Below, piece after piece: positions 1 through 64,000 of a DNA stretch of 64,000 bases (its first letter is position 1; every line of letters begins with the position of its first letter). The notes beneath the pieces were generated by a model. That model was not told the origin of the DNA, did not search any database, and was given only the letters and a program-made list of their open reading frames with translations. Source of the DNA: an uncultured Alphaproteobacteria bacterium (lineage in GTDB: Bacteria > Pseudomonadota > Alphaproteobacteria > Rs-D84); NCBI GenBank assembly GCA_934232895.1, contig CAKQGH010000001.1, positions 3,635 through 67,634 of the forward strand, written 5' to 3'. The translations under genes and the position numbers were made by a program.

Positions 1-651
1 TTCGCGCGGGGTTTCTTTTTGAACAATGGATGCCAGTGTTAAAACATCGTTCCAGTTCGCCAATGGTTTTGGCGCGCGCCGCCCTGCCCGTGTCCAATTT
101 TCATGAACCGTGTTCATTTTCTGGCGCGCCAAATCCAGCACCGCCAAACGCGCCGTACCGCGCGCCACACGATATGTATCGGGGAACACATCGCCATCGC
201 GCAAATTGCACACCGCCGCCGCCCCAGGCGCCGAACATTCAACCGCCCCGGTCAGCGACGCATCCGCCAGCAATTGATTTTTGATTTGCCGTATGGTCAT
301 ACCCTCGGGAATAACGATTGTGGTTGTGGCAACGCGGCCACGCGCCAAAATGTGCGCCATACGCCACACACTGGTGCCACGCGGCACATCATATTCGCCA
401 CTTTGTATTTTACCGCCATGCGCGCGCACCGCGAATTTGAACATATCGGGCGACGATATCAAATTGGCCGCAACCAAACCATTTGCAACCGACGCAACCG
501 ACGCACCACGCGACACATGAAAAGTTGTCATCTGGTGTACCGGCGACGCAACACCAAACGCATACACAATTCCAACCACCCCCAGCGCAATTACCGCAAT
601 TGATAACTGGGCTAGTTTACTGATGTGAATGTGTATTTTTTTGCGTTTCAT
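1..651 (-). CDS. mltG: Endolytic murein transglycosylase MltG (YceG-like), N-terminal 217 codons; gene runs off the left edge
   Basis: Not in ORF track (truncated). Manual minus-strand translation from ATG at 651..649: MKRKKIHIHISKLAQLSIAVIALGVVGIVYAF (TM anchor) ... VIPEGMTIRQIKNQL ... FPDTYRV ... LTLASIVQKETPRE, the YceG/MltG pattern; frame open to base 1. Confidence 0.75.
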   Translation of the reverse strand, partial: MKRKKIHIHISKLAQLSIAVIALGVVGIVYAFGVASPVHQMTTFHVSRGASVASVANGLVAANLISSPDMFKFAVRAHGGKIQSGEYDVPRGTSVWRMAHILARGRVATTTIVIPEGMTIRQIKNQLLADASLTGAVECSAPGAAAVCNLRDGDVFPDTYRVARGTARLAVLDLARQKMNTVHENWTRAGRRAPKPLANWNDVLTLASIVQKETPRE

Positions 652-659
652 ACGGCGCC

Positions 660-2342
660 CTATTTTTCATCGTCCTTGCCAAAACCGATTGTACTTTTAA
701 TCGGGTCAACAATTGCATTTTTGGTGCTGTCAATCGTGCGAATCAACGCGCGCTTGATTTTACCACTGATTGTCATAGGTAAACTGTCCACAAATTCGAT
801 TACACGCGGGCATTTGTATGGCGCGGTGCGATTACGAACATGCTGTTGCAATTGCCCCTTCAAAAATTCGGTCTGCTGAAAATATTTGTTCAGAACAATT
901 GTCGCCTTGACCGCCATACCACGCGATGCATCGGGAATACCGGTGACGGCAACCTCGCGCACGGCGGGATGTTCCAGCAATACCGATTCAACCTCGAACG
1001 GGCTGACGCGGTATCCAGATGTTTTAATCAAATCGTCATTACGGCCAACAAACCAATAGTACCCATCGGCATCGCGGTATGCGACATCACCCGTGTGATA
1101 CACGCCATCGCGAAACGCCGCCGCGGTCAATTTTTCAGCATTGTGATAGCCCTGGAATAACCCAACCGGGCGACCATTTTTCAACGATACGCAAATTTCG
1201 CCAACCGTGTCATCGGGCACCGGGCGACCACGTTCATCCAATAATTGAACATCCCACCCGGCGGCTGGCATACCCATACTGCCCGGGCGCGGTTCAATCC
1301 ATTCGTTTGTAAACAGCATCAGGCAAGTTTCCGTTTGGCCGAAACCCTCGCGCAATTTAATGCCCGTCTGTTCCAAGAATTTATAATATACCTCGGGGTT
1401 TAGTGCCTCGCCCGCGATATCAACCTTGGTCAATGCCGACAAATCATATTTCGACAAATCACCATGTATCAGCATTTTATACGCAGTTGGTGGCGCACAG
1501 AACGATGTCACATGATTTTCCGACATCGCGGTCAACAAATCGTGTGCGGTTGCAATCCCCGAAAAATCATACACAAACACAGTTGCGCCCGCCATCCATT
1601 GACCATACATTTTACCCCACGAACATTTTGCCCAACCCGATTCGGACACCGTCAAATGAATGTCGCCATCGCGCAGACGCTGCCAAAACACGGCTGTATT
1701 GATATGCCCCAACGGGTATGTGAAATTATGCGCAACCATTTTTGGTAAATCGGTTGTACCACTGGTGAAATAAATCACCATGGTATCACTGTTTTCATTG
1801 GGCACACGCGTAAATGTTATCGGTTCGTTTTCGGTTGCGCGCGCAATTTCATCGTGCGAAATCAATTGAATTGCACTGTCACCAATGGCGGTTTTAATTT
1901 CGTTCATAACCGAACCATCATCAAACGCAATAATCGCCGCAACCCCGGCTGTATCAATACGATACTTGATATCCTCGGCCTTTAATTGATTGGTTGACGG
2001 GATTGGAATCGCACCCAATTTGTGCATGGCCATCATTAAGATCCAATATTCCCAACGACGACGCATAAACAACAATGCCGTGTCGCCCTTTTTCAAACCA
2101 CGCGACGCCAAAAAATTTGCCACCGCATTTGACATTTGTGACAAATCACGAAATGTAAAAGTCTTTTTTTCGCCACTGTCATTTGTCCACAGTAATGCAA
2201 CCTTGTCGGGTTCTTCGACCGCCAGAACATCAATCACATCGTATGCAAAATTAAAGTTATCTGGAATAACTGGTACCGCATTTTGCAAATAATCATCATA
2301 GTTGTCGAATTTATCCTTTTTCAGAAATCGTAATGCAAACAT
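660..2342 (-). CDS. AMP-dependent acyl-CoA synthetase/ligase (medium-chain type)
   Basis: ORF 660..2357; adenylate-forming motifs YFTSGTTDLPKMV, GYYWFVGRNDDLIKTSGYRVSPFEVE, ISGKIKR. Start moved to ATG 2342 (MFALRF) because AAGGA lies 7 nt upstream; no SD before 2357. Confidence 0.85.
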   Translation of the reverse strand: MFALRFLKKDKFDNYDDYLQNAVPVIPDNFNFAYDVIDVLAVEEPDKVALLWTNDSGEKKTFTFRDLSQMSNAVANFLASRGLKKGDTALLFMRRRWEYWILMMAMHKLGAIPIPSTNQLKAEDIKYRIDTAGVAAIIAFDDGSVMNEIKTAIGDSAIQLISHDEIARATENEPITFTRVPNENSDTMVIYFTSGTTDLPKMVAHNFTYPLGHINTAVFWQRLRDGDIHLTVSESGWAKCSWGKMYGQWMAGATVFVYDFSGIATAHDLLTAMSENHVTSFCAPPTAYKMLIHGDLSKYDLSALTKVDIAGEALNPEVYYKFLEQTGIKLREGFGQTETCLMLFTNEWIEPRPGSMGMPAAGWDVQLLDERGRPVPDDTVGEICVSLKNGRPVGLFQGYHNAEKLTAAAFRDGVYHTGDVAYRDADGYYWFVGRNDDLIKTSGYRVSPFEVESVLLEHPAVREVAVTGIPDASRGMAVKATIVLNKYFQQTEFLKGQLQQHVRNRTAPYKCPRVIEFVDSLPMTISGKIKRALIRTIDSTKNAIVDPIKSTIGFGKDDEK

Positions 2343-2480
2343 TTTTATTCCTTTCATCAGTACTGATAAAATATGACAAAATTTTTGATATTTACAAGTG
2401 TAAATGAAAAATAAAAGTTGTTGATTTTTTGTTCTGCGCGTTGCACAATCCGTGGCGCATAGAAAACAGTAGTTAGTTTT

Positions 2481-2516
2481 CGGAGTGTAGCTCAGCCTGG
2501 TAGAGCGCTACGTTCG
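2481..2516 (+). pseudogene. Orphan 5' half of tRNA-Pro (36 nt), exact copy of 2908..2943
   Basis: CGGAGTGTAGCTCAGCCTGGTAGAGCGCTACGTTCG identical at both sites; copy stops after the 2nd anticodon base; no T arm or 3' acceptor strand follows. Confidence 0.9.
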
Positions 2517-2617
2517 CCCGTCTGGCCGGTTGCAAAGCAACCGCCGCAGCCGCGGTTCAGCGGCCAGGACGCAAGACGGAGCGTCGCGGCGTAGAGAAGC
2601 GAAGCCGGACGGTTTCC
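2517..2617 (+). other. GC-rich hairpin-dense segment (candidate structured RNA/DNA element of the cassette)
   Basis: Hand fold: 2519..2527 CGTCTGGCC pairs with 2562..2571 GGCCAGGACG (1 bulge) enclosing perfect hairpins GGTTGC-AAA-GCAACC (2528..2542) and CCGC-AGCC-GCGG (2544..2555). Confidence 0.4.
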
Positions 2618-2635
2618 AACAAAAAGACCCCAGAA

Positions 2636-2875
2636 ATGTATTATACGTATATTTTGGAAAGCATAAAAGTCCCCGGACATTTTTATGTTGGGTATACCAA
2701 TGATTTGCGTCTGCGTTTAAGCGAGCACAACGGCGGGACATGCCGTTACACAAACATGTACAGACCATGGACAATAAAAGCATACTTTGCTTTTAATGAA
2801 AAAGAACAAGCAGAACGATTTGAAAGTTATCTGAAAACACATTCAGGACGCGAATTTCAAAAAAAGTATTTGTAA
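2636..2875 (+). CDS. Small GIY-YIG (URI-domain, COG2827-like) nuclease, 79 aa
   Basis: YTYILES..GHFYVGYTNDLRLRLSEHN ... EKEQAERFESYLK matches GIY / YIG / Arg / Glu spacing of stand-alone GIY-YIG proteins; no obvious SD. Confidence 0.8.
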   Translation: MYYTYILESIKVPGHFYVGYTNDLRLRLSEHNGGTCRYTNMYRPWTIKAYFAFNEKEQAERFESYLKTHSGREFQKKYL

Positions 2876-2896
2876 TTTTTAAATAAAGGTATAATA
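2870..2896 (+). promoter_or_regulatory. Candidate sigma70-type promoter for the intact tRNA-Pro
   Basis: TTGTAA (2870..2875), 15-nt spacer, TATAAT (2891..2896), 11 nt before tRNA position 1; lies inside the cassette. Confidence 0.3.
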
Positions 2897-2907
2897 TTGT
2901 CAGCATT

Positions 2908-2984
<77 letters not shown>

Positions 2985-2993
2985 AAATAAAGA

Positions 2994-3019
2994 ACACCAC
3001 TCTTGTGGTGTGTTTTTTG
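2994..3019 (+). terminator. Rho-independent terminator after tRNA-Pro
   Basis: ACACCAC-TCTT-GTGGTGT followed by GTTTTTTG. Confidence 0.6.
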
Positions 3020-3020
3020 T

Positions 3021-3052
3021 ATCTATTCTCTATGCTCTATTATCTATTCTCT
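3021..3052. repeat. Low-complexity tract ATCTATTCTCTATGCTCTATTATCTATTCTCT (about 4 degenerate 8-mers)
   Basis: Same type of tract recurs at 10681..10712, 21067..21096, 23407..23425, always next to an A-run/GCGCC-type hairpin/T-run. Confidence 0.8.
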
Positions 3053-3079
3053 AAAAAACGCCCCGTTGGGGCATTTTTT
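3053..3079 (-). terminator. Terminator of fabF (bidirectional hairpin)
   Basis: AAAAAA-CGCCCC-GTT-GGGGC-ATTTTTT immediately after the fabF stop (3081..3083). Confidence 0.65.
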
Positions 3080-3080
3080 A

Positions 3081-4331
3081 TTACTGGCACCGTTTTAATA
3101 CCAACGATGCATTTGTTCCACCGAAACCGAAACTGTTGCTGATGGCGACATCAACCTTGCGTTTCTTGGCCACATTTGGCACCAGGTCGAAATTACCAAC
3201 CGCTTCTTCGGGATGTTCCAAATTGATGGTTGGCGGCACAACGCCATCACGAATAGCCAATGCACAGAATATCGCCTCGACCGCGCCGGCCGCCCCCAAC
3301 AAGTGCCCTGTCACAGATTTTGTTGACGACATAGATACCGGCAAATCACCAAACAATTTTTGAACCGCCGCCAATTCGCCCATATCGCCCAAACCAGTTG
3401 ATGTCCCATGCGCGTTTACATAATCAACATCTGACGGTTGCAACCCGGCGTCACGCAACGCCGCACGCATCGCGCGCAGACCGCCCTCGCCCCCTTCGGC
3501 CGGTGCGGTTATATGATATGCATCGCCCGACAGACCATATCCAGCAACCTCGGCATAAATTTTGGCACCACGCGCCACGGCGTGTTCATATTCTTCCAGA
3601 ATTAAAATACCGGCACCTTCGGACATAACGAAACCATCGCGGTCTTTGTCCCACGGGCGCGATGCCGCGGTTGGGTTATCATTGCGCGTGGACAATGCCT
3701 TCATCGCGTTAAATCCCGCAATGCCGATAACATCAATTGCACCTTCGGTTCCACCGGCAACCATAATGTCGGCATCCCCATGTTCGATTAAACGCGCCGC
3801 CTCGCCAATTGAATGGGCACCGGTCGCGCATGCGGTCACAACCGCCAGGTTTGGTCCCTTTAAACCATATTTAATGGAAATGTGACCCGCCGTCATATTG
3901 ATAATAGATTTTGGAATAAAGAACGGGCTGATGCGGCGCGGACCACCATTATACAATTCAATACAGTTTTCATAAATAGATGTCAGCCCACCAATACCCG
4001 CACCAACCGACACACCGATGCGTTCTTTGTCACCATCATAATCAATCAGCCCCGCATCACGCAATGCCTCGTCAGCGGCAACAACACCATACATAATAGA
4101 TTTATCCATTTTGCGCATTTCGCGTGGATCTAAAACAGCCTCGGGATTATATTGGCCGGGCTCGGTCCCACGGACCGGAATACCACCAATTTGCGTTGCC
4201 AATACCGATGCATCAAAAGTATCAATTTTGCGAATTCCAGAATTCCCCGCAACAACATTTTTCCACGCATATTCAACACCGGTACCAACAGGCGATACAA
4301 TTCCCATACCAGTAATAACTACTTTTCTCAT
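3081..4331 (-). CDS. fabF: 3-oxoacyl-ACP synthase II (KAS II)
   Basis: ORF 3081..4358 trimmed to MRKVVITGMG (ATG 4331, AAGGA upstream); active-site Cys context VVTACATGAHSIG, His motifs NAHGTSTGLGD and TGHLLGAAG; follows acpP. Confidence 0.92.
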   Translation of the reverse strand: MRKVVITGMGIVSPVGTGVEYAWKNVVAGNSGIRKIDTFDASVLATQIGGIPVRGTEPGQYNPEAVLDPREMRKMDKSIMYGVVAADEALRDAGLIDYDGDKERIGVSVGAGIGGLTSIYENCIELYNGGPRRISPFFIPKSIINMTAGHISIKYGLKGPNLAVVTACATGAHSIGEAARLIEHGDADIMVAGGTEGAIDVIGIAGFNAMKALSTRNDNPTAASRPWDKDRDGFVMSEGAGILILEEYEHAVARGAKIYAEVAGYGLSGDAYHITAPAEGGEGGLRAMRAALRDAGLQPSDVDYVNAHGTSTGLGDMGELAAVQKLFGDLPVSMSSTKSVTGHLLGAAGAVEAIFCALAIRDGVVPPTINLEHPEEAVGNFDLVPNVAKKRKVDVAISNSFGFGGTNASLVLKRCQ

Positions 4332-4454
4332 AACTTGTCCTTTGTCATGGTTAAACACAGTGCAATGATAAACTGTTTATCACATAAAATACAGAAAAAA
4401 ATCCGCCGCCAGGCATACACCCGTGCGACGGAACATTTTTACTGAAACGCCGGA

Positions 4455-4688
4455 TTATTTCTGGTGCGCTTCGATATACTTGACAGCATCACCAACTGTG
4501 TTCAATTTTGCAGCTTCTTCGTCTGGAATGGTGATATCGAATTCTTTTTCCACTTCCATAACGAATTCGACGACATCCAAAGAATCAGCACCCAAATCGT
4601 TCACGAATGTGGAAGTTTCGGAAATAGTATCTTCCTTGACATTCAATTTTTCGGCTACGATTTTCTTTACTTTTTCAAAAGTTGTCAT
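4455..4688 (-). CDS. acpP: Acyl carrier protein
   Basis: 77 aa, phosphopantetheine attachment motif [10 protein letters not shown]; directly upstream of fabF. Confidence 0.95.
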
Positions 4689-4805
4689 TTTTTATCCTTT
4701 GTTTCGGTTAATTTTTTGGCCCGCACTGGGGCGTCGTTATCTAAAACTATCATTTTATGGCCCAGGTGTCAAGAAATTATAACAAACGGTAACAATTCCC
4801 AAAAA

Positions 4806-5807
4806 TTACAGCGCCAATAATTCGGCCAACAATTTGTTCATATTATCGCGTATATCCTCGCGGTCAGACGCCCAAACCAATTGCCGCATCAAGAATTTAT
4901 TTACATCATCCATTGTCACATTCGGGGTTCCCGATGCCGCCGCAATCGCGCGCCACGCATGACGCGGGTCGATCAAATGGCCGCGCCCCCGTCCGGGGAA
5001 AACCCACCGACCGTTTTGCGGTAAATCCTGCAACAAAACGACCGCCAAATCAGACAAAGGTTTGTCATTCCACATATAATGATTGAAATCTAAATCGCGC
5101 CACTGCATTGCAAAGATTTGTGATTTTGGCGCAAACCCATACACCAACATTAAAAACGCCGCGCGCAGGTTTGGCGACTTTTCACGCTTTATTGCATTCA
5201 CCAAGCGCACAAAACCGTGTTTGTTCAACGGGCGCACACGACGATTTTGTTCTATCTTTGGTAAATCGGTAATGGGACTGGCCGCGATGCACCCGATGGA
5301 CGCCGCATATAAAAACATACTTTGCAGTAAATCCTGGATACGCGCGGCAATGGCCGGCCCATCGATTTTTGAAATAACCGCCACACAATCATCACGCGAA
5401 ATATCCGATATGTTTTTATCAAACAAATCGCCCAAATGGCGGAGAATCGAACGCATCAGTTTTGCCCGCGATGCATCTGTGCGGCGCACACGACCCGCCA
5501 TATACAGATTCACCAGTTTTTCAAAACTCATTTTGCGGTTGCGTGTCCTTATCGGTGCATCAGCCCGCGCCAACGCATCCGGCACGGCGCTGCGCGCGTC
5601 TTCGATATCCATATCTGGGTAATTACCAATTATAATGCGCGTATCGCGGCCACGCACACGGTGGCGCACAAAAAAAGTTTTTACGCCACGACTGGTAATA
5701 TACATACGCAAACGCGGTTCAGACAAATCCTGGACAACATCAAAACCCGCCGCCGGCGACGGCAAATTATCCAATATGAACGGATTAAAAAAGAATTGAT
5801 GTGCCAT
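4806..5807 (-). CDS. Tyrosine-integrase-like protein (P4/DUF4102-type N-terminus) that appears catalytically degenerate
   Basis: N-terminus LPSPAAGFDVVQDLSEPRLRMYITSRGVKTFFVRHRVRGRDTRIIIGNYPDMDIEDAR resembles the integrase arm domain. In the C-terminal half the expected TGxR, HxLR and terminal Tyr positions read YGFAPKS, MDDVNKF and no Tyr. Confidence 0.6.
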   Translation of the reverse strand: MAHQFFFNPFILDNLPSPAAGFDVVQDLSEPRLRMYITSRGVKTFFVRHRVRGRDTRIIIGNYPDMDIEDARSAVPDALARADAPIRTRNRKMSFEKLVNLYMAGRVRRTDASRAKLMRSILRHLGDLFDKNISDISRDDCVAVISKIDGPAIAARIQDLLQSMFLYAASIGCIAASPITDLPKIEQNRRVRPLNKHGFVRLVNAIKREKSPNLRAAFLMLVYGFAPKSQIFAMQWRDLDFNHYMWNDKPLSDLAVVLLQDLPQNGRWVFPGRGRGHLIDPRHAWRAIAAASGTPNVTMDDVNKFLMRQLVWASDREDIRDNMNKLLAELLAL

Positions 5808-5825
5808 GGCGCATTCCCCAAATTT

Positions 5826-6221
5826 TTACTTTACGCGTTCATATTTGTTGGCCCAAAAATTTCTTTTGGTCAAAATTAAATTTTTATACGCGTCGCGCAG
5901 TTGAAAATAATGCACATTCCATGAACGCATAAAGCATGACCGATCTGTGCATTTGTGTTCGCTGTCAAATTGCGAACAACTGTGCACATCAACAGTCAAG
6001 CGGTTTGAATGTGGATTTACATCAACATAGTATTTCAGGCACGCATTCAAATCATCAACATCACGCGCACGGTCAATAATCCATCCCATATCTTGATACG
6101 CCATCATCATTTCGGCACGCAGTTTTTTGCAACGCTTTTTCAACGCGCGGTATTCGGCACTGTCAATTGCGCGAATGCTGTATGGAACTTTCTGGCAATA
6201 TTTTGCCCACTTTGCAATCAT
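5826..6221 (-). CDS. Hypothetical Cys-motif protein, paralog 1 of 3 (131 aa)
   Basis: GGGGGA SD; shares AEYRALKK-type N-terminal helix and C-x8-C-x4-C ... N-x2-Y ... NFW C-terminal block with 6236..6628 and 6641..7075. Confidence 0.6.
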   Translation of the reverse strand: MIAKWAKYCQKVPYSIRAIDSAEYRALKKRCKKLRAEMMMAYQDMGWIIDRARDVDDLNACLKYYVDVNPHSNRLTVDVHSCSQFDSEHKCTDRSCFMRSWNVHYFQLRDAYKNLILTKRNFWANKYERVK

Positions 6222-6235
6222 ATTTTCCCCCGGTA

Positions 6236-6628
6236 TTATTTGGTACGTTCACCAAAGAAATAACGATTTACCGCATCACAAGATTTTTTATAATCATCGG
6301 CGGCTTCTATATATTCTTTGTTTTGTTTATACGACGGGCAGTTTTTATGACAGCACACGTGTTTTTCATCAAAGAAACGACAACGATATTTAGCAATCAC
6401 TTCTTTTCTGTGACCAAAAATATTTACTGGACGACTCATCATATACGACACACACCACGGCTGCACGCCACTATGCAAATCATGACCATCAACCCCATCG
6501 GCCCAATCATGCGGCAATTCAACAACCATTTTATCGGCCGCGTCACACGCAATGCGATATTTTTCATCACGTGATTTTTTCAATGCATTATATTCTGCAA
6601 AGAATCCTTTAATTTTTTCAATAAACAT
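6236..6628 (-). CDS. Hypothetical Cys-motif protein, paralog 2 of 3 (130 aa)
   Basis: AAAGGA SD; AEYNALKK ... CRFFDEKHVCCHKNC ... NKEYIEAADDY ... NRYFF. Confidence 0.6.
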   Translation of the reverse strand: MFIEKIKGFFAEYNALKKSRDEKYRIACDAADKMVVELPHDWADGVDGHDLHSGVQPWCVSYMMSRPVNIFGHRKEVIAKYRCRFFDEKHVCCHKNCPSYKQNKEYIEAADDYKKSCDAVNRYFFGERTK

Positions 6629-6640
6629 TTTTACATTCCT

Positions 6641-7075
6641 TTATTTTGATTTTTGTTTGTTTGCAAACGCGAGATATTTTTCGTTCCAGAAATTTTCCAA
6701 GCGCGCATTTAACCGTTCGCACTTGTCAATGGCACGAAAATATTCGGCATTTTTTTCATGCAGTTTGCACCCACGGTTTATACATTGCTGTGATGTGAAA
6801 TACTGGCATGGATATGAAAAAGCATAATACGGACGATCTATGCGGATATGATTACCAAAAGTATCAGTCACATACGACACTCGTATAATGCACGTCCGGT
6901 AAAACCAAATGCCTGGTGTCAACAAAATATGTCTGGTGATATTGCGTTTCTTTTCATCACGAACATCACACGCACGATTGTATTTTTTCACCAATTGATT
7001 GTATTGCTCAATGTCATTGGCACGCGTCTGCTTGTCTACCATCAGTTTATATTTCAACTTTTGTATCAGCATCAT
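6641..7075 (-). CDS. Hypothetical Cys-motif protein, paralog 3 of 3 (144 aa)
   Basis: AAAGGA SD; EQYNQLVKK ... CQYFTSQQCINRGC ... NAEYFRAIDK ... ENFWNEKY. Confidence 0.6.
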   Translation of the reverse strand: MMLIQKLKYKLMVDKQTRANDIEQYNQLVKKYNRACDVRDEKKRNITRHILLTPGIWFYRTCIIRVSYVTDTFGNHIRIDRPYYAFSYPCQYFTSQQCINRGCKLHEKNAEYFRAIDKCERLNARLENFWNEKYLAFANKQKSK

Positions 7076-7090
7076 TTTTTATCCTTTTGT

Positions 7091-8887
7091 TCAAGACACC
7101 TTCAGTGCATTGATAAACGCGCTTTGTGGAATTTCAACATTCCCAAATGTGCGCATACGCTTTTTCCCCTCCTTCTGCTTCTCCAACAGTTTGCGTTTGC
7201 GGGTAATATCCCCGCCATAACATTTCGCCGTGACATCTTTGCGATACGCGGCTATAGTTTCACGCGCAATAATTTTTCCACCGATTGCCGCCTGTAATGG
7301 TATTTTGAACTGGTGGCGTGGAATTAAATCTTTTAACTTTTCAACAATTTGGCGACCACGGCGTTCGGCAAAACTGCGATGACACATAAACGACAACGGC
7401 TCTACATTTTCATCGTTGACCAGAATTGAAACCTTGACCAAATCAGACGGTTGATAGCCATTGACCACATAGTCAAACGATGCATATCCCGACGATATGG
7501 ATTTCACCCGGTCATAGAAATCGAACACTATTTCTGCCAATGGTAATTGGTATACCAAAACCGCACGATTTCCAACATAGGAAATATTTTCTTGGACCCC
7601 GCGTCGTTCCGAACACAATGACATTATTCCGCCCATATATTTATCAGGCATCATAATTGTGGCGCGAACCCACGGTTCTTCAATCGATTCGATTTTGGTC
7701 AAATCGGGCATATCAGCCGGATTTTCCAAATTAATCGTCGTGCCGTCGCGCAAATGCACCTTGTACAGCACACTGGGCACCGTGTTTATCAGCGACAAAT
7801 TAAACTCGCGCGCCAGGCGCTCGCTGATAATTTCCATGTGCAGCAATCCCAAGAAACCACACCGCAACCCAAACCCCAGCGCAGACGACTTTTCCGTTGT
7901 GAACATAAACGACGCATCGTTCAACGCCAGTTTTTCCGCACTGTCGCGCAGGTCTGGATAATCATCGGCCGACACCGGAAAGAACGACGAAAACACGACC
8001 GGCACCGATGGTTTGAACCCCGGCAACGGTTCGGCATTCTGGGCAAATTTTGCGTCGGCAATGGTGTCACCCACACGGCAATCATGAATAGTTTTCATTC
8101 CCGTGATAATAAAACCAATTTCACCGGTTTCCAGTGCATCTGTATCAATCATCTTGGGTGTAAAGTATCCGATTTTTTCAACCGTGTATTCCGCCCCGGT
8201 TGCCAGGAATCTGATTTTCTGGCCACGCGATAACTTGCCGTCAACCACACGCACCAACACCACCACGCCCAGATACGAATCGTACCACGAATCGACCAAC
8301 AGCGCGCGCGTCGGCGCATTTTCATCGCCGTGCGGCGACGGCAATTTATGCACAATTTCTTCCAGCAATTCGGGAACGCCCGCCCCGGTTTTGCCCGACA
8401 CACACATTGCATTTTCGGCGTCCAGCCCAATAACATCGGCAATTTGTTCACGCGTCGCCGCAACATCACTGGACGGCAAATCAATCTTGTTCAACACCGG
8501 CAACATTTCCAAATCATTGTCCAATGCCAGATATGCGTTCGCCAGTGTTTGCGCCTGAACACCCTGGGTCGCATCAACCAGGACCAGCGCGCCCTCGCAC
8601 GCGGCGAGACTGCGCGACACCTCGTAAGAAAAATCGACATGTCCCGGCGTATCCATCAAATTCAATTGGTATATTTGCCCATCGCGCGCATGATAATTCA
8701 GACGCACCGTTTGGGCCTTTATCGTAATACCGCGTTCGCGCTCAATATCCATAGAATCCAGAACCTGGGCCTTCATCTCGCGCGATTGCAGGCCACCGGT
8801 ATATTCAATCAACCGGTCCGACAGGGTCGATTTACCGTGATCGATATGTGCAACAATGGCAAAATTTCTGATATTTTTTTGACGCAT
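7091..8887 (-). CDS. lepA: Elongation factor 4 (LepA)
   Basis: ORF 7091..8935 trimmed to [21 protein letters not shown]; GTPase motifs [21 protein letters not shown]; LepA C-terminal region. Confidence 0.93.
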
Positions 8888-8960
8888 GCGGCAATAATAC
8901 ACCAGTATATTTGAACTTTCAACCGTATTTTTCACTATTTCACTGTATCACTTTATCACT

Positions 8961-8988
8961 AAAAATGTCGCCGTATGGCGACATTTTT
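8961..8988 (-). terminator. Terminator after rbfA
   Basis: AAAAA-TGTCGCC-GTAT-GGCGACA-TTTTT adjacent to rbfA stop. Confidence 0.6.
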
Positions 8989-9340
8989 ACAGATTTTCCA
9001 ACAGCGCATCAATTCGTGCGGCGCGTTCCAATGTGTCGTCATATTCAAATTTAATTTCTGGCACATATTTTTGGTCCATACGCGCGGCCAATTCATACCG
9101 GACCGTGCGTGTAATTTCATCCAACCGTTTCTGTACCGCGGCAACATCGGAATTGCGCGAATAATAGAACAAACGCACAAACTGCAACCCGCCGTGCGCG
9201 ACCGCCCCCACCAACGACACGCCGCCCAACAATTTATCGTCGCTGTAATTATCGCGCAAAATTTCCGCAACCAGTGTTTGCACCTTGGCCGCGACGCGTC
9301 CCGCACGATTAGAATTATTGGTGTTTTGTTTTCTTGGCAT
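8987..9340 (-). CDS. rbfA: Ribosome-binding factor A
   Basis: 117 aa; RVAAKVQTLVAEILRD ... VPEIKFEYDDT pattern typical of RbfA. Confidence 0.8.
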   Translation of the reverse strand: MPRKQNTNNSNRAGRVAAKVQTLVAEILRDNYSDDKLLGGVSLVGAVAHGGLQFVRLFYYSRNSDVAAVQKRLDEITRTVRYELAARMDQKYVPEIKFEYDDTLERAARIDALLENL

Positions 9341-9431
9341 AATTAAACCCCGACTTTATATATATAATGTGATTGTAAAATATTAAATATTCAATTACAA
9401 TCAAGAAAAATTTTTACCCCAGGGGAATAAA

Positions 9432-10007
9432 ATGAAATTTGCCGAATATATATTAAAAAAATCCGAAAGCCCGGCGTACGCGTGGATGGTGTTTTTTCTG
9501 ACAATATGTGAATCTATATTCCTGTTTGTCCCGCCCGAGGTTTTTATGACCCCGCCCATCATTGCGAATAAAAAGCGCGCCCTGCCCATCACGGTGGCGG
9601 CGGCATTGGGCTCGATTGTTGGCGGTGCATTGGCATATTTAATTGGCGCATGGTTGTACGATTCGGTCGGCGTATGGTTGATAAACACTTTTTCAAACCC
9701 CGAATTGATTGAAACCGCCATAAAACCCATGTTTTCAAAATATGGTATATTGATTATAGTTTTGACCGCAGTCACACCAATACCGTATAAATTGCTGGCA
9801 ATATGGTTGGGCTTTATAGGGTTCCCAATGTGGTTGTTTTTGGCAGTTTCGGCGATATTCCGCACGGGGCGCTTTGCCATTGTGGGGTATTTATTGTGGC
9901 GGTTCCAGGAACGCGCGAACGCAATTGTGAAAAAATATTTCTGGCCATTGACATTGGGCGCAATTATCGCCGCCGGCCTGGGAATATGCCTGGTATCATT
10001 GTTTTAA
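9432..10007 (+). CDS. YqaA/DedA-type (SNARE-associated) inner membrane protein
   Basis: 191 aa, 4-5 hydrophobic helices; WMVFFLTICESIFLFVPPEV ... GSIVGGALAYLIG resembles COG1238 proteins. Confidence 0.6.
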   Translation: MKFAEYILKKSESPAYAWMVFFLTICESIFLFVPPEVFMTPPIIANKKRALPITVAAALGSIVGGALAYLIGAWLYDSVGVWLINTFSNPELIETAIKPMFSKYGILIIVLTAVTPIPYKLLAIWLGFIGFPMWLFLAVSAIFRTGRFAIVGYLLWRFQERANAIVKKYFWPLTLGAIIAAGLGICLVSLF

Positions 10008-10038
10008 GCCATCCGGCTCTGCTGGCGCGCCGCCGCTG

Positions 10039-10073
10039 TAAAAAGTTCAGAGTTCAAAGTGCAAAGTTCAAAG
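10039..10073. repeat. Low-complexity tract AAAAAGTTCAGAGTTCAAAGTGCAAAGTTCAAAGG
   Basis: Same flavour at 17361..17395 and inverted at 17420..17445. Confidence 0.8.
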
Positions 10074-10118
10074 GATGTGTCCACCATCGGTGGACAGCAT
10101 TAATAACCTGGATCCCGG

Positions 10119-10161
10119 TGACACCCCGCCCTGGCGAGCACCCCGACTTCCCAGAGGGGAA
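10119..10161 (+). repeat. S repeat copy 1 (GACACCCCGC-hairpin-GCACCCC...CAGAGGGGAAC)
   Basis: GACACCCCGCCCTGGCGAGCACCCCGACTTCCCAGAGGGGAAC; compare 10599..10638 and 20397..20443. Confidence 0.8.
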
Positions 10162-10341
10162 CGATGCCTATTATCGTCGCAGAGCAAAATCCCCTTCGCT
10201 GGCGAATGGGTGGACGCGCAGCGGACGGGGTAGTGGTGAATATGTCCCTGCGGGGCAATGGATACCGGCCTGCGCCGGTATGACGATGTTTTATGTATTG
10301 ATTCTTATTTTATAGACACAATGTTTTTTATGCCGTGTACC

Positions 10342-10543
10342 AAGTTCCCCTCCGGGAACCACCCAAGGAATTTGACAATTCCGCGGGGCCCGGTTCGGGG
10401 TGGCCGCAGGCCGGGGTGGTCTTGAGAGTGCGTAATGTTGCACAAAGTTTCAAATAAAAGACCACCTCCCCGCTACGCGGTACTCCTCCATGGAAACACC
10501 CACAAAATCTGACGATTTTGCGGGACCCGTTGGAGGAGAACTT
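10342..10543 (-). repeat. M palindromic MITE-like element, long copy (202 bp)
   Basis: Termini AAGTTCCCCTCC ... GGAGGAGAACTT; shares GGGGTGGTCTTGAGAG...AAAAGACCACCTCCCCGCTACGCGG and CTCCTCC...GGAGGAG stems with 20467..20587 (opposite orientation). Confidence 0.7.
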
Positions 10544-10598
10544 AGTATGTACCAATAATAAGTTTAGTTCCCATCAGCCCCCCACGGAATTATAAAAC

Positions 10599-10638
10599 GA
10601 CACCCCGCCCTGGCGGGCACCCCTGGCCAGAGGGGAAC
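10599..10638 (+). repeat. S repeat copy 2
   Basis: GACACCCCGCCCTGGCGGGCACCCCTGGCCAGAGGGGAAC. Confidence 0.8.
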
Positions 10639-10661
10639 AGGAACTGTGGGGGGAATGAAAA

Positions 10662-10738
10662 AGTGCGCCGTCGGCGCACTCTCTATCATCTATTATCTAT
10701 GCTCTGTGCTCTAAAAATGCGCCACCGGCGCATTTTTT
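10662..10738 (-). terminator. Terminator module ending the fibre operon (hairpin, low-complexity tract, hairpin)
   Basis: AGTGCGCC-GTC-GGCGCACT (10662..10680), tract 10681..10712, AAAAA-ATGCGCC-ACC-GGCGCAT-TTTTT abutting the stop at 10737. Confidence 0.7.
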
Positions 10739-11186
10739 ATTCTATCCAAATAGCGGCGTATGTGGTGGCATTTTGCCCACCAACCGGAATTTTTACATTG
10801 CCCTTGGTCACAGAAACCTTGCCGTCGGTCTGGGATACATCGGTCACCACCGCACCCGTACCCGATGATGTTGAATCTAGTGCATTGATTGCATTGGTCA
10901 CGTCCGTCCCGGTTGCAACCTTGGTCTTTGTAAATGTAATGGTTCCATCACCCGTCGCCGTAACATTTGAAATCACATTGCCATCCTTGGTTTCCGTATC
11001 GTTGACAACAACGGTCTTGGCGCGTTCAAGCGCGGTTCCATCATTTAACAGCGGTTGCATTTCACGTTCAACATACTCAACCGATGCGATTGTTCCATCC
11101 TTTTTGACAACATCATCAGCCATGGCCGGCAAGGCAAATATGGCCATCAAACACATAATAACAAAATATCGTCCAATATTAAACAT
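10737..11186 (-). CDS. Secreted fibre-family protein, short member (149 aa)
   Basis: Signal peptide ...FALPAMA; mature IASVEYVEREM motif; T/V/G/D-rich; C-terminus TTYAAIWIE like the other family members. Confidence 0.65.
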   Translation of the reverse strand: MFNIGRYFVIMCLMAIFALPAMADDVVKKDGTIASVEYVEREMQPLLNDGTALERAKTVVVNDTETKDGNVISNVTATGDGTITFTKTKVATGTDVTNAINALDSTSSGTGAVVTDVSQTDGKVSVTKGNVKIPVGGQNATTYAAIWIE

Positions 11187-11270
11187 AACCCGATTTATAT
11201 ATGCACTAGTAACAAAATCACCTTGATGTGTGATATGGGGATTCCCATATCACACAATGTTCACACGCAC

Positions 11271-12179
11271 CTAGCGTTTAACAACTTCCCAGCTGTATGT
11301 CGTGCCATCAAAAACCAATACGCATTTATTCGTGGCATCGCCGCACGCGCCCGGTGCGGCCGTCGCCAAATCACCCAGTGTTAATGTTTTGCTGACAGTG
11401 ACTGTTCCATCAGCCGCGGTAACCGCCGTCACAACATTACCTTCGCCTGTGGTGGTGACATTGGTGGCACCCAATGTAGCCTGTTTACCTGCCAAATCAT
11501 CGGTCAAACCAGAAATCTTGGACTGGTCAATAGCGGCATTAGCGGCAACATCTGCGTTCGAGATGGTGCTCTTGGCCGCCAAGTCACCCAATGTCGGCTT
11601 GTTCAAGATTTGGGAAACGCCTTCTGTCGAATTCCAGTCCGCATTTACCTGGGCCGCTGGAATTGTCGGTTTGTTATCCAAATCATCATACGATACTGTG
11701 CCTGGTGCGACCTTACCTTCGGCATTAACAACCATTGTCTTTCCTGCATTAGCCACACCCTGGTCTGTGGCAACTTTGCCCGCCAAATCATCGGTCAAAC
11801 CAGAAATCTTGGACTGGTCAATAGCGGCATTAGCGGCAACATCTGCGTTCGAGATGGTGCTCTTGGCCGCCAAGTCACCCAATGTCGGCTTGTTCAAGAT
11901 TTGGGAAACGCCTTCTGTCGAATTCCAGTCCGCATTTACCTGGGCCGCTGGAATTGTCGGTTTGTTATCCAAATCATCATACGATACTGTGCCTGGTGCG
12001 ACCTTACCTTCGGCATTAACAACCATTGTCTTTCCTGCATTAGCCACACCCTGGTCTGTGGCAACACGAAGTCCAACCTGGTCATCAACGTACTTGCTTG
12101 ATGCGATGTCTGCGCGGGCGGCGCCGGCCGTCATAATTGCAATCATTGAAATCGCAAATATTCCCGATAATTTTTTCAT
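11271..12179 (-). CDS. Secreted tail-fibre-like repeat protein (302 aa) with an exact 97-aa tandem duplication
   Basis: ORF 11271..12200 trimmed to MKKLSGIF (AAAGGA 7 nt upstream); signal peptide ...AGAARA; IASSKYVDDQV; C-terminus PGACGDATNKCVLVFDGTTYSWEVV. Confidence 0.75.
   Translation of the reverse strand: MKKLSGIFAISMIAIMTAGAARADIASSKYVDDQVGLRVATDQGVANAGKTMVVNAEGKVAPGTVSYDDLDNKPTIPAAQVNADWNSTEGVSQILNKPTLGDLAAKSTISNADVAANAAIDQSKISGLTDDLAGKVATDQGVANAGKTMVVNAEGKVAPGTVSYDDLDNKPTIPAAQVNADWNSTEGVSQILNKPTLGDLAAKSTISNADVAANAAIDQSKISGLTDDLAGKQATLGATNVTTTGEGNVVTAVTAADGTVTVSKTLTLGDLATAAPGACGDATNKCVLVFDGTTYSWEVVKR
11491..12065. repeat. Perfect tandem direct repeat, two 284-bp copies at 291-bp period
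   Basis: 11491..11774 and 11782..12065 are identical base for base on my line-by-line comparison; in-frame (97 codons). Confidence 0.95.
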
Positions 12180-12256
12180 TTTTATTTCCTTTGCTTTCAT
12201 TTATCAAAATTTATGCCATGGCACGCCAACGACGCACCACGGCATTTGGTTATTTA

Positions 12257-13126
12257 TTATTCACCTGTGACCTGGTTTTCGGTATCGGCGCGTTCAATGA
12301 TTTCCCATACATAATCGCCGTTTCTATAAACCAACGCGCAACCATCATTATTGGGATCGTCACACGCTGTCTGTGGCTTTGGAATCGCGGCGTTCGCGGT
12401 TTCTTGTGCGGTATCCGCAGCGGATTTTGCCGCGGCGGCATCGGTTACACCCTTGTCTGCCTGGGTTTGGGCGGCTGTAATTTTTTCATCCAATGCAGTA
12501 TCGGCCGCGGTGTACGCATTCGTGATTGTGGTTGTTGCCGCATCAATTTTATAATCAACCGAGCCTTCGGTGGTTTTATCGGCATTCAATTTTGTGATTG
12601 CATCTGTATTTGTACCGATATTTGTTTCATTGGTGGAAACACGTCCTTCCAATGTCGTCAAATCGGTTGAAACCGCATCCGCTGCATTTTTCGCAATTTC
12701 TTCGGCGACGGCAACGGTCGGGAACTTTACAGCCTTGTCGGTTGCATCTTTGTTATATGTAGTTTCTTTATTAGCAGAATTTTCTTTGCCTTCTACGGTT
12801 GTTTTCAAACCATCAATGGCGGTTTTATTTTCACCAATTGATGTTGTATTACCAGCAATTGCAGTTTTATTTGCTTCGATATCTGCTTTGATTGCCTTGT
12901 CGTCATACTGGGCTTTTGTACCATCAATTGTGATTTTGCCATCAACAACTGTCACATCGATACCGTTTGAACCGGCGATGTTTCCATTTTCACCGGTGAC
13001 CAATGTGTCTTGCTTTTTGCCAACTTCTTGGTCAACATATCCACGGGATGCAACGGCGGCGGCGGCGCTGTTTGCCGCGACAATCCCCAACATTACGGTA
13101 AATATACCTGCGGTTAATTTGTTCAT
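12257..13126 (-). CDS. Secreted tail-fibre-like repeat protein (289 aa)
   Basis: Strong SD GAAAGGAAAG; signal peptide ...ANSAAA; VASRGYVDQEV; GKENSANK module; C-terminus PKPQTACDDPNNDGCALVYRNGDYVWEII. Confidence 0.75.
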   Translation of the reverse strand: MNKLTAGIFTVMLGIVAANSAAAAVASRGYVDQEVGKKQDTLVTGENGNIAGSNGIDVTVVDGKITIDGTKAQYDDKAIKADIEANKTAIAGNTTSIGENKTAIDGLKTTVEGKENSANKETTYNKDATDKAVKFPTVAVAEEIAKNAADAVSTDLTTLEGRVSTNETNIGTNTDAITKLNADKTTEGSVDYKIDAATTTITNAYTAADTALDEKITAAQTQADKGVTDAAAAKSAADTAQETANAAIPKPQTACDDPNNDGCALVYRNGDYVWEIIERADTENQVTGE

Positions 13127-13165
13127 TTTTCTTTCCTTTCTTTTTTTATTGTTTTTCTAATCTGT

Positions 13166-14491
13166 TTATTCCAACGGGTCTGTCACATCCATCCAGTATG
13201 GGTTGCCATTCGTATCAACCGACAACACGCAACGTCCGGATTCGGCCGTGCAATTTTCGCCTGGTTTCGGTACCGCGTATGCGGTCACGGCCTTGACTGA
13301 TGTGTATTTGGTTGTGGAATCTTTGTCGGCGGCCGCGATTTCATCAACACGGTTTGCGGTCTTTTCAACGCCATTTAATTCCGTTGTGATATCATTTTTG
13401 GTTGCCAAATCAGAAATTTTTGTTGTGGACATTTCATATTGACCGGTTGCATTCACGGTTGCGATGCCGCCCGCGGTTTCAGCGGTCACACCGGTGACCT
13501 TGTCCGCCTTGGCTGCGACGCTGGTCGCCACGCCATCAATACGGGTGCCCAGCGCGGTGTCAGCCTCGGTCATTAAATCGGTCAATGTGCTGACGGAATC
13601 GTCAACCAATGTGTTCACAGCCTTGGCCGATGGATATTGAACATCGGTCGATGTTGACGATATTGTGGTCACCTTGTTGGATTTGTCTTCCTTGCCATCA
13701 ATGTCGCCCAGTGCCAGGTCAAACATATCGTTCACCGCTTTGGCCGTTGGGTATTGGTCGTCGGTCGATTCCGCTGAAATCACCTTGGTTTTGTTTGACA
13801 CATCTTCTTTACCCGCAACAGATGTTTTCAACGATGAAATATCTGTTTTGTTGGTGTCAACCTGGGTCGATACAGCGCTCAACGCGGTTGCCGTGGCCAG
13901 ATCAGAAATCTTGGTTGATGTGGCAACATACTGACCGGCCGCGTTCACAGTTGCGATGCCGTCGGTGTTTTCCGCGGTCATACCAGAAACTTTATCGGCC
14001 TTGGCCGCCAATGCGTCGCCCATATCGCCCGCGACAATTTGCGCAACTTTATCCTCGGTAAATTTAACGATTGCGCCAACCGATGGATACAGTGTGCCCG
14101 ACGCCTTGTTCGCATCGGTAATTTCGGTCGCCTTGTTCGACGAATCCTCTTTACCGGTCACCGCTTCCTGTAATGCCGTGACATTTGTTTCAGTTGTGCC
14201 AACACGTGTTGTCAAACCGGTCACCGCATTGTTGGTTGTTGTCAATGCCGCATTTGTCGCCAAATCACCAATTGATGTTGTGGAAACCTGGTATTGGCCA
14301 TTTGCATCAACCGTTGCAACATTGCCAGCATTGGCGCCAACATTTGCAACCACATTCGCCTTGGTACCAACCAAATTGTCAACATAGGCCTGGCTGGCGA
14401 TTTTCTTGGCCGTGCCATCGGCCGCCGCCGCCGCGCCAACCGACATGATTGCCGCCACAAATCCAGAAAATGCGATATTATTTATTTTCAT
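13166..14491 (-). CDS. Secreted tail-fibre-like repeat protein (441 aa)
   Basis: SD AAGGA; signal peptide ...VGAAAA; IASQAYVDNLV; threefold GKED.SNK...YP[ST]AKAV and KADKV.G.TAE...ATVNA.GQY..S.TKISDLAT modules; C-terminus PKPGENCTAESGRCVLSVDTNGNPYWMDV. Confidence 0.75.
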   Translation of the reverse strand: MKINNIAFSGFVAAIMSVGAAAAADGTAKKIASQAYVDNLVGTKANVVANVGANAGNVATVDANGQYQVSTTSIGDLATNAALTTTNNAVTGLTTRVGTTETNVTALQEAVTGKEDSSNKATEITDANKASGTLYPSVGAIVKFTEDKVAQIVAGDMGDALAAKADKVSGMTAENTDGIATVNAAGQYVATSTKISDLATATALSAVSTQVDTNKTDISSLKTSVAGKEDVSNKTKVISAESTDDQYPTAKAVNDMFDLALGDIDGKEDKSNKVTTISSTSTDVQYPSAKAVNTLVDDSVSTLTDLMTEADTALGTRIDGVATSVAAKADKVTGVTAETAGGIATVNATGQYEMSTTKISDLATKNDITTELNGVEKTANRVDEIAAADKDSTTKYTSVKAVTAYAVPKPGENCTAESGRCVLSVDTNGNPYWMDVTDPLE

Positions 14492-14532
14492 CTGTTTTTT
14501 CCTTGGTTATATTTCATCCCTATTTCCCGGAT

Positions 14533-15990
14533 TTACTCGGGTTCCACAATTATAATCTCGGACCATGTGCCACCACCATTGCCGTCGGCCGCAAATATAT
14601 AGTTGCCAGCCGTCTCGGGCGCCACCATACCACCGGTTGCCGAAATGGTATTGCCATCAATCGTGATGTTCGCGCCCGCGGTCAATTTATCCTGTTTGTC
14701 CGCCAACGCGGTATTCGTTTCGGTTTTGGTATAATATTGATCCGCATCAAATGTACCAGATTGGGTAATTTTTGCATCAACCTCGGTCTTGGTATACGCA
14801 TCATCAATACCATATCCCGCCAGGGTCGTTGCCTTGTCCGCTTTGTTTGAAATGGCCGTTGTATTTGCCGAAATCGCCGCAGTGTTCGCAGTGATATTGG
14901 TTGTATTCGTCGTGATATTCGCGGTATTTGCATCTACGGCATTTTTATTTGCGGTAATGTTTGCGGCATTCGCATTTATCAACGCACGCACCGCCGCGTC
15001 ATCGTACGATTCCGCCGAAATAGTATCGCCATCAATCGTAATATTCGTGCCCGCGGTCAATTTATTTTGTTTACCTTCCAGTGCCGTGTTGGTCTCAGTC
15101 TTGGTATAATACTGATCCGCATCAAATGTGCCGGATTGGGTAATTTTTGCATCAACCTCGGCCTTGGTATACACATCATCCTTGGCCGCATAGATTGTAG
15201 ACAATGCACTGATTGCATTCGCAATCGCGGTGTTCATTTGTTCTGTTGTGGAATACGCACTTAAATCTGCCGGCGTACCGGGCTCACCCGCCGGTCCCTG
15301 AGGCCCCATAATTTCTGCCTTGGAAATCAGCTGGCGCCAATCGGCATCACTTTCGCCCACATATCGCCACAACAAATCTTCTTCATTTGAACCAATTTCA
15401 ACCTCGCGCCCATCCTGGCCGGCGATACTGCCGATTTGATCCTTTAACCCATCAACATCAACATAGATTTCGTTTGTCGTATTATCAATTATGATAAAAC
15501 CATCGGATGTCGGCACCAATATATCCTGTTTATCACCCAATTGGTCGGACAAATTATCGTCCGCCTGGTGCAACCCCTCGGCATCGCGTTGCAACTGTTC
15601 AACCTGGCGCCGCAAATCCGCCACAACCGACGGATCGGTTGTGCCGCTCTCGCCCGGATCTGGGCGCGTAGAACTGCCCCCGCTGACGGATGTGGTACCA
15701 CCCAAATATTTCCCAATGGACAAACGCGGCGTTGTCGCCACACGGCCCGTCGTTGTTGATGTCGCCGGCGTTGTTGACGCCACAGCGCCGGTTTTCCCCG
15801 CCGTTGGTGTCACACGCAACGACCCCGCACGCGCCGCACCGGTTGATGCTGCATTCGACGCGGCCGATGCACTGGAATAAGTTCCAGCCCCACCCAACGA
15901 ACGCACCGATGACGCCGCGTCAGCCCCGGAAACCGCGGCACACGCCGCACACACAATTGCAAATATCGATATTTTGGTGTTATTTTTCAT
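14533..15990 (-). CDS. Secreted tail-fibre-like repeat protein (485 aa) with low-complexity S/T/A/G N-terminal region
   Basis: Signal peptide ...AAVSGADA; two copies of YTK[AT]EVDAKITQSGTFDADQYYTKTETNTAL..KQ[DN]KLTAG.NITIDG.TISA; NITANT-type short repeats; C-terminus GNYIFAADGNGGGTWSEIII. Confidence 0.75.
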   Translation of the reverse strand: MKNNTKISIFAIVCAACAAVSGADAASSVRSLGGAGTYSSASAASNAASTGAARAGSLRVTPTAGKTGAVASTTPATSTTTGRVATTPRLSIGKYLGGTTSVSGGSSTRPDPGESGTTDPSVVADLRRQVEQLQRDAEGLHQADDNLSDQLGDKQDILVPTSDGFIIIDNTTNEIYVDVDGLKDQIGSIAGQDGREVEIGSNEEDLLWRYVGESDADWRQLISKAEIMGPQGPAGEPGTPADLSAYSTTEQMNTAIANAISALSTIYAAKDDVYTKAEVDAKITQSGTFDADQYYTKTETNTALEGKQNKLTAGTNITIDGDTISAESYDDAAVRALINANAANITANKNAVDANTANITTNTTNITANTAAISANTTAISNKADKATTLAGYGIDDAYTKTEVDAKITQSGTFDADQYYTKTETNTALADKQDKLTAGANITIDGNTISATGGMVAPETAGNYIFAADGNGGGTWSEIIIVEPE

Positions 15991-16052
15991 GACTCTCTCT
16001 GCTTACCTTGATTCTATCATATTTTGCGAATCGGGGTCAATACCTTTCGTAA

Positions 16053-16784
16053 TTAAAATTCGTATCTGACGCCAACCGATATAGAATTATCCCAAATCAT
16101 GTCGATTTTGTTTTCGAAATTGCCGTATGTCGGTCTGTTGTTCTTGATTCCAATGCTGTGTTTTGAACCAGTCATACCCGCCAAACGATAGCGCAAATCC
16201 AATATCAAATTGTCATCCAATTTGGTTGAATACCCGACCGCAATGTTTGCCATTGGCGCAATGGCCGTTTTGCTGCGGCTGGTACCATCGGAATATACAT
16301 TTGCAAATTTAATATCCAATGTTGTCATTGGCGCGGCAATACCCAAACCACCACCAACATACACACCGTTCAAGAAATCATAGTATCCGTTGGCCGAAAT
16401 GTACGGGATTTGCAGGCTGAATTCTGCGCCAGCATCTTTATCTTCGAAATGACCGATGTATCCGGCCTCGACCTCGCCCCGCCAGAAATATCCGAAATGA
16501 CGACCGGCGGCCAAACTGCCCCCGAATACGGGTTCAAACGAGTAACTGTCGCTGTCGGCCGACAGATCAGCCGTCGCCGACAACAAATCAGACGAGTATT
16601 TATTCTTCCAATTCAGGAAACTAATCTCGGCACGGGCGGTCATATACCAGCCTGTTTTTGCCTTGTCCGTGTAATCGTATGTCACATTATAACCGCCACG
16701 ACGATCCGGCTGAATATAGCTGGGTGCCGCAGTGGCCGCAGATGTCATACCAATCAGCACAAACAACGAAACTAATTTTTTCAT
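16053..16784 (-). CDS. Small outer-membrane beta-barrel protein (OmpA-TM/Opa-like, 243 aa)
   Basis: Strong SD GGAAGGAG; signal peptide MKKLVSLFVLIGMTSAATA; alternating amphipathic strands; C-terminal VGVRYEF (terminal Phe) typical of OM barrels. Confidence 0.75.
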   Translation of the reverse strand: MKKLVSLFVLIGMTSAATAAPSYIQPDRRGGYNVTYDYTDKAKTGWYMTARAEISFLNWKNKYSSDLLSATADLSADSDSYSFEPVFGGSLAAGRHFGYFWRGEVEAGYIGHFEDKDAGAEFSLQIPYISANGYYDFLNGVYVGGGLGIAAPMTTLDIKFANVYSDGTSRSKTAIAPMANIAVGYSTKLDDNLILDLRYRLAGMTGSKHSIGIKNNRPTYGNFENKIDMIWDNSISVGVRYEF

Positions 16785-16862
16785 GTTAAAATTCTCCTTC
16801 CAATATCTTGGGCAAAGTATATCACATTTTTGCCCTGTTTCAAAATAGTAAAAAAGTAAATA

Positions 16863-16891
16863 TTGACTTTTTTGTGAATAATTTGTTTAAT
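16863..16891 (+). promoter_or_regulatory. Candidate promoter of pal
   Basis: TTGACT, 17-nt spacer, TTTAAT; about 40 nt before the pal ATG. Confidence 0.3.
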
Positions 16892-16932
16892 ATACACCAG
16901 GTGGGAGTTATTCAAACGAAAAGGGAAAAATT

Positions 16933-17334
16933 ATGAACAAAATTTTTGCTTGTATTGCATTATTGGGTTTGGCGGCATGTTGTGGCGCCCCGAATGACAT
17001 TAATAATGACCAGGTTTATTTCGCGTTTGATTCTGCAAAAATCTCGGACCAGGCACGCGACAGTCTGGATGCCCAGGCAAAATATATGAAATTACATCCC
17101 GACCAGAATGTCCGACTGGAGGGTCACTGTGACGAACGCGGTTCCACCGAATACAATTTGGCACTGGGCGCGTTGCGCGCGGGCAATGCCGCACATGTTT
17201 TAATTCGCGACGGAATTGAACCAGAACGCATTAAAACCATTTCATACGGCAAAGAAAACCCACAGTACCCCGGCAGCGGCGAGGAAGTATGGGCAAAAAA
17301 CAGAAATGTCACAACCAAGGTTGTGGAAAAATAA
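16933..17334 (+). CDS. pal: Peptidoglycan-associated lipoprotein (OmpA_C-like)
   Basis: Lipobox LGLAAC; OmpA-like domain VYFAFDSAKI...RLEGHCDERGSTEYNLALGALRA...YGKENP. Confidence 0.88.
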   Translation: MNKIFACIALLGLAACCGAPNDINNDQVYFAFDSAKISDQARDSLDAQAKYMKLHPDQNVRLEGHCDERGSTEYNLALGALRAGNAAHVLIRDGIEPERIKTISYGKENPQYPGSGEEVWAKNRNVTTKVVEK

Positions 17335-17445
17335 AAAAACGGGGCGTCGCCCCGTTTTTTCAAAGTTCAAATACCAAAGTACAAAGTTCAAATAATGTGT
17401 GCGCCGAATGGCGCACTGCTTTATTCATTTGAACTTTGAACTTTT
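17333..17445 (+). terminator. pal terminator plus extended composite hairpin
   Basis: AAAAAAA-CGGGGCG-T-CGCCCCG-TTTTTT (17333..17360); tract 17361..17395; GTGCGCC-GAAT-GGCGCAC (17399..17416); inverted tract 17420..17445. Confidence 0.7.
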
Positions 17446-17484
17446 CTTTTGACCCCGATTTTTTTTTTTACTAATATCCAAATC

Positions 17485-18276
17485 ATGGAAGAAAAGACAG
17501 CGATTTCATTTGCAAATGTGGCCGCCGCGTACGACGGTGGGCGCGATGTTTTAACAGATGTTTCATTTAACATCAATGCGGGTTCATTTTATTTTTTATC
17601 GGGCGCGTCGGGCGCCGGTAAAACCACCCTATTACGGCTGATATACCAATTACACCGGCCGTCGCGTGGGCAAATCAAATTATTTGGCCAATCAACCGAC
17701 GGAATTTCACGCGACGATATTGCGCGTCTGCGCCACAAAATGGCAATTGTATTCCAAGAATATTCTTTGCTGTCGCATTTGACGGTGTTTGACAACATTG
17801 CATTGCCGCTGCGTGTGCGCGGTCTGCCCGATGATAAAATAAAAAAACTGGTGGCCAAGGTTCTGGAATGGGTTGGCCTGGCCAAATATGCCGACGCAAA
17901 CCCAATGGCACTGTCAGGCGGGCAACAACAACGCGTATCGGTTGCGCGTGCGATTATCATCCAGCCGGCGATATTACTGGCCGACGAACCGACCGGCAAT
18001 CTGGACGACGAAAATGCGTCACGATTGATGGAATTGTTTATACAAATGAACAAAATGTTCGGCACGACGATAATTTTGGCCACCCATAATCAAAAATTAA
18101 TGGATACATATAAATTCCCGGTTATTCATGTGGAAAACCACCGGGTCGGTTTTGTTGGCGGCACGAAAAAGGCCCCTGCCCCAGAATCTGATGTGAAAAA
18201 GGTATGGAAGGGCCCCAAACCACAAAACTATTTTTCAGAATTATCAAAACAATTTGACGATATTGGGAACGCGTAA
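17485..18276 (+). CDS. ftsE: Cell-division ABC ATPase FtsE
   Basis: ORF 17449..18276 trimmed to MEEKTAISF; Walker A GASGAGKTT, signature LSGGQQQRV, Walker B ILLADEPTGNLD; about 40-aa C-terminal extension. Confidence 0.85.
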   Translation: MEEKTAISFANVAAAYDGGRDVLTDVSFNINAGSFYFLSGASGAGKTTLLRLIYQLHRPSRGQIKLFGQSTDGISRDDIARLRHKMAIVFQEYSLLSHLTVFDNIALPLRVRGLPDDKIKKLVAKVLEWVGLAKYADANPMALSGGQQQRVSVARAIIIQPAILLADEPTGNLDDENASRLMELFIQMNKMFGTTIILATHNQKLMDTYKFPVIHVENHRVGFVGGTKKAPAPESDVKKVWKGPKPQNYFSELSKQFDDIGNA

Positions 18277-19115
18277 TGAAAACACCTGTTGTATTTTCGC
18301 TGGTGCGCCAGCAATCTGTATTTATGACGGCAATTATGTCATTGCTGACATTTCTGGCGGTGCTGTCGTTGGGAATTGGCCTGGCCATTGGTACCGGCGT
18401 TATGCGTTGGAATACCCAGTGGGATTTATTTGCAACGGTTCAAATAACCGACACAAAAAATGCCGCATCGGTAAAGCAAATTATTACCGACAATCACGAT
18501 AAAATGGCATCTGTTGATGAAATCACAACAACCGAAATGCAAAATTTAATGCGGCCGTGGATGTCATCGGGTGGCGATACATTGAAAAAATACCTGCCAC
18601 AAATGTACGAAATAAAATTCAAATCTAAATCCGATTTGCAATATGTTGAACAGCAAATTTCAAACCGTGCGCGTTTTCTGACACATGCCAACGCATTAAA
18701 AACATCAACCAATGCGGGGTGGTATTTGATTCTGATTTCAACCCTGGTCTTGGCCATGGTGTTGGGAACGATTGGCGTATGCATATCGTACATCGCACGC
18801 AATACCGCAATGCTGCATAAACGCGAATTGGAAATATTAAACCAAATTGGTGCATCCGATTCGTTTGTTGCCCGCCAAATGCAAATTATCGTGGCAAAAA
18901 TATCCGCCACATCGGGCCTGGTTGGCTTTATGGCGGCGGCATTGATTTTGATGATGGTGCTGGGCGCCGCACGCACCGCACGTGTTGGGTTGATGGCGAT
19001 GCTGGGGCTGTCGGCATGGGGATGGTTTGCATTGGCGTTGTTGCCGGTGCTGATTATGTTTTTTGCAATGGAAATTTCGCGGCGCACTACATTAAAGATT
19101 CTTGAAAATAATTGA
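18276..19115 (+). CDS. ftsX: Cell-division permease-like FtsX
   Basis: 279 aa; TM1, large loop, then 3 TM; start overlaps ftsE stop (TAATG). Confidence 0.75.
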   Translation: MKTPVVFSLVRQQSVFMTAIMSLLTFLAVLSLGIGLAIGTGVMRWNTQWDLFATVQITDTKNAASVKQIITDNHDKMASVDEITTTEMQNLMRPWMSSGGDTLKKYLPQMYEIKFKSKSDLQYVEQQISNRARFLTHANALKTSTNAGWYLILISTLVLAMVLGTIGVCISYIARNTAMLHKRELEILNQIGASDSFVARQMQIIVAKISATSGLVGFMAAALILMMVLGAARTARVGLMAMLGLSAWGWFALALLPVLIMFFAMEISRRTTLKILENN

Positions 19116-19624
19116 TGAAAATTTTAACTCCATCTTTGCTGTTATTGGGATTATTCATATTGGGGGGCATCGTGTTCAAATCAGTGGCCCCGACCCAATG
19201 TGGCCCAATACAGTCAAACGACAGCATATTTGTTCTGACCGGTGATATGCGGCGTATACCGTTTGCAATGCGCATTGGGCGCCAATATCCCGACACACAA
19301 ATATACATCATTGGTGTTGGGGCGCCGACATCGTACGAAATGACAAACCGCATCAATGTTGAATCGCAATCGAAATCAACATATCAAAATGCCATCGCCA
19401 TACGCGACATTGTCGCCCGCGAAAACCTGGCCCGCATTGTCGTCATAACGACCGAGGATCATATCAATCGTGCCATATATTTATTGCACGACGAATTACC
19501 AAACACAGACATAGTCGCATGCCCAACGCGACTGTATGGTATGCCGGCACCGCAAAGATTGCAACGCTGGATAACCGAGTATATAAAATACATTGTGACA
19601 ATGATTGGAATCAAGGAAAGTTAA
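19112..19624 (+). CDS. DUF218 (YdcF/ElyC-like) protein
   Basis: 170 aa; N-terminal TM; FVLTGDMRRIPFA...IYIIGVG...VVITTEDHINRAIYLL; ATGA overlap with ftsX. Confidence 0.6.
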   Translation: MMKILTPSLLLLGLFILGGIVFKSVAPTQCGPIQSNDSIFVLTGDMRRIPFAMRIGRQYPDTQIYIIGVGAPTSYEMTNRINVESQSKSTYQNAIAIRDIVARENLARIVVITTEDHINRAIYLLHDELPNTDIVACPTRLYGMPAPQRLQRWITEYIKYIVTMIGIKES

Positions 19625-19634
19625 AGGAACAAAT

Positions 19635-20342
19635 ATGATAAAGACCGTGATATTCAAATTAGTATTGGCAATATATTATGTCGTGTGGTCACCAATTATT
19701 TTACTTGGATTGGTATCCAAGCCACTGAACGATTTTCTGGTGCGGACATGCGCCGGGGGCGTTCTGGTTCTGGCCCGATTGATTGTTGGCATAAAATACG
19801 AAATACATTGTCCCCCGACCGAGGAAAACGGTATTCCATGCACACCAAATGACAATATGCGCCTGGATGGCAAGGCGATAATTGCCGCCAAACACATGTC
19901 TATATTGGAAATAGCCATTTTGGCGACGCATATTCCAAATTCTTTTTTCATTGTAAAACGCGAAATTATATGGTTTCCAATTTATGGATGGGCATTTTGG
20001 CGCATGGGCCTGCAACCGGTGAACCGTGCGCGCGGCGCAACAAATATGCATAAATTGGCAACCAATGTGGCCGAAAAAATTATGGATGGCAAAATTCTGA
20101 TTATTTTCCCCGAGGGCACGCGTGTGAAACCGGGCCAGCACATTTCATTAAAACGTGGTCTGTTGTACCTGGCGCACGAATTAAAATTACCCATTTTGCC
20201 GGTTGGCACCGATGCGGGCCTGTATTGGCCAAAGCATGGCCGTATGCGTGGTGGCACCGCCAATGTTTGGTTTGAACCAATGTTGCCATGCAACGCATCA
20301 CTGGATGAAATCAGCGCGGCAATCAACCGCCACAGTGCATAA
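19635..20342 (+). CDS. plsC: 1-acyl-sn-glycerol-3-phosphate acyltransferase
   Basis: ORF 19605..20342 trimmed to MIKTVIF (AAAGGA upstream); acyltransferase blocks AAKHMSILE and IFPEGTR. Confidence 0.75.
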   Translation: MIKTVIFKLVLAIYYVVWSPIILLGLVSKPLNDFLVRTCAGGVLVLARLIVGIKYEIHCPPTEENGIPCTPNDNMRLDGKAIIAAKHMSILEIAILATHIPNSFFIVKREIIWFPIYGWAFWRMGLQPVNRARGATNMHKLATNVAEKIMDGKILIIFPEGTRVKPGQHISLKRGLLYLAHELKLPILPVGTDAGLYWPKHGRMRGGTANVWFEPMLPCNASLDEISAAINRHSA

Positions 20343-20396
20343 AAGCGCCGCCATCGGGCGGCGCTTTTCAGAGAGCAAAGTGCAGAGAGCAATGGC

Positions 20397-20443
20397 GACA
20401 CCCCGCACGCTATCGCGTGCACCCCGACTCCCCAGAGGGGAAC
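20397..20443 (+). repeat. S repeat copy 3
   Basis: GACACCCCGCACGCTATCGCGTGCACCCCGACTCCCCAGAGGGGAAC; internal hairpin GCACGC-TATC-GCGTGC replaces the shorter CGCC...GGCG hairpin of the other copies. Confidence 0.8.
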
Positions 20444-20466
20444 TTATCCGGCAACAGGAACGTAGT

Positions 20467-20587
20467 AAGTTCTCCTCCTGTGGAGGAGTCCCGCGTAGCG
20501 GGGAGGTGGTCTTTTTTTTATACACATCATCGCGAGCTCTCAAGACCACCCCGTCCTAGCGGACACCCCTCCACCGGAGGGGAACTT
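20467..20587 (+). repeat. M palindromic MITE-like element, short copy (121 bp)
   Basis: AAGTTCTCCTCC-TGT-GGAGGAG...GGGGAGGTGGTCTT...AAGACCACCCC...CCCCTCC-ACC-GGAGGGGAACTT; left half is roughly the reverse complement of the right half. Confidence 0.7.
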
Positions 20588-20658
20588 AGTCCGCGACAAA
20601 AAACAAGTGCGCCATCGGCGCACGTCATTGCTCTCTGCTCTCTGCACTCTGCTCTCTC

Positions 20659-21066
20659 TTACTCGCACCAACCGGCGCGGTGGCCGCCGCCGTATGGTCG
20701 CCCCAATTTTTCATCTATTAAAATTTGCCCCACATCACGGTCGTCAATAAAAACCAGCGCATCAATTCGCCCCAAATATTTATCATCCTTTATCTGGCGC
20801 AAATCGGCCGTTTTGCCAATGGGCAACAATTGTTCCAACCGCGCGCGGGCACGATTTGCATCACGGATTTCAGATTCACATTTGCCATGAATTTCAGGCG
20901 TATCAACATTTCGTATACGAACGCGCACGGTAATTTTTGTATCGTCGGCCAACATAACGCGCCCAGAAAAAGTATCGCCATCAATAATATAATCAACCAC
21001 AACCGGCGTGGCATTTGCCACCCCAATAACAAACAACACAACCAAAAATGAAATTATTTTCCGCAT
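20659..21066 (-). CDS. Secreted thermonuclease (staphylococcal-nuclease-like)
   Basis: Signal peptide; GDTFSGRV...RVRIRNVDTPE...ARARLEQLL...DKYLGRIDALVF pattern of SNase fold. Confidence 0.8.
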   Translation of the reverse strand: MRKIISFLVVLFVIGVANATPVVVDYIIDGDTFSGRVMLADDTKITVRVRIRNVDTPEIHGKCESEIRDANRARARLEQLLPIGKTADLRQIKDDKYLGRIDALVFIDDRDVGQILIDEKLGRPYGGGHRAGWCE

Positions 21067-21123
21067 CTATTATCTATGCTCTATTATCTATTCTCTAAAA
21101 ATGCGCCGTATGGCGCATTTTTT
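21067..21123 (-). terminator. tolB terminator module (hairpin plus low-complexity tract abutting the nuclease ATG)
   Basis: AAAA-ATGCGCC-GTAT-GGCGCAT-TTTTT (21097..21123) next to tolB stop; tract 21067..21096 runs right up to the nuclease start codon. Confidence 0.7.
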
Positions 21124-22441
21124 ATGGCAATTTTGGCGACCATGTTGGTTCAACGCCGTTTACTTCGTCGGGCAATGGAATGTCGTAAACATTTTGCCCA
21201 GTAATATCAACACTGCGAATATGGCTGATGCGTTCAATGCCATCCAGCGCCTTTTCGGTTTCATAGTATACCACCCGGCGCGATCCTGGTGCCCAAGATG
21301 GGGCCTCCATATACCAGCCACCGGCCAATATTTTTTCATTGCGGCCACGTGGGTCCATTATGCCGATATAGAATGTATCGTCCGCCATTTTAGTGAACGC
21401 GATAAACTGGCCATCGGGCGACCACGCCGGTGTCGCATACCGCCCCGCCCCGTATGTCAGGCGCGTTGGTTCCAATTTATCCAAATCCATCACCCATATT
21501 TGTTGGTTGCCACTGCGGTCTGAATTAAACGCCATTTTTTTGCCATCGGGCGAATACGACGGACTGGTGTTCAATGAATTTCCAGATGTCAATTGGCGCA
21601 AAGATTTCTTTTCAATGTCGTATTCATATATATGTGTTAAACCATTTTTCACCAGCGATAATGCAACACGCGACCCATCGGGCGAAAAACGCGGTGCGAA
21701 ATTCATTCCGCCAAATTGCCCCAAACGACGTTGTTCACCGGTGTCCAAATCCAGCGTCCAGACCATTGGGTCATCGTCGCGGAACGACAGGAACACAACC
21801 GTTTGCATATTCGGCGAAAAATGCGGCGACATAACGAATGTATTTTTATCAGACAAATACCGCATTCCATATCCATCTTGGTCCATAATGGCCATACGCT
21901 TTACGCGTTCACCAACCGGTCCCGTTTCGGCAATAAATACTATTTGGGTGTCGAAATAGCCAATCTCGCCCGTTAAACGTTCGTAAATCGCATCGGCCAT
22001 AATATGCGCCAAACGACGCACCGATTTTTTGGACGATACCAGCGATTGCGCCTCGATCTGTTCTTTGCCGGCAACATCCCAAACATAAAATTCCAATTTA
22101 TACCGCCCATCAGATTCCGCGTTCAATGTCGCCTGGACCAATACCTGGGTTTTAATTGCCGCCCATAATCCAAAATTAGGCATATCGCCCATCTTTACAT
22201 ATTCGGGCAACGCATCGTGCGAAACAATACGAAACAGTCCCGTCGATTTCAAATCACGTTCAACAACATCGCGTATCATGGCGGCATCTTTGGACGATGC
22301 GCCCGCCCCCAATTCAAACTTTTGTACGGCAATTGATATAGGCTCGGTCGCACCGGCAATAATATCAACCTTTAATTCCCCACGCGCTGGCAATGCAAAT
22401 GCAACACACAGAATAAACAAAGACAATATCTTTTTGAACAT
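21122..22441 (-). CDS. tolB: Tol-Pal system beta-propeller protein TolB
   Basis: ORF 21122..22459 trimmed to MFKKILSLF (AAAGGA upstream); signal peptide; repeated PxFSPDG blades (PRFSPDGSRVA, PSYSPDGKKMAF, PAWSPDGQFIAF). Confidence 0.9.
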   Translation of the reverse strand: MFKKILSLFILCVAFALPARGELKVDIIAGATEPISIAVQKFELGAGASSKDAAMIRDVVERDLKSTGLFRIVSHDALPEYVKMGDMPNFGLWAAIKTQVLVQATLNAESDGRYKLEFYVWDVAGKEQIEAQSLVSSKKSVRRLAHIMADAIYERLTGEIGYFDTQIVFIAETGPVGERVKRMAIMDQDGYGMRYLSDKNTFVMSPHFSPNMQTVVFLSFRDDDPMVWTLDLDTGEQRRLGQFGGMNFAPRFSPDGSRVALSLVKNGLTHIYEYDIEKKSLRQLTSGNSLNTSPSYSPDGKKMAFNSDRSGNQQIWVMDLDKLEPTRLTYGAGRYATPAWSPDGQFIAFTKMADDTFYIGIMDPRGRNEKILAGGWYMEAPSWAPGSRRVVYYETEKALDGIERISHIRSVDITGQNVYDIPLPDEVNGVEPTWSPKLP

Positions 22442-22596
22442 CACAAATTTCCTTTCCATATTTATACGCGTTTAATTCTATATTCATCCATTCAAAAAAT
22501 CAAACATCTATTATCCGTGCAACATTTTCGCACAACAACACAACCGCCCACACACCGGTCATCACAGCGGTAATTACAGCCGTATTCACATTTGTA

Positions 22597-22624
22597 TTGA
22601 CAAACGCCAATACAATGTTATAGT
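22597..22624 (+). promoter_or_regulatory. Candidate promoter of the antitoxin-like gene
   Basis: TTGACA (22597..22602), 16-nt spacer, TATAGT (22619..22624); AGGAG SD before the ATG at 22670. Confidence 0.4.
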
Positions 22625-22669
22625 CACCTGTAAATACGCCAGTATTGTAGTTAGTATAGGAGTTCGTAT

Positions 22670-22894
22670 ATGCCAAATGTTATGCAGCAATTGTTCATAA
22701 TGAACATAGAATCATTGCTGCGCGAATATGCCGCATACCGCGCGTTTAATAAATCAGATTGCGTTATAAATATGCGGATTCCGCGCCCTATTCTGGACCG
22801 GATAAAACAATTGGCGGACGAGCAACATGTACCATACCAATCGTTAATTTCATCGGTACTGTTTTCACTGGCAAATATCGAAGATAAAAAATAA
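22670..22894 (+). CDS. CopG/BrnA-type antitoxin-like RHH protein (74 aa), no adjacent toxin
   Basis: INMRIPRPILDRIKQLADEQHVPYQSLISSVL resembles the isiRlp..l...K..A...GipYQtLi pattern of CopG-antitoxin/BrnA proteins. Confidence 0.55.
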   Translation: MPNVMQQLFIMNIESLLREYAAYRAFNKSDCVINMRIPRPILDRIKQLADEQHVPYQSLISSVLFSLANIEDKK

Positions 22895-22904
22895 ACAACA
22901 AAAA

Positions 22905-22940
22905 CAAAAAAACAGGCGCCCATCCGGACGCCTGTTTTTG
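22905..22940. terminator. Bidirectional terminator between convergent genes
   Basis: A-run, ACAGGCG...CGCCTGT hairpin (22912..22935), T-run. Confidence 0.6.
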
Positions 22941-22957
22941 AAATTTGAAACGCTTGA

Positions 22958-23308
22958 TTACCAATTACGAATTAAACCCTCGCAACCGATAGAGGCCATA
23001 CCACTCTCGCTCATAAAGAACGACAGAATAATACCGATACCAAACAACATCACAAAGCCGACCAACATACCGGTACCCTTGTCTTTCAAATCGTCTTTTT
23101 TAACCTCGCCTTTAGAGATATAACCCCAGGCCCATCCGGCAATAACAAATGCCGCACCAACGAACGCCAATGTACGCAACGTTGTAAACACACCGTACAT
23201 TTGCTCGATCAATTCACACAGACCATTGCCCCCCGGTGCCGCATGTGCCGACATTGTTGCAAAAATTCCAATCAGTGCAAAATTCGCCTTGTTCAACAAT
23301 TTTTTCAT
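22958..23308 (-). CDS. TrbC/VirB2-like pilin candidate (116 aa)
   Basis: ORF 22958..23359 trimmed to MKKLLNKANF (AAGGAAAAGGGG SD); long signal peptide ...MSAHA, then two hydrophobic helices separated by a K/D-rich loop, the VirB2 architecture. Confidence 0.45.
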   Translation of the reverse strand: MKKLLNKANFALIGIFATMSAHAAPGGNGLCELIEQMYGVFTTLRTLAFVGAAFVIAGWAWGYISKGEVKKDDLKDKGTGMLVGFVMLFGIGIILSFFMSESGMASIGCEGLIRNW

Positions 23309-23380
23309 AGAAAACCCCTTTTCCTTTTGTGGTAATTTTATCATAAATTCCGCCCCCATTCAAATACATTTTATAAACAA

Positions 23381-23455
23381 TTACGCGCACCAAACGGTGC
23401 GCGTAATATCTGTTATCTATTCTCTAAAAAAAATGCGCCGACGGCGCATTTTTTA
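23381..23455 (-). terminator. Terminator module after the lipoprotein gene
   Basis: TTACGCGCACC-AAAC-GGTGCGCGTAA (23381..23406), tract 23407..23425, AAAAAAA-ATGCGCC-GAC-GGCGCAT-TTTTT. Confidence 0.7.
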
Positions 23456-23839
23456 TTATTGTGCGACGATGACATAACGGCGTTTCAGCACAGGCTGACC
23501 ACATGTCGCGCAACCACATGATGGGGCCGAAACCTGAACAGGTTGGGCAACCGTGACTTCGCGTGCCGCCGGGACCAAAATGCGGCGATCGTGACGTGGT
23601 TCCTGGCCCAGGTTATCGCGTTCATACAAATCTGCGCAACGGGTATTGCGATAAACGATTTTCTTGCTGTTGTCCATATCGGAAATTTCACGATTGAAAC
23701 GATGACCTTCTTCGCCGATATAGTATACGCAATCTTCGCCTTCTTGGGAATATTTCACACCACCCTTGTAATAATCATAACTGCCAGCGCAGCCAACCAA
23801 TGCCGTTAAAGCAAAAACAGAAACCAAAGTTTTTTTCAT
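23456..23839 (-). CDS. Hypothetical lipoprotein (127 aa)
   Basis: ORF 23456..23863 trimmed to MKKTLVSVFALTALVGCAGS (lipobox LVGC); C-terminal CGCATCG motif. Confidence 0.6.
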   Translation of the reverse strand: MKKTLVSVFALTALVGCAGSYDYYKGGVKYSQEGEDCVYYIGEEGHRFNREISDMDNSKKIVYRNTRCADLYERDNLGQEPRHDRRILVPAAREVTVAQPVQVSAPSCGCATCGQPVLKRRYVIVAQ

Positions 23840-23969
23840 AATATGTGTCCCTTTGTTAAACACCGTTTTGTTTCTCTGCCATCTCCCGATTCGTGATTCT
23901 ATTGTTGCACAAAATCGCCCGTTGTCAAGTTTTGTTGTAAATTTTCCACGGGCACCCCGGTCACAAATA

Positions 23970-23978
23970 TGGTATAAT
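23970..23978 (+). promoter_or_regulatory. Extended -10 element upstream of fba
   Basis: TGGTATAAT 22 nt before the ATG at 24000; AAAAGGA SD in between. Confidence 0.3.
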
Positions 23979-23999
23979 CACCGCAAAAGGAAATGCACC

Positions 24000-24944
24000 A
24001 TGAAATATTCTGAATTTGGTTTAACAAACACCCGCGCAACATTTGCCGACGCAATTCGTCGCCACTATGCGGTGCCGGCATTTAATTTCTATAATATGGA
24101 AACATTACAGGCAATTTTGTCCGCCGCCCGCGACGCGCGCAGCCCGGTCATACTGGCCGTGTCGGAATCCGCCCTGAAATACATGGGGGGCGATTTGCTG
24201 ATGGGTATGATGCGTGGTGCGAACATTCGCCCGGACGAACGCATAGCATTACACCTGGATCACGGGGCCAGTTTTGACGCATGTCGCACGGCACTGGAAT
24301 CGGGATTTTCATCCGTTATGATTGACGCCAGCAAATTGCCATTTGACGAAAACGTGGAACTGTCGCGTCGCGTTGCCGAATTGGCTCATAAATACGACGC
24401 CTCGGTCGAGGCCGAACTGGGCACAATATCCGGCATCGAAGATGAAAATACATTTTCCGACCATTCCAGTTATACCGACCCCAACGATGTAATAAAATTC
24501 GTGAACGTAACTGGGATTGATTCACTGGCCATCGCCATCGGGACCAGCCACGGCGCATACAAACGCAAAAACGAAAATGAAAAACTGCGCCTGGACATAT
24601 TGGACGAAATCGCAAAACAATTGCCAGAATTTCCACTGGTCTTGCACGGTGCAAGCAGTATTCCGCAACACTTTGTCAAAACCATAAATGAATTTGGTGG
24701 CGCACTGCCCGGGGCATTGGGTATCGACCCGCAACAACTGCGCGCGGCGACCGAAATGAATATTTGCAAAATAAACGTGGACAGCGATTCCCGCCTGGCG
24801 TTCACCGCGGGCGTCCGCGCGACACTGGGCCAACACCCCGAAATGTTTAACCCGCGCGATTTCCTGAAACCCGCCCGCCAAAATATCTATGACAACTGCA
24901 TAGATGAAATCAAAAACATCATGGGATCGGATAACAAATTATAA
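24000..24944 (+). CDS. fba: Class II fructose-bisphosphate aldolase
   Basis: ORF 23853..24944 trimmed to MKYSEFGL; LHLDHG, VMIDAS, EAELGTISGIED, GTSHGAYK, LVLHGASS blocks. Confidence 0.88.
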   Translation: MKYSEFGLTNTRATFADAIRRHYAVPAFNFYNMETLQAILSAARDARSPVILAVSESALKYMGGDLLMGMMRGANIRPDERIALHLDHGASFDACRTALESGFSSVMIDASKLPFDENVELSRRVAELAHKYDASVEAELGTISGIEDENTFSDHSSYTDPNDVIKFVNVTGIDSLAIAIGTSHGAYKRKNENEKLRLDILDEIAKQLPEFPLVLHGASSIPQHFVKTINEFGGALPGALGIDPQQLRAATEMNICKINVDSDSRLAFTAGVRATLGQHPEMFNPRDFLKPARQNIYDNCIDEIKNIMGSDNKL

Positions 24945-24953
24945 AGACACAAA

Positions 24954-26231
24954 ATGGAATTCGCGCCACACATACATAAATTATCAAATGGTCTGAATGT
25001 TATTCTGGACGATTTTGACATTGCAACAACCAATGTTCAAATCGACATACATTCTGGGGCAAATGACGAAACCACCGGCACAGAATTTGGCATCACGCAT
25101 TTCATTGAACATATGCTGTCCAAGGGAACACGCCAACACCCAGACACACAAGACATAACTACCAATATCGCCGCCTCTATCGGCGCATCACGCAACGCAG
25201 GAACATCATACGACAAACTGTGTTTATTTGGACGCGTACTGGCCGAAAATCTGAATAAATTATTAGAACTATTTTCTGAACAGTTGCGCGATTCCCTGTT
25301 TGACCCGCGCAAGATTGAAATTGAACGTGGCGTCATTCTGGACGAATACAGACGCAAAATGATGGACAATGTGTCCACGTTTAACATATTTTGCTATGAA
25401 AAACTATTTGGCGCGTCCAATCTCCTAGGAACACCGGATACTATAAAATCATTTTCACGCGAACAACTGGTAGATTATTTTTATAAAATATTGTCTGCGC
25501 AAAATATGACCATTTGCGTATCTGGTAAAATCATTGATTCAGAAAAAACATTACAACATTTAGAACAATTATTCGGCTGGATTCCATCATCCCCAGTACA
25601 TCACACACAACAAAAAATTATACCAATCGTTGCACATAATCACAAAAGTAATCAGGCAAACATTCAGATGCGCATTGCATTTGAAAATACAATTCCCGCC
25701 GATTTAGAACACAGACCCCAAACACTGGCCACAAACAGATTCAGTTTCTTGTTGGGCAAAAAATTGCACGAAATTCTGCGCAACAAACAAGGATTGACCT
25801 ATGAGGTATCCGCCACACATTTCGGCCATGCAAATGTGTACGCAAATACAATAAACACATCAACCAGCCCACAAAATATTGATACCGTCATTGCAACAAT
25901 CGCGCGCGAATGTGCCACTGCACGCATGAACCCCGAAATTACCGATGACGATGTTGCGCGGCTGCGCATGCTGATGAAATTACAATTTGCCGACATTATG
26001 GAATCGGCGTCAAAACGTTGCGGGAAATTGATGGAACACTGGCATCAATATGGCGCACTTTACGACCTGATGGGCGAAATGCAAATCAGCGATAAAATAA
26101 CCGCATCCGACATCGCCCGTGCCGCAAAAAATTTCTTTACCCAGCCGGCATCTATCCTGACCCAAGGGCCAAATACAAATTCTGATTTACAAAAAATCTG
26201 GAACGATAACTTTATAACAGAAGGAACATAA
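24954..26231 (+). CDS. M16-family zinc peptidase (pitrilysin-like)
   Basis: Inverted zincin motif HFIEHM near the N-terminus; 425 aa two-lobe length. Confidence 0.75.
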   Translation: MEFAPHIHKLSNGLNVILDDFDIATTNVQIDIHSGANDETTGTEFGITHFIEHMLSKGTRQHPDTQDITTNIAASIGASRNAGTSYDKLCLFGRVLAENLNKLLELFSEQLRDSLFDPRKIEIERGVILDEYRRKMMDNVSTFNIFCYEKLFGASNLLGTPDTIKSFSREQLVDYFYKILSAQNMTICVSGKIIDSEKTLQHLEQLFGWIPSSPVHHTQQKIIPIVAHNHKSNQANIQMRIAFENTIPADLEHRPQTLATNRFSFLLGKKLHEILRNKQGLTYEVSATHFGHANVYANTINTSTSPQNIDTVIATIARECATARMNPEITDDDVARLRMLMKLQFADIMESASKRCGKLMEHWHQYGALYDLMGEMQISDKITASDIARAAKNFFTQPASILTQGPNTNSDLQKIWNDNFITEGT

Positions 26232-26453
26232 AATGTATGACGAACCAGACCCAAGCCCAATTGATCAAATAGACATCGAAATAAACAACCCAAGAGAATA
26301 GCCAACTGGGCCAGAAGAATGATCAACTTACAAACCCGACGACAGCTTTTAACAAACCACGCGCCGAACGGTGCAGATGTGCGTAGTGCGGATTGCGAAG
26401 TGTACAAGACGTACACGAGCAAAACGCACCGCGCACAGATGTGCCGTTATAAT

Positions 26454-27023
26454 TTATTTGGCGCGTTCAACGTATTCCAGGGTTTCAGTATTGACCACGA
26501 TCTTTTCACCGGTTTCAACAAACAATGGAACTTGGACACGAATACCATTGTCCAATACGGCTGGTTTACCACCACTGCTGGATGCGGTTTGACCCTTTAA
26601 CGCTGGTTCGGTTTCTTCGACAGTTGCGATAACTGTTTTTGGCAGCGAGATAGATACAGGTTTTCCCTCGACAAAATTCGCCTTTACATTCATTTCTGGG
26701 GCCAAGAATTTCATCTGTTCGCCCAATGATTCAACCGGCATTGTGAACTGTTCATAATCAGACAGGTTCATAAAGAACGCATCCGTGCCATCGGAATACA
26801 GATATTGGCATTCAAAATCTTCGACCATCAGTTTTTCAACCTTGTCTTCGGCACGCCAACGATCGCCGCCCTTGTTTCCAGAATCAATGTCACGCAGGTC
26901 TGCCTGGACAAACGCGCCGCCCTTGCCCGGTTTTACCTTGGTAATAGATGTTACAGAATAACGACGGCCATTGTGCGAAATCACCCAACCGACGCGCATA
27001 TCATTTGCAATATATGATGCCAT
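26454..27023 (-). CDS. efp: Elongation factor P
   Basis: ORF 26454..27068 trimmed to MASYIANDMR (GAGG SD); KPGKGGAFVQADLRD loop. Confidence 0.9.
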   Translation of the reverse strand: MASYIANDMRVGWVISHNGRRYSVTSITKVKPGKGGAFVQADLRDIDSGNKGGDRWRAEDKVEKLMVEDFECQYLYSDGTDAFFMNLSDYEQFTMPVESLGEQMKFLAPEMNVKANFVEGKPVSISLPKTVIATVEETEPALKGQTASSSGGKPAVLDNGIRVQVPLFVETGEKIVVNTETLEYVERAK

Positions 27024-27087
27024 TGTTTTACCTCTTTGATTTTTAGTGTTTGGATTATAAAAACGCAACCGCTGCTATGCAAGAAAT

Positions 27088-27630
27088 TTATTGCGCCGTG
27101 CGTTTATGTGCCCAATACCGGTCGATGCTTTCCATAATCAATTGGTCCGCCGCATCACGATTGGCCCAACCCTTTATTTTCGACCATGAATTAGGTTGTA
27201 AATCTTTGTAATGGCGAAAGAAATATTCGATTTTGGACCGCAATATTTCCGGCAATTGTTCCACATAGTTTGTGTTTGTATAGAACGGATCGATTTTGTC
27301 CAGGGGTACGCAAATAATTTTCTCGTCCCCGCCGGCCTGGTCTTCCATAATCAGGGCACCGATGGGCCGAACCTCGATCAAAACGCCGGGACGCAGTGGC
27401 GCATTACACACAACCACACAATCCAATGGGTCGCCATCATCACCCAATGTGCCCGGGAAATACCCATAGTTCGCCGGATACGCCATTGGCGCGTGCAAAA
27501 TACGGTCCACACGCAACAGGCCCGATTCCTTGTTTATTTCGTATTTAACAACACCGTTTTCAGGAATTTCAATAATTGCATTCATTTGCTTTGGCGGCAT
27601 TTTGCCAGGCGCGATTTCTTCGATATTCAT
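27088..27630 (-). CDS. ppa: Inorganic pyrophosphatase (family I)
   Basis: 180 aa; YPANYGYFPGTLGDDGDPLDCVVV signature region. Confidence 0.9.
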   Translation of the reverse strand: MNIEEIAPGKMPPKQMNAIIEIPENGVVKYEINKESGLLRVDRILHAPMAYPANYGYFPGTLGDDGDPLDCVVVCNAPLRPGVLIEVRPIGALIMEDQAGGDEKIICVPLDKIDPFYTNTNYVEQLPEILRSKIEYFFRHYKDLQPNSWSKIKGWANRDAADQLIMESIDRYWAHKRTAQ

Positions 27631-27729
27631 AATACGTTTCCTTTGATTACCCGAATGATACTATCAGAAAAACGCCGTGTTGCAACAATGTTCACAAAAA
27701 AAATCCCGCAAATGCGGGATTCTTTTATT

Positions 27730-28848
27730 TTACATGCGCATCGGCATCAATATGAACAATGCATCTGTGTCCTTGTCCGTCGATTTAATAATCGTTGGCG
27801 ACAACGGATCCTGCATTTCCATCTGGAATTTTTCACCTTCGACCTGGCCGGCAACATCCATCAAGAATTTCACATTAAATGTGACCGTGAACGATGCATC
27901 GCCATTGTATTCAATGTCCAATTCCTGGGTCGCGGTACCGGCATCCGGACTGGACGCATTCACAACCAGTTTGTTCATTGAATATGTCAATTGCACAGAT
28001 TTCGTTTTATCCATACTGGCAACAGACACCAAGTCAACAGCGTTCAAGAATTGTTTTCTGTCCAGAACGGCAATCTTGTCATTGCCCTTTGGAATTACGA
28101 CACGATAGTTTGGATATTGCGCATCAACCAGTTTGCTGGTCAAAATTGCCGCACCAACCGTGAAACGCGCCTTGGTATCAGACAATTCAACCGTCACATC
28201 ATCAACTGTCGCATCTTCCAGTAACTTGGACAATTCGCCAATCACGCGACGTGGCAAAATAACCGCCGGCATTTCCGCACTGCCCGCCGGGGCCGGCATT
28301 GCACACAGGGCCATACGTTGGGCATCGGTTGCAACCGCGGTCAGCATTTTTTCTTTGCCTTCGTCCGCGATGTGGAAATAAATACCACCCAAGTGATAAC
28401 GAACATCGTCGGTTGGGATTGCAAATTTGGTCTGGTTTATCAGGTGTGCCAAATCGCCCGTTGTCATCTGGAATTTTGTGGTCAGATTGCTGCCCGCCAT
28501 GGCAGGGAAATTTTCCGCCGGCAATGTTGGCAAACGGAATACCGCACGACCGCTGGACACAACCAACTGGTCACCATTCTGTTTGAATGTGATTTCCGCG
28601 TCATCTGGCAATTTACGAACGATATCGTACAACATCTGAACAGGAACAGTTGTTTTGCCCCCCAATGTGATATCGGCCGCGACATGTTCAACCAATTCCA
28701 AATCAACATTCGTCGCAGACAGAATCAAATCGTCTGCAACCTCTAACTTTACATTCATCAATATCGGCAGTGTTGCGCGCTTTTCCACAATTGACTGCAT
28801 GTGGCCCAATGCACGAATTAAAACCTGACGAAATACTGAAAATTCCAT
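27730..28848 (-). CDS. dnaN: DNA polymerase III beta sliding clamp
   Basis: 372 aa; N-terminus MEFSVFRQVLIRALGHMQSIVEKRATLPILMNVKL and three-domain length typical of DnaN. Confidence 0.88.
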   Translation of the reverse strand: MEFSVFRQVLIRALGHMQSIVEKRATLPILMNVKLEVADDLILSATNVDLELVEHVAADITLGGKTTVPVQMLYDIVRKLPDDAEITFKQNGDQLVVSSGRAVFRLPTLPAENFPAMAGSNLTTKFQMTTGDLAHLINQTKFAIPTDDVRYHLGGIYFHIADEGKEKMLTAVATDAQRMALCAMPAPAGSAEMPAVILPRRVIGELSKLLEDATVDDVTVELSDTKARFTVGAAILTSKLVDAQYPNYRVVIPKGNDKIAVLDRKQFLNAVDLVSVASMDKTKSVQLTYSMNKLVVNASSPDAGTATQELDIEYNGDASFTVTFNVKFLMDVAGQVEGEKFQMEMQDPLSPTIIKSTDKDTDALFILMPMRM

Positions 28849-29009
28849 AACACGCTCCTAGTATCTATATGTGTTCCCACATTCTTTGGTCTGATTTTAC
28901 CAAAAAATGCCGATTCGGTGCAAGGGGAAAACAAAGCCCGAACAATCGGTTTGTTATTTGCGGATAATCGCATTTTGTCAAAAACAAAAACGCCCCAAAC
29001 GGGGCGATT

Positions 29010-29768
29010 TTATTTTGCCAGAACCTTTAACAATTTGGTTCGCAATTTTTTTATGTCGTCGTATTTTGTAAATTTCCCCTTTTCGGCAATCGATATGTCG
29101 CCACTTTCTTCGGATACGACCAAAACGGTTGCACTGGATAATTCCGACAGCCCCAGCGCCGCGCGATGACGGGTGCCGTATTTCCAATTCAGATTATTTT
29201 GCGACAACGGCAAAATTGCACCCGCATACGCAATACGATTGCGATCTATTATTACCGCACCATCATGCAGTGGCGTTTTGTTAAAGAATATGGTCAGTAA
29301 CAATTCACTGGTAATAACGGCATCTATGCGAACGCCCTTTTTTTCAATAACACTCTCATCCAATGTTGATGGGAATACAATCAGCGCGCCGGTATGTTTT
29401 GCCGACATATATTCAACCGCACTGCAAATGGCGTCCAATCCACGCGTATCTTTTGCACTGGCGTCGCCACGATGGAATATGCGGGACCAGCCTTCGATAT
29501 TTCCCATCAATGCCATAAATTTGCGCAATTCCGGTTGGAATATAACAATCAGCCCCAATGACAAAAACAATGCCGTCCAATGCAAAAACGCACCAAGTAA
29601 ATCCAAATGCGCCCACGACAAAATAAAACTGAGTATCCACAGCGCCGCCAGCCCAAACAAACCACGCACCAATTTTTCAGACGATGTGTTGCGAATAAAA
29701 CTGCGATAAAACAACCATACAATCACCGCAATAATAATGACCTGAACAAACCCCAACCAGTTAAACAT
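29010..29768 (-). CDS. cdaA: Membrane-bound diadenylate cyclase (CdaA/DacA type)
   Basis: Three N-terminal TM helices plus DAC-domain motifs TPLHDGAVII, GTRHRAALGLSE, VLVVSEESGDISIA. Confidence 0.85.
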   Translation of the reverse strand: MFNWLGFVQVIIIAVIVWLFYRSFIRNTSSEKLVRGLFGLAALWILSFILSWAHLDLLGAFLHWTALFLSLGLIVIFQPELRKFMALMGNIEGWSRIFHRGDASAKDTRGLDAICSAVEYMSAKHTGALIVFPSTLDESVIEKKGVRIDAVITSELLLTIFFNKTPLHDGAVIIDRNRIAYAGAILPLSQNNLNWKYGTRHRAALGLSELSSATVLVVSEESGDISIAEKGKFTKYDDIKKLRTKLLKVLAK

Positions 29769-29771
29769 TTC

Positions 29772-31865
29772 TTATTTTGCCCCCTGTGTTTGTTTTGACA
29801 TAACTGTTTCTTGTAATTCCGGTATTGGTAAATTCATCCATTCCGGGTCACTGCGCATATCGGGCGCACCGCGTTCCATGGCAGTTTCGCACGGATGGTC
29901 ATCCGCCAACCAGTTTTCCAGCAAGTCCCCGGCCAGCAAACCAACGCCCGCCCCCGCGACCAGACCGATACCACCGGTAAATGGCGCCAACAACAATCCC
30001 AAACCGGTTGCCGATGCAACCTTGCCCGCGACGGCCGCGCCACTGATGCGAACATCGGGCTCGGACAAATTGCCGCTGATTTCGATGGAATTTACAACAT
30101 TGCCGGTCAACGACAATTTCAGTCCGCGCACCGGAACCGTGGTCAATGCCATTTTCATATTTTCGCCACCCAAATTCAAATTACCCGCCAGGCGCAAATT
30201 GATAACATTTGTTTCAACCGCAACGCCATTTTGTGTTTCGGCAACGCCGTCGCGCAATTTAGTATTCAGGGCCACACATTTAATTGTGAAACCGTTGTAC
30301 TTTTTTTCGCTGCGCAACGAATCTTCGATTGCGTGCCGCACCGATGTCAGAAAATCTGTTCCATACATATATGACATCAATGCCGAATGCGCATACCCAG
30401 TGCCCGATGATTTAACCTGGACCGGGCCGGTAATGGTCGACATCATTTCTGATAAATTGGTTCCATTACCCTGGACATATAAATCTATGTTCGTGGGCAA
30501 CCCAGATATAAAATCGGATTCCCAAACCTCGTTCAATATTTGACCAACCGATATATCACGCCCGGTTGCCGCAACGGTTGCAAATATGCGCCCATCGGCA
30601 TCAATGTCGCCATCGGCACCAATCTGAATATTGCCGCCACCGATTGTGGCGCCCATATCAATTCGCACAACGCGGTTTTGAATTTTCGCATTCAAATCAA
30701 TTTGCCCAATTGTCAAATCGCGATAAACAATCAGTTTACCAATCTTGGCCCGAACAGTGCCATTAAATCCGCCGATTTCCCGTCCATACAGCGGGATATC
30801 ATGAAACGCATTTAATTCACGATCGGGACGCGTCCAATTGCCGTCATATACATCGGGGAATATCTGAATCAGATTTAATGCTTTTGATTCAACATTTGCG
30901 TCCAATTGTGGCGTTGCCCGCGACCAATCAAATGCGCCCGATATGGTCAATTCATTTCCGGCCACCGCAATTGACGATTTACGCAATGTCAATTTTGAAT
31001 GTTCCAACCCACCAGCAATATTCACCTGCATCTTTGGCACTTTGTGTAAATCCAATTTCAGTAAACGCCCCACTGCACGAATGTCTGGGATGTCACCCTT
31101 GATTATAAAATCAATTGGCATACGGCTTTGGCCTTCAAGTGCGATATTTGCAATCAGTGCATTTCCGCCCGATGAAAATGCAATGCGCATCGGGTATACA
31201 CGGCGTTCGGCGTTATATTCCGAATATGTGACAATAAATGGAAATACATCATCGGCATTTTTTATCCACCCGGCATATTCCCGCGCGTCTGATTTTGGAA
31301 CATACCGCAATTGAAAACCAGACAATGAATATGATTCATCAAAAATATGCGCAACCAGGTTGCGAACCTCTACCCCGCCCAGGCCTGGATCCGTAAACGG
31401 ATATTTTGGCTGTGCGACCTTTTTCCCATCGTCTGGTGCGGCATTGCCAGACGCCACCGACGAAATAGAATATGCCCCATCGGCATTTTTTTCCAGGCAT
31501 ACCGTCGCATCATACACCTTGATGTTTTGAATTGTTGGGCGCGATTGAAACAGCGAAAACAAATTCAATGTGACATCTATTTTTTCGGCACTGAATGCGT
31601 ATTTATGTTTTGCCCAATCGGCATTAGGAATGCGCACCTGGTTTAATTCAATCCGCGGACGCAGCGAAAATTTCCACGACACGGCGCCATCTATTTCAAC
31701 CGGCATACCGGTTGCGTTTTGCAATATCGACAAAATGTTACCACGCAGTGTTTCCAAATTCACCTGGGATAACGCAATTACAAACGCCACAACCATACCG
31801 ACGATAAACAGCATGACTATGCGCATAATTGTCAGAAAAGATTTATTTCGTTTCCGTGTGACCAA
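29772..31865 (-). CDS. AsmA-family envelope protein
   Basis: 697 aa; single N-terminal TM (IVMLFIVGMVVAFVIAL) then a long beta-rich region; family call from architecture only. Confidence 0.55.
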   Translation of the reverse strand: MVTRKRNKSFLTIMRIVMLFIVGMVVAFVIALSQVNLETLRGNILSILQNATGMPVEIDGAVSWKFSLRPRIELNQVRIPNADWAKHKYAFSAEKIDVTLNLFSLFQSRPTIQNIKVYDATVCLEKNADGAYSISSVASGNAAPDDGKKVAQPKYPFTDPGLGGVEVRNLVAHIFDESYSLSGFQLRYVPKSDAREYAGWIKNADDVFPFIVTYSEYNAERRVYPMRIAFSSGGNALIANIALEGQSRMPIDFIIKGDIPDIRAVGRLLKLDLHKVPKMQVNIAGGLEHSKLTLRKSSIAVAGNELTISGAFDWSRATPQLDANVESKALNLIQIFPDVYDGNWTRPDRELNAFHDIPLYGREIGGFNGTVRAKIGKLIVYRDLTIGQIDLNAKIQNRVVRIDMGATIGGGNIQIGADGDIDADGRIFATVAATGRDISVGQILNEVWESDFISGLPTNIDLYVQGNGTNLSEMMSTITGPVQVKSSGTGYAHSALMSYMYGTDFLTSVRHAIEDSLRSEKKYNGFTIKCVALNTKLRDGVAETQNGVAVETNVINLRLAGNLNLGGENMKMALTTVPVRGLKLSLTGNVVNSIEISGNLSEPDVRISGAAVAGKVASATGLGLLLAPFTGGIGLVAGAGVGLLAGDLLENWLADDHPCETAMERGAPDMRSDPEWMNLPIPELQETVMSKQTQGAK

Positions 31866-31867
31866 TT

Positions 31868-32848
31868 TTACTTTCCCTGTGGTAAATGGAATTCAAAAAA
31901 TTCCATAACCGGCGTCATAAATGCCGGTGGTGTGGCGCGAAAAGTCATTATGCGCCCCGTTGTTGGGTGCTGAAATGTCAACTGGTACGCCAACAAGAAC
32001 AAATTGTTTGTTGCAATTACGCCCCCCAGCGCATTGTCAATATGCCGCCCCGCCCCATATAACGCATCGCCAACGATTGGAGCATTCAAAACGTATGCAC
32101 TGTGCACGCGTAATTGATGTGTACGCCCGGTTTTCGGCGAAAACAAAACCCACGACAAATGTTCGCCGGCATTTGCCAAAACGCGATATTCCGTAATTGC
32201 GCGCTGGGGGCGTTGACCTGTACCATCGTTTACGCGCGCGGGGCTGTCAAACACCTGGCCTTTGATCATATAGTCCTCAATCACACCGTGCGACGGTTTA
32301 ACATCACCGTTTAACAATGCCAAATATTCTTTGTGCGCGGTTTTTGCCTGGAATGCGGTTGCCAAACTTTGCGCCGCGCGCAGATTTTTTGCAACAACCA
32401 ACAAACCTGATGTTTCGCGGTCCAGCCGATGCACCAATGAAATTTTATCATACGGGAACAACGCCGCCGCCATTTTATCAACCGATTTGCGAATGCCTGT
32501 GCCACCCTGGACCGCCAATCCGGCCGGTTTATTAAACACAACAATATCGTCATCATTGTGAATGATGCATCTGCGTAATTCTTCCAAATCGGCCAACGAA
32601 AATACGGCGCCACTTTCGGTCTTTTTTTCACGCGCGGCAGCATATCCGGCAATCGTGGGTGGTACACGCACCGCATCACCCGCCAGTAATATTTCGGTCC
32701 CGCGCACGCGACGTGAATTCACACGAATTTGCCCACCACGACACAGTTTGTAAAATTCGCGTTGTGGCATTGACGGGAAATGCCGCAAGAACCAGCGCAA
32801 CAAACGTGTGCCCTCTTCGGTCTGTGGAATTGTGATGAATTCAGCCAT
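31868..32848 (-). CDS. RluA-family rRNA pseudouridine synthase (RluC/RluD-like)
   Basis: N-terminal S4-like region; catalytic motif HRLDRETSGLLVVAK. Confidence 0.85.
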   Translation of the reverse strand: MAEFITIPQTEEGTRLLRWFLRHFPSMPQREFYKLCRGGQIRVNSRRVRGTEILLAGDAVRVPPTIAGYAAAREKKTESGAVFSLADLEELRRCIIHNDDDIVVFNKPAGLAVQGGTGIRKSVDKMAAALFPYDKISLVHRLDRETSGLLVVAKNLRAAQSLATAFQAKTAHKEYLALLNGDVKPSHGVIEDYMIKGQVFDSPARVNDGTGQRPQRAITEYRVLANAGEHLSWVLFSPKTGRTHQLRVHSAYVLNAPIVGDALYGAGRHIDNALGGVIATNNLFLLAYQLTFQHPTTGRIMTFRATPPAFMTPVMEFFEFHLPQGK

Positions 32849-32863
32849 TGCAATACCCGTATA

Positions 32864-33328
32864 TTATTCGCCGTATGTTATTTCAACGGTATTGTTGTTT
32901 GCACCATTTTTACAATTTCCCGTGGCACCACTGTTTTTACCATTGGAATTTGTATATCCAACCGAATCAGACCATGCCTTGGTCGCGAAATATTCGCAAT
33001 CAGATTGCGACAGCCCAGAAATGATCACAACAAATTGGCGCGAATTAGATGGATCGACCGCCAACGCGTATGTACCACCATACGGGTTTTGATTTGTCAT
33101 ACCAATGACATTAAATATTGTGCTGTTGTTTATGTGTGAATAATCGTCATATTCACCCAACAATGTGCGAACCTGGGTCACCATTTGAATAACCTCGTCA
33201 TTGACGGCATTGCGCTTTTGCGTGCGCATGGCGGTCGAAATCATACCAATCGCCCCAACAGTTATTACACCCATGATGGCCAAAACACCCAACATTTCAA
33301 TCATGGAACGCCCTGATTCTTGTCTCAT
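32864..33328 (-). CDS. Type IV pilin-like protein (154 aa)
   Basis: Class III leader MRQESG|RSMIEMLGVLAIMGVITVG with Gly(-1) and Glu(+5); C-terminal Cys pair (SDCEYF ... GNCKNG). Confidence 0.7.
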   Translation of the reverse strand: MRQESGRSMIEMLGVLAIMGVITVGAIGMISTAMRTQKRNAVNDEVIQMVTQVRTLLGEYDDYSHINNSTIFNVIGMTNQNPYGGTYALAVDPSNSRQFVVIISGLSQSDCEYFATKAWSDSVGYTNSNGKNSGATGNCKNGANNNTVEITYGE

Positions 33329-33377
33329 ATTATATCTCCCATTTGCTATTTGTTTTTTTTATTCTATCATATTTGAT

Positions 33378-34799
33378 ATGGATGTTCAATTTTCTGATTT
33401 AATCGCAAACAGCCCAAACGCCCCCGGTGTCTATAAAATGTACGACGCCGATGGCGCATTATTGTATGTGGGCAAGGCAAAAAACCTGTCAAACCGGCTG
33501 AAACAATATGTGGACACATCCAAATTGGAATTGCATAAACAGGTTATGCGCAGTCTGGTTGCCCGCGTCGATTGGGAAACCGTTCCCACCGAATCGGATG
33601 CATTATTACGCGAACAGGAATTGATTAAAACATTGCGCCCCAAATATAACATTATGCTGACCGATGGGAAAATGTACCCAATGTTGGCATTGACCAATTC
33701 TGAATATCCACGCCTGTTAAAATTTCGCGGCAAAATATCCCAGCGGCGCGATGTATATGGGCCATATCCGTCGGTTGGCGCATTGAATGAAACGATAAAA
33801 ACAATTCAAAAGGTGTGCCAGATTCGCACATGCAACGATACATTTATGCGCAATCGCACACGCCCATGTTTATTACACCAAATTGGCCGATGCAGCGCAC
33901 CCTGTGTATTACCACAAACGGATTATGCTGCACGCGTCAGTTTGGCACGTCGAATCTTGACCGGGGACAGTGAACCAATCATCGCCGAATTGACACAACA
34001 AATGCAAAAATTTTCATCGGAAATGGATTTTGAATCGGCGGCGGCGGTGCGCGATAAAATTGCCGAATTGACGCATACATCAAATCGCGGTATGCGGCGT
34101 GAACGTGCACATAGCGCGAATTTTGATTGGCAAAATTCTGTCAATGATTTGGAACAATTTTCCGGCGTAAAAATACAAATTGTTGGCGTATTTGATAATT
34201 CACATTTGTTTGGCCGCAGTCCCGTTGGTGCGATGATAACATTTGGTCACGACGGTTTCATAAAAAATGGATATCGCCATTTCAAATTACGCAACGCGGC
34301 CGCCGCCGGAAATGATATTGCAATGATGGCCGAATTTGTCACCCGTGCGACCGAAAAAAATAAACTGGATATGATTATTGTAGATGGCGGCATGGCACAG
34401 TGGCGCATTGCACACCGCGTTGCACCAAACATTCCAATTTTGGGCGTCACCAAGGGCGAGGTTCGCAACGGCGACGAACACTTTATTATGCCCGATGGCA
34501 CAATCAATCGCGATGTGTCCAAGGATTCACGATTGTTTTTATTGTTGCGTGCCGTCCGGGACGAGGCGCATCGTTTCGTCATAACATATCACCGCACCGT
34601 TCGCGCAAAGACAATGACATCGTCGGTATTGGATGATATCGAAGACATTGGACCGAAACGCAAGCACGCCCTGTTGACGCATTTCGGTGCGGTTCATGAA
34701 ATTGCCGATGCCGATATGGCCGCATTGTTGCGGGTGCCGGGTTTGGGGCGCAGCGCCGCCGAAAAAATTTATGCCTATTTCCATTCTGGGGTGGTATAA
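33378..34799 (+). CDS. uvrC: Excinuclease ABC subunit C (compact, 473 aa)
   Basis: ORF 33201..34799 trimmed to MDVQFSDL; GIY-YIG PGVYKMYDADGALLYVGKAKNL, Cys cluster CQIRTC..RPCLLHQIGRCSAPC, UVR FESAAAVRDKI, RDEAHRF, C-terminal HhH. Confidence 0.88.
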   Translation: MDVQFSDLIANSPNAPGVYKMYDADGALLYVGKAKNLSNRLKQYVDTSKLELHKQVMRSLVARVDWETVPTESDALLREQELIKTLRPKYNIMLTDGKMYPMLALTNSEYPRLLKFRGKISQRRDVYGPYPSVGALNETIKTIQKVCQIRTCNDTFMRNRTRPCLLHQIGRCSAPCVLPQTDYAARVSLARRILTGDSEPIIAELTQQMQKFSSEMDFESAAAVRDKIAELTHTSNRGMRRERAHSANFDWQNSVNDLEQFSGVKIQIVGVFDNSHLFGRSPVGAMITFGHDGFIKNGYRHFKLRNAAAAGNDIAMMAEFVTRATEKNKLDMIIVDGGMAQWRIAHRVAPNIPILGVTKGEVRNGDEHFIMPDGTINRDVSKDSRLFLLLRAVRDEAHRFVITYHRTVRAKTMTSSVLDDIEDIGPKRKHALLTHFGAVHEIADADMAALLRVPGLGRSAAEKIYAYFHSGVV

Positions 34800-34826
34800 T
34801 ATGCGTACAAGCAAAGGAGAAATAAT

Positions 34827-35426
34827 ATGAAATTTTTTGTAAACTTTTTATCCGCGTTCCGTATTGCATCGGCGTTTGTTGTCGTGTTGACAATGCTGTA
34901 TGGATGGCCATGGGTCACATTTGTATTGTTCGCATTGGCGGCGGCATCTGATTGGTTTGATGGATACCTGGCGCGTAAATATAATGTATGCACAAAATTG
35001 GGTGGCGTAATGGACCACATTGGCGACAAATTGTTGGTGTGCAATACACTGATTATGTTGGCCGTTATGATGCGCGTGTGGTTTGTAATCGTTCCAGTAA
35101 TTTTGATGATTGCACGCGAATTGTATATCAGCGGTCTGCGTGAATTTCTGGGCACCCAGAAAATAGAAATGCCTGTTCCCAAGGCACGTTTTTCAATGGG
35201 CAAGATAAAGACAACATTTCAAATGATTACAATCGTTGCGTTTTTGGGTCTGTATGTCATTGGCGCATCCATCACACCCGAAACCGACAGTCGTTTCATT
35301 ATGTTCTTGTTGAATGTATTGCCAGCGGTTGGTTTATATGGTTTGTGGATTTCACTGTTTGCATCCTTGTTCAGTGCCGCACAATACACCCGCACATTTG
35401 CACAAAAATTAAAGCAAATTAAATAG
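34827..35426 (+). CDS. pgsA: CDP-diacylglycerol--glycerol-3-phosphate 3-phosphatidyltransferase
   Basis: CDP-alcohol phosphatidyltransferase motif DWFDGYLARKYNVCTKLGGVMDHIGDK; AAAGGAG SD. Confidence 0.85.
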   Translation: MKFFVNFLSAFRIASAFVVVLTMLYGWPWVTFVLFALAAASDWFDGYLARKYNVCTKLGGVMDHIGDKLLVCNTLIMLAVMMRVWFVIVPVILMIARELYISGLREFLGTQKIEMPVPKARFSMGKIKTTFQMITIVAFLGLYVIGASITPETDSRFIMFLLNVLPAVGLYGLWISLFASLFSAAQYTRTFAQKLKQIK

Positions 35427-35463
35427 TAAAAATACCGGCAAAACTTGCCGGTATTTTTTATTA

Positions 35464-35510
35464 CAAAAAAATGCGCTATGTGCACTGTTTCCTGCACATA
35501 GCGCGTTTTT
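35464..35510. terminator. Bidirectional terminator between pgsA and dnaJ
   Basis: Perfect 12-bp stem GCGCTATGTGCA-CTGTTTCC-TGCACATAGCGC (35473..35504) flanked by A- and T-runs. Confidence 0.75.
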
Positions 35511-36642
35511 AGAACCACCCCTTCTTTGCGCTTTTTGTTTCGGCAAATTCGGTCAAAATCTTTTTCTGTTTTTCGGTCAATTTTGTTGGAATTGAAATTG
35601 CAACATCAATATACAAATCGCCAAAACTGCCCGCACGACGCGTCGGCATACCGTGCCCACGCACACGCAATTTTTCACCAACCTGGGTGCCAGACGGTAC
35701 CTTGACCGACAATTTTTTATCGTCAATGGTGTCTACCTCGATTTCACCACCCAACGCCAATGTCGTAAATGGAATTTCCGTACGCGATACCAAATCATCG
35801 CCGACGCGTTTGAACCGCGCATCGGGCGCGATGTGAATATCCAGATAGAAATCGCCCGGTGTGCCACCATTCGGTGCCGCCTCGCCCTGGCCGGCCAGGC
35901 GCAGACGCGCACCATCTTCAATGCCGGCCGGAATTTTTACATCCAGCGTCCGCGATTTATGCACCGTGCCCGTGCCATCACATGCCGTGCACTTTTTATC
36001 AATTTTATGGCCCAGTCCGCCACAATCGGGACATGGCGTTTCCATTGCAAAAAATCCCTGGCGTGTGTGAACATAACCCGAACCGCCGCATGTTTTGCAT
36101 ACCGGCGCCGGCTTACCATCGGCGGTTCCATTGCCACCACATTTTTCACATGTCACATTGCTGGAAAATTTAACAGTATGTGTCGTGCCGAAATATGCAT
36201 CGCGCAATGAAATTGTCACATCGTCCAACAAATCACGGCCGCGGGTTGCCTGTGCACCGCGCGCAGCCGCGCCGCCAAAATCGCCAAATCCGAAACCACG
36301 CATTGCCTCGCGCAAAATATCATCCATACCGGCACCGCCCCCCATATCAAAATGGAACGCCCCGTTGCCAAACGGATTCGCGCCGCCAAATCCCGCACCC
36401 GCCGACGCGCCATTGCCACCAGCAAACGCCGCATCACCGAATCGGTCATATGCCGCACGTTTTTGCGGATCTTTCAGAATATCAAACGCATTGTTTATTT
36501 CCTTGAATTTCTCTTCGGCGGATTTATCGCCCGGATTTTTATCCGGATGATATTGCATTACCAATTTATGGTATGCCTTTTTAATATCGGCGTCCGACGC
36601 ATCGCGCGCGACGCCCAAAACTTCGTATGGATTTTTGTTCAT
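35509..36642 (-). CDS. dnaJ: Chaperone DnaJ
   Basis: J domain with HPDKN, G/F region, four CxxCxGxG repeats (CEKCGGNG, CKTCGGSG, CPDCGGLG, CTACDGTG). Confidence 0.93.
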   Translation of the reverse strand: MNKNPYEVLGVARDASDADIKKAYHKLVMQYHPDKNPGDKSAEEKFKEINNAFDILKDPQKRAAYDRFGDAAFAGGNGASAGAGFGGANPFGNGAFHFDMGGGAGMDDILREAMRGFGFGDFGGAAARGAQATRGRDLLDDVTISLRDAYFGTTHTVKFSSNVTCEKCGGNGTADGKPAPVCKTCGGSGYVHTRQGFFAMETPCPDCGGLGHKIDKKCTACDGTGTVHKSRTLDVKIPAGIEDGARLRLAGQGEAAPNGGTPGDFYLDIHIAPDARFKRVGDDLVSRTEIPFTTLALGGEIEVDTIDDKKLSVKVPSGTQVGEKLRVRGHGMPTRRAGSFGDLYIDVAISIPTKLTEKQKKILTEFAETKSAKKGWF

Positions 36643-36758
36643 AATTTCAGGCCTGTTATTTCTTGATGTTGAATATATAGGCCGATTAGATAAAAAATCA
36701 AGCCCCGAAAACTGTTTCGCTTGCGAAAAATGAAATTTTGCGCTAATAATATGATGCT

Positions 36759-38738
36759 ATGACAGAAAATAATACACACACATACGACGCATCAGATATT
36801 CAGGTATTAGAGGGGCTGGAGCCCGTTCGTCTGCGCCCTGGGATGTATATCGGGGGCACCGATGAAAAGGCGTGGCACCACCTGCCGATTGAAATTATGG
36901 ACAACTCGATTGACGAGGCGGTGGCCGGCTTTGCCAAGAAAATCACCGTGAACCTGATTGATGCAAAAACTATTGAAATTACCGACGATGGTCGTGGTAT
37001 CCCGGTTGACGAACACCCAAAATACCCGGGCAAGTCTGCGCTAGAGGTTATTTTGACTACCCTGCATTCGGGCGGCAAGTTCAATAATAATGTTTATAAA
37101 ACCAGTGGTGGTCTGCATGGCGTGGGAAGTGCGGTTGTAAATGCATTGTCATCAGAAATGGTCGTCACCATTTCGCGCGATGGGTACGAGTGGCATCAGT
37201 CCTTTTCGCGCGGCAAAACAACATCGCCAATTACGCGCGGAAATGCCACAAAAAATCACGGGACAAAAATCCGCTTTACCATCGATGATGAAATATTCGG
37301 CGCGAATGCCGTGTTCAAGCCGATTAAAATCTATCGTATGGCGCGTGCGAAATCATTCCTGTCGCGCGGGGTAAAAATTGATTGGCATTGCAACCCGGAA
37401 TTATTGACCGAGGATATGAACATCCCGGCCGACACAACATTTTATTACCCGGGTGGAGTGGCCGATTTCTTGGACGAAAAGACCCGCGACAAACCACGCA
37501 TTTTGCCCAAAATTTTCAGCGGCAGCGTTGATTTCCCAGATGACACGGGTCGCGTGGAATGGGCACTGACGGTGCTGACCGATGAAAATGGTGCGGCATC
37601 CGATGATGGATTTTTTGCATCATACTGCAACACGATTGCAACGATTGACGGTGGCACACACGAAACCGGGTTCAAGGCCGCAATTACCAAGGGGATAAAG
37701 GCATACGGCGAAAAAGTAAATAACAAGGCTGCCGCAACAATCATTGGCGACGACGTATTCGATTCGGTCGCGGCGATTGTATCTGTGTTCTATAAAACAC
37801 CGCAATTTTTGGGCCAGACCAAGGAAAAATTATCCAACCCGGAAATTGCCCGATACACCGAAAACGCCCTGCGCGACCCATGGGAAATATTCCTGGCATC
37901 GGACCCCAAAACGGCAAATGCACTGTTGGATTTTGTCGTGAATTTGGCCAATGCACGTATCAAGACCAAACAGGTCAAGGATATCGCACGCAAAACCCCG
38001 ACCAAGCGCGCGCGCATGCCGGCGAAACTGGCCGATTGTTCCAAGCATGGAATCGAAGGCACAGAACTGTTTATCGTCGAGGGGGAATCCGCGGGCGGCA
38101 CCGCGAAACAGGCACGCGACCGCGCAACCCAGGCGATTATGCCCCTGCGTGGCAAGGTGTTAAATGTTATTTCTAATTCCGACGAACGTTTCGGCGCGAA
38201 CAAGGAATTAAACGAACTGATTGACATTATCGGCGCCGGCACGGCCAAGGATTGGGATGAATCCAAATTGCGCTATGAAAAAATTATCGTTATGACCGAT
38301 GCCGATGTCGACGGCAGCCATATCGCATCGCTGTTGATGGCTTTTTTCTATCAGCACATGCCGCAACTGATTTACGGTGGCCATCTGTATTTGTCATGTC
38401 CGCCATTGTATAAATTCACATGCGGAACCGAATCGTTCTATGTTGACACGGACGAAGAACTGGACGCATTGCAAAACGGCAAATATAAAAATAAAAAAGT
38501 GGAAATTTCCCGATTCAAGGGTTTGGGCGAAATGATGCCGAACCAGTTAAAGGAAACGACCATGTCGCCAAAAACGCGGCGGTTGATTCGCGTTGACCTG
38601 CCCCCACGGACGGACGATGGTGCCGAGGATACGGAAAAAACCCGCACAATTGTTTCCGAACTGATGGGTAAAAAGCCCGAATTTCGTTTCCGCTTTATCA
38701 CCGAACATGCACAATTCGTCAAAGATTTGTTTGTCTGA
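36759..38738 (+). CDS. parE: Type IIA topoisomerase B subunit, most likely topoisomerase IV ParE
   Basis: 659 aa; LEGLEPVRLRPGMYIGGTDE, Toprim EGESAGG, PLRGKVLNV, DADVDGSHI; short length favours ParE over GyrB but does not prove it. Confidence 0.75.
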   Translation: MTENNTHTYDASDIQVLEGLEPVRLRPGMYIGGTDEKAWHHLPIEIMDNSIDEAVAGFAKKITVNLIDAKTIEITDDGRGIPVDEHPKYPGKSALEVILTTLHSGGKFNNNVYKTSGGLHGVGSAVVNALSSEMVVTISRDGYEWHQSFSRGKTTSPITRGNATKNHGTKIRFTIDDEIFGANAVFKPIKIYRMARAKSFLSRGVKIDWHCNPELLTEDMNIPADTTFYYPGGVADFLDEKTRDKPRILPKIFSGSVDFPDDTGRVEWALTVLTDENGAASDDGFFASYCNTIATIDGGTHETGFKAAITKGIKAYGEKVNNKAAATIIGDDVFDSVAAIVSVFYKTPQFLGQTKEKLSNPEIARYTENALRDPWEIFLASDPKTANALLDFVVNLANARIKTKQVKDIARKTPTKRARMPAKLADCSKHGIEGTELFIVEGESAGGTAKQARDRATQAIMPLRGKVLNVISNSDERFGANKELNELIDIIGAGTAKDWDESKLRYEKIIVMTDADVDGSHIASLLMAFFYQHMPQLIYGGHLYLSCPPLYKFTCGTESFYVDTDEELDALQNGKYKNKKVEISRFKGLGEMMPNQLKETTMSPKTRRLIRVDLPPRTDDGAEDTEKTRTIVSELMGKKPEFRFRFITEHAQFVKDLFV

Positions 38739-38967
38739 CGCGCCGCTGCATACAACTGAAATGGGTGCGGCGCGCATTAGGCGGAATTTGAATCTGGCGC
38801 CAAATGCCGATGTTGTGCGTTTTTGCCGCGCCATGGTTTCAAACGCCGAAATTACCCGCCACGGGAAAAATTACTATGCCAGACGCCGCGATTTGGTGAT
38901 AACAATAAACGCAACATCATTTACGATAATAACCGCCCACAGAATCAGGTCGCCACACCGTGATTGA
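38707..38967 (+). CDS. DUF3781-family small protein
   Basis: LHTTEMGAARIRRNLNL..DVVRFC...ITRHGKNYY...ITINATSFTIITAH matches my memory of DUF3781; the ATG overlaps the parE end by 32 nt (an in-frame TTG at 38731 is an alternative start). Confidence 0.6.
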   Translation: MHNSSKICLSDAPLHTTEMGAARIRRNLNLAPNADVVRFCRAMVSNAEITRHGKNYYARRRDLVITINATSFTIITAHRIRSPHRD

Positions 38968-39021
38968 CAATTTATTTTTTTGTATTATATTATACAGGCA
39001 ATAAACAAGGAAAATATTAAA

Positions 39022-39537
39022 ATGACAAATTTAAGTAAGATAGCGCAAATGCACAAAAGTCATAAAAGAAAGAATACTTATGTAGTCCATCTGGATACCG
39101 AATTTAATATGCCGGCATTCTGGGAAGAATTCAGCAAATCGCCATTGACTGTTCTGATTAAAAATGGTGAAAAGGTTCAAGAGGTTGGGCGCTGTATGCG
39201 TTGCACCAAATTCCCAAACCCGGGCGCAATTCAAATGCATCGCGAATATCGGTATTTGGCCCAAGTAGATAAAAAATTGGCATCAACCGTTGTCGAATAT
39301 TTGGACAAGGACACCGGCGCACCGGTCGCATTGCTGTACCCAACAGACCTGTATGTGTACGAAGAATATCGTGACAACGATTTCTTGGCACATTTGAACC
39401 ATGCATCGCGTCAAGATTTTGTTCGCCAAATGGACCTGCGTACCCAAATGCTGGACAAGGCAATCGCCATGGGCCAAGGATTACAAATAACGAGAAAAAA
39501 ATGGCAAGCACAAAACACAAAAACACATACATTGTAA
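39022..39537 (+). CDS. Hypothetical protein, tandem paralog A (171 aa)
   Basis: ORF 38980..39537 trimmed to MTNLSKI (AAGGAAAA SD); shares KNTY[VI]V, FPNPGA, EYR, KLAST[VI]VEYLDKD.GAPV..LYPT, HLNHA.R.D with 39501..39935. Confidence 0.6.
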   Translation: MTNLSKIAQMHKSHKRKNTYVVHLDTEFNMPAFWEEFSKSPLTVLIKNGEKVQEVGRCMRCTKFPNPGAIQMHREYRYLAQVDKKLASTVVEYLDKDTGAPVALLYPTDLYVYEEYRDNDFLAHLNHASRQDFVRQMDLRTQMLDKAIAMGQGLQITRKKWQAQNTKTHTL

Positions 39538-39935
39538 AAATCGATGGCACAATGGCCGACTTGCAGGCCTTTGCCATGTGCGAACATACCCCACTGCCAG
39601 TCGTCACACTTAATGGCGCACCAGTAAAGCAAAACGCTGGTGGGTGGTTGAACTCTGTTCTTTTTCCAAACCCGGGGGCATCATATATGTCGGCGGAATA
39701 TCGGAACATTGCACCGCATTTTGGTGAAAAATTGGCATCAACAATTGTTGAATATCTGGACAAGGATAATGGTGCCCCGGTTGTATATTTGTACCCAACA
39801 ATTATTTTGGTTTGCGATGGGTACGATGAAACATACGAAAAGCATCTGAACCACGCAACACGTCGCGATTTGGCAAACCAAATTACCAAGCGCCGCATCG
39901 CATGGGTAAAAATGAATTCACAAAATCAACGATAA
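39501..39935 (+). CDS. Hypothetical protein, tandem paralog B (144 aa)
   Basis: Overlaps paralog A by 37 nt; roughly 40-45 percent identical by eye over about 120 aa. Confidence 0.6.
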   Translation: MASTKHKNTYIVKIDGTMADLQAFAMCEHTPLPVVTLNGAPVKQNAGGWLNSVLFPNPGASYMSAEYRNIAPHFGEKLASTIVEYLDKDNGAPVVYLYPTIILVCDGYDETYEKHLNHATRRDLANQITKRRIAWVKMNSQNQR

Positions 39936-39980
39936 AAAACACCGGCAAATGCCGGTGTTTTTGTTTTCCCACATCTTTGT

Positions 39981-41456
39981 TTATTGGATACCGACGCGGA
40001 ACTCGTCACCCCAACCGGCGACAGCCTGGCCGCCAACGGTACATTGCAGGGCATCAAAACCTTTTTCAACTTGATTTTTCTTGACCACATGGCTGGTCAC
40101 CAAACCACCGGTTGTCCCCAGCACCACGGCGGCAATAGAATCCGATGCCAAACGCGCAGTGTTGAAATTACCCTCGGCATCTTTCCATACGGTCACCTTG
40201 AAATCATCTTGCATGCTGTCCAGTTTGCTGATGATTCCACTGATTTTATTGCGCGATGTTGTTTGTTGAACAGACAATTGGACCGCCGCGGCATTTTGTG
40301 CCAGCTGGTTTTGTGCCGAAATCAATGCACGCAATTGCGCCATTAAACTGTTAAATTTAACCGAATCGCGATTGCTGTCATTTGTACAGAATTCCAAAAT
40401 CGCATTGATTTTGCTTTGGATTTCAGTATTTGTTGCATATTGTTCCAACCATGCGTACAACATATTCAAATCAGATTCCGCACAGGTATATGTGGATTGA
40501 TTGTTATTGTTTTGCACAATCGTGGCGCCAACACAACTGCGACTGGATGTGTTAAATGTTTTCGTCGTATCAACACATTTGCAATTTGTGCCGTTCCATG
40601 TTGCGACCGATGACGGGACATAGCAACAGGCCTTGCCCTCAGCCGATGAACGCGAATTCAAACATTTTTGCAGTGTGCTGTTTTGTACGGCACCTTTGGC
40701 CACACATTTTTTGTTGACCGCATCCCACACATGTTTATCACCACAATTGCATGCCGTACCATTCCAGTTTGCAGGTTCACCCCGTGCAGCGGCCGCCGCA
40801 CAATCGGACTGTGCCGCATTCGCACCACCATTTGATGCGTTTTTATTTACTACGCCCGCAACCGAACATTTGCCATTGTTAGCCACCATACCCTCGATAC
40901 ACTTGGTCGCCTTGCACACAAATTTCGGTCCCTCGCGGCAGACGCCCTCGAATTCGACACCATTTTGATCGGTCAGCTCTATACCGCTGCATTCAATTTT
41001 GGTCAAAACACGTACGGCGCCATCTTTCATCAAATGTTGTCCAACCGGAACATCGCCAAACGAATTTGTTTTGCAGACGCCGTCCTGCAATTCTTCCCAA
41101 CGGTCGTTGCCACCCTTGCCACCGCGGAATAACAATTCCGTTTTGCAGATGTACGATGCCTTGTGATTGATTACTTGGCCCTTGAATACATGTCCGATCG
41201 GCATATTCACAGATTGCCCCGTGGTATATCCACCAGAATTATATGCGTCGCATTCATATGCATACCCGCCACCAGAATTTTTATGCCCGGTCGTTTCGTA
41301 CCCGTTTTTTGCCATGTTATACTGTGTTGCGTTTTCGTACAAAAACTCGTCATCATCTGGTTCTTGTGACCCCTCGTAACTGATGATGGTCGCGCCGGCC
41401 GCAAACACCGACATTGGCGCCAAAGTCAAACACAAAATTGCTAGTATTTTTTTCAT
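39981..41456 (-). CDS. Secreted Cys-rich protein (491 aa), unknown function
   Basis: GGAGAAAG SD; signal peptide MKKILAILCLTLAPMSVFA; many Cys incl. duplicated W-N-G-T-x-C-x-C...C-V module; coiled-coil-like Q/A/L region; Gly-rich hydrophobic segment near the C-terminus. Confidence 0.65.
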   Translation of the reverse strand: MKKILAILCLTLAPMSVFAAGATIISYEGSQEPDDDEFLYENATQYNMAKNGYETTGHKNSGGGYAYECDAYNSGGYTTGQSVNMPIGHVFKGQVINHKASYICKTELLFRGGKGGNDRWEELQDGVCKTNSFGDVPVGQHLMKDGAVRVLTKIECSGIELTDQNGVEFEGVCREGPKFVCKATKCIEGMVANNGKCSVAGVVNKNASNGGANAAQSDCAAAAARGEPANWNGTACNCGDKHVWDAVNKKCVAKGAVQNSTLQKCLNSRSSAEGKACCYVPSSVATWNGTNCKCVDTTKTFNTSSRSCVGATIVQNNNNQSTYTCAESDLNMLYAWLEQYATNTEIQSKINAILEFCTNDSNRDSVKFNSLMAQLRALISAQNQLAQNAAAVQLSVQQTTSRNKISGIISKLDSMQDDFKVTVWKDAEGNFNTARLASDSIAAVVLGTTGGLVTSHVVKKNQVEKGFDALQCTVGGQAVAGWGDEFRVGIQ

Positions 41457-41554
41457 TCTCTTTCTCCGTCATCGTGGGGCGCGGTGGCGTCCCCATTCAT
41501 ATTCATTGCGTATATTTTATCATAAAACAGGCCCCAATCCAAGAGATAAACTTA

Positions 41555-41581
41555 AAATTAAAACCGCGCGAATTGCGCGGT
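41555..41581 (-). terminator. dnaA terminator
   Basis: CCGCGC-GAATT-GCGCGG hairpin followed on the minus strand by TTTTAATTTT. Confidence 0.55.
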
Positions 41582-41587
41582 CGTGTA

Positions 41588-42871
41588 TTATTTGCATTCG
41601 GCAACCAATTGATTTATTTGCGCCGCCAAAACCAAATCGGTCTGTTTTTGTTTTTCAACTTGGGCAATGGCATATACAACCGTCGCATGGTCGCGCCCAC
41701 CAACATAACCGCCAATTTCAGACAACGACAAACCTGTTGCAGATTTCAACACCGCCATCATAACCTGGCGCGCCATAACCAATGCGCGACTGCGCCCACG
41801 ACCACATACCGCGTCATACGAAACGCCCAATTTTTCGCACATTGCGCGCACCATGGAAATTGGTGTTTTTGCGCGCTGCAATGTGTCGGCCAACAAGCGC
41901 GATGCAACACTCATATCGACCGGCATTCCCATCAAATCATTATATGTTTTGATTTTCATAATAACGCCACGAACCAAATGACCATCGGCCGCCGTGCGAT
42001 GCGCCAATTCGGTTGCAACATCTGACGCAACGCCCGCACGCAACAGCATTACGCGACGAACATTTTCGTTCGGCTGAACCATATCCGCAACCAAGCCCGA
42101 TGCCATCAGCGATTGCGCACGACGATCAAAACCCGTCAAATTGCCTGGTGCCGCGTTTGCCGTTAAAACGATGTTTTTGCCGGCACTGCGCAAATCCATA
42201 ATCAGTTGCATAAATTCTTCGCATGTGGCGCGTTTACCCGCCAACATTTGAACATCATCCATAATAAATGTATCACAATTGCGGCAGTAATCTTTGAATG
42301 CGAAAATTGTACGGTCGTGCAACGCGCGTGCAAATTCAGAAACAAAATTCCCACCGGTCATCATAATGGTGCGACCCGTCGCCGCCGAATTGATGCAATT
42401 GGCCAACAACGATTTGCCACAACCCGCCGGTCCATAAATAAACAACGGCGAGAATGGTACACACCCCGCCGCCAATTTTTTGCATGCCGACACAACAAAC
42501 GCATTCTCGTCGGACGCAACAAATTCATCGAATGTTGCGGTCGTTGCATCATCTGTGGCGCGCGCCGCCGGTGCATAGGATTGAACCGCATTATCATTTG
42601 CAACGGTTGCCGCCACAGACGCCGCACCACGCACCGCGATACGCACCGCCAAACCATATTCCGCCGCAACCGCGTTTAACGTCGCGCCGTGCACGCCTGA
42701 AATAAAATCGGCCGAGAATTGATTTTGCGCGGTCAGCACCAATGTATTATCGACAATTTCAAAATTCAGTGGAGAAATCCAGGACGAGAACGCAGCAGAA
42801 TCCATTTTTGCGGCAATGGCCCCCTTGATAACTTCCAAGTTAGTCATTTTTATTGTCGCCGCTGCCTGCAT
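41588..42871 (-). CDS. dnaA: Chromosomal replication initiator DnaA
   Basis: ORF 41588..42931 trimmed to MQAAATIK (ATG 42871 preceded by AAGGAAGGAGA); AAA+ Walker A GPAGCGKS, C-terminal DNA-binding region ...GGRDHATVVYA. Confidence 0.9.
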   Translation of the reverse strand: MQAAATIKMTNLEVIKGAIAAKMDSAAFSSWISPLNFEIVDNTLVLTAQNQFSADFISGVHGATLNAVAAEYGLAVRIAVRGAASVAATVANDNAVQSYAPAARATDDATTATFDEFVASDENAFVVSACKKLAAGCVPFSPLFIYGPAGCGKSLLANCINSAATGRTIMMTGGNFVSEFARALHDRTIFAFKDYCRNCDTFIMDDVQMLAGKRATCEEFMQLIMDLRSAGKNIVLTANAAPGNLTGFDRRAQSLMASGLVADMVQPNENVRRVMLLRAGVASDVATELAHRTAADGHLVRGVIMKIKTYNDLMGMPVDMSVASRLLADTLQRAKTPISMVRAMCEKLGVSYDAVCGRGRSRALVMARQVMMAVLKSATGLSLSEIGGYVGGRDHATVVYAIAQVEKQKQTDLVLAAQINQLVAECK

Positions 42872-42929
42872 GTCGTTTCTCCTTCCTTTCAGAGTTTCCT
42901 GCCAGCGCAAGAGTGTAAAAATCACCTGC

Positions 42930-42975
42930 ACATAAACGCTAAATTTTACTGTTCCATAAAATTTAGTGTTTATGT
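42930..42975. promoter_or_regulatory. 19-bp inverted repeat in the dnaA upstream/leader region
   Basis: ACATAAACGCTAAATTTTA-CTGTTCCA-TAAAATTTAGTGTTTATGT, one mismatch; 59..104 nt upstream of the dnaA start. Confidence 0.5.
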
Positions 42976-43176
42976 TAGCCCTACTTTACAACTCTCTCGC
43001 TTTGGTGACTGAGATGTTTACTCTCAATCGTTTTGGATACGTCAGTTAAGTTATAAGATAAATTTTGATTTTCAACCAAATGTTAAACAATTTTTTAACA
43101 TTTATTTTTTGACAACGATTCGTTTTTTTGCCAGATTTCCGCCGTTTGTATATACAATGTATAGACAAGAAAATAT

Positions 43177-44208
43177 TCATATACGAATATATCCACTGTC
43201 AACTTTTCGTACCAAACCCTGTAATTCCAGCACAACCAAATCGCGCTTAATTTCCGAAATATTTTTTTTGACAATTTCTGCCAATACAGATTCGGACACC
43301 GGAATCGTCCCCAGTTTATCCAACAAGGAATTTTCACCCGTATCTTTTTTTGTTTTTTTCTGCAACGATTGGGAATTATTTTCCAGCTCTGGGAAATCAG
43401 TCACCCCAACGCATAATTCCGCCACACCCGATTTTATCAGCGAATTTGGCCCGGCGCCGCGGGAATCCGCCGGATGCGACGGAATTGCGTATATTTTACG
43501 GTCAAATTCCTGTGCGAATCGGGCGGTGTGCATACTGCCAGATTTCTTGTCGGCCTCGCCCAATATCAATTTTTGGCCGATTCCCGCGACCCAGCGGTTG
43601 CGTTGCACGAAATTTGATGCGATTGGCGACATGCCAACTGGCATTTCACTGACCACCACACCACGCGAAACAATTTCCCAATACAGCGATTCGTTTTCAA
43701 CCGGCCAAATGTTATCGCACCCGCCCGCCAAAACGGCGATTGTTTGGGCATTGCCATCGGCCCGTAATGCGCCACGATGTGCCGCCGCATCGGTGCCAAT
43801 TGCCATACCCGACACAACCGCAATGCCATGCGCCGCAAAATTCGTTGCCAAATTCGCCATAAATTCCATACCCGCCGCGGTTGCATGGCGCGTGCCAACC
43901 ATTGCGACGGCCGGCCTGCGCAATGTTTCCAAATTTCCGCGTGCCGATAACACCGGCGGATGATGTTTCAGCGCCCGCAACGCCGCCGGATAATATGCAT
44001 CGGTGTCACATATATAATGTATGTCCAGTTCTGCCGCGCGGTCCATTTCGCGCCGCACCGATGCAACATGCGCATCATCCGCGCCCAGGGACGCCGCCGC
44101 CGCACGAACATCACCACCGAATCGGTCCAATAATTTGCCATAGTTCACCGGCCCAATATTTGGCATACGCAAAATCAATAATCTTTCAAATAAATCAGAC
44201 ATATTCAT
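43177..44208 (-). CDS. dprA: DNA-processing protein DprA (Smf)
   Basis: ORF 43177..44268; start uncertain (MNMSDLF chosen); core VVSGMAIGTDAAAHRGAL and C-terminal winged-helix-like tail. Confidence 0.82.
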   Translation of the reverse strand: MNMSDLFERLLILRMPNIGPVNYGKLLDRFGGDVRAAAASLGADDAHVASVRREMDRAAELDIHYICDTDAYYPAALRALKHHPPVLSARGNLETLRRPAVAMVGTRHATAAGMEFMANLATNFAAHGIAVVSGMAIGTDAAAHRGALRADGNAQTIAVLAGGCDNIWPVENESLYWEIVSRGVVVSEMPVGMSPIASNFVQRNRWVAGIGQKLILGEADKKSGSMHTARFAQEFDRKIYAIPSHPADSRGAGPNSLIKSGVAELCVGVTDFPELENNSQSLQKKTKKDTGENSLLDKLGTIPVSESVLAEIVKKNISEIKRDLVVLELQGLVRKVDSGYIRI

Positions 44209-44286
44209 ACTATAAGAAATATTCCCCATGTAATAAAAGTAAAAAAAGCGTCCCGAATGGGACGCCAATATAAATGCGACGCGGTA

Positions 44287-45123
44287 TTACGCTTCCAACG
44301 CACGGATTAAATCGTCGTAATCCAAATTAGTGCATTCTGCGGGCTTGCCAACCGTATCCCAAATGCTGTTTTCACATTCGGCCTTTAATTCTTTCAGGCT
44401 TTGTAAAAACGTGTTGTACTGGGTCGGCTTTTCTTTCTTTAACGCCAACAATTGACTGCGCAGCAATTCGTCATCGGCCAATGCCTTTTGTCCCTGGACC
44501 TTGCCGCCAATCAGTTTATTTCCGAACAACTCCATTACACCAACACCAACGCCGGCGCCACCAACCGCGCCACCAACGGTCGCCCATACGCGGGCCTTTT
44601 TCTTGGCATCCAGAATGCGCTGCTGCATCTTAGCCTCGTCCACCCAGGCACCACATGTGATATTTTGCCCCCATTCATAATACTGGGTTGGAATATCGGA
44701 CACATCAATGCGCGAATCGGTCGATTTCATACCAACCTTGACAAAGCACGTGTTGTTTTCTGGATTCTCGGTATCCTCGGTCATGGTGGCATAATTTGAT
44801 GTATTGCTGTACCGCGATGCCCAAACGAACGTGTTGCCAACGCCAATATTATTACTTATGCATGCCTTTTTTTCGGCCTCGCGCGTGTCAACAGCCGGCT
44901 TTTCCGGTTCGGTTGGTTCCACGCGAACACTGGATTTATTATCCGATGGGTTTGACATAGACATAGATGCCATCGCACTCAGTTGCCCCGTTGATGCCGT
45001 GGCACGCGGCGCACTGGCAACCATTTGCGTCTGCATTGAACGACGCGAATGTCCCGCCGGCTCCAACGCAAACGACGGCGCCACAAAAACACTGAATACT
45101 ATCAAAGAAACTATCGCTTTCAT
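44287..45123 (-). CDS. Secreted/membrane-anchored hypothetical protein (278 aa)
   Basis: ORF 44287..45192 trimmed to MKAIVSLIVFSVFVAPSFA; Gly-rich hydrophobic segment VWATVGGAVGGAGVGVGVMELF, then a coiled-coil-like tail. Confidence 0.55.
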   Translation of the reverse strand: MKAIVSLIVFSVFVAPSFALEPAGHSRRSMQTQMVASAPRATASTGQLSAMASMSMSNPSDNKSSVRVEPTEPEKPAVDTREAEKKACISNNIGVGNTFVWASRYSNTSNYATMTEDTENPENNTCFVKVGMKSTDSRIDVSDIPTQYYEWGQNITCGAWVDEAKMQQRILDAKKKARVWATVGGAVGGAGVGVGVMELFGNKLIGGKVQGQKALADDELLRSQLLALKKEKPTQYNTFLQSLKELKAECENSIWDTVGKPAECTNLDYDDLIRALEA

Positions 45124-45236
45124 TATGGAATCCCCCACTACTTTGGTGAACATTATACCACAAAATCGACCAAAAATAAAGGCCAAATGCAATATGGTAA
45201 AAAATCGGGCCGCAGATTATGCGACCCACAATTGAT

Positions 45237-45824
45237 TTATTTTTTCCATTTCCATTCTATTTTTGATTCCTGGCCGCGCAGCAATCGCGATATGTTCGCG
45301 CGATGGCGCCACATACACAGCAACCCAATGGCCAGAAACGCAAATCCAACATTGGTATCAATAACAAATCCCAACACAGGCATCAAACAAAACACCACAA
45401 CGGCCCCCAGTGATGAATACCCGGACGATAACGCCACAATCAACCATTCAATTGCACATATAATAAAAGTCAGTGGGCTGACCGCCAACATAACCCCAAA
45501 CAGTGACGATATGCCCTTGCCACCGCGGAATTTTAACCAAACCGGATAACAGTGTCCAACAATAGCAACAAACCCGCACCATGCGCCAAACGCGACGCCA
45601 CCAATGTAATTCCCAAAAATAACGGCGACAATTGCTTTGGCCATATCCAATAACCATGTCAGTCCCGCCAGACGCAACCCGCCAACACGCATCACATTGG
45701 TCGCACCGATGTTGCCACTGCCCACCGTGCGTAAATCGCCCTTGCCCGCGGCCCGTGTCAACAACAATCCCATGGGTATCGAACCCAATAAATACGAAAT
45801 AATTACAGTAAATGCGTACATCAT
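45237..45824 (-). CDS. plsY: Glycerol-3-phosphate acyltransferase PlsY
   Basis: 195 aa polytopic; GSGNIGATNV motif. Confidence 0.9.
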   Translation of the reverse strand: MMYAFTVIISYLLGSIPMGLLLTRAAGKGDLRTVGSGNIGATNVMRVGGLRLAGLTWLLDMAKAIVAVIFGNYIGGVAFGAWCGFVAIVGHCYPVWLKFRGGKGISSLFGVMLAVSPLTFIICAIEWLIVALSSGYSSLGAVVVFCLMPVLGFVIDTNVGFAFLAIGLLCMWRHRANISRLLRGQESKIEWKWKK

Positions 45825-45897
45825 TTTATTTTTCCTTGATTTTATCTTTGTTTTTTATAGAATACCAAGAAACTTGAATAAATAAAAGGAAAATAAA

Positions 45898-46158
45898 GTG
45901 GCAAATCATAAGTCATCTGAAAAAAGAATCTTGGTCACGGAAAAGAAAAACGCCGTGAACACCGCCCGTCGCAGTGCTGTTAAAACAGCCACGAAAAAGG
46001 CGTTAACCGCAATTGCATCTGGGGACAAGGCCGCGGCAACAACCGCCGCACGCAGCGCAGAAAGCAAGATTATGAAATCTGCTGGCAAAATTATGCCGAA
46101 ACAACGCGCGGCGCGTAAAATCTCGCGCTTGGCGAAAAAAGTTTCCAAAATGGCATAA
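45898..46158 (+). CDS. rpsT: 30S ribosomal protein S20
   Basis: 86 aa, GTG start, MANHKSSEKRI...RRSAVKTA basic helical protein typical of S20. Confidence 0.9.
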   Translation: MANHKSSEKRILVTEKKNAVNTARRSAVKTATKKALTAIASGDKAAATTAARSAESKIMKSAGKIMPKQRAARKISRLAKKVSKMA

Positions 46159-46178
46159 TGCCATTGGCAAAAATATTT

Positions 46179-46203
46179 GGCGCACATTTCTGTGCGCCTT
46201 TTG
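46179..46203 (+). terminator. rpsT terminator
   Basis: GGCGCACA-TTTC-TGTGCGCC followed by TTTTG. Confidence 0.65.
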
Positions 46204-46209
46204 TTGTAT

Positions 46210-46235
46210 AAAAAACGCCCAATGGGCGTTTTTTT
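46210..46235. terminator. Second, bidirectional hairpin
   Basis: AAAAAA-CGCCC-AAT-GGGCG-TTTTTTT. Confidence 0.55.
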
Positions 46236-46396
46236 CAAAAGCCCCCGTTTACCCCGCGCCATCAGTACAGCACTACTTACCGAATTGCCACGCGTCGCTA
46301 CGCTCGCGCGCAAAATGACATAGATTACAGCCAGTGTGCCCCCCAGGGACAGTGTCCCTGTTGCAATTCATTTTGTTATATTCCGCTGGTATTATT

Positions 46397-46423
46397 GTCA
46401 TTGCGAGTGCAACGAAGCAATCC
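46397..46423. repeat. GTCATTGCGAG...CGAAGCAATCC-type short repeat
   Basis: GTCATTGCGAGTGCAACGAAGCAATCC; I recall this word class as a widespread intergenic repeat in diverse bacteria; single copy in this window. Confidence 0.4.
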
Positions 46424-46450
46424 AATAGATAAAACTGATGTGTTCTCTAA

Positions 46451-46482
46451 AAATAAAACCGGCGATTGCCGGTTTTATTTTT
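46451..46482 (-). terminator. Terminator of the secretin gene
   Basis: AAAACCGGC-GATT-GCCGGTTTT with flanking A/T runs, preceded by TGTTCTCT as in the other terminator modules. Confidence 0.65.
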
Positions 46483-48111
46483 TTAATTCAATGGTGCGCC
46501 CCAATGTTGTTGGATGCTGCGTTCGGCATCCATCGGGCTGACCAATACCTGGGGTGTCAAGATAACCACCAGCGTATCACGCGTGGCCGATGTTTCGCGC
46601 GACCCCGACAGCGCCATAAAGTCCGGATCACCCAAGCCATAACGCGTATCATTATTGGTCTGCTTTTCAAACCCAGACACAACCAACATCTGGCCGGATT
46701 CCATAATAACTTCCTGCATGAAACTGCGCTCTTCAACCTCGGGCAATTGCAATGTGACCTCGCCAATGGTTTGGGTTGACATTTTCAACAATTCACGAAC
46801 CGACATACGGAACAGCAACAGAATCTTGCCGTTTTCCAGAACATTCGGCAACAGTTGCATTGAAAATCCAGTTTCCAAATCGTCCTGGTCAACGGTGCTG
46901 GATTCAACCGTTGTGAAATTACGCGATTCAAAACGTTTGATATATCCCGTCGTTTTGGTGTTGTTTACCGGCGCAACGCGGTTGCTGCGTGTTGTCACAC
47001 CAACATTTGTCACCAACGATACCTTGCCCTGTTTGGCCAAAGCCTCTATCAATGCATTACTGCCCGCGCCACGTGCCAATGAACCGTTTTGAATTTGGTT
47101 CTGGGTATACGCACCGGCAACAGTCGAACCATTTTCCAAATGTGTCGCCCCAGTTGCCGCCGAAACGGTGTTCGACAAAACGGCAATGTTCATGGAACTG
47201 GCCTCGGTCGTGGCAAGGTTATTTTTTGGATTCGCCACAATGTTTAATCCAGACGCACTGTTGATGGCCGCCGCCAAATTCAGACCAAACGCTGAATCAT
47301 TAGACACGGATACTTGCAAAACCTTGACATCAATTGTCACCAATTGCGACAGACGTTTGTTCTGTTTGTTGATATAATCGCCAACGCGGGTCAATACCGA
47401 CGGTGGCGCGGTCACGGTAATGGTGCCCAAACTGCGTGATACAGTGAATTCGGCATTTTCAGATTTCCCGATAATGCCCGAAATGGCCTTTTCAATTTCA
47501 TCCCATTCTTTTAATGTAGATTCCAACGCTACCTGGTTTCCGTCATCGGTTTGGACCGCCGTCTGGTATGAAACATCGGTTCCCAACGCATATAATGTAA
47601 ATGTTTTGGTTTCCGTTTCGTAAAACACAATTGATGTTTTGTCATAATACCACAATAAATCCAAATCGGTCGCAACCTGGGATAACAGGCCTGATAATTT
47701 GCCGGTATACGCAACATTGATGTTCTTTTTCAATTTCTCGGAATTCACCTGGCTGTCAATTTTAACCGGCAAACCGGTAATAGAATTAATGTCATTTGCC
47801 AAAACCTGTAATGTGACGGGTTCGTTCAACAAAATTGTCACACCCGTATCGGTTTCGAAACGCGATGGCAAATTATTGCGATGTTCCAGAACGGTCGATT
47901 TATTGCCCAACCATACGCCCTCGGACATGGAAACGGTATCGCCACTGGCAACCTTGGCACGCGGATTTTTGGACATTTCAAACGCATCGTATGCGTTGAT
48001 AAAATCCTGGTCGACCTTGGCGGCAACCTTTGCCGATTCCTTGGTAGTGCACCCCGCCAGCGCAACCGCCAACGCACCACATGCAAATAATACTTTCATT
48101 GTTTTTATCAT
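46483..48111 (-). CDS. Secretin lipoprotein, type IVb-pilus PilN/BfpB-like
   Basis: ORF 46483..48147 trimmed to MIKTMKVLFACGALAVALAGCTT (lipobox, GGAGAG SD); C-terminal secretin region ...LLPNVLENGKILLLF...VVSGFEKQ...LVVILTPQVL. Confidence 0.75.
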   Translation of the reverse strand: MIKTMKVLFACGALAVALAGCTTKESAKVAAKVDQDFINAYDAFEMSKNPRAKVASGDTVSMSEGVWLGNKSTVLEHRNNLPSRFETDTGVTILLNEPVTLQVLANDINSITGLPVKIDSQVNSEKLKKNINVAYTGKLSGLLSQVATDLDLLWYYDKTSIVFYETETKTFTLYALGTDVSYQTAVQTDDGNQVALESTLKEWDEIEKAISGIIGKSENAEFTVSRSLGTITVTAPPSVLTRVGDYINKQNKRLSQLVTIDVKVLQVSVSNDSAFGLNLAAAINSASGLNIVANPKNNLATTEASSMNIAVLSNTVSAATGATHLENGSTVAGAYTQNQIQNGSLARGAGSNALIEALAKQGKVSLVTNVGVTTRSNRVAPVNNTKTTGYIKRFESRNFTTVESSTVDQDDLETGFSMQLLPNVLENGKILLLFRMSVRELLKMSTQTIGEVTLQLPEVEERSFMQEVIMESGQMLVVSGFEKQTNNDTRYGLGDPDFMALSGSRETSATRDTLVVILTPQVLVSPMDAERSIQQHWGAPLN

Positions 48112-48150
48112 ATTACTCTCCAAGATTCCCGGTTTCACACGCACCATTTA

Positions 48151-49041
48151 TTATTCTTCGGATGTTGTAATTACCAACACGCGGTTTCCTTTATAGAATT
48201 TCGCATACGGAATTGGTGTTGCGCGTCCAAAATTACGAACCAAAGCCGACGCCACATCAACAAAACGACCTTTGAATACGGCGCTGGCCTCTATCGGATA
48301 TTCACGCGATGTCGCCCATACTAAATCCCAGCCTTCTTTGTCGCACCAGTTTTGCAGAACCTCGCGCAATGTTTGACCATTAGCAACAACCCACGAACGA
48401 ACCTGGTCGGTCAATTTTTGGGCCGGTTCCGCATCGGCGGATGTGTCAACCGCGATTTCTTTTTCTTCGACAATTTCACCATTTTCATCGGTGACTGTTT
48501 TTGTCATACCCATCTTGGCCGCGAATGCCGCATATCCATCGGATGCATTGTTGCAATTTTTGCGACCACTGCGCGACACGGTCAGGACACTGCCCCCGTC
48601 ATCTTCCAACATTTCGCGATGCAGCAATGGCATTTCGGAACCGTTGTTGCATTCGTCATCAAAACCGACCGGAATCTGGTTGCCATGCAACATATTCGCC
48701 CCACCCGACCAATCGCCATATCCGTTAGTCGCCAGGTTGAAATTATTTTCCACAACCAAATCATTACCAATTTTGGAAACAATTCTGATATTATCAGATG
48801 TTGCCGATTTTTCGCACGCCGCATCGCCACACGCAACCGTCACATCTGCATCAGACCCAGCAATCGGCCACACCGGAACCGGCATCTGCGTTTCCTGGGT
48901 GTCAACATATTGGTTTTCATCAACCACATCTTCCTGGGTATAGAAAACCTCGCTCGTGACGACCTGGGGCAAAGATTCCGCCGCAAAGCAATAGCCCGCC
49001 GCGGTTGCAAACATTGCGACAATCAAAAATTTACGGAACAT
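48151..49041 (-). CDS. PilL/TcpQ-domain protein (296 aa)
   Basis: ORF 48151..49251 trimmed to MFRKFLIVAMFATAAGYCFA (AAGGAAG SD); C-terminal WVVANGQTLREVLQNWCDKEGWDLVWATSREYPIEASAVFKGRFVDVASALV...NRVLVI fits the TcpQ/PilL C-terminal domain pattern. Confidence 0.65.
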   Translation of the reverse strand: MFRKFLIVAMFATAAGYCFAAESLPQVVTSEVFYTQEDVVDENQYVDTQETQMPVPVWPIAGSDADVTVACGDAACEKSATSDNIRIVSKIGNDLVVENNFNLATNGYGDWSGGANMLHGNQIPVGFDDECNNGSEMPLLHREMLEDDGGSVLTVSRSGRKNCNNASDGYAAFAAKMGMTKTVTDENGEIVEEKEIAVDTSADAEPAQKLTDQVRSWVVANGQTLREVLQNWCDKEGWDLVWATSREYPIEASAVFKGRFVDVASALVRNFGRATPIPYAKFYKGNRVLVITTSEE

Positions 49042-49217
49042 AAAAACTTCCTTTCCTGAATAAGTTGTTTTATTTATTGAACTTATTATAACAATTTGAC
49101 CGAATCTGTGCAAGACCAAATCGCACCCAACAAATTTAATATTTTCAAGATAAAATCGCACGAATCGGTAAAAGATGTTATACTGGTCGTGTTTAATACG
49201 ATATACGGGGCGTAAAA

Positions 49218-49763
49218 ATGCAAAACATATTGATTTTAAGTGGAATTTCAATTCTCATCATCATTGGCATTGCAATCATTGCCATGTTGGTCGGCATGCG
49301 CGGACAAATGCGCGACATCACAAAAACGCAAACATACCAATATAACCTGATTGTGAAAATTCAATCTGTATTGAAAAACAAGTCGGCCACAAATGCGGTT
49401 GCAGAACACGCCGAAATGATTTACCAGGATTTATTACAAAATTTAATTCCTATTATGGCGGCAATTGACATTATGCCGCGCGCAACCCCCGAACACCCGT
49501 TGTGGCGCGCGCTGGGGGGCATTTTGGATGAATATGGTAAAAACCCATTTGTTATGGAAAAATTGCGCCGTTGCATCAAACTGGATGCCGAGGTCGCACG
49601 CAGCGTCGACAATTACATGAACCGCGCCGATGGATTTTTACAACATTTGACCACAACCGAACCAGATGGCATATTGACATCAACATTTACCGACGGGCTG
49701 TTGGGGCAATCGTTGACATTTTTTGCCCAGGCACGTGCCCTGGCCGCCCAGAATAATGAATAA
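49218..49763 (+). CDS. Hypothetical membrane-anchored protein (181 aa)
   Basis: N-terminal TM ILILSGISILIIIGIAIIAMLV; stop TAA abuts the sufB ATG. Confidence 0.55.
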   Translation: MQNILILSGISILIIIGIAIIAMLVGMRGQMRDITKTQTYQYNLIVKIQSVLKNKSATNAVAEHAEMIYQDLLQNLIPIMAAIDIMPRATPEHPLWRALGGILDEYGKNPFVMEKLRRCIKLDAEVARSVDNYMNRADGFLQHLTTTEPDGILTSTFTDGLLGQSLTFFAQARALAAQNNE

Positions 49764-51098
49764 ATGGCAAAACTGACCGAAAATCTTGTTCGTGATATAT
49801 CAAATATTCGGAATGAACCCGAATGGTTGACCGAATGGCGCGTGGCCGCATTTAACGCATGGCGCGGCATGTCCGAACCCCATTGGGCCGAATTTGAATA
49901 TGCACCAATCAATTATGATGAACTGAATTACTATAACGAATCCCGCCCGATTGATAATTCCGATTTGAAACAAACATACGATAAAATGGGGCTGCCCGAA
50001 TCGGAACAACGTGCATTATTGGGCATGGCAACCGACACCGTTGTCGACAGTCGTTCCGTTCACACATCATATACCGCCGAATTGGAAAAATTGGGGATTA
50101 TATTTCTGCCTTTTTCCGAGGCCGTCATATCACACCCCGAATTAGTAAAAAAATATTTGGGACGCGTGGTACCCGCAACCGATAATTTCTTTGCCGCGTT
50201 AAATGCCGCGGTATTTTCGGATGGCACATTTGTTTATATTCCGCCACACACGAAATGCCCCATTGACCTGGCCAGTTATTTCAGAATAGAAACCGCAAAA
50301 ATTGGGCAATTTGAACGCACACTGATTATTGCGGACACGGGCGCAGAATTATCGTATATGGAGGGGTGCAGTGCCCCCCGTCGCCCCAACCATCAATTGC
50401 ACAGCGGTGTTGTCGAAATCATTGCATTGGACGATGCGCGCGTTAAATATGCAACCGTGCAAAATTGGTATGCCGGCGAAATGCGCGATGGTAAAAATGT
50501 TGGTGGCATTTTGAATTTCGTAACCAAACGCGGACGCGCCGAAAAAAACGCAACAATTGATTGGACCCAGGTTGAAATTGGCTCGGCCATGACATGGAAA
50601 TATCCATCAACCATTTTGGCGGGCGATAACGCACACAGCGATTTTTATTCACTGACCATTACGCGCGGTGCCCAATTGGCCGACACCGGGACAAAAATGA
50701 TTCACATTGGCGATAATACGGTATCAAACATCGTTTCATACGGCGTAGCATTGGACAATTCAAATCAAACATTTCGCAGCTTGGTATCTTTTGCCGGACG
50801 TGGTGGGAAAAACGCTTCGAAATGCGACACACGCATAATCGGCAATAACGCGGTGGCAAACACATTGCCAACAATCATTCATACAAATGGCGAAAACACC
50901 CAAAGTCACGAGGCCACAACCGGTGCCATCGACGAAAAACAATTACTGTTTTTGATGCAATCCGGCATTTCCCAGGACCAGGCAACCGCATTGATTATCG
51001 GCGCATCGGCGGCACCGATTATATCGCGCCTGCCAATGGAATTTTTGGTGGAATCTAAACAACTGATTCAAATGGCATTGGCAAAATCACAGGATTAA
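49764..51098 (+). CDS. sufB: Fe-S cluster assembly scaffold SufB
   Basis: 444 aa; typical SufB blocks incl. YMEGCSAP and the C-terminal beta-helix region; followed by sufC. Confidence 0.88.
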   Translation: MAKLTENLVRDISNIRNEPEWLTEWRVAAFNAWRGMSEPHWAEFEYAPINYDELNYYNESRPIDNSDLKQTYDKMGLPESEQRALLGMATDTVVDSRSVHTSYTAELEKLGIIFLPFSEAVISHPELVKKYLGRVVPATDNFFAALNAAVFSDGTFVYIPPHTKCPIDLASYFRIETAKIGQFERTLIIADTGAELSYMEGCSAPRRPNHQLHSGVVEIIALDDARVKYATVQNWYAGEMRDGKNVGGILNFVTKRGRAEKNATIDWTQVEIGSAMTWKYPSTILAGDNAHSDFYSLTITRGAQLADTGTKMIHIGDNTVSNIVSYGVALDNSNQTFRSLVSFAGRGGKNASKCDTRIIGNNAVANTLPTIIHTNGENTQSHEATTGAIDEKQLLFLMQSGISQDQATALIIGASAAPIISRLPMEFLVESKQLIQMALAKSQD

Positions 51099-51110
51099 AC
51101 AGGATTAAAT

Positions 51111-51788
51111 ATGTTGGAAATAAAAAATTTATCTGTATCACTGGACGGCAAAGAATTATTGCACGATATAAATATGACCGTCACAGCGGGCGCGCGGCAT
51201 TTACTGGCGGGGCACAATGGTTCCGGCAAATCAACATTGGCCGGCGTTATTGCGGGCGCACCGGCATATACAAGTGATGCGGGACAAATTATTTTTGATG
51301 GTCGCGACATAACACATGAAAACACAACCACACGCGCATTGTTGGGCATATTTCTGGGCGCACAAAATGTGCCGGAAATTCCGGGGCTGACGATGTTAAG
51401 TTTTTTGAAACATTCAATGGCATCGCACACGCATTTTGAAACGGGACGCGACCTGTCGATGGCGGAATTCTTGGAAAAATTGGAAAGCGCACGTGCAAAA
51501 TTAAACATACCCAAAGAATGGTTAAACCGCAGTGTGAATGTTGGTTTTTCCGGCGGTGAACGCAAACGATTGATGTTGTTGCGCCTGGTAATGACCGCAC
51601 CAAAATTTGCAATTTTGGACGAACCAGATTCCGGCGCCGATGCCGAAACCCAACAGATGATTGCCGACACCATACACGAAATGAAAAACACCACATTTAT
51701 GTTTATCAGCCATCAACCACGGTTTACCGAAATGGTTTGCCCAACCGATATAACGACTTTGTCAAATGGTCACATTATGGTAAAATAA
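51111..51788 (+). CDS. sufC: Fe-S cluster assembly ATPase SufC
   Basis: Walker A GHNGSGKST, signature FSGGERKR, Walker B AILDEPDSG. Confidence 0.9.
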   Translation: MLEIKNLSVSLDGKELLHDINMTVTAGARHLLAGHNGSGKSTLAGVIAGAPAYTSDAGQIIFDGRDITHENTTTRALLGIFLGAQNVPEIPGLTMLSFLKHSMASHTHFETGRDLSMAEFLEKLESARAKLNIPKEWLNRSVNVGFSGGERKRLMLLRLVMTAPKFAILDEPDSGADAETQQMIADTIHEMKNTTFMFISHQPRFTEMVCPTDITTLSNGHIMVK

Positions 51789-51804
51789 GGAAAGAATAAA
51801 AAAG

Positions 51805-52746
51805 ATGAACAAAGGAACAAAAATGTCACGCGAACGCACACCCGGGTTATTGTCATGGATATTGTGGCAACCGTTGAAATTTGCATTTATATCATTTGCA
51901 TTAATGTCAGTGGTATCGGCCACATATTCCATTGTTGCAAATGCAATAACCGCCCGCACCGGCACCGCCGTTGTGGTGTGGCCAATGTGGGCATTGATTG
52001 GTGGTGCAATTGTGCTGTCGACATGGTTGATGCTGCGGAAATTACCCCGCGCGAATATTGACCAACGCAGTTTTATCGCACTGAACAACGCCCAGGCGAT
52101 TATATTGGCCATTGCCGTATTTATGTCGATATTCATTGCAAAATATGCCCAGGGCGCAATGATGGGTATGATGTGGCGCGGCACCACCGGCAGTGTACAA
52201 TTCATTGCCATCGCAATCGGATTGGCACTGTATTATATGTATCTGTTTGGATTATTCATATCGAATGTATACGCCAAATTCTGGCGTGCACGCGCGATGG
52301 GTGTGTCCACATGGCGCACTATTTGCACCATGCCGATGGGGTTTGGCCTGTTGTGGATTCCGGGCTATATTTTACCCGAGGCGCCGACCAATCATCCGGC
52401 ATTGCCAATTCGCGCCGCATGGTATGACAATTTTACAAACTGGATTGCATCGCGCGGCATAATAACCGTTATTGCATTTGCGGCGTTGACACTGTTTACC
52501 GGGTTTATGTTTGGCCCACAATCATTAATGTTGACCGGTGGCATAACATTGCTGTTTGCCGTGTGGTTGGGATTTATGGGCGGTGCCAAATTCCGCGACA
52601 GTATGCGCGGCGCGTATTCCACATTTGCAATTATCGTAAACATTTTATTGATAATCGGTGTAATTATGTTTGCCACAATTCGCACCGAACCAAATGTTCA
52701 AATAAACATATCAGACATAGAAACAACAACAAATATAGAAAAATAA
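51805..52746 (+). CDS. Polytopic membrane protein, unknown function (313 aa)
   Basis: AAGGAAAG SD; about 8 hydrophobic helices; no motif I recognise. Confidence 0.55.
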   Translation: MNKGTKMSRERTPGLLSWILWQPLKFAFISFALMSVVSATYSIVANAITARTGTAVVVWPMWALIGGAIVLSTWLMLRKLPRANIDQRSFIALNNAQAIILAIAVFMSIFIAKYAQGAMMGMMWRGTTGSVQFIAIAIGLALYYMYLFGLFISNVYAKFWRARAMGVSTWRTICTMPMGFGLLWIPGYILPEAPTNHPALPIRAAWYDNFTNWIASRGIITVIAFAALTLFTGFMFGPQSLMLTGGITLLFAVWLGFMGGAKFRDSMRGAYSTFAIIVNILLIIGVIMFATIRTEPNVQINISDIETTTNIEK

Positions 52747-52791
52747 AAAACGCGCTATGTGCACGATTTATTGGGACACAAAGGATTTAAT

Positions 52792-53835
52792 ATGAATGGT
52801 TTAATACTGTTTGTTGGCGGAATGTTTTTATTGTGGATGGGCCGCACAATTTTAATTCCATTGTTGGTGGCAACATTTTTGTGGTATTTGATAAATGCTA
52901 TATCAACATACTGTCGTATGATTTTACCATTTCGCACCGATGATGCGCGCCGCGAATACAAAATTGGTGCACGCGTGTTTGATTGGGCGGCACATTTAAT
53001 TTCATTGGCCGCAATGGTGGTGGTAATCTATACATTTGCAACCCAGGTTCGACCAATGTTTTCAGAATTGCTGGCCGCCCTGCCCGCGATACAACATAAA
53101 CTGATTGATTTTGGCGCGATGGTGTCCGGTAAATTGGGCATTGCATTTGATACATCAATGTTGCCAAACATTACAAAAATCGCCGGTGGTATTGGCGCAT
53201 CATTGGCCGGCATTGCAACATCGGTTGGTATGATATGCGTGTATCTGTTGTTTATGTTTATTGAACAAACAACATTTGATAAAAAGTTTTCTGCACTGTT
53301 TCCAAATAAAACACAGTCAAAAAAAATGCGCTATATTATCGGCAGCATAGACACCAATATGAAAAAATATTTGTTTATGAAGACACTGATTTCGGCGGCA
53401 ACCGGGTTGCTGTCATATTTGTGGTTGCATGCCATCGGATTGGATTTTGCCGGCGTGTGGGCGTTTATAGTATTCATTGCAAATTATATCCCAACAATTG
53501 GCGCAATTGTTGCATGTGGGTTGCCAATACTGTATGCATTGGCCGTATCGCCAACATTGCATCTGCCAATACTGGTTGCGGCGGGCCTGATTGGTTTACA
53601 GATATTGCTGGGCAATATTATTGAACCGAAATTGACCGGGAAAACATTAAACTTGTCAACATTGGCAATTTTAATAAACCTGGTATTCTGGGGCATGATT
53701 TGGGGTATTGCCGGAATGTTTTTCAGCGTTCCATTATTGGTGGCAACATTTATCATTACCGCACAATTTGATTCCACACGTTGGGTCGCGGTATTGTTGT
53801 CGGCCGACGGAAAAATTCCCGATAAAAACGATTGA
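52792..53835 (+). CDS. AI-2E family transporter (PerM/YhhT-like, UPF0118)
   Basis: ORF 52759..53835 trimmed to MNGLILFV (AAGGA SD); multi-TM with IPTIGAIVA...LGNIIEPKL...LVFWGMIWGIAGMFFSVPL pattern. Confidence 0.7.
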   Translation: MNGLILFVGGMFLLWMGRTILIPLLVATFLWYLINAISTYCRMILPFRTDDARREYKIGARVFDWAAHLISLAAMVVVIYTFATQVRPMFSELLAALPAIQHKLIDFGAMVSGKLGIAFDTSMLPNITKIAGGIGASLAGIATSVGMICVYLLFMFIEQTTFDKKFSALFPNKTQSKKMRYIIGSIDTNMKKYLFMKTLISAATGLLSYLWLHAIGLDFAGVWAFIVFIANYIPTIGAIVACGLPILYALAVSPTLHLPILVAAGLIGLQILLGNIIEPKLTGKTLNLSTLAILINLVFWGMIWGIAGMFFSVPLLVATFIITAQFDSTRWVAVLLSADGKIPDKND

Positions 53836-53871
53836 TAAAAAACGCGCTGGATACATTAAATCCGGCGTTTT

Positions 53872-54324
53872 TTATTTTATTCGTGAAATAATCGCAATGG
53901 CATTTTCCAATATTACGCGCGCCGATTCCGAATCAAGTTTCTGTTTTATATCCGCGCGACGCACACGCCCCATATCAGATTGTGCGGCAACACTGGAATA
54001 ACTTTCATCGACAAAGCATATTGGCAAATCAATATACCCAGACAATTCATTTGCGCACGCGCGCACCATTTTTGCCGTTTCAGATTCCGTCCCGTCGCCG
54101 TGATGCGGCAAACCAATTATAATTCCAACGGCGTTTTCCACACGCGCCACATCGGCAATTTGCTGCGCAATTGTTGGGCCCGCACGCCGTGCCAAAATGG
54201 GCGAACGAACAAAAGTAAATTCACGCGTTGCGTCCGACACCGCAACACCCGTGCGCGACGCCCCCCAATCAATTCCAACAATGCGCCCAGTGCGCGGAAA
54301 AGCCTTGAAATCTGGCAAAATCAT
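53872..54324 (-). CDS. ruvX: Holliday-junction-resolvase-like pre-16S rRNA nuclease YqgF/RuvX
   Basis: GIDWGASRTGVAVSD N-terminal motif; 150 aa. Confidence 0.85.
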   Translation of the reverse strand: MILPDFKAFPRTGRIVGIDWGASRTGVAVSDATREFTFVRSPILARRAGPTIAQQIADVARVENAVGIIIGLPHHGDGTESETAKMVRACANELSGYIDLPICFVDESYSSVAAQSDMGRVRRADIKQKLDSESARVILENAIAIISRIK

Positions 54325-54360
54325 TGTATAATTCCCTTTGATTTAATCATAGGATTTGAA

Positions 54361-54657
54361 ATGGCGTTTAGCAAGCAACAATTACAAAAATTTGCCAATC
54401 TGATTCGGATTGAAATTTCCGATGAAAAACTGGAACAAATGAATATAGATTCTGTCATTGATTGGTTGGATAAATTACAGAAAATCGACACACGTGGTGT
54501 TGAACCAATGCTGAATCCGGCATCACACAAATTGCCTCGTCGCGCTGATAATGTGACCGATGGAAATATTCGTGATGCGGTTATGGCAAACACACCCGAC
54601 AAATCGGGCGTGTCACGTGGATATTTTGCAGTTCCAAAAGTTATGGATGGTGAATAA
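54361..54657 (+). CDS. gatC: Asp/Glu-tRNA amidotransferase subunit C
   Basis: In-frame ATG within ORF 53980..54657: MAFSKQQLQKFANLIRIEISDEKL...; 98 aa; immediately precedes gatA. Confidence 0.85.
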   Translation: MAFSKQQLQKFANLIRIEISDEKLEQMNIDSVIDWLDKLQKIDTRGVEPMLNPASHKLPRRADNVTDGNIRDAVMANTPDKSGVSRGYFAVPKVMDGE

Positions 54658-54659
54658 AA

Positions 54660-56126
54660 ATGATAGATTTAACAATTACCCAGGCATTACAGAAATTAAA
54701 ATCACGCGCCATCAGCGCAACCGAATTGACCCGCGCATATTTGAACCGCATGGAAAAATTTGGTAAAAAATTAAATTGCTATATCACACAAACGCCCGAT
54801 CGCGCATTGGCTGATGCCGCCGCGGCCGACGCCCGATATGCCGATGGTACGGCGGGCGCATTGGACGGCATTCCAATTGGGATGAAGGATTTATTCGCAA
54901 CCCGTGGTATTCGCACGACCGCGGCATCGCGTATGTTGGAAAATTTTGTTCCAGAATATGAATCAACTGTGTCACAAAAACTGATTGACGCCGGGACGGT
55001 TTTGTTGGGCAAAACAAATCTGGACGAATTTGCAATGGGCACATTCAGCAAAACCAGTTTCTTTGGTGCCCCAGTAAATCCGTGGCATCTGGACCAGAAT
55101 TTGACCGCCGGCGGTTCGTCGGGTGGTTCGACCAGTGCGGTTGCAGGCGGTCTGGCCATGGCGGCGACGGGAACCGACACTGGCGGTTCGATTCGTTTCC
55201 CCGCATCGGTCACTGGTTTGGTTGGAATGAAACCAACATACGGATTATGCAGCCGTTGGGGTTGTGTTGCATTTGCATCCAGTTTGGACACCCCGGGCCC
55301 AATCGCGCGCACCGCAGATGATGCCGCATTGATGTTGGCGGCAATGGCGGGGCACGACCCAAAGGATTCAACCAGTGAAGAAAACGTTTTTACATTTGAT
55401 GGCGAATTGAGACCAATTATTGGTGATGGCAAAAAATTACGCGTTGGTGTTATCAAGGAATTTGCCGATGTCAAAATTTCACCAGATATGAAACGCATAT
55501 TTGACGCCCGCATTGCCGATTTGAAATCGAACGGTGCCGAAATAGTCGAGGTATCAATTCCAAATATCTTGGACGCGTTGGCGGCATACTATATCATTGC
55601 CCCGGCCGAGGCATCATCAAACCTGGCACGATATGACGGCATGCGTTATGGTCTGCGCGTCGAGGGGACTGATTTAATCGACACATATAAAAAGACACGC
55701 GCCGCAGGCTTTGGAACCGAGGTTCAACGCCGTATGATTATAGGCACGGCGGTATTATCCAGCGAATCGTACGAGGTTTATTTTATGCAGGCCGCACGCG
55801 TTCGCCGCATGATTGCCGACAGTTTCACCGCCGCATTTGAACAATGCGATTTGATTGTTTGCCCGGCGGGCGCCGGCACGGCAATGCCATTGGATTCTGA
55901 TTTAACGCCATTGGAATATTATGCATTGGATTTGTTCACGGTGGCAATGAACCTGGCCGGAATTCCGGCGTGCAGTGTACCCGCCGGATTGGCCGAAAAC
56001 GGATTACCATTGGGAATGCAGGTTGTTGGTCGCCGCTTTGACGATATGCGTGTGTTGCAATTGTCAAAACATATCCAGGAATTCGGCGGTGTTGACAACC
56101 GTCCAACTGTAATTATGGGGGAATAA
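54660..56126 (+). CDS. gatA: Asp/Glu-tRNA amidotransferase subunit A
   Basis: Amidase signature GGSSGGS...GTDTGGSIRFPA. Confidence 0.92.
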   Translation: MIDLTITQALQKLKSRAISATELTRAYLNRMEKFGKKLNCYITQTPDRALADAAAADARYADGTAGALDGIPIGMKDLFATRGIRTTAASRMLENFVPEYESTVSQKLIDAGTVLLGKTNLDEFAMGTFSKTSFFGAPVNPWHLDQNLTAGGSSGGSTSAVAGGLAMAATGTDTGGSIRFPASVTGLVGMKPTYGLCSRWGCVAFASSLDTPGPIARTADDAALMLAAMAGHDPKDSTSEENVFTFDGELRPIIGDGKKLRVGVIKEFADVKISPDMKRIFDARIADLKSNGAEIVEVSIPNILDALAAYYIIAPAEASSNLARYDGMRYGLRVEGTDLIDTYKKTRAAGFGTEVQRRMIIGTAVLSSESYEVYFMQAARVRRMIADSFTAAFEQCDLIVCPAGAGTAMPLDSDLTPLEYYALDLFTVAMNLAGIPACSVPAGLAENGLPLGMQVVGRRFDDMRVLQLSKHIQEFGGVDNRPTVIMGE

Positions 56127-56161
56127 AAAAACGCGCATAACGCGCGCAGACAAATAAATAG

Positions 56162-56237
56162 TGGTGGCTAGGAACGGAATCGAACCGCTGACACAGGGAT
56201 TTTCAGTCCCTTGCTCTACCAACTGAGCTACCTAGCC
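56162..56237 (-). tRNA. tRNA-Phe (anticodon GAA)
   Basis: Reverse complement GGCTAGGTAGCTCAGTTGGTAGAGCAAGGGACTGAAAATCCCTGTGTCAGCGGTTCGATTCCGTTCCTAGCCACCA folds as a cloverleaf; anticodon loop CTGAAAA. Confidence 0.92.
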
Positions 56238-56291
56238 AACGCGAGACGAATAATAAGATACGAAAATAAAAAAAGCAAGGAAAAAGAAAAA

Positions 56292-57815
56292 ATGTTTACG
56301 ATAAAGGGCAAAACAACAGATTGGGAACTGGTTATCGGGCTGGAAACACACATCGAGGTGTTGTCAAATTCCAAACTTTTCAGTGGTGCATCAGCAAATT
56401 ATAACCCGACGATAGCCCCCAACACCCAGGTTTCTATGGTTGATGTGGCAATGCCCGGTATGTTGCCGGTGTTGAACGAATACTGTGTTGAACAGGCAAT
56501 TAAAATGGGATTGGGCCTGAATGCCGAAATTTCACATCACAGTAAATTTGCCCGTAAACAGTATTTTTACCCTGACCTGCCCCAGGGATACCAAATTTCA
56601 CAGCCTGCCGAAGAACCACCGGTTGTTGGCCGCGGTTGGGTTGAGATTATGGGCGACGATGGAAATCCGAAAAAGATTTTAATTGAGCGCGCTCATTTGG
56701 AACAAGACGCCGGTAAATTAAAACACGATGTTCATCCAACAAAATCTTTTGCCGATTATAACCGTACGGGTGTTGCATTGTTGGAAATCGTGACATTTTT
56801 GGACACGAAAAATCCTGAAAACAATTCATACATTTCATCCCCAGACGAGGCCGAGCGCTATCTGCGTGAAATTCGTGAAATCGCACGCGCACTGGGCGTG
56901 TCCAAGGCGAATATGGAAGAAGGTTCTATGCGCGCGGATGTGAATGTTTCTGTTCGTCCGGTTGGCGATACAAAATTCCGCACTCGCACCGAAACCAAAA
57001 ATATGGTATCGTTCAAATTCATTAAATCCGCCATTGAATACGAGGCGCGCCGTCAAATCGAAATATATGAAAACGGTGGCACCGTATCCCAGGACACAAT
57101 GCGTTATAACCAGGGCGACGGCACAACATCCGTTATGCGCAGCAAAGAAGACGCATTGGATTACCGCTATTTTCCAGACCCGGATTTATTGCCATTGGAT
57201 ATTACCGATGAACAAATTGAACGCGTTCGTAAAACTATGCCGGAATTGCCGGCGGCAACACGTGCACGCTATATCAATGAATATGGTTTGGCCGAATATG
57301 ATGCAGCGCGTTTAACCGAAACAACCGATATTTCCAAATGGTTTGATGCCGCCGTTGATGGCAATGCGGCACGCGCAAAACCAATTGCAAACTGGATGAT
57401 TTCGGAACTGTTTGCACACGCCGAAAATTGGGATGTAAAAAACGCTGTGGATACAGCCGAGCCTGGCACACCGCGGATTATTCGCCCATTGGATTTGGCC
57501 GAATTAGTTGATATGATAAGCGCATCAGAAATCAACGGTAAACAGGCCAAAGATATATTTATAAAAATGTTAGATGGCGAAACTGGCACCCCGCGCGAAA
57601 TTGCCGATAAATTTGGTATGAAACAAATTACCGACACATCTGAAATCGAGGCCGTCATCGACGCCGTTATCGCCGCATCTGCACCCCAGGTCGCACAATA
57701 CAAGGCAGGCAAAACTGGACTGTTGGGATTCTTTGTCGGCGGCGTAATGCGCGCCACACATGGCAAGGCCAACCCAGCCGTTGTAAACGAAATATTGTTG
57801 AAAAAATTATCCTAA
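56292..57815 (+). CDS. gatB: Asp/Glu-tRNA amidotransferase subunit B
   Basis: ORF 56211..57815 trimmed to MFTIKGKTTDWELVIGLETHIEV (the upstream part overlaps tRNA-Phe); C-terminal GatB_Yqey region. Confidence 0.92.
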   Translation: MFTIKGKTTDWELVIGLETHIEVLSNSKLFSGASANYNPTIAPNTQVSMVDVAMPGMLPVLNEYCVEQAIKMGLGLNAEISHHSKFARKQYFYPDLPQGYQISQPAEEPPVVGRGWVEIMGDDGNPKKILIERAHLEQDAGKLKHDVHPTKSFADYNRTGVALLEIVTFLDTKNPENNSYISSPDEAERYLREIREIARALGVSKANMEEGSMRADVNVSVRPVGDTKFRTRTETKNMVSFKFIKSAIEYEARRQIEIYENGGTVSQDTMRYNQGDGTTSVMRSKEDALDYRYFPDPDLLPLDITDEQIERVRKTMPELPAATRARYINEYGLAEYDAARLTETTDISKWFDAAVDGNAARAKPIANWMISELFAHAENWDVKNAVDTAEPGTPRIIRPLDLAELVDMISASEINGKQAKDIFIKMLDGETGTPREIADKFGMKQITDTSEIEAVIDAVIAASAPQVAQYKAGKTGLLGFFVGGVMRATHGKANPAVVNEILLKKLS

Positions 57816-57830
57816 CCCAAAGGAGCACAC

Positions 57831-57998
57831 ATGCAAATCATTGGTATAGTGAAGAACAATCACATCACTGGCGTTGAATATGGCCCTATTGAAATCCATG
57901 CGCCGAAAACAGATTACAAACACGCGCAACATCGTGCACAGCAAATAAAATCAATCCAGGCACGTGCAAAACGCAACCTGCGCACCAGACAAAAATAG
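57831..57998 (+). CDS. Candidate small protein (55 aa), below the ORF-track cutoff
   Basis: AAAGGAG 6 nt before the ATG; MQIIGIVKNNHITGVEYGPIEIHAPKTDYKHAQHRAQQIKSIQARAKRNLRTRQK; fills the gatB-miaB gap. Confidence 0.35.
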   Translation: MQIIGIVKNNHITGVEYGPIEIHAPKTDYKHAQHRAQQIKSIQARAKRNLRTRQK

Positions 57999-58003
57999 TA
58001 CAA

Positions 58004-59308
58004 ATGAAAAAGTTTTTTATCCAGACATTCGGCTGTCAAATGAATGTGTATGATGGCCAACGCATTGCGGCCATGTTGGCACATCACGGTTTAACACAAA
58101 CAGACGCTGTTGCCGACGCCGACATTATTATATTAAATACTTGTTCCGTACGTGAAAAGGCAACGAACAAGGTTTATTCCGCCCTGGGGCGCATTCGCAA
58201 AGAAAAAAAGCCCACTGCCCTGTTTGGCATTGTTGGGTGTGTTGCACGCGAAAGTGGTGCCGATGCGTTCAAGCGCATTCCAGATTTGAATTTTGTTTTG
58301 GGGCCACAAAGTTATCATAAATTACCAGAGATATTAAGCGATCCTGATACACGTTTATTAAATATCGATTTGGGTGGTCTGGAAAAATTTGATGAATTGC
58401 CACAAATGCAAACATCACCATCGGTCGCATATATTCCAATTCAAGAGGGCTGCAATCACTGTTGTACATACTGTATTGTGCCATATACACGCGGGCGCGA
58501 AATTTCACGTTCATTTAATGATGTTATGCGCGACACGGTTCACGCCGCGGAAACGGGCGCAATTGAAATATGCTTTTTGGGACAAAATGTAAATGGATAT
58601 AAATATACCGATGAAAACGGCAAGTTATGGCGACTGTCTGATTTAATTCATGCAACCGCAAAACTGGATAATGTCAAACGCATTCGCTTTACATCCAGCT
58701 ATCCAACCGAAATGACCGACGATTTGATTGAAATGTTTGCAATCGAACCGAAATTGTTGCCGTTTCTGAATATGCCTATACAAAGCGGGTCGCCCGATGT
58801 ATTAACAAGAATGAACCGCCCGTATTCGCTAAATCTATATATAGATATTATTGACAAATTGCGTGCCGCACGACCAGATATTCAAATTTCCAGCGATTTT
58901 ATTGTTGGGTTTCCCGGCGAAACCGACGACGATTTTGCACAAACAATGCAAATCGCAGAAAAGATTAAATACATCAATTCATATTCTTTCAAATATTCGC
59001 CCCGCCCCCACACGGCGGCGGCCGTGATGCCAAATCAAATACCAGAACAGATAAAGGCCGCGCGTCTGGCAAAACTGGACGGATATTTGAACGAAATTCA
59101 ACGCACATTTAATGAAAGTTGCGTTGATAAAACATTTGAATGCCTGTGCGAGGGTCACGATAAAACTGGGCGCCATTTCATATACCGTACACCATACATG
59201 CAACAATGCATTGTTGATGCCCCGGGCGGCGACGCGCCAATAATGGCCAACATAAAAATCACCGCCGCCAACAAGGCATCCCTGCGTGGTGAACTGGTCA
59301 AAGAATAA
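58004..59308 (+). CDS. miaB: tRNA-i6A37 methylthiotransferase MiaB
   Basis: N-terminal FGCQMNVYD, radical-SAM CNHCCTYCIVPYTRG, C-terminal TRAM. Confidence 0.9.
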   Translation: MKKFFIQTFGCQMNVYDGQRIAAMLAHHGLTQTDAVADADIIILNTCSVREKATNKVYSALGRIRKEKKPTALFGIVGCVARESGADAFKRIPDLNFVLGPQSYHKLPEILSDPDTRLLNIDLGGLEKFDELPQMQTSPSVAYIPIQEGCNHCCTYCIVPYTRGREISRSFNDVMRDTVHAAETGAIEICFLGQNVNGYKYTDENGKLWRLSDLIHATAKLDNVKRIRFTSSYPTEMTDDLIEMFAIEPKLLPFLNMPIQSGSPDVLTRMNRPYSLNLYIDIIDKLRAARPDIQISSDFIVGFPGETDDDFAQTMQIAEKIKYINSYSFKYSPRPHTAAAVMPNQIPEQIKAARLAKLDGYLNEIQRTFNESCVDKTFECLCEGHDKTGRHFIYRTPYMQQCIVDAPGGDAPIMANIKITAANKASLRGELVKE

Positions 59309-59311
59309 TAT

Positions 59312-60853
59312 TCAAAATGCAAACCGGGCGTTAAATGATATGCGGTACATTGTACCAAAATCTGTTGCGATAACGCCCAATTCGGCACCACCGCCGGCGG
59401 CATCAAATACCGACCAGGCATCAATATGTAATGCCGCGCCAACATCACCCGATGTTTCGGCACGCATACGCAAACCATAATTGTATGTTAAATCATCCGT
59501 GCCGCCGTGCGTATCAATATCAACGCCTATGCCAGTGCTGCTTTTATTATCCGACTGGTGCGCCACAACGGCCCGATCTATTCTGGCGCCCGCAAATGGC
59601 GTAAACACAAAATCACCATCCGGATTCAAATGAACACCAACATCAAATTGGCCATAAAAACTTTTACCATTTGGGGCCGAACGCGTCTGGGCACCATCCA
59701 TAACAAAATCTGATTCAAATGTGGCAAACGACGCTCCCATAATGCCACGCGCCATAAATTCGCCGTTGTCATATTCTGCGCCAATGTTTCCACCAACAAA
59801 CGAACCCACAAAATCATTTATATCGTCCGACACATCAACCACGCCGGCATACCCCACAACACCAACATTCAAATTCTTTGTCAGGGCCGCCCCATACGAC
59901 ATACGCGCCGCATTTATATTTGTATCCGAATTTTTAATTACAATTGGCGCAATGGAAAAATCATTTACGATGTTCAAATTAAACATTTCAAATTCATCGA
60001 ACACCCGCACGGGATTCATCAAATTTATCGGATTCAACCGCACAGATTTTGCCACAATTCCGCGTAAAGTATCGATGTCTGTCGCACCATCCATTGCGGC
60101 CAACAATTTATCATGTGGCGACGCCGCGCGCACCGAATGCAGAAAATTCCCAGTATTTGAATCAAGTATTTTGCGATAGTCTGTTTCACGAACCGTTGTC
60201 ACATACAGTTTATCATTTTCTATGTATGTTTTGATTGCCATCAATGGATTATCATTTGGCGCAATGATTGTTGCAACACCGGTACCACCAATATTATCAA
60301 TTAAGATGCCATTGGCCAAATCACGCAACGAATTTACATACAATTTTACATTGCCAATCAATTGTATCACCGGCGCATCCACAATTGTGGAATCAATAAC
60401 CAGCGATGAATTTTCCAAGATTATGCGACGGCTGGCGCCGCCAATTGAAACTATATCACCCAACGATAACATTTCGGCATTGCGAACCAATATTGAATAA
60501 TCAACATTAGTTTCTAAATTTTTTATGTCATCTGACGAATTTATCAATTGCGTCAAACGCGAATTTGCACCCAAATAAAAATCGGCATTCATTGTGCCAC
60601 TGTTCTTGATGGTCAATGCCATACCATCGGCGACATGAATATTGCCCTGGAACAGGCCACGATTATCAAATGTCAATGTTGAATCAATATATAAATCTGA
60701 AATATAAACACCAGCGCGCGGATCAATATACACATCGTCCGAAATATGATGTTCAAAAGGTATATGCATATCCCAATAAAACTGTTCTCCGTATGCCGCC
60801 GTCACCGACACCAGCATCGCAATGAAAATAAAGGCAATTTTTCCTATACACAT
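59312..60853 (-). CDS. Autotransporter-like outer membrane protein (513 aa)
   Basis: Signal peptide; N-terminal repetitive passenger (NSGTMNADFYLGANSRL, ILENSSLVIDST); C-terminal about 250-aa barrel-like region ending RISFNARFAF. Confidence 0.6.
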   Translation of the reverse strand: MCIGKIAFIFIAMLVSVTAAYGEQFYWDMHIPFEHHISDDVYIDPRAGVYISDLYIDSTLTFDNRGLFQGNIHVADGMALTIKNSGTMNADFYLGANSRLTQLINSSDDIKNLETNVDYSILVRNAEMLSLGDIVSIGGASRRIILENSSLVIDSTIVDAPVIQLIGNVKLYVNSLRDLANGILIDNIGGTGVATIIAPNDNPLMAIKTYIENDKLYVTTVRETDYRKILDSNTGNFLHSVRAASPHDKLLAAMDGATDIDTLRGIVAKSVRLNPINLMNPVRVFDEFEMFNLNIVNDFSIAPIVIKNSDTNINAARMSYGAALTKNLNVGVVGYAGVVDVSDDINDFVGSFVGGNIGAEYDNGEFMARGIMGASFATFESDFVMDGAQTRSAPNGKSFYGQFDVGVHLNPDGDFVFTPFAGARIDRAVVAHQSDNKSSTGIGVDIDTHGGTDDLTYNYGLRMRAETSGDVGAALHIDAWSVFDAAGGGAELGVIATDFGTMYRISFNARFAF

Positions 60854-60890
60854 ACAGGAAATTTAGCATATATGAAATATTTCTTACAAT

Positions 60891-60918
60891 AAAAAAGCAA
60901 CCCGGGGGTACCCCCGGG
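60891..60918 (-). terminator. Terminator after the SodC-like gene
   Basis: Perfect palindrome CCCGGGGG-TA-CCCCCGGG (60901..60918) followed on the minus strand by TTGCTTTTTT. Confidence 0.6.
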
Positions 60919-60950
60919 CGCCAGATTCATGAACAAATAACAATTAGTTT

Positions 60951-61490
60951 TTACATTTTAGAAATGTTGCCAATGGTGCCCCATGCGGCCTTGTACCCGC
61001 CATCGCGTGTCAGATACAATTTTGCATTGTTCAACTGTTTGGCGGTCAACCCACGAATCATAAATGTTTCTTGCAGTTGGCCGGCCTTGTCTATGCGCAA
61101 CGTTGGCAAAGTTATCGGCATAGCCGCATTGTCACAGCACATACCACTGGTGCATGGGTTGCATTGGTGTATACGCATCGTGTATGTCACGCCCGGACGC
61201 AGATCTTGCAAATCTGTTTCCATTTTCAAACCAGCATCTGTTTCCGTAAATTTAATATGCCCCATTGCTGATTCACCACCGCGGCTGCTGTGTGTGAACA
61301 TTTTTGCCGCAACGCGATTAACCGCTGCATCTTCGTATGTCTGATAGAACATAACGGTTTCAGCCGGTTTGTTGTGTGCCGGATGATGCTTTGCTTTTTT
61401 ATTGCCGCACATACCCGCGCATCCTGACAATATTGCCGCCATGCCAATCACAGATGACATAACAAACACTTTTTTCATCATGTCTTTCAT
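60951..61490 (-). CDS. SodC-like (Cu/Zn-SOD fold) lipoprotein, probably non-canonical
   Basis: Lipobox ILSGCAG; GHIKFTETDAGLKMETDLQDLRPGVTYTMRIHQC and DGGYKAAWGTI parallel the SodC strands, but most His ligands are missing and replaced by CNPCTSGMCC. Confidence 0.45.
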   Translation of the reverse strand: MKDMMKKVFVMSSVIGMAAILSGCAGMCGNKKAKHHPAHNKPAETVMFYQTYEDAAVNRVAAKMFTHSSRGGESAMGHIKFTETDAGLKMETDLQDLRPGVTYTMRIHQCNPCTSGMCCDNAAMPITLPTLRIDKAGQLQETFMIRGLTAKQLNNAKLYLTRDGGYKAAWGTIGNISKM

Positions 61491-61578
61491 AAACGTCTCC
61501 TTTTTCCTTTGGTTTACACGCCGAATTGTATATTATTTTTATACACTTTTCGCCAGGTATGATTACCTAGGAATCCCA

Positions 61579-61605
61579 GGAAACAATGCACATAGCGCGT
61601 TTTTT
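61579..61605. repeat. GGAAACAATGCACATAGCGC motif copy (half-hairpin plus T-run)
   Basis: Identical 20-mer at 63877..63896; 1-mismatch copy as the left arm plus loop of the 35473..35504 hairpin (other strand); left-arm-only copy at 52751..52763. Confidence 0.8.
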
Positions 61606-62041
61606 ATATCACGCGTTTAATGTGCAACAATGCGCGCACGGCAAACGGCATCGCGACCAAGTTTTGCAATAAAAACGCGGCAATATAATTACGCGGAAAC
61701 GCGACCAGATATTGCAATAAATTTATCATATGCCCTGTTTCAATAATTGGCGCAATAAATGTCATTGTTCCCGCCATACAGGCCGTCATAATAAACGGCG
61801 TATATTTCATTAAACCAAATCGCATCACCGTATGATGCACCAACGGCACAACAATAAAAAAATTCAACAAAACGGCAAAGGCATATATCGGCACAAACCC
61901 GCGACAAAATGTCGACACATTCAATGCCCCATGAATCCACAGGTTCAGCCCCATCATACCGATAACCATAATAAAACTGTTGGCCAGGCAAAAAATAACC
62001 GATTCGGTTTTTGTTTCCGGTCTGATATGTACACTACTCAT
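61604..62041 (-). CDS. Small polytopic membrane protein (145 aa; possibly DUF2798-like)
   Basis: ORF 61604..62095 trimmed to MSSVHIRP; 4 hydrophobic helices; family guess weak. Confidence 0.45.
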   Translation of the reverse strand: MSSVHIRPETKTESVIFCLANSFIMVIGMMGLNLWIHGALNVSTFCRGFVPIYAFAVLLNFFIVVPLVHHTVMRFGLMKYTPFIMTACMAGTMTFIAPIIETGHMINLLQYLVAFPRNYIAAFLLQNLVAMPFAVRALLHIKRVI

Positions 62042-62166
62042 TTTTATACCCCATAAAAAACAGTGCCGCCAACTGGACTTATGTGTTGATGGCACTGCGC
62101 GTTGTTATTGTTTCTTGAAATTTGCGTTGGGCATTATAAATACAAATCTGCCCCGGGTCAAGTTTT

Positions 62167-63795
62167 TCAACTGTGCAATTTCAAGAAAGATTTTAATAAT
62201 GTTCGTGGCGAATATTGATGTTTATTTATCGGTGTTAAATCTTTATCAATTCCCATCAGATAATACACCGCCCGCTGTGCGGCACGTACAGAATATTCCA
62301 TGGTGAAAACCACATCGTCTGGCTGCTCGGCGAACTGGCTGACAAATGCAAAGTTTTCATACCCATGTGGATTCACATCTGGGCGGTCACCCGGGCGCCG
62401 CGGTTGGAATTGCGAATTGATATACGGCATAATGCATGTACGACAAATGACACCACGCATCATATCCGCCTGCTGCTTTTTAGGCACATGTAAATGCCCC
62501 ATCAATTCGGTCATTATTTCGCGACCAGTACATTTGTACATCGGCTTTTTGACATAATCACCATCAACAAACATATTCAAAGAATATCCCCAAAATATAT
62601 TTGTATCGGCTGGCTGATTTTTGAAATGTGGTTGGCGCGCAACAACAATAGACAGGCGCCACGCCGATTCGCGGAATGTCAGCAATGCCCCGCCACCCGG
62701 ATGATTTGTGGTGAATTTTTGAATATATCCCAATACATCGGGGTTGTTATTTATAGTTGTCGTAAATGACATCCACATACTTTCATCGGGACGGCCACAA
62801 AATACATCTGGGTCGCCAAATTCCGGTCGACCGCGCGCAATACGGCGCCACAGTTCGAACGATGGTGCCGTTTTATCACGATTGTATTTCGCAACTGTGT
62901 CGGTGGTGGCCTCGTCCGAATTATCGGTCATACAACCATTAGTAAACAAAACTATGTCGGTTGGTTTTACCTTTATTGTGCGTTCTTTGCCGCCCTTTTC
63001 TGTGTATAGAATTTTATCAGCAACATTATTTCCCGATTTATCGGTCACAAAGTTTATGTCTGTCACGGTTGTGTTTAATGAAATCTGCACACCATGCTGG
63101 GTCAACCATTCTGATATTGGACGAACAACCGAATCATATTGATTAAACGCCGTACGCGCGACACCCGCCAATGTGTGTATACGCGGGAATTCATGCATAA
63201 AGCGCAACATATACCGACGCAATTCCGCCGCACTGGACCACGGTTGAAACGCAAATGTCGTTTGCCACATCAACCAGAAATTAGTATTGAAAAAATGCTT
63301 GCCAAAAACCTCGTCAATGCGTTTGGCGCCCAGTGATTCCTCGCTTTCCATCAGAATCAGTTTTTCCATATCCAATCTGTCAGATGTGGAAAATCCCATG
63401 CGCGTCACATTAACTTTGGACCCATCGGCGTTTACCAACCGCGCACGCGAATGCGTTTTGAATTCGTCATTAAAATTCAAAAACTCACGTTCCATATCCA
63501 TCCCATCAAATTCAATAGACGGAACCGCACTTATCATATCTTGGAAACATTCGTATGTCGGAATGTTTAACATTCGGCCACCGCGTATCATATATCCACG
63601 ACGGGCGTCACCGGAACCATCCAAACTGCCCCCGGCAACAGGCAATGTTTCCAATATGTGAATATTTTTGCCCGGCACATGCGCATCGCGAATTAAATAA
63701 ACCGATGCCGCCAATGCCCCAATACCGCCGCCCACGATATATACATTTGTATCGGACGCACGACGCTTTATTAAACTTTTTCCTGTTTTTGCCAT
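62167..63795 (-). CDS. Oleate hydratase (MCRA family, FAD-dependent)
   Basis: 542 aa; N-terminal FAD fold VYIVGGGIGALAASVYLIRD and a long conserved region typical of myosin-cross-reactive-antigen hydratases (GGRML, TTFAFQPWSSA). Confidence 0.8.
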   Translation of the reverse strand: MAKTGKSLIKRRASDTNVYIVGGGIGALAASVYLIRDAHVPGKNIHILETLPVAGGSLDGSGDARRGYMIRGGRMLNIPTYECFQDMISAVPSIEFDGMDMEREFLNFNDEFKTHSRARLVNADGSKVNVTRMGFSTSDRLDMEKLILMESEESLGAKRIDEVFGKHFFNTNFWLMWQTTFAFQPWSSAAELRRYMLRFMHEFPRIHTLAGVARTAFNQYDSVVRPISEWLTQHGVQISLNTTVTDINFVTDKSGNNVADKILYTEKGGKERTIKVKPTDIVLFTNGCMTDNSDEATTDTVAKYNRDKTAPSFELWRRIARGRPEFGDPDVFCGRPDESMWMSFTTTINNNPDVLGYIQKFTTNHPGGGALLTFRESAWRLSIVVARQPHFKNQPADTNIFWGYSLNMFVDGDYVKKPMYKCTGREIMTELMGHLHVPKKQQADMMRGVICRTCIMPYINSQFQPRRPGDRPDVNPHGYENFAFVSQFAEQPDDVVFTMEYSVRAAQRAVYYLMGIDKDLTPINKHQYSPRTLLKSFLKLHS

Positions 63796-63876
63796 AATAT
63801 ATCCCCCTTGGTTTTATCAAAATAATAACAATTCATTCATTACATTATCCACAGGATACAAATCATAAAAAACACC

Positions 63877-63896
63877 GGAAACAATGCACATAGCGC
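63877..63896. repeat. GGAAACAATGCACATAGCGC motif copy
   Basis: Exact match to 61579..61598. Confidence 0.8.
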
Positions 63897-63924
63897 ATAA
63901 AAACACCCGCAACAATGCGGGTGT
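63897..63924 (-). terminator. Terminator of the gene entering from the right edge
   Basis: ACACCCGC-AACAAT-GCGGGTGT hairpin, T-run on the minus strand. Confidence 0.5.
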
Positions 63925-63945
63925 TTTCGGCGCAAGATATTTATA

Positions 63946-64000
63946 TCAGAACATAAATCTGATACCAACATCGCCACCAAAATTATGCAGACCGGAATTG
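63946..64000 (-). CDS. 3' end (last 17 codons) of an outer-membrane-barrel-like gene lying right of the window
   Basis: Manual minus-strand translation ...NSGLHNFGGDVGIRFMF-stop; the terminal Phe after alternating residues is OMP-like; the fragment is too short to be sure. Confidence 0.3.
   Translation of the reverse strand, partial: NSGLHNFGGDVGIRFMF

Follow-up and report, generated by a model that had tools for sequence, protein, structure and literature searches.

A putative lineage-specific set of cell-envelope fibres encoded behind a small outer-membrane barrel in an uncultured gut alphaproteobacterium

The window, a 64-kb stretch of DNA, carries six co-directional open reading frames (ORFs) on the minus strand at 10737–16784, a gene for an outer-membrane (OM) beta-barrel and five fibre genes; every ORF of the original prediction was found where it had been placed. 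From the barrel gene onward, the intergenic gaps measure 62, 41, 39, 56–77, and 84 nt. A consensus scan placed a promoter-like site upstream of the barrel (16816–16843, minus strand; TTGAAA-16-TGnTATACT, 10/12 matches, extended -10), and direct reading revealed the SD sequence GGAAGGAGA 5' of the gene at 16793–16801 on the same strand. The consensus scan also returned a second promoter-like site between the barrel and the 485-aa gene (16040–16011, minus strand). Between the 289-aa and 302-aa genes, a terminator-like scan combined with reading of the sequence disclosed a 15-bp hairpin followed by T-rich AAATTTTGA (12213–12245, minus strand), a candidate element that could act as a partial terminator or stabilise the RNA. 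Because of this hairpin and the promoter-like site at 16040–16011, a single transcript of all six genes stays putative. Directly after the last fibre gene lies a symmetric, intrinsic-terminator-like hairpin, AAAAATGCGCC...GGCGCATTTTT (10713–10738, minus strand), which the scan scored on the plus strand, the sequence being palindromic; a second GC hairpin with a T-run follows beyond it at ~10658–10679, also found by scan and direct reading.

The first gene (16053–16784, minus strand) encodes a 243-aa protein with a signal peptide, an N-terminal extension, ~10 predicted strands, and the beta-signal VGVRYEF; the sequence and the AF2 model (mean pLDDT 85, pTM 0.77) agree with its earlier assignment as an OM barrel ending in this motif. 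Comparison of the model with the PDB (Foldseek) returned OmpT, OprG, OmpA, NspA, Ail, and Legionella Dot/Icm porin III at TM 0.45–0.54, and a search of PDB sequences with the barrel-family profile gave no match. Its homologues are 53–66% identical, many of them with PF13505 or named 'porin family protein'. The signal peptide, confidently predicted beta-barrel, and terminal aromatic beta-signal are common to small alphaproteobacterial OMP barrels (PF13505 OMP_b-brl, 'porin family protein', Omp25/Omp31-like), from which the 243-aa protein differs in its highly conserved N-terminal extension of ~25 aa (GGY.VTYDYTDKAKTGWY) and in having no Pfam match of its own at E ≤ 1.

The five fibre proteins carry Sec signal peptides, and a composition count bears out their described richness in A/T/N/D/G/V/K, with A/T/N/D/G/V/K/S making up 68–77% of each. 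Cys is restricted to a C-terminal pair or the signal peptide, and Trp to the extreme C-terminus. Six-frame translation of the window gave four occurrences of the N-terminal motif [IV]AS..YV[DE], all in fibre genes, against a chance expectation roughly estimated at ~0.2, in agreement with the mature N-terminal motif ascribed to four of the five proteins. The motif sits at residues 25–38, right behind the signal peptide, and was internal in none of 140+ related or module-sharing proteins, thus being strictly N-terminal. The C-terminal motif was also as described, with the Cys pair present in three fibres and lost in two, and the Trp hairpin kept. The proteins had been called paralogous; they are related at both termini, but overall the resemblance is weak (22–28% identity) and real mainly at those termini. 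Searches of Pfam, NCBIfam, and the PDB found no fitting family, and the proposal that the fibres are undescribed holds in that no confident curated-family match appeared. The Pfam Fibritin_C profile matches a single orthologue at its threshold, and only along its coiled-coil part. No YadA anchor, usher, TpsB, or lipobox was recognisable at the locus.

The position-1 fibre (485 aa; 14533–15990, minus strand) comprises a signal peptide, a conserved N-terminal region of ~260 aa, a variable stalk, and a C-terminal hairpin devoid of Cys (NYIFAADGNGGGTWSEIII). The IAS..YVD motif is absent. In the N-terminal region, the mature N-terminus ASSVRSLGG.GTY is followed by a Ser/Thr/Gly-rich linker, in which GS.RV and PRLSIG.YLGG are invariant, then by a coiled coil and a beta-rich domain that closes with a short collagen-like GPQGPAGEPG. 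We retrieved 920 homologues, 45–60% identical over the N-terminal 55–60%. Residues 345–392 match the SadA stalk fragment 2wpr (E = 6e-6), residues 168–249 match phrog_19976 'tail assembly protein' (E = 2e-4), and the position-1 profile matches NadA 4cjd and the GCN4-fusion coiled-coil inserts 7oaa/7oac via ADVYTK.EVYTKTE.

The position-2 fibre (441 aa; 13166–14491, minus strand) has a signal peptide, IASQAYVD at nt 14378–14401, and a C-terminal PKP..C..ESGRCVLSVDTNGNPYWMDV at nt 13184–13252. Long helices alternate with beta-hairpins, and two KED.SNK...YP[ST]AKAV modules stand in tandem. Besides 403 homologues, a profile search gave 138 new 50%-identity cluster representatives, with the N motif in 62 and the C motif in 63. 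In the low-confidence AF2 monomer (pLDDT 56, pTM 0.21), a helix begins at the IAS motif and a C-terminal hairpin spans 421–425/431–435. A structural-neighbour search with this model found none, and sequence searches found no match in the PDB or among GenBank phages. The position-3 fibre (289 aa; 12257–13126, minus strand), with a signal peptide, VASRGYVD at nt 13031–13054, and a C-terminal PKP..C..C.L....Y.WEII at nt 12296–12364, reads as a fibritin-style segmented coiled coil. At this position of the array, the loci L001, L005, and L012–L016 have orthologues with PKP...C.NPTNKCVL...Y.WE.I; PDB and Pfam searches gave no match.

Two distal genes complete the array. The first is a 309-aa ORF (11271–12200, minus strand) with a signal peptide, IASSKYVD at nt 12084–12107, and a C-terminal C..NKCVLVFDGTTYSWEVV at nt 11280–11345; its start is probably the ATG at 12179, giving 302 aa, because an SD-like AAGGAAA lies between both ATGs. 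The 302-aa protein contains two copies of a 97-aa unit with the phage tail-fibre repeat YDDLDNKPTIP..NADW, matches phrog_9729 'tail fiber' at E = 1e-23, and yields tblastn matches to cyanophage and phiRSL1 tail fibres. Its gene holds a recent 291-nt tandem duplication (11475–12056, 98–99% identity), a stretch whose DNA counterpart is absent from the close relative L001. The last fibre (149 aa; 10737–11186, minus strand) combines a signal peptide, IASVEYVE at nt 11067–11090, beta-hairpin repeats G.VV..VSQTDGKVSVTKG, and a C-terminal KIPVGGQNATTYAAIWIE lacking Cys. Over its C-terminal 50 aa, identity to the last-position proteins is 79–93% for L001, L005, L013, and L015 and 65% for L016; its N-terminal part is replaced relative to L001. 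The phrog_9729, cyanophage, and phiRSL1 matches support the phage tail-fibre modules noted at the outset, as the SadA 2wpr and NadA 4cjd stalk motifs do the trimeric-fibre type. Short modules are all that the fibres have in common with phage tail fibres and the coiled-coil stalks of autotransporter adhesins (SadA, NadA).

At least 10 species-level genomes from uncultured gut Alphaproteobacteria, Ca. Enterousia among them, carry the locus on the chromosome in one syntenic arrangement (ftsX-ftsE-pal, the barrel and 4–6 fibre genes, VTT-rbfA-lepA), and pal, ftsEX, and tolB directly adjoin it in every genome examined. A secretin gene lies elsewhere in the 64-kb window. The array has no tail, baseplate, usher, or YadA-anchor genes beside it, no phage genes occur within ±10 kb in any genome examined, the locus lies in no prophage, and the N-/C-terminal signature of the family has no relative among IMG/VR viral contigs. 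This setting argues, as did the original prediction, against a prophage tail module or a classical adhesin locus. The search of related genomes recovered the linkage of the barrel with YVD-motif fibres across species, and the barrel opens the array in 12/12 distinct loci examined that reach that far. Since the whole neighbourhood is syntenic, this linkage alone is no proof of functional coupling and, in such small genomes, is inseparable from synteny in general. The suggested role of the barrel as fibre anchor accordingly stays conjectural, the barrel being of a generic small OM type, 53–66% conserved.

Sequence divergence sets the fibres apart from their surroundings. Relative to L001, dN/dS is 0.015–0.05 for flanking genes and 0.13–0.21 for the fibres, with fibre dN 6–15 times that of flanking genes and dS also higher; mean fibre dN/dS is <1, and positive selection is thus only possible. 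The same comparison shows module indels in the fibres and replacement of distal genes, and fibre length variants of close relatives span 383–441 aa. Across species, LepA is 91% identical, whereas position-2 fibres fall to ~30%. Such a pattern is typical of exposed proteins. Positions 1–3 hold position-specific orthologues in constant order in every genome, and it is the distal part of the array alone that differs in gene number and content; the description of the fibres as interchangeable is therefore unsupported for positions 1–3, swaps between strains being confined to the distal positions.

Taken at roughly 55% probability, our main reading is that the array encodes a lineage-specific cell-envelope fibre set of a reduced-genome gut alphaproteobacterium, presumably of the Rs-D84 / Ca. 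Enterousia lineage: periplasm-matured, trimeric, segmented coiled-coil, and surface-displayed. As read from the sequence, all five fibres would pass through Sec and lose their signal peptide to signal peptidase I, leaving [IV]AS..YV[DE] ~1–15 residues from the new N-terminus in four. A C-terminal module of ~30 aa, in which Pro-rich sequence leads into a beta-hairpin built around an invariant Trp, would then fold in the periplasm, stapled by a disulfide in three fibres. It may nucleate the trimer like the T4 fibritin foldon, with which the secondary structure is consistent without sequence homology (PDB profile search empty; hhalign probability 0.2%). The chains would zip into a presumed trimeric coiled coil broken by beta-hairpin/beta-layer modules, whose homology to those of phage tail fibres and adhesin stalks is shown by the matches; the alternation of long helices with hairpins and the C-terminal hairpin in the position-2 AF2 monomer were counted in favour of this fibre architecture. 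Finally, the evolutionary pattern and lifestyle suggest surface display, in which the conserved fibre end might be gripped by an envelope element common to all fibres, either the barrel or the conserved position-1 N-terminal region, while fast-evolving shaft modules touch partner cells, host surfaces, or glycans and evade phages or antibodies.

The fibres are best read as analogues, not members, of Bdellovibrio MAT fibres or autotransporter adhesins. [quoted passage not shown] The likeness lies in these Sec signals, paralogues, and modules, although here the trimer is predicted; in a conserved N-terminal end that would lie at the cell surface in both; and in a cell-recognition role proposed for both. 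MAT fibres also travel with the Tol-Pal-associated CpoB, and the array here adjoins pal and tolB. [quoted passage not shown] Unlike in MAT, the fibre genes sit together in a single cluster after a barrel gene, and the bacterium that carries them, a gut alphaproteobacterium with a reduced genome, is not known to be a predator. Type Vc adhesins (YadA, SadA, NadA) share the Sec signal and a stalk that is modular, repetitive, and fast-evolving, and the fibres resemble the N@d (Asn at core position d) coiled-coil segment of SadA and ADVYTK.EVYTK of NadA directly in sequence, but the C-terminal YadA-type 4-strand anchor is absent (Pfam), the fibre C-terminus is a short soluble-looking hairpin, and the barrel is a separate monomeric product of ~10 predicted strands. 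T4 fibritin (wac) resembles the fibres in its segmented coiled coil with loop breaks and NxTxI-type registers, and its foldon in a Pro-rich stretch before a terminal beta-hairpin built on one Trp; the fibres differ in their signal peptide, likely disulfide, and lack of virion association. Phage tail-fibre and tail-collar ('microcystin-dependent protein') proteins share the KED.SNK..I....YP[ST]A.AV, YDDLDNKP..NADW, and IADxAVTxxKL modules, but lie in phage tail modules and lack the signal peptide, the IAS..YVD N-terminus, and the Cys-Cys-Trp C-terminus.

The fibres might alternatively form a released or loosely attached matrix, an S-layer-like coat, or vesicle cargo, next to a barrel that is an unrelated housekeeping porin. 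That would suit the generic barrel, far better conserved than the fibres (53–66% vs ~30%) and with its own promoter-like site, the second site preceding the first fibre gene, the lack of an anchor domain in the fibres (Pfam), and the secretin gene of the window. We regard it as unlikely, since a strict N motif and position-specific C-termini over >60 sequence clusters favour docking or assembly contacts, and the array begins with the barrel in all 12 informative loci.

Lpp tethers the outer membrane to peptidoglycan elsewhere, and Alphaproteobacteria cover this role differently. There is a slim chance that the array encodes periplasmic or envelope-spanning structural fibres, trimeric coiled coils working with the barrel and Pal to tether the two layers or hold them apart. 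An envelope spacer should be constrained in length, whereas the fibres range from 149 to >800 aa, varying even among close strains; the dN excess, the replaced distal genes, the phage receptor-binding-type repeats, and the variable gene number (4–6) also speak against it. Its case lies in Sec signals with no outer-membrane secretion device at the locus, the neighbouring pal, ftsEX, and tolB, a Cys pair that implies oxidative periplasmic folding, and a weak Pfam 'Alanine_zipper, major outer membrane lipoprotein' match in one position-1 orthologue. Domesticated phage, tailocin, or gene-transfer-agent fibres mounted on a particle encoded elsewhere would account for the modules that the array has in common with phage tail fibres and a 'tail assembly protein' and for mosaic evolution like that of phage receptor-binding proteins, but are highly improbable given a Sec signal peptide on every fibre (phage fibres assemble in the cytoplasm), the ±10 kb free of phage genes, a signature with no IMG/VR relative, a 441-aa fibre unmatched in GenBank phages, and a fixed site between housekeeping genes across species.

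For surface-displayed fibres, conservation of both termini means that either end could be distal or carry binding specificity. PMC12306168 predicts that the lineage relies on a partner organism and has no flagella. If our main reading is true, the fibres are plausibly the way in which a partner-dependent bacterium attaches to other cells.

Six open reading frames occupy the minus strand at 10737-16784, precisely where the original prediction had placed them. The first (16053-16784) encodes a 243-aa protein with the C-terminus VGVRYEF, and the five fibre genes downstream of it on the same strand encode proteins of 485, 441, 289, 309, and 149 aa; in the 309-aa ORF the second ATG is the most likely start, which gives a 302-aa product. 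The six genes are separated by gaps of 39-84 nt. Upstream of the barrel gene lie a promoter-like site, its -10 extended, and a ribosome-binding site, GGAAGGAGA; a symmetric hairpin with a T-run lies 3' of the last fibre gene. The single operon proposed originally has to be qualified on two counts: a second promoter-like site occupies the interval between the barrel and first fibre genes, and between the third and fourth fibre genes there is a 15-bp hairpin with a T-rich stretch behind it (12213-12245). Two GC-rich hairpins with flanking A/T runs are also present between pal and ftsE (17332-17416); one of them is perfectly symmetric and reported on both strands, and so may be a bidirectional terminator. 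The stem arms GTGCGCC...GGCGCAC recur with a different loop at ~10663-10679, downstream of the fibre array, and the shared stem may represent a small repeated terminator element.

Each of the six proteins starts with a Sec signal peptide in which a basic n-region precedes a hydrophobic core and an Ala-rich cleavage region. The residues A/T/N/D/G/V/K/S make up 68-77% of the five fibre candidates, Cys is restricted to a C-terminal pair or the signal peptide, and Trp is found at the extreme C-terminus. A six-frame translation of the entire window contains the motif [IV]AS..YV[DE] four times, always in a fibre gene and at residues 25-38. The proposed paralogy of the five proteins is convincing mainly at both termini; overall it is weak (22-28% identity). 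Lipoprotein anchoring was rejected because no lipobox precedes any fibre Cys. In the signal-peptide hydrophobic core of the first fibre protein (position 1), Cys 14 and Cys 17 (nt 15940-15951) are invariant in 17/17 aligned orthologues, and neither fits the lipobox [LVI][ASTVI][GAS]C.

Pfam and NCBIfam gave no significant match for any of the six proteins, and the five fibres had no Pfam match at E<=1. Across fibre orthologues, Pfam reported only sub-threshold coiled-coil families (DUF1664, DUF7310, Baculo_PEP_C, DUF4795), and PDB sequence searches with the 441-, 289-, and 309-aa proteins returned nothing meaningful. At the level of modules, a tail-fibre repeat (phrog_9729, E=1e-23) is present twice in the 309-aa protein, and tblastn also detected this repeat type in tail fibres of cyanophages and phiRSL1. 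In the 485-aa protein, residues 345-392 resemble a polar coiled-coil fragment of Salmonella SadA (2wpr, E=6e-6), and a profile of position-1 orthologues matched Neisseria NadA (4cjd, E=5e-3) and GCN4-fused coiled-coil inserts (E=7e-4) through ADVYTK.EVYTKTE. This profile match identifies the YTK[AT]EVDAKI module of the original prediction as a stalk element of trimeric coiled-coil adhesins, and the tail-fibre and trimeric-fibre modules claimed there were borne out by phrog_9729, SadA, and NadA together. Signal-less proteins of phage type, one with a tail-collar domain, also contain the KED.SNK...YP[ST]A.AV module; the 441-aa protein itself had zero matches among 50,697 GenBank phage records. 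A literature search on the lineage, foldon-like bacterial proteins, and PDB codes found no earlier description of this locus. The protein family and its locus are real, not described before, and conserved widely in a gut lineage whose biology is obscure.

The fibres had been regarded as interchangeable, a view that did not hold: the array is ordered, and each position keeps its own features across species. Position 1 (485-aa type) lacks the IAS motif and has a conserved N-terminal region of ~260 aa (45-60% identity), built in order of an ASSVRSLGG.GTY mature N-terminus, a Ser/Thr/Gly-rich linker, a coiled coil, and a beta-rich domain. The linker is of low complexity with the invariant short motifs GS.RV and PRLSIG.YLGG, the beta-rich domain ends in a collagen-like GPQG..GEPG followed by the variable stalk, and the C-terminus is Cys-free, reading VLGTD.NG..VWYEIAF or NYIFAADGNGGGTWSEI. 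Position 2 combines IAS..YVD with P.P...C..ESG.CVLSV.T.G...W.NVT.P, and position 3 has IAS..YVD with PKP...C.NPTNKCVL.....Y.WE.I.R, while proteins of the last position end in KIPVGS..A.TYA.IW[IV]E.

When the position-2 profile was run in full with HMMER over 1.84 billion cluster representatives, 3,116 clusters matched at E<=1e-3. Of the 138 new top representatives, 62 have the N-terminal motif, located at residues 25-38, the Cys-Cys-Trp C-terminus is present in 63, and the two occur together in 52; the rest are giant repeat proteins with only internal modules in common. The N-terminal motif was internal in none of the position-2 profile representatives examined. A lone module-sharing protein, P0032, was encountered in an unrelated-looking genome (L017 8072-11383, GCA_963587575.1); it carries KED.SNK modules and, as its N-terminal motif, VASQSYVD, has a signal peptide, and lacks the C-terminal Cys-Trp signature. 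Linkage of P0032 to a barrel was rejected, as its upstream genes encode a membrane protein and a 370-aa OmpA-domain protein, and no barrel homologue; the membrane protein has no Pfam match, and from its sequence we take it to be MotA/ExbB-like. With these neighbours, P0032 again lies beside envelope/peptidoglycan-linked genes.

The homologues are unnamed proteins of gut metagenomes and MAGs, and the loci from species-representative genomes all belong to uncultured Alphaproteobacteria; the genome titles include uncultured Rickettsiales UMGS860/UMGS1180, Hadza and Brazilian MAGs, and Candidatus Enterousia avistercoris. Gene order is shared by every locus: tolB ... ftsX-ftsE-pal, the divergent barrel, 4-6 fibre genes, a VTT-domain gene, rbfA, and lepA. 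No phage genes were found near the locus in any genome examined, and the family signature peptides had no relative among 2.9 million viral contigs (IMG/VR). Given its neighbours (tolB, pal, ftsEX, VTT, rbfA, lepA) and the empty IMG/VR search, the locus is, as originally argued, not a prophage tail module. Ca. Enterousia belongs to the order Rs-D84, whose members have reduced genomes with incomplete glycolysis, lack respiration and flagella, and are predicted to live as obligate symbionts or parasites (PMC12306168). Shared synteny and 91% LepA identity suggest that the organism of the window is of this lineage too.

Elsewhere in the window, dnaA (41588-42931), gyrB (36759-38738), and dnaN (27730-28848) are all present, so that the window spans the presumed replication-origin region; the cumulative GC skew falls near-monotonically across it, without a clear turning point. 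Adjoining dnaA, a minus-strand gene (39981-41456) conserved in the related contigs L019 and L020 encodes a secreted protein of 491 aa in which ~27 Cys form repeated C..C/CxC patterns; this protein has a C-terminal coiled-coil-like region and no Pfam match. Pfam annotation is also lacking for a 513-aa protein (59312-60853, minus strand) that begins with a signal peptide. Its N-terminal half is repetitive, and its C-terminal half, which ends in ISFNARFAF, abounds in alternating hydrophobic residues; the protein resembles a classical autotransporter (type Va) missed by current profiles. The 697-aa AsmA/TamB-like protein encoded at 29772-31865 (minus strand; PF05170, PF13116), retained in this reduced genome, is an outer-membrane lipid-transport or biogenesis factor.

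Comparison with the closest genome, L001, revealed that the fibre genes evolve faster than their surroundings. The flanking genes share 97-99% identity, and their dN/dS is 0.015-0.05; dN/dS is 0.09 for the barrel gene and 0.13-0.21 for the three alignable fibre genes, which also have dN 6-15 times higher and a higher dS. Values of dS for the fibre genes (window 12257-15990, L001 8543-12097) were 0.35-0.53, exceeding those of all flanking genes (0.21-0.32), which suggests the import of divergent alleles by recombination, beyond relaxed or diversifying selection alone. In close relatives the 441-aa protein occurs in length variants of 383-441 aa, one variation being a whole KED.SNK module gained or lost. 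The 302-aa fibre gene contains an exact-register 291-nt tandem duplication (11475-12056) that doubles a 97-aa unit with the phage tail-fibre repeat; since the copies are 98-99% identical, the duplication is very recent or has been homogenised by recombination. No DNA counterpart of the stretch 10905-12082 exists in L001, which has in its place a different gene whose N-terminal part resembles the position-3 protein. Across species, LepA is ~91% identical and position-2 fibres fall to ~30%. Such divergence follows the pattern of exposed, diversifying proteins, with a mean dN/dS below 1 that gives no proof of positive selection.

The AF2 model of the 243-aa protein, computed with 33 homologues, is a confident beta-barrel of ~10 strands (pLDDT 85, pTM 0.77), and the protein combines this predicted fold with the signal peptide and C-terminal aromatic beta-signal (RYEF) of a small outer-membrane barrel. 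Foldseek matched the model to OmpT, OprG, OmpA, NspA, Ail, and a Legionella Dot/Icm porin at TM 0.45-0.54, with E-values of 6e-8 to 1e-5 for the first five. These are only generic small outer-membrane barrels. The protein is an ordinary-looking small OMP. No Pfam match at E<=1 was obtained for the window protein, and the barrel-family profile retrieved nothing meaningful from PDB sequences. Its homologues are 53-66% identical, and many are annotated 'porin family protein' or PF13505, the latter a precomputed annotation marked 'faint' or 'weak' in the locus tables. An N-terminal extension of ~25 aa is unusually well conserved. The linkage of barrel and fibres is perfect, yet inseparable from the general synteny of these genomes.

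Phage tail fibres are ruled out because signal peptides are present and phage context is absent; the likeness to prophage or tailocin fibres resides in the tail-fibre repeats of the 309-aa protein (phrog_9729), none of which occurs in the 441-aa protein. Trimeric autotransporter adhesins (T5cSS) resemble the position-1 fibre in coiled-coil stalk motifs, a similarity of motif only. Their C-terminal YadA-like anchor (PF03895), in which four strands per chain build a 12-strand barrel, is absent from the five fibres (Pfam E<=1), whose C-termini are ~30-aa modules of a Pro-rich segment and a hairpin, unlike the T5cSS anchor.

By analogy, the closest functional counterpart is the Bdellovibrio MAT fibre superfamily. 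MAT proteins bear a Sec signal and form chimeric trimers of phage-like make-up on the surface of the predator, with a conserved, beta-rich N-terminal domain of ~130 aa directly after the signal peptide (PMC10769870). Compared by description, this domain is absent: positions 2-5 have only [IV]AS..YV[DE] and then an AF2-predicted helix, and the position-1 N-terminal region (linker, coiled coil, beta domain) differs from the MAT domain as described. The MAT variable tip or S74 chaperone-protease C-terminus is also absent, the fibres having no S74/lectin Pfam match, and the fibre C-terminus is the most conserved part, in contrast to the variable C-terminus of MAT. Since the YadA anchor, the MAT N-domain and C-termini, and phage context are all absent, the locus likely falls outside these families and would encode cell-encoded modular trimeric fibre adhesins, belonging to neither MAT, T5cSS, nor phage tail fibres.

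The fibre layout predicted by a low-confidence AF2 model, a segmented coiled coil and then a terminal hairpin, is by analogy that of T4 fibritin. The foldon is a 27-aa beta-hairpin propeller around a Trp. Against Pfam Fibritin_C, the orthologue P0071 scored 21.0 bits (cut-off 21), over profile positions 3-37 and in the coiled-coil part only. Foldon homology of the C-terminal module gained no sequence support: a profile of 23 sequences, run against the complete set of PDB chains with its many foldon fusion constructs, yielded only a chance PsaE match, and hhalign of the module against the foldon gave 0.2% probability. The foldon likeness is accordingly a structural analogy, weakly tested, with which the predicted Pro-rich lead and Trp hairpin are compatible.

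The AF2 monomer model of the 441-aa protein is of low confidence (pLDDT 56, pTM 0.21), as expected for an obligate oligomer. In it, the IAS motif marks the exact start of a helix, helices 30-45 residues long are interspersed with beta-hairpins, and a C-terminal hairpin (CVLSV / YWMDV, pLDDT 64-76) follows a Pro-rich stretch. Foldseek found no match below E=0.1 for this low-confidence model among viral predicted structures, a result expected for a monomer model of a probable trimer.

We propose that the C-terminal hairpin would nucleate trimerisation and be stapled by a disulfide in the periplasm, and that the fibres would be displayed on the cell surface, tethered via a conserved end, with the variable shaft contacting partner or host surfaces. 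A further possibility, which we consider unlikely at roughly one chance in seven, is that barrel and fibres constitute a hitherto unknown display device, in which periplasmic trimers formed via the disulfide-stapled, foldon-like hairpin are docked on the barrel. The IAS..YVD peptide or the position-1 N-terminal strands would then dock into or onto the dedicated ~10-strand barrel. The original observation of a small barrel with five secreted, fibre-like proteins was confirmed, and its interpretation supported in part. At ~30 kb from the fibre locus, a secretin gene (46483-48147, minus strand; PF00263) lies directly downstream of a TcpQ-like gene (PF10671; ORF 48151-49251, minus strand, called product 296 aa), with dprA nearby and no pilus or T2SS ATPase/platform genes beside the pair. 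This pair could serve competence or pilus export or, speculatively, offer an exit route for periplasmic fibres.

The Rs-D84 lineage, widespread in human and animal guts, is uncultured, with genomes of ~0.75-1.6 Mb, and is predicted to live off a partner organism (PMC12306168). A ~6-kb locus in so small a genome is a concrete candidate for the partner-contact apparatus; its chromosomal site is constant across all genomes examined, its products diversify more rapidly than anything in their surroundings, and a role in cell-cell attachment is plausible. It would be a second, independent case, after MAT, in which bacteria use phage receptor-binding modules to make fibres for their own surface. The passage of Sec-exported trimeric fibres across the outer membrane, and their attachment to it, is a question shared with MAT, one that this compact, barrel-bearing locus could make testable, and the ~30-aa C-terminal module could be a new disulfide-stabilised trimerisation tag. 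The display device, if true, would be a split, N-terminally anchored counterpart of trimeric autotransporters and an attachment organelle of the obligately partner-dependent Rs-D84 gut Alphaproteobacteria.
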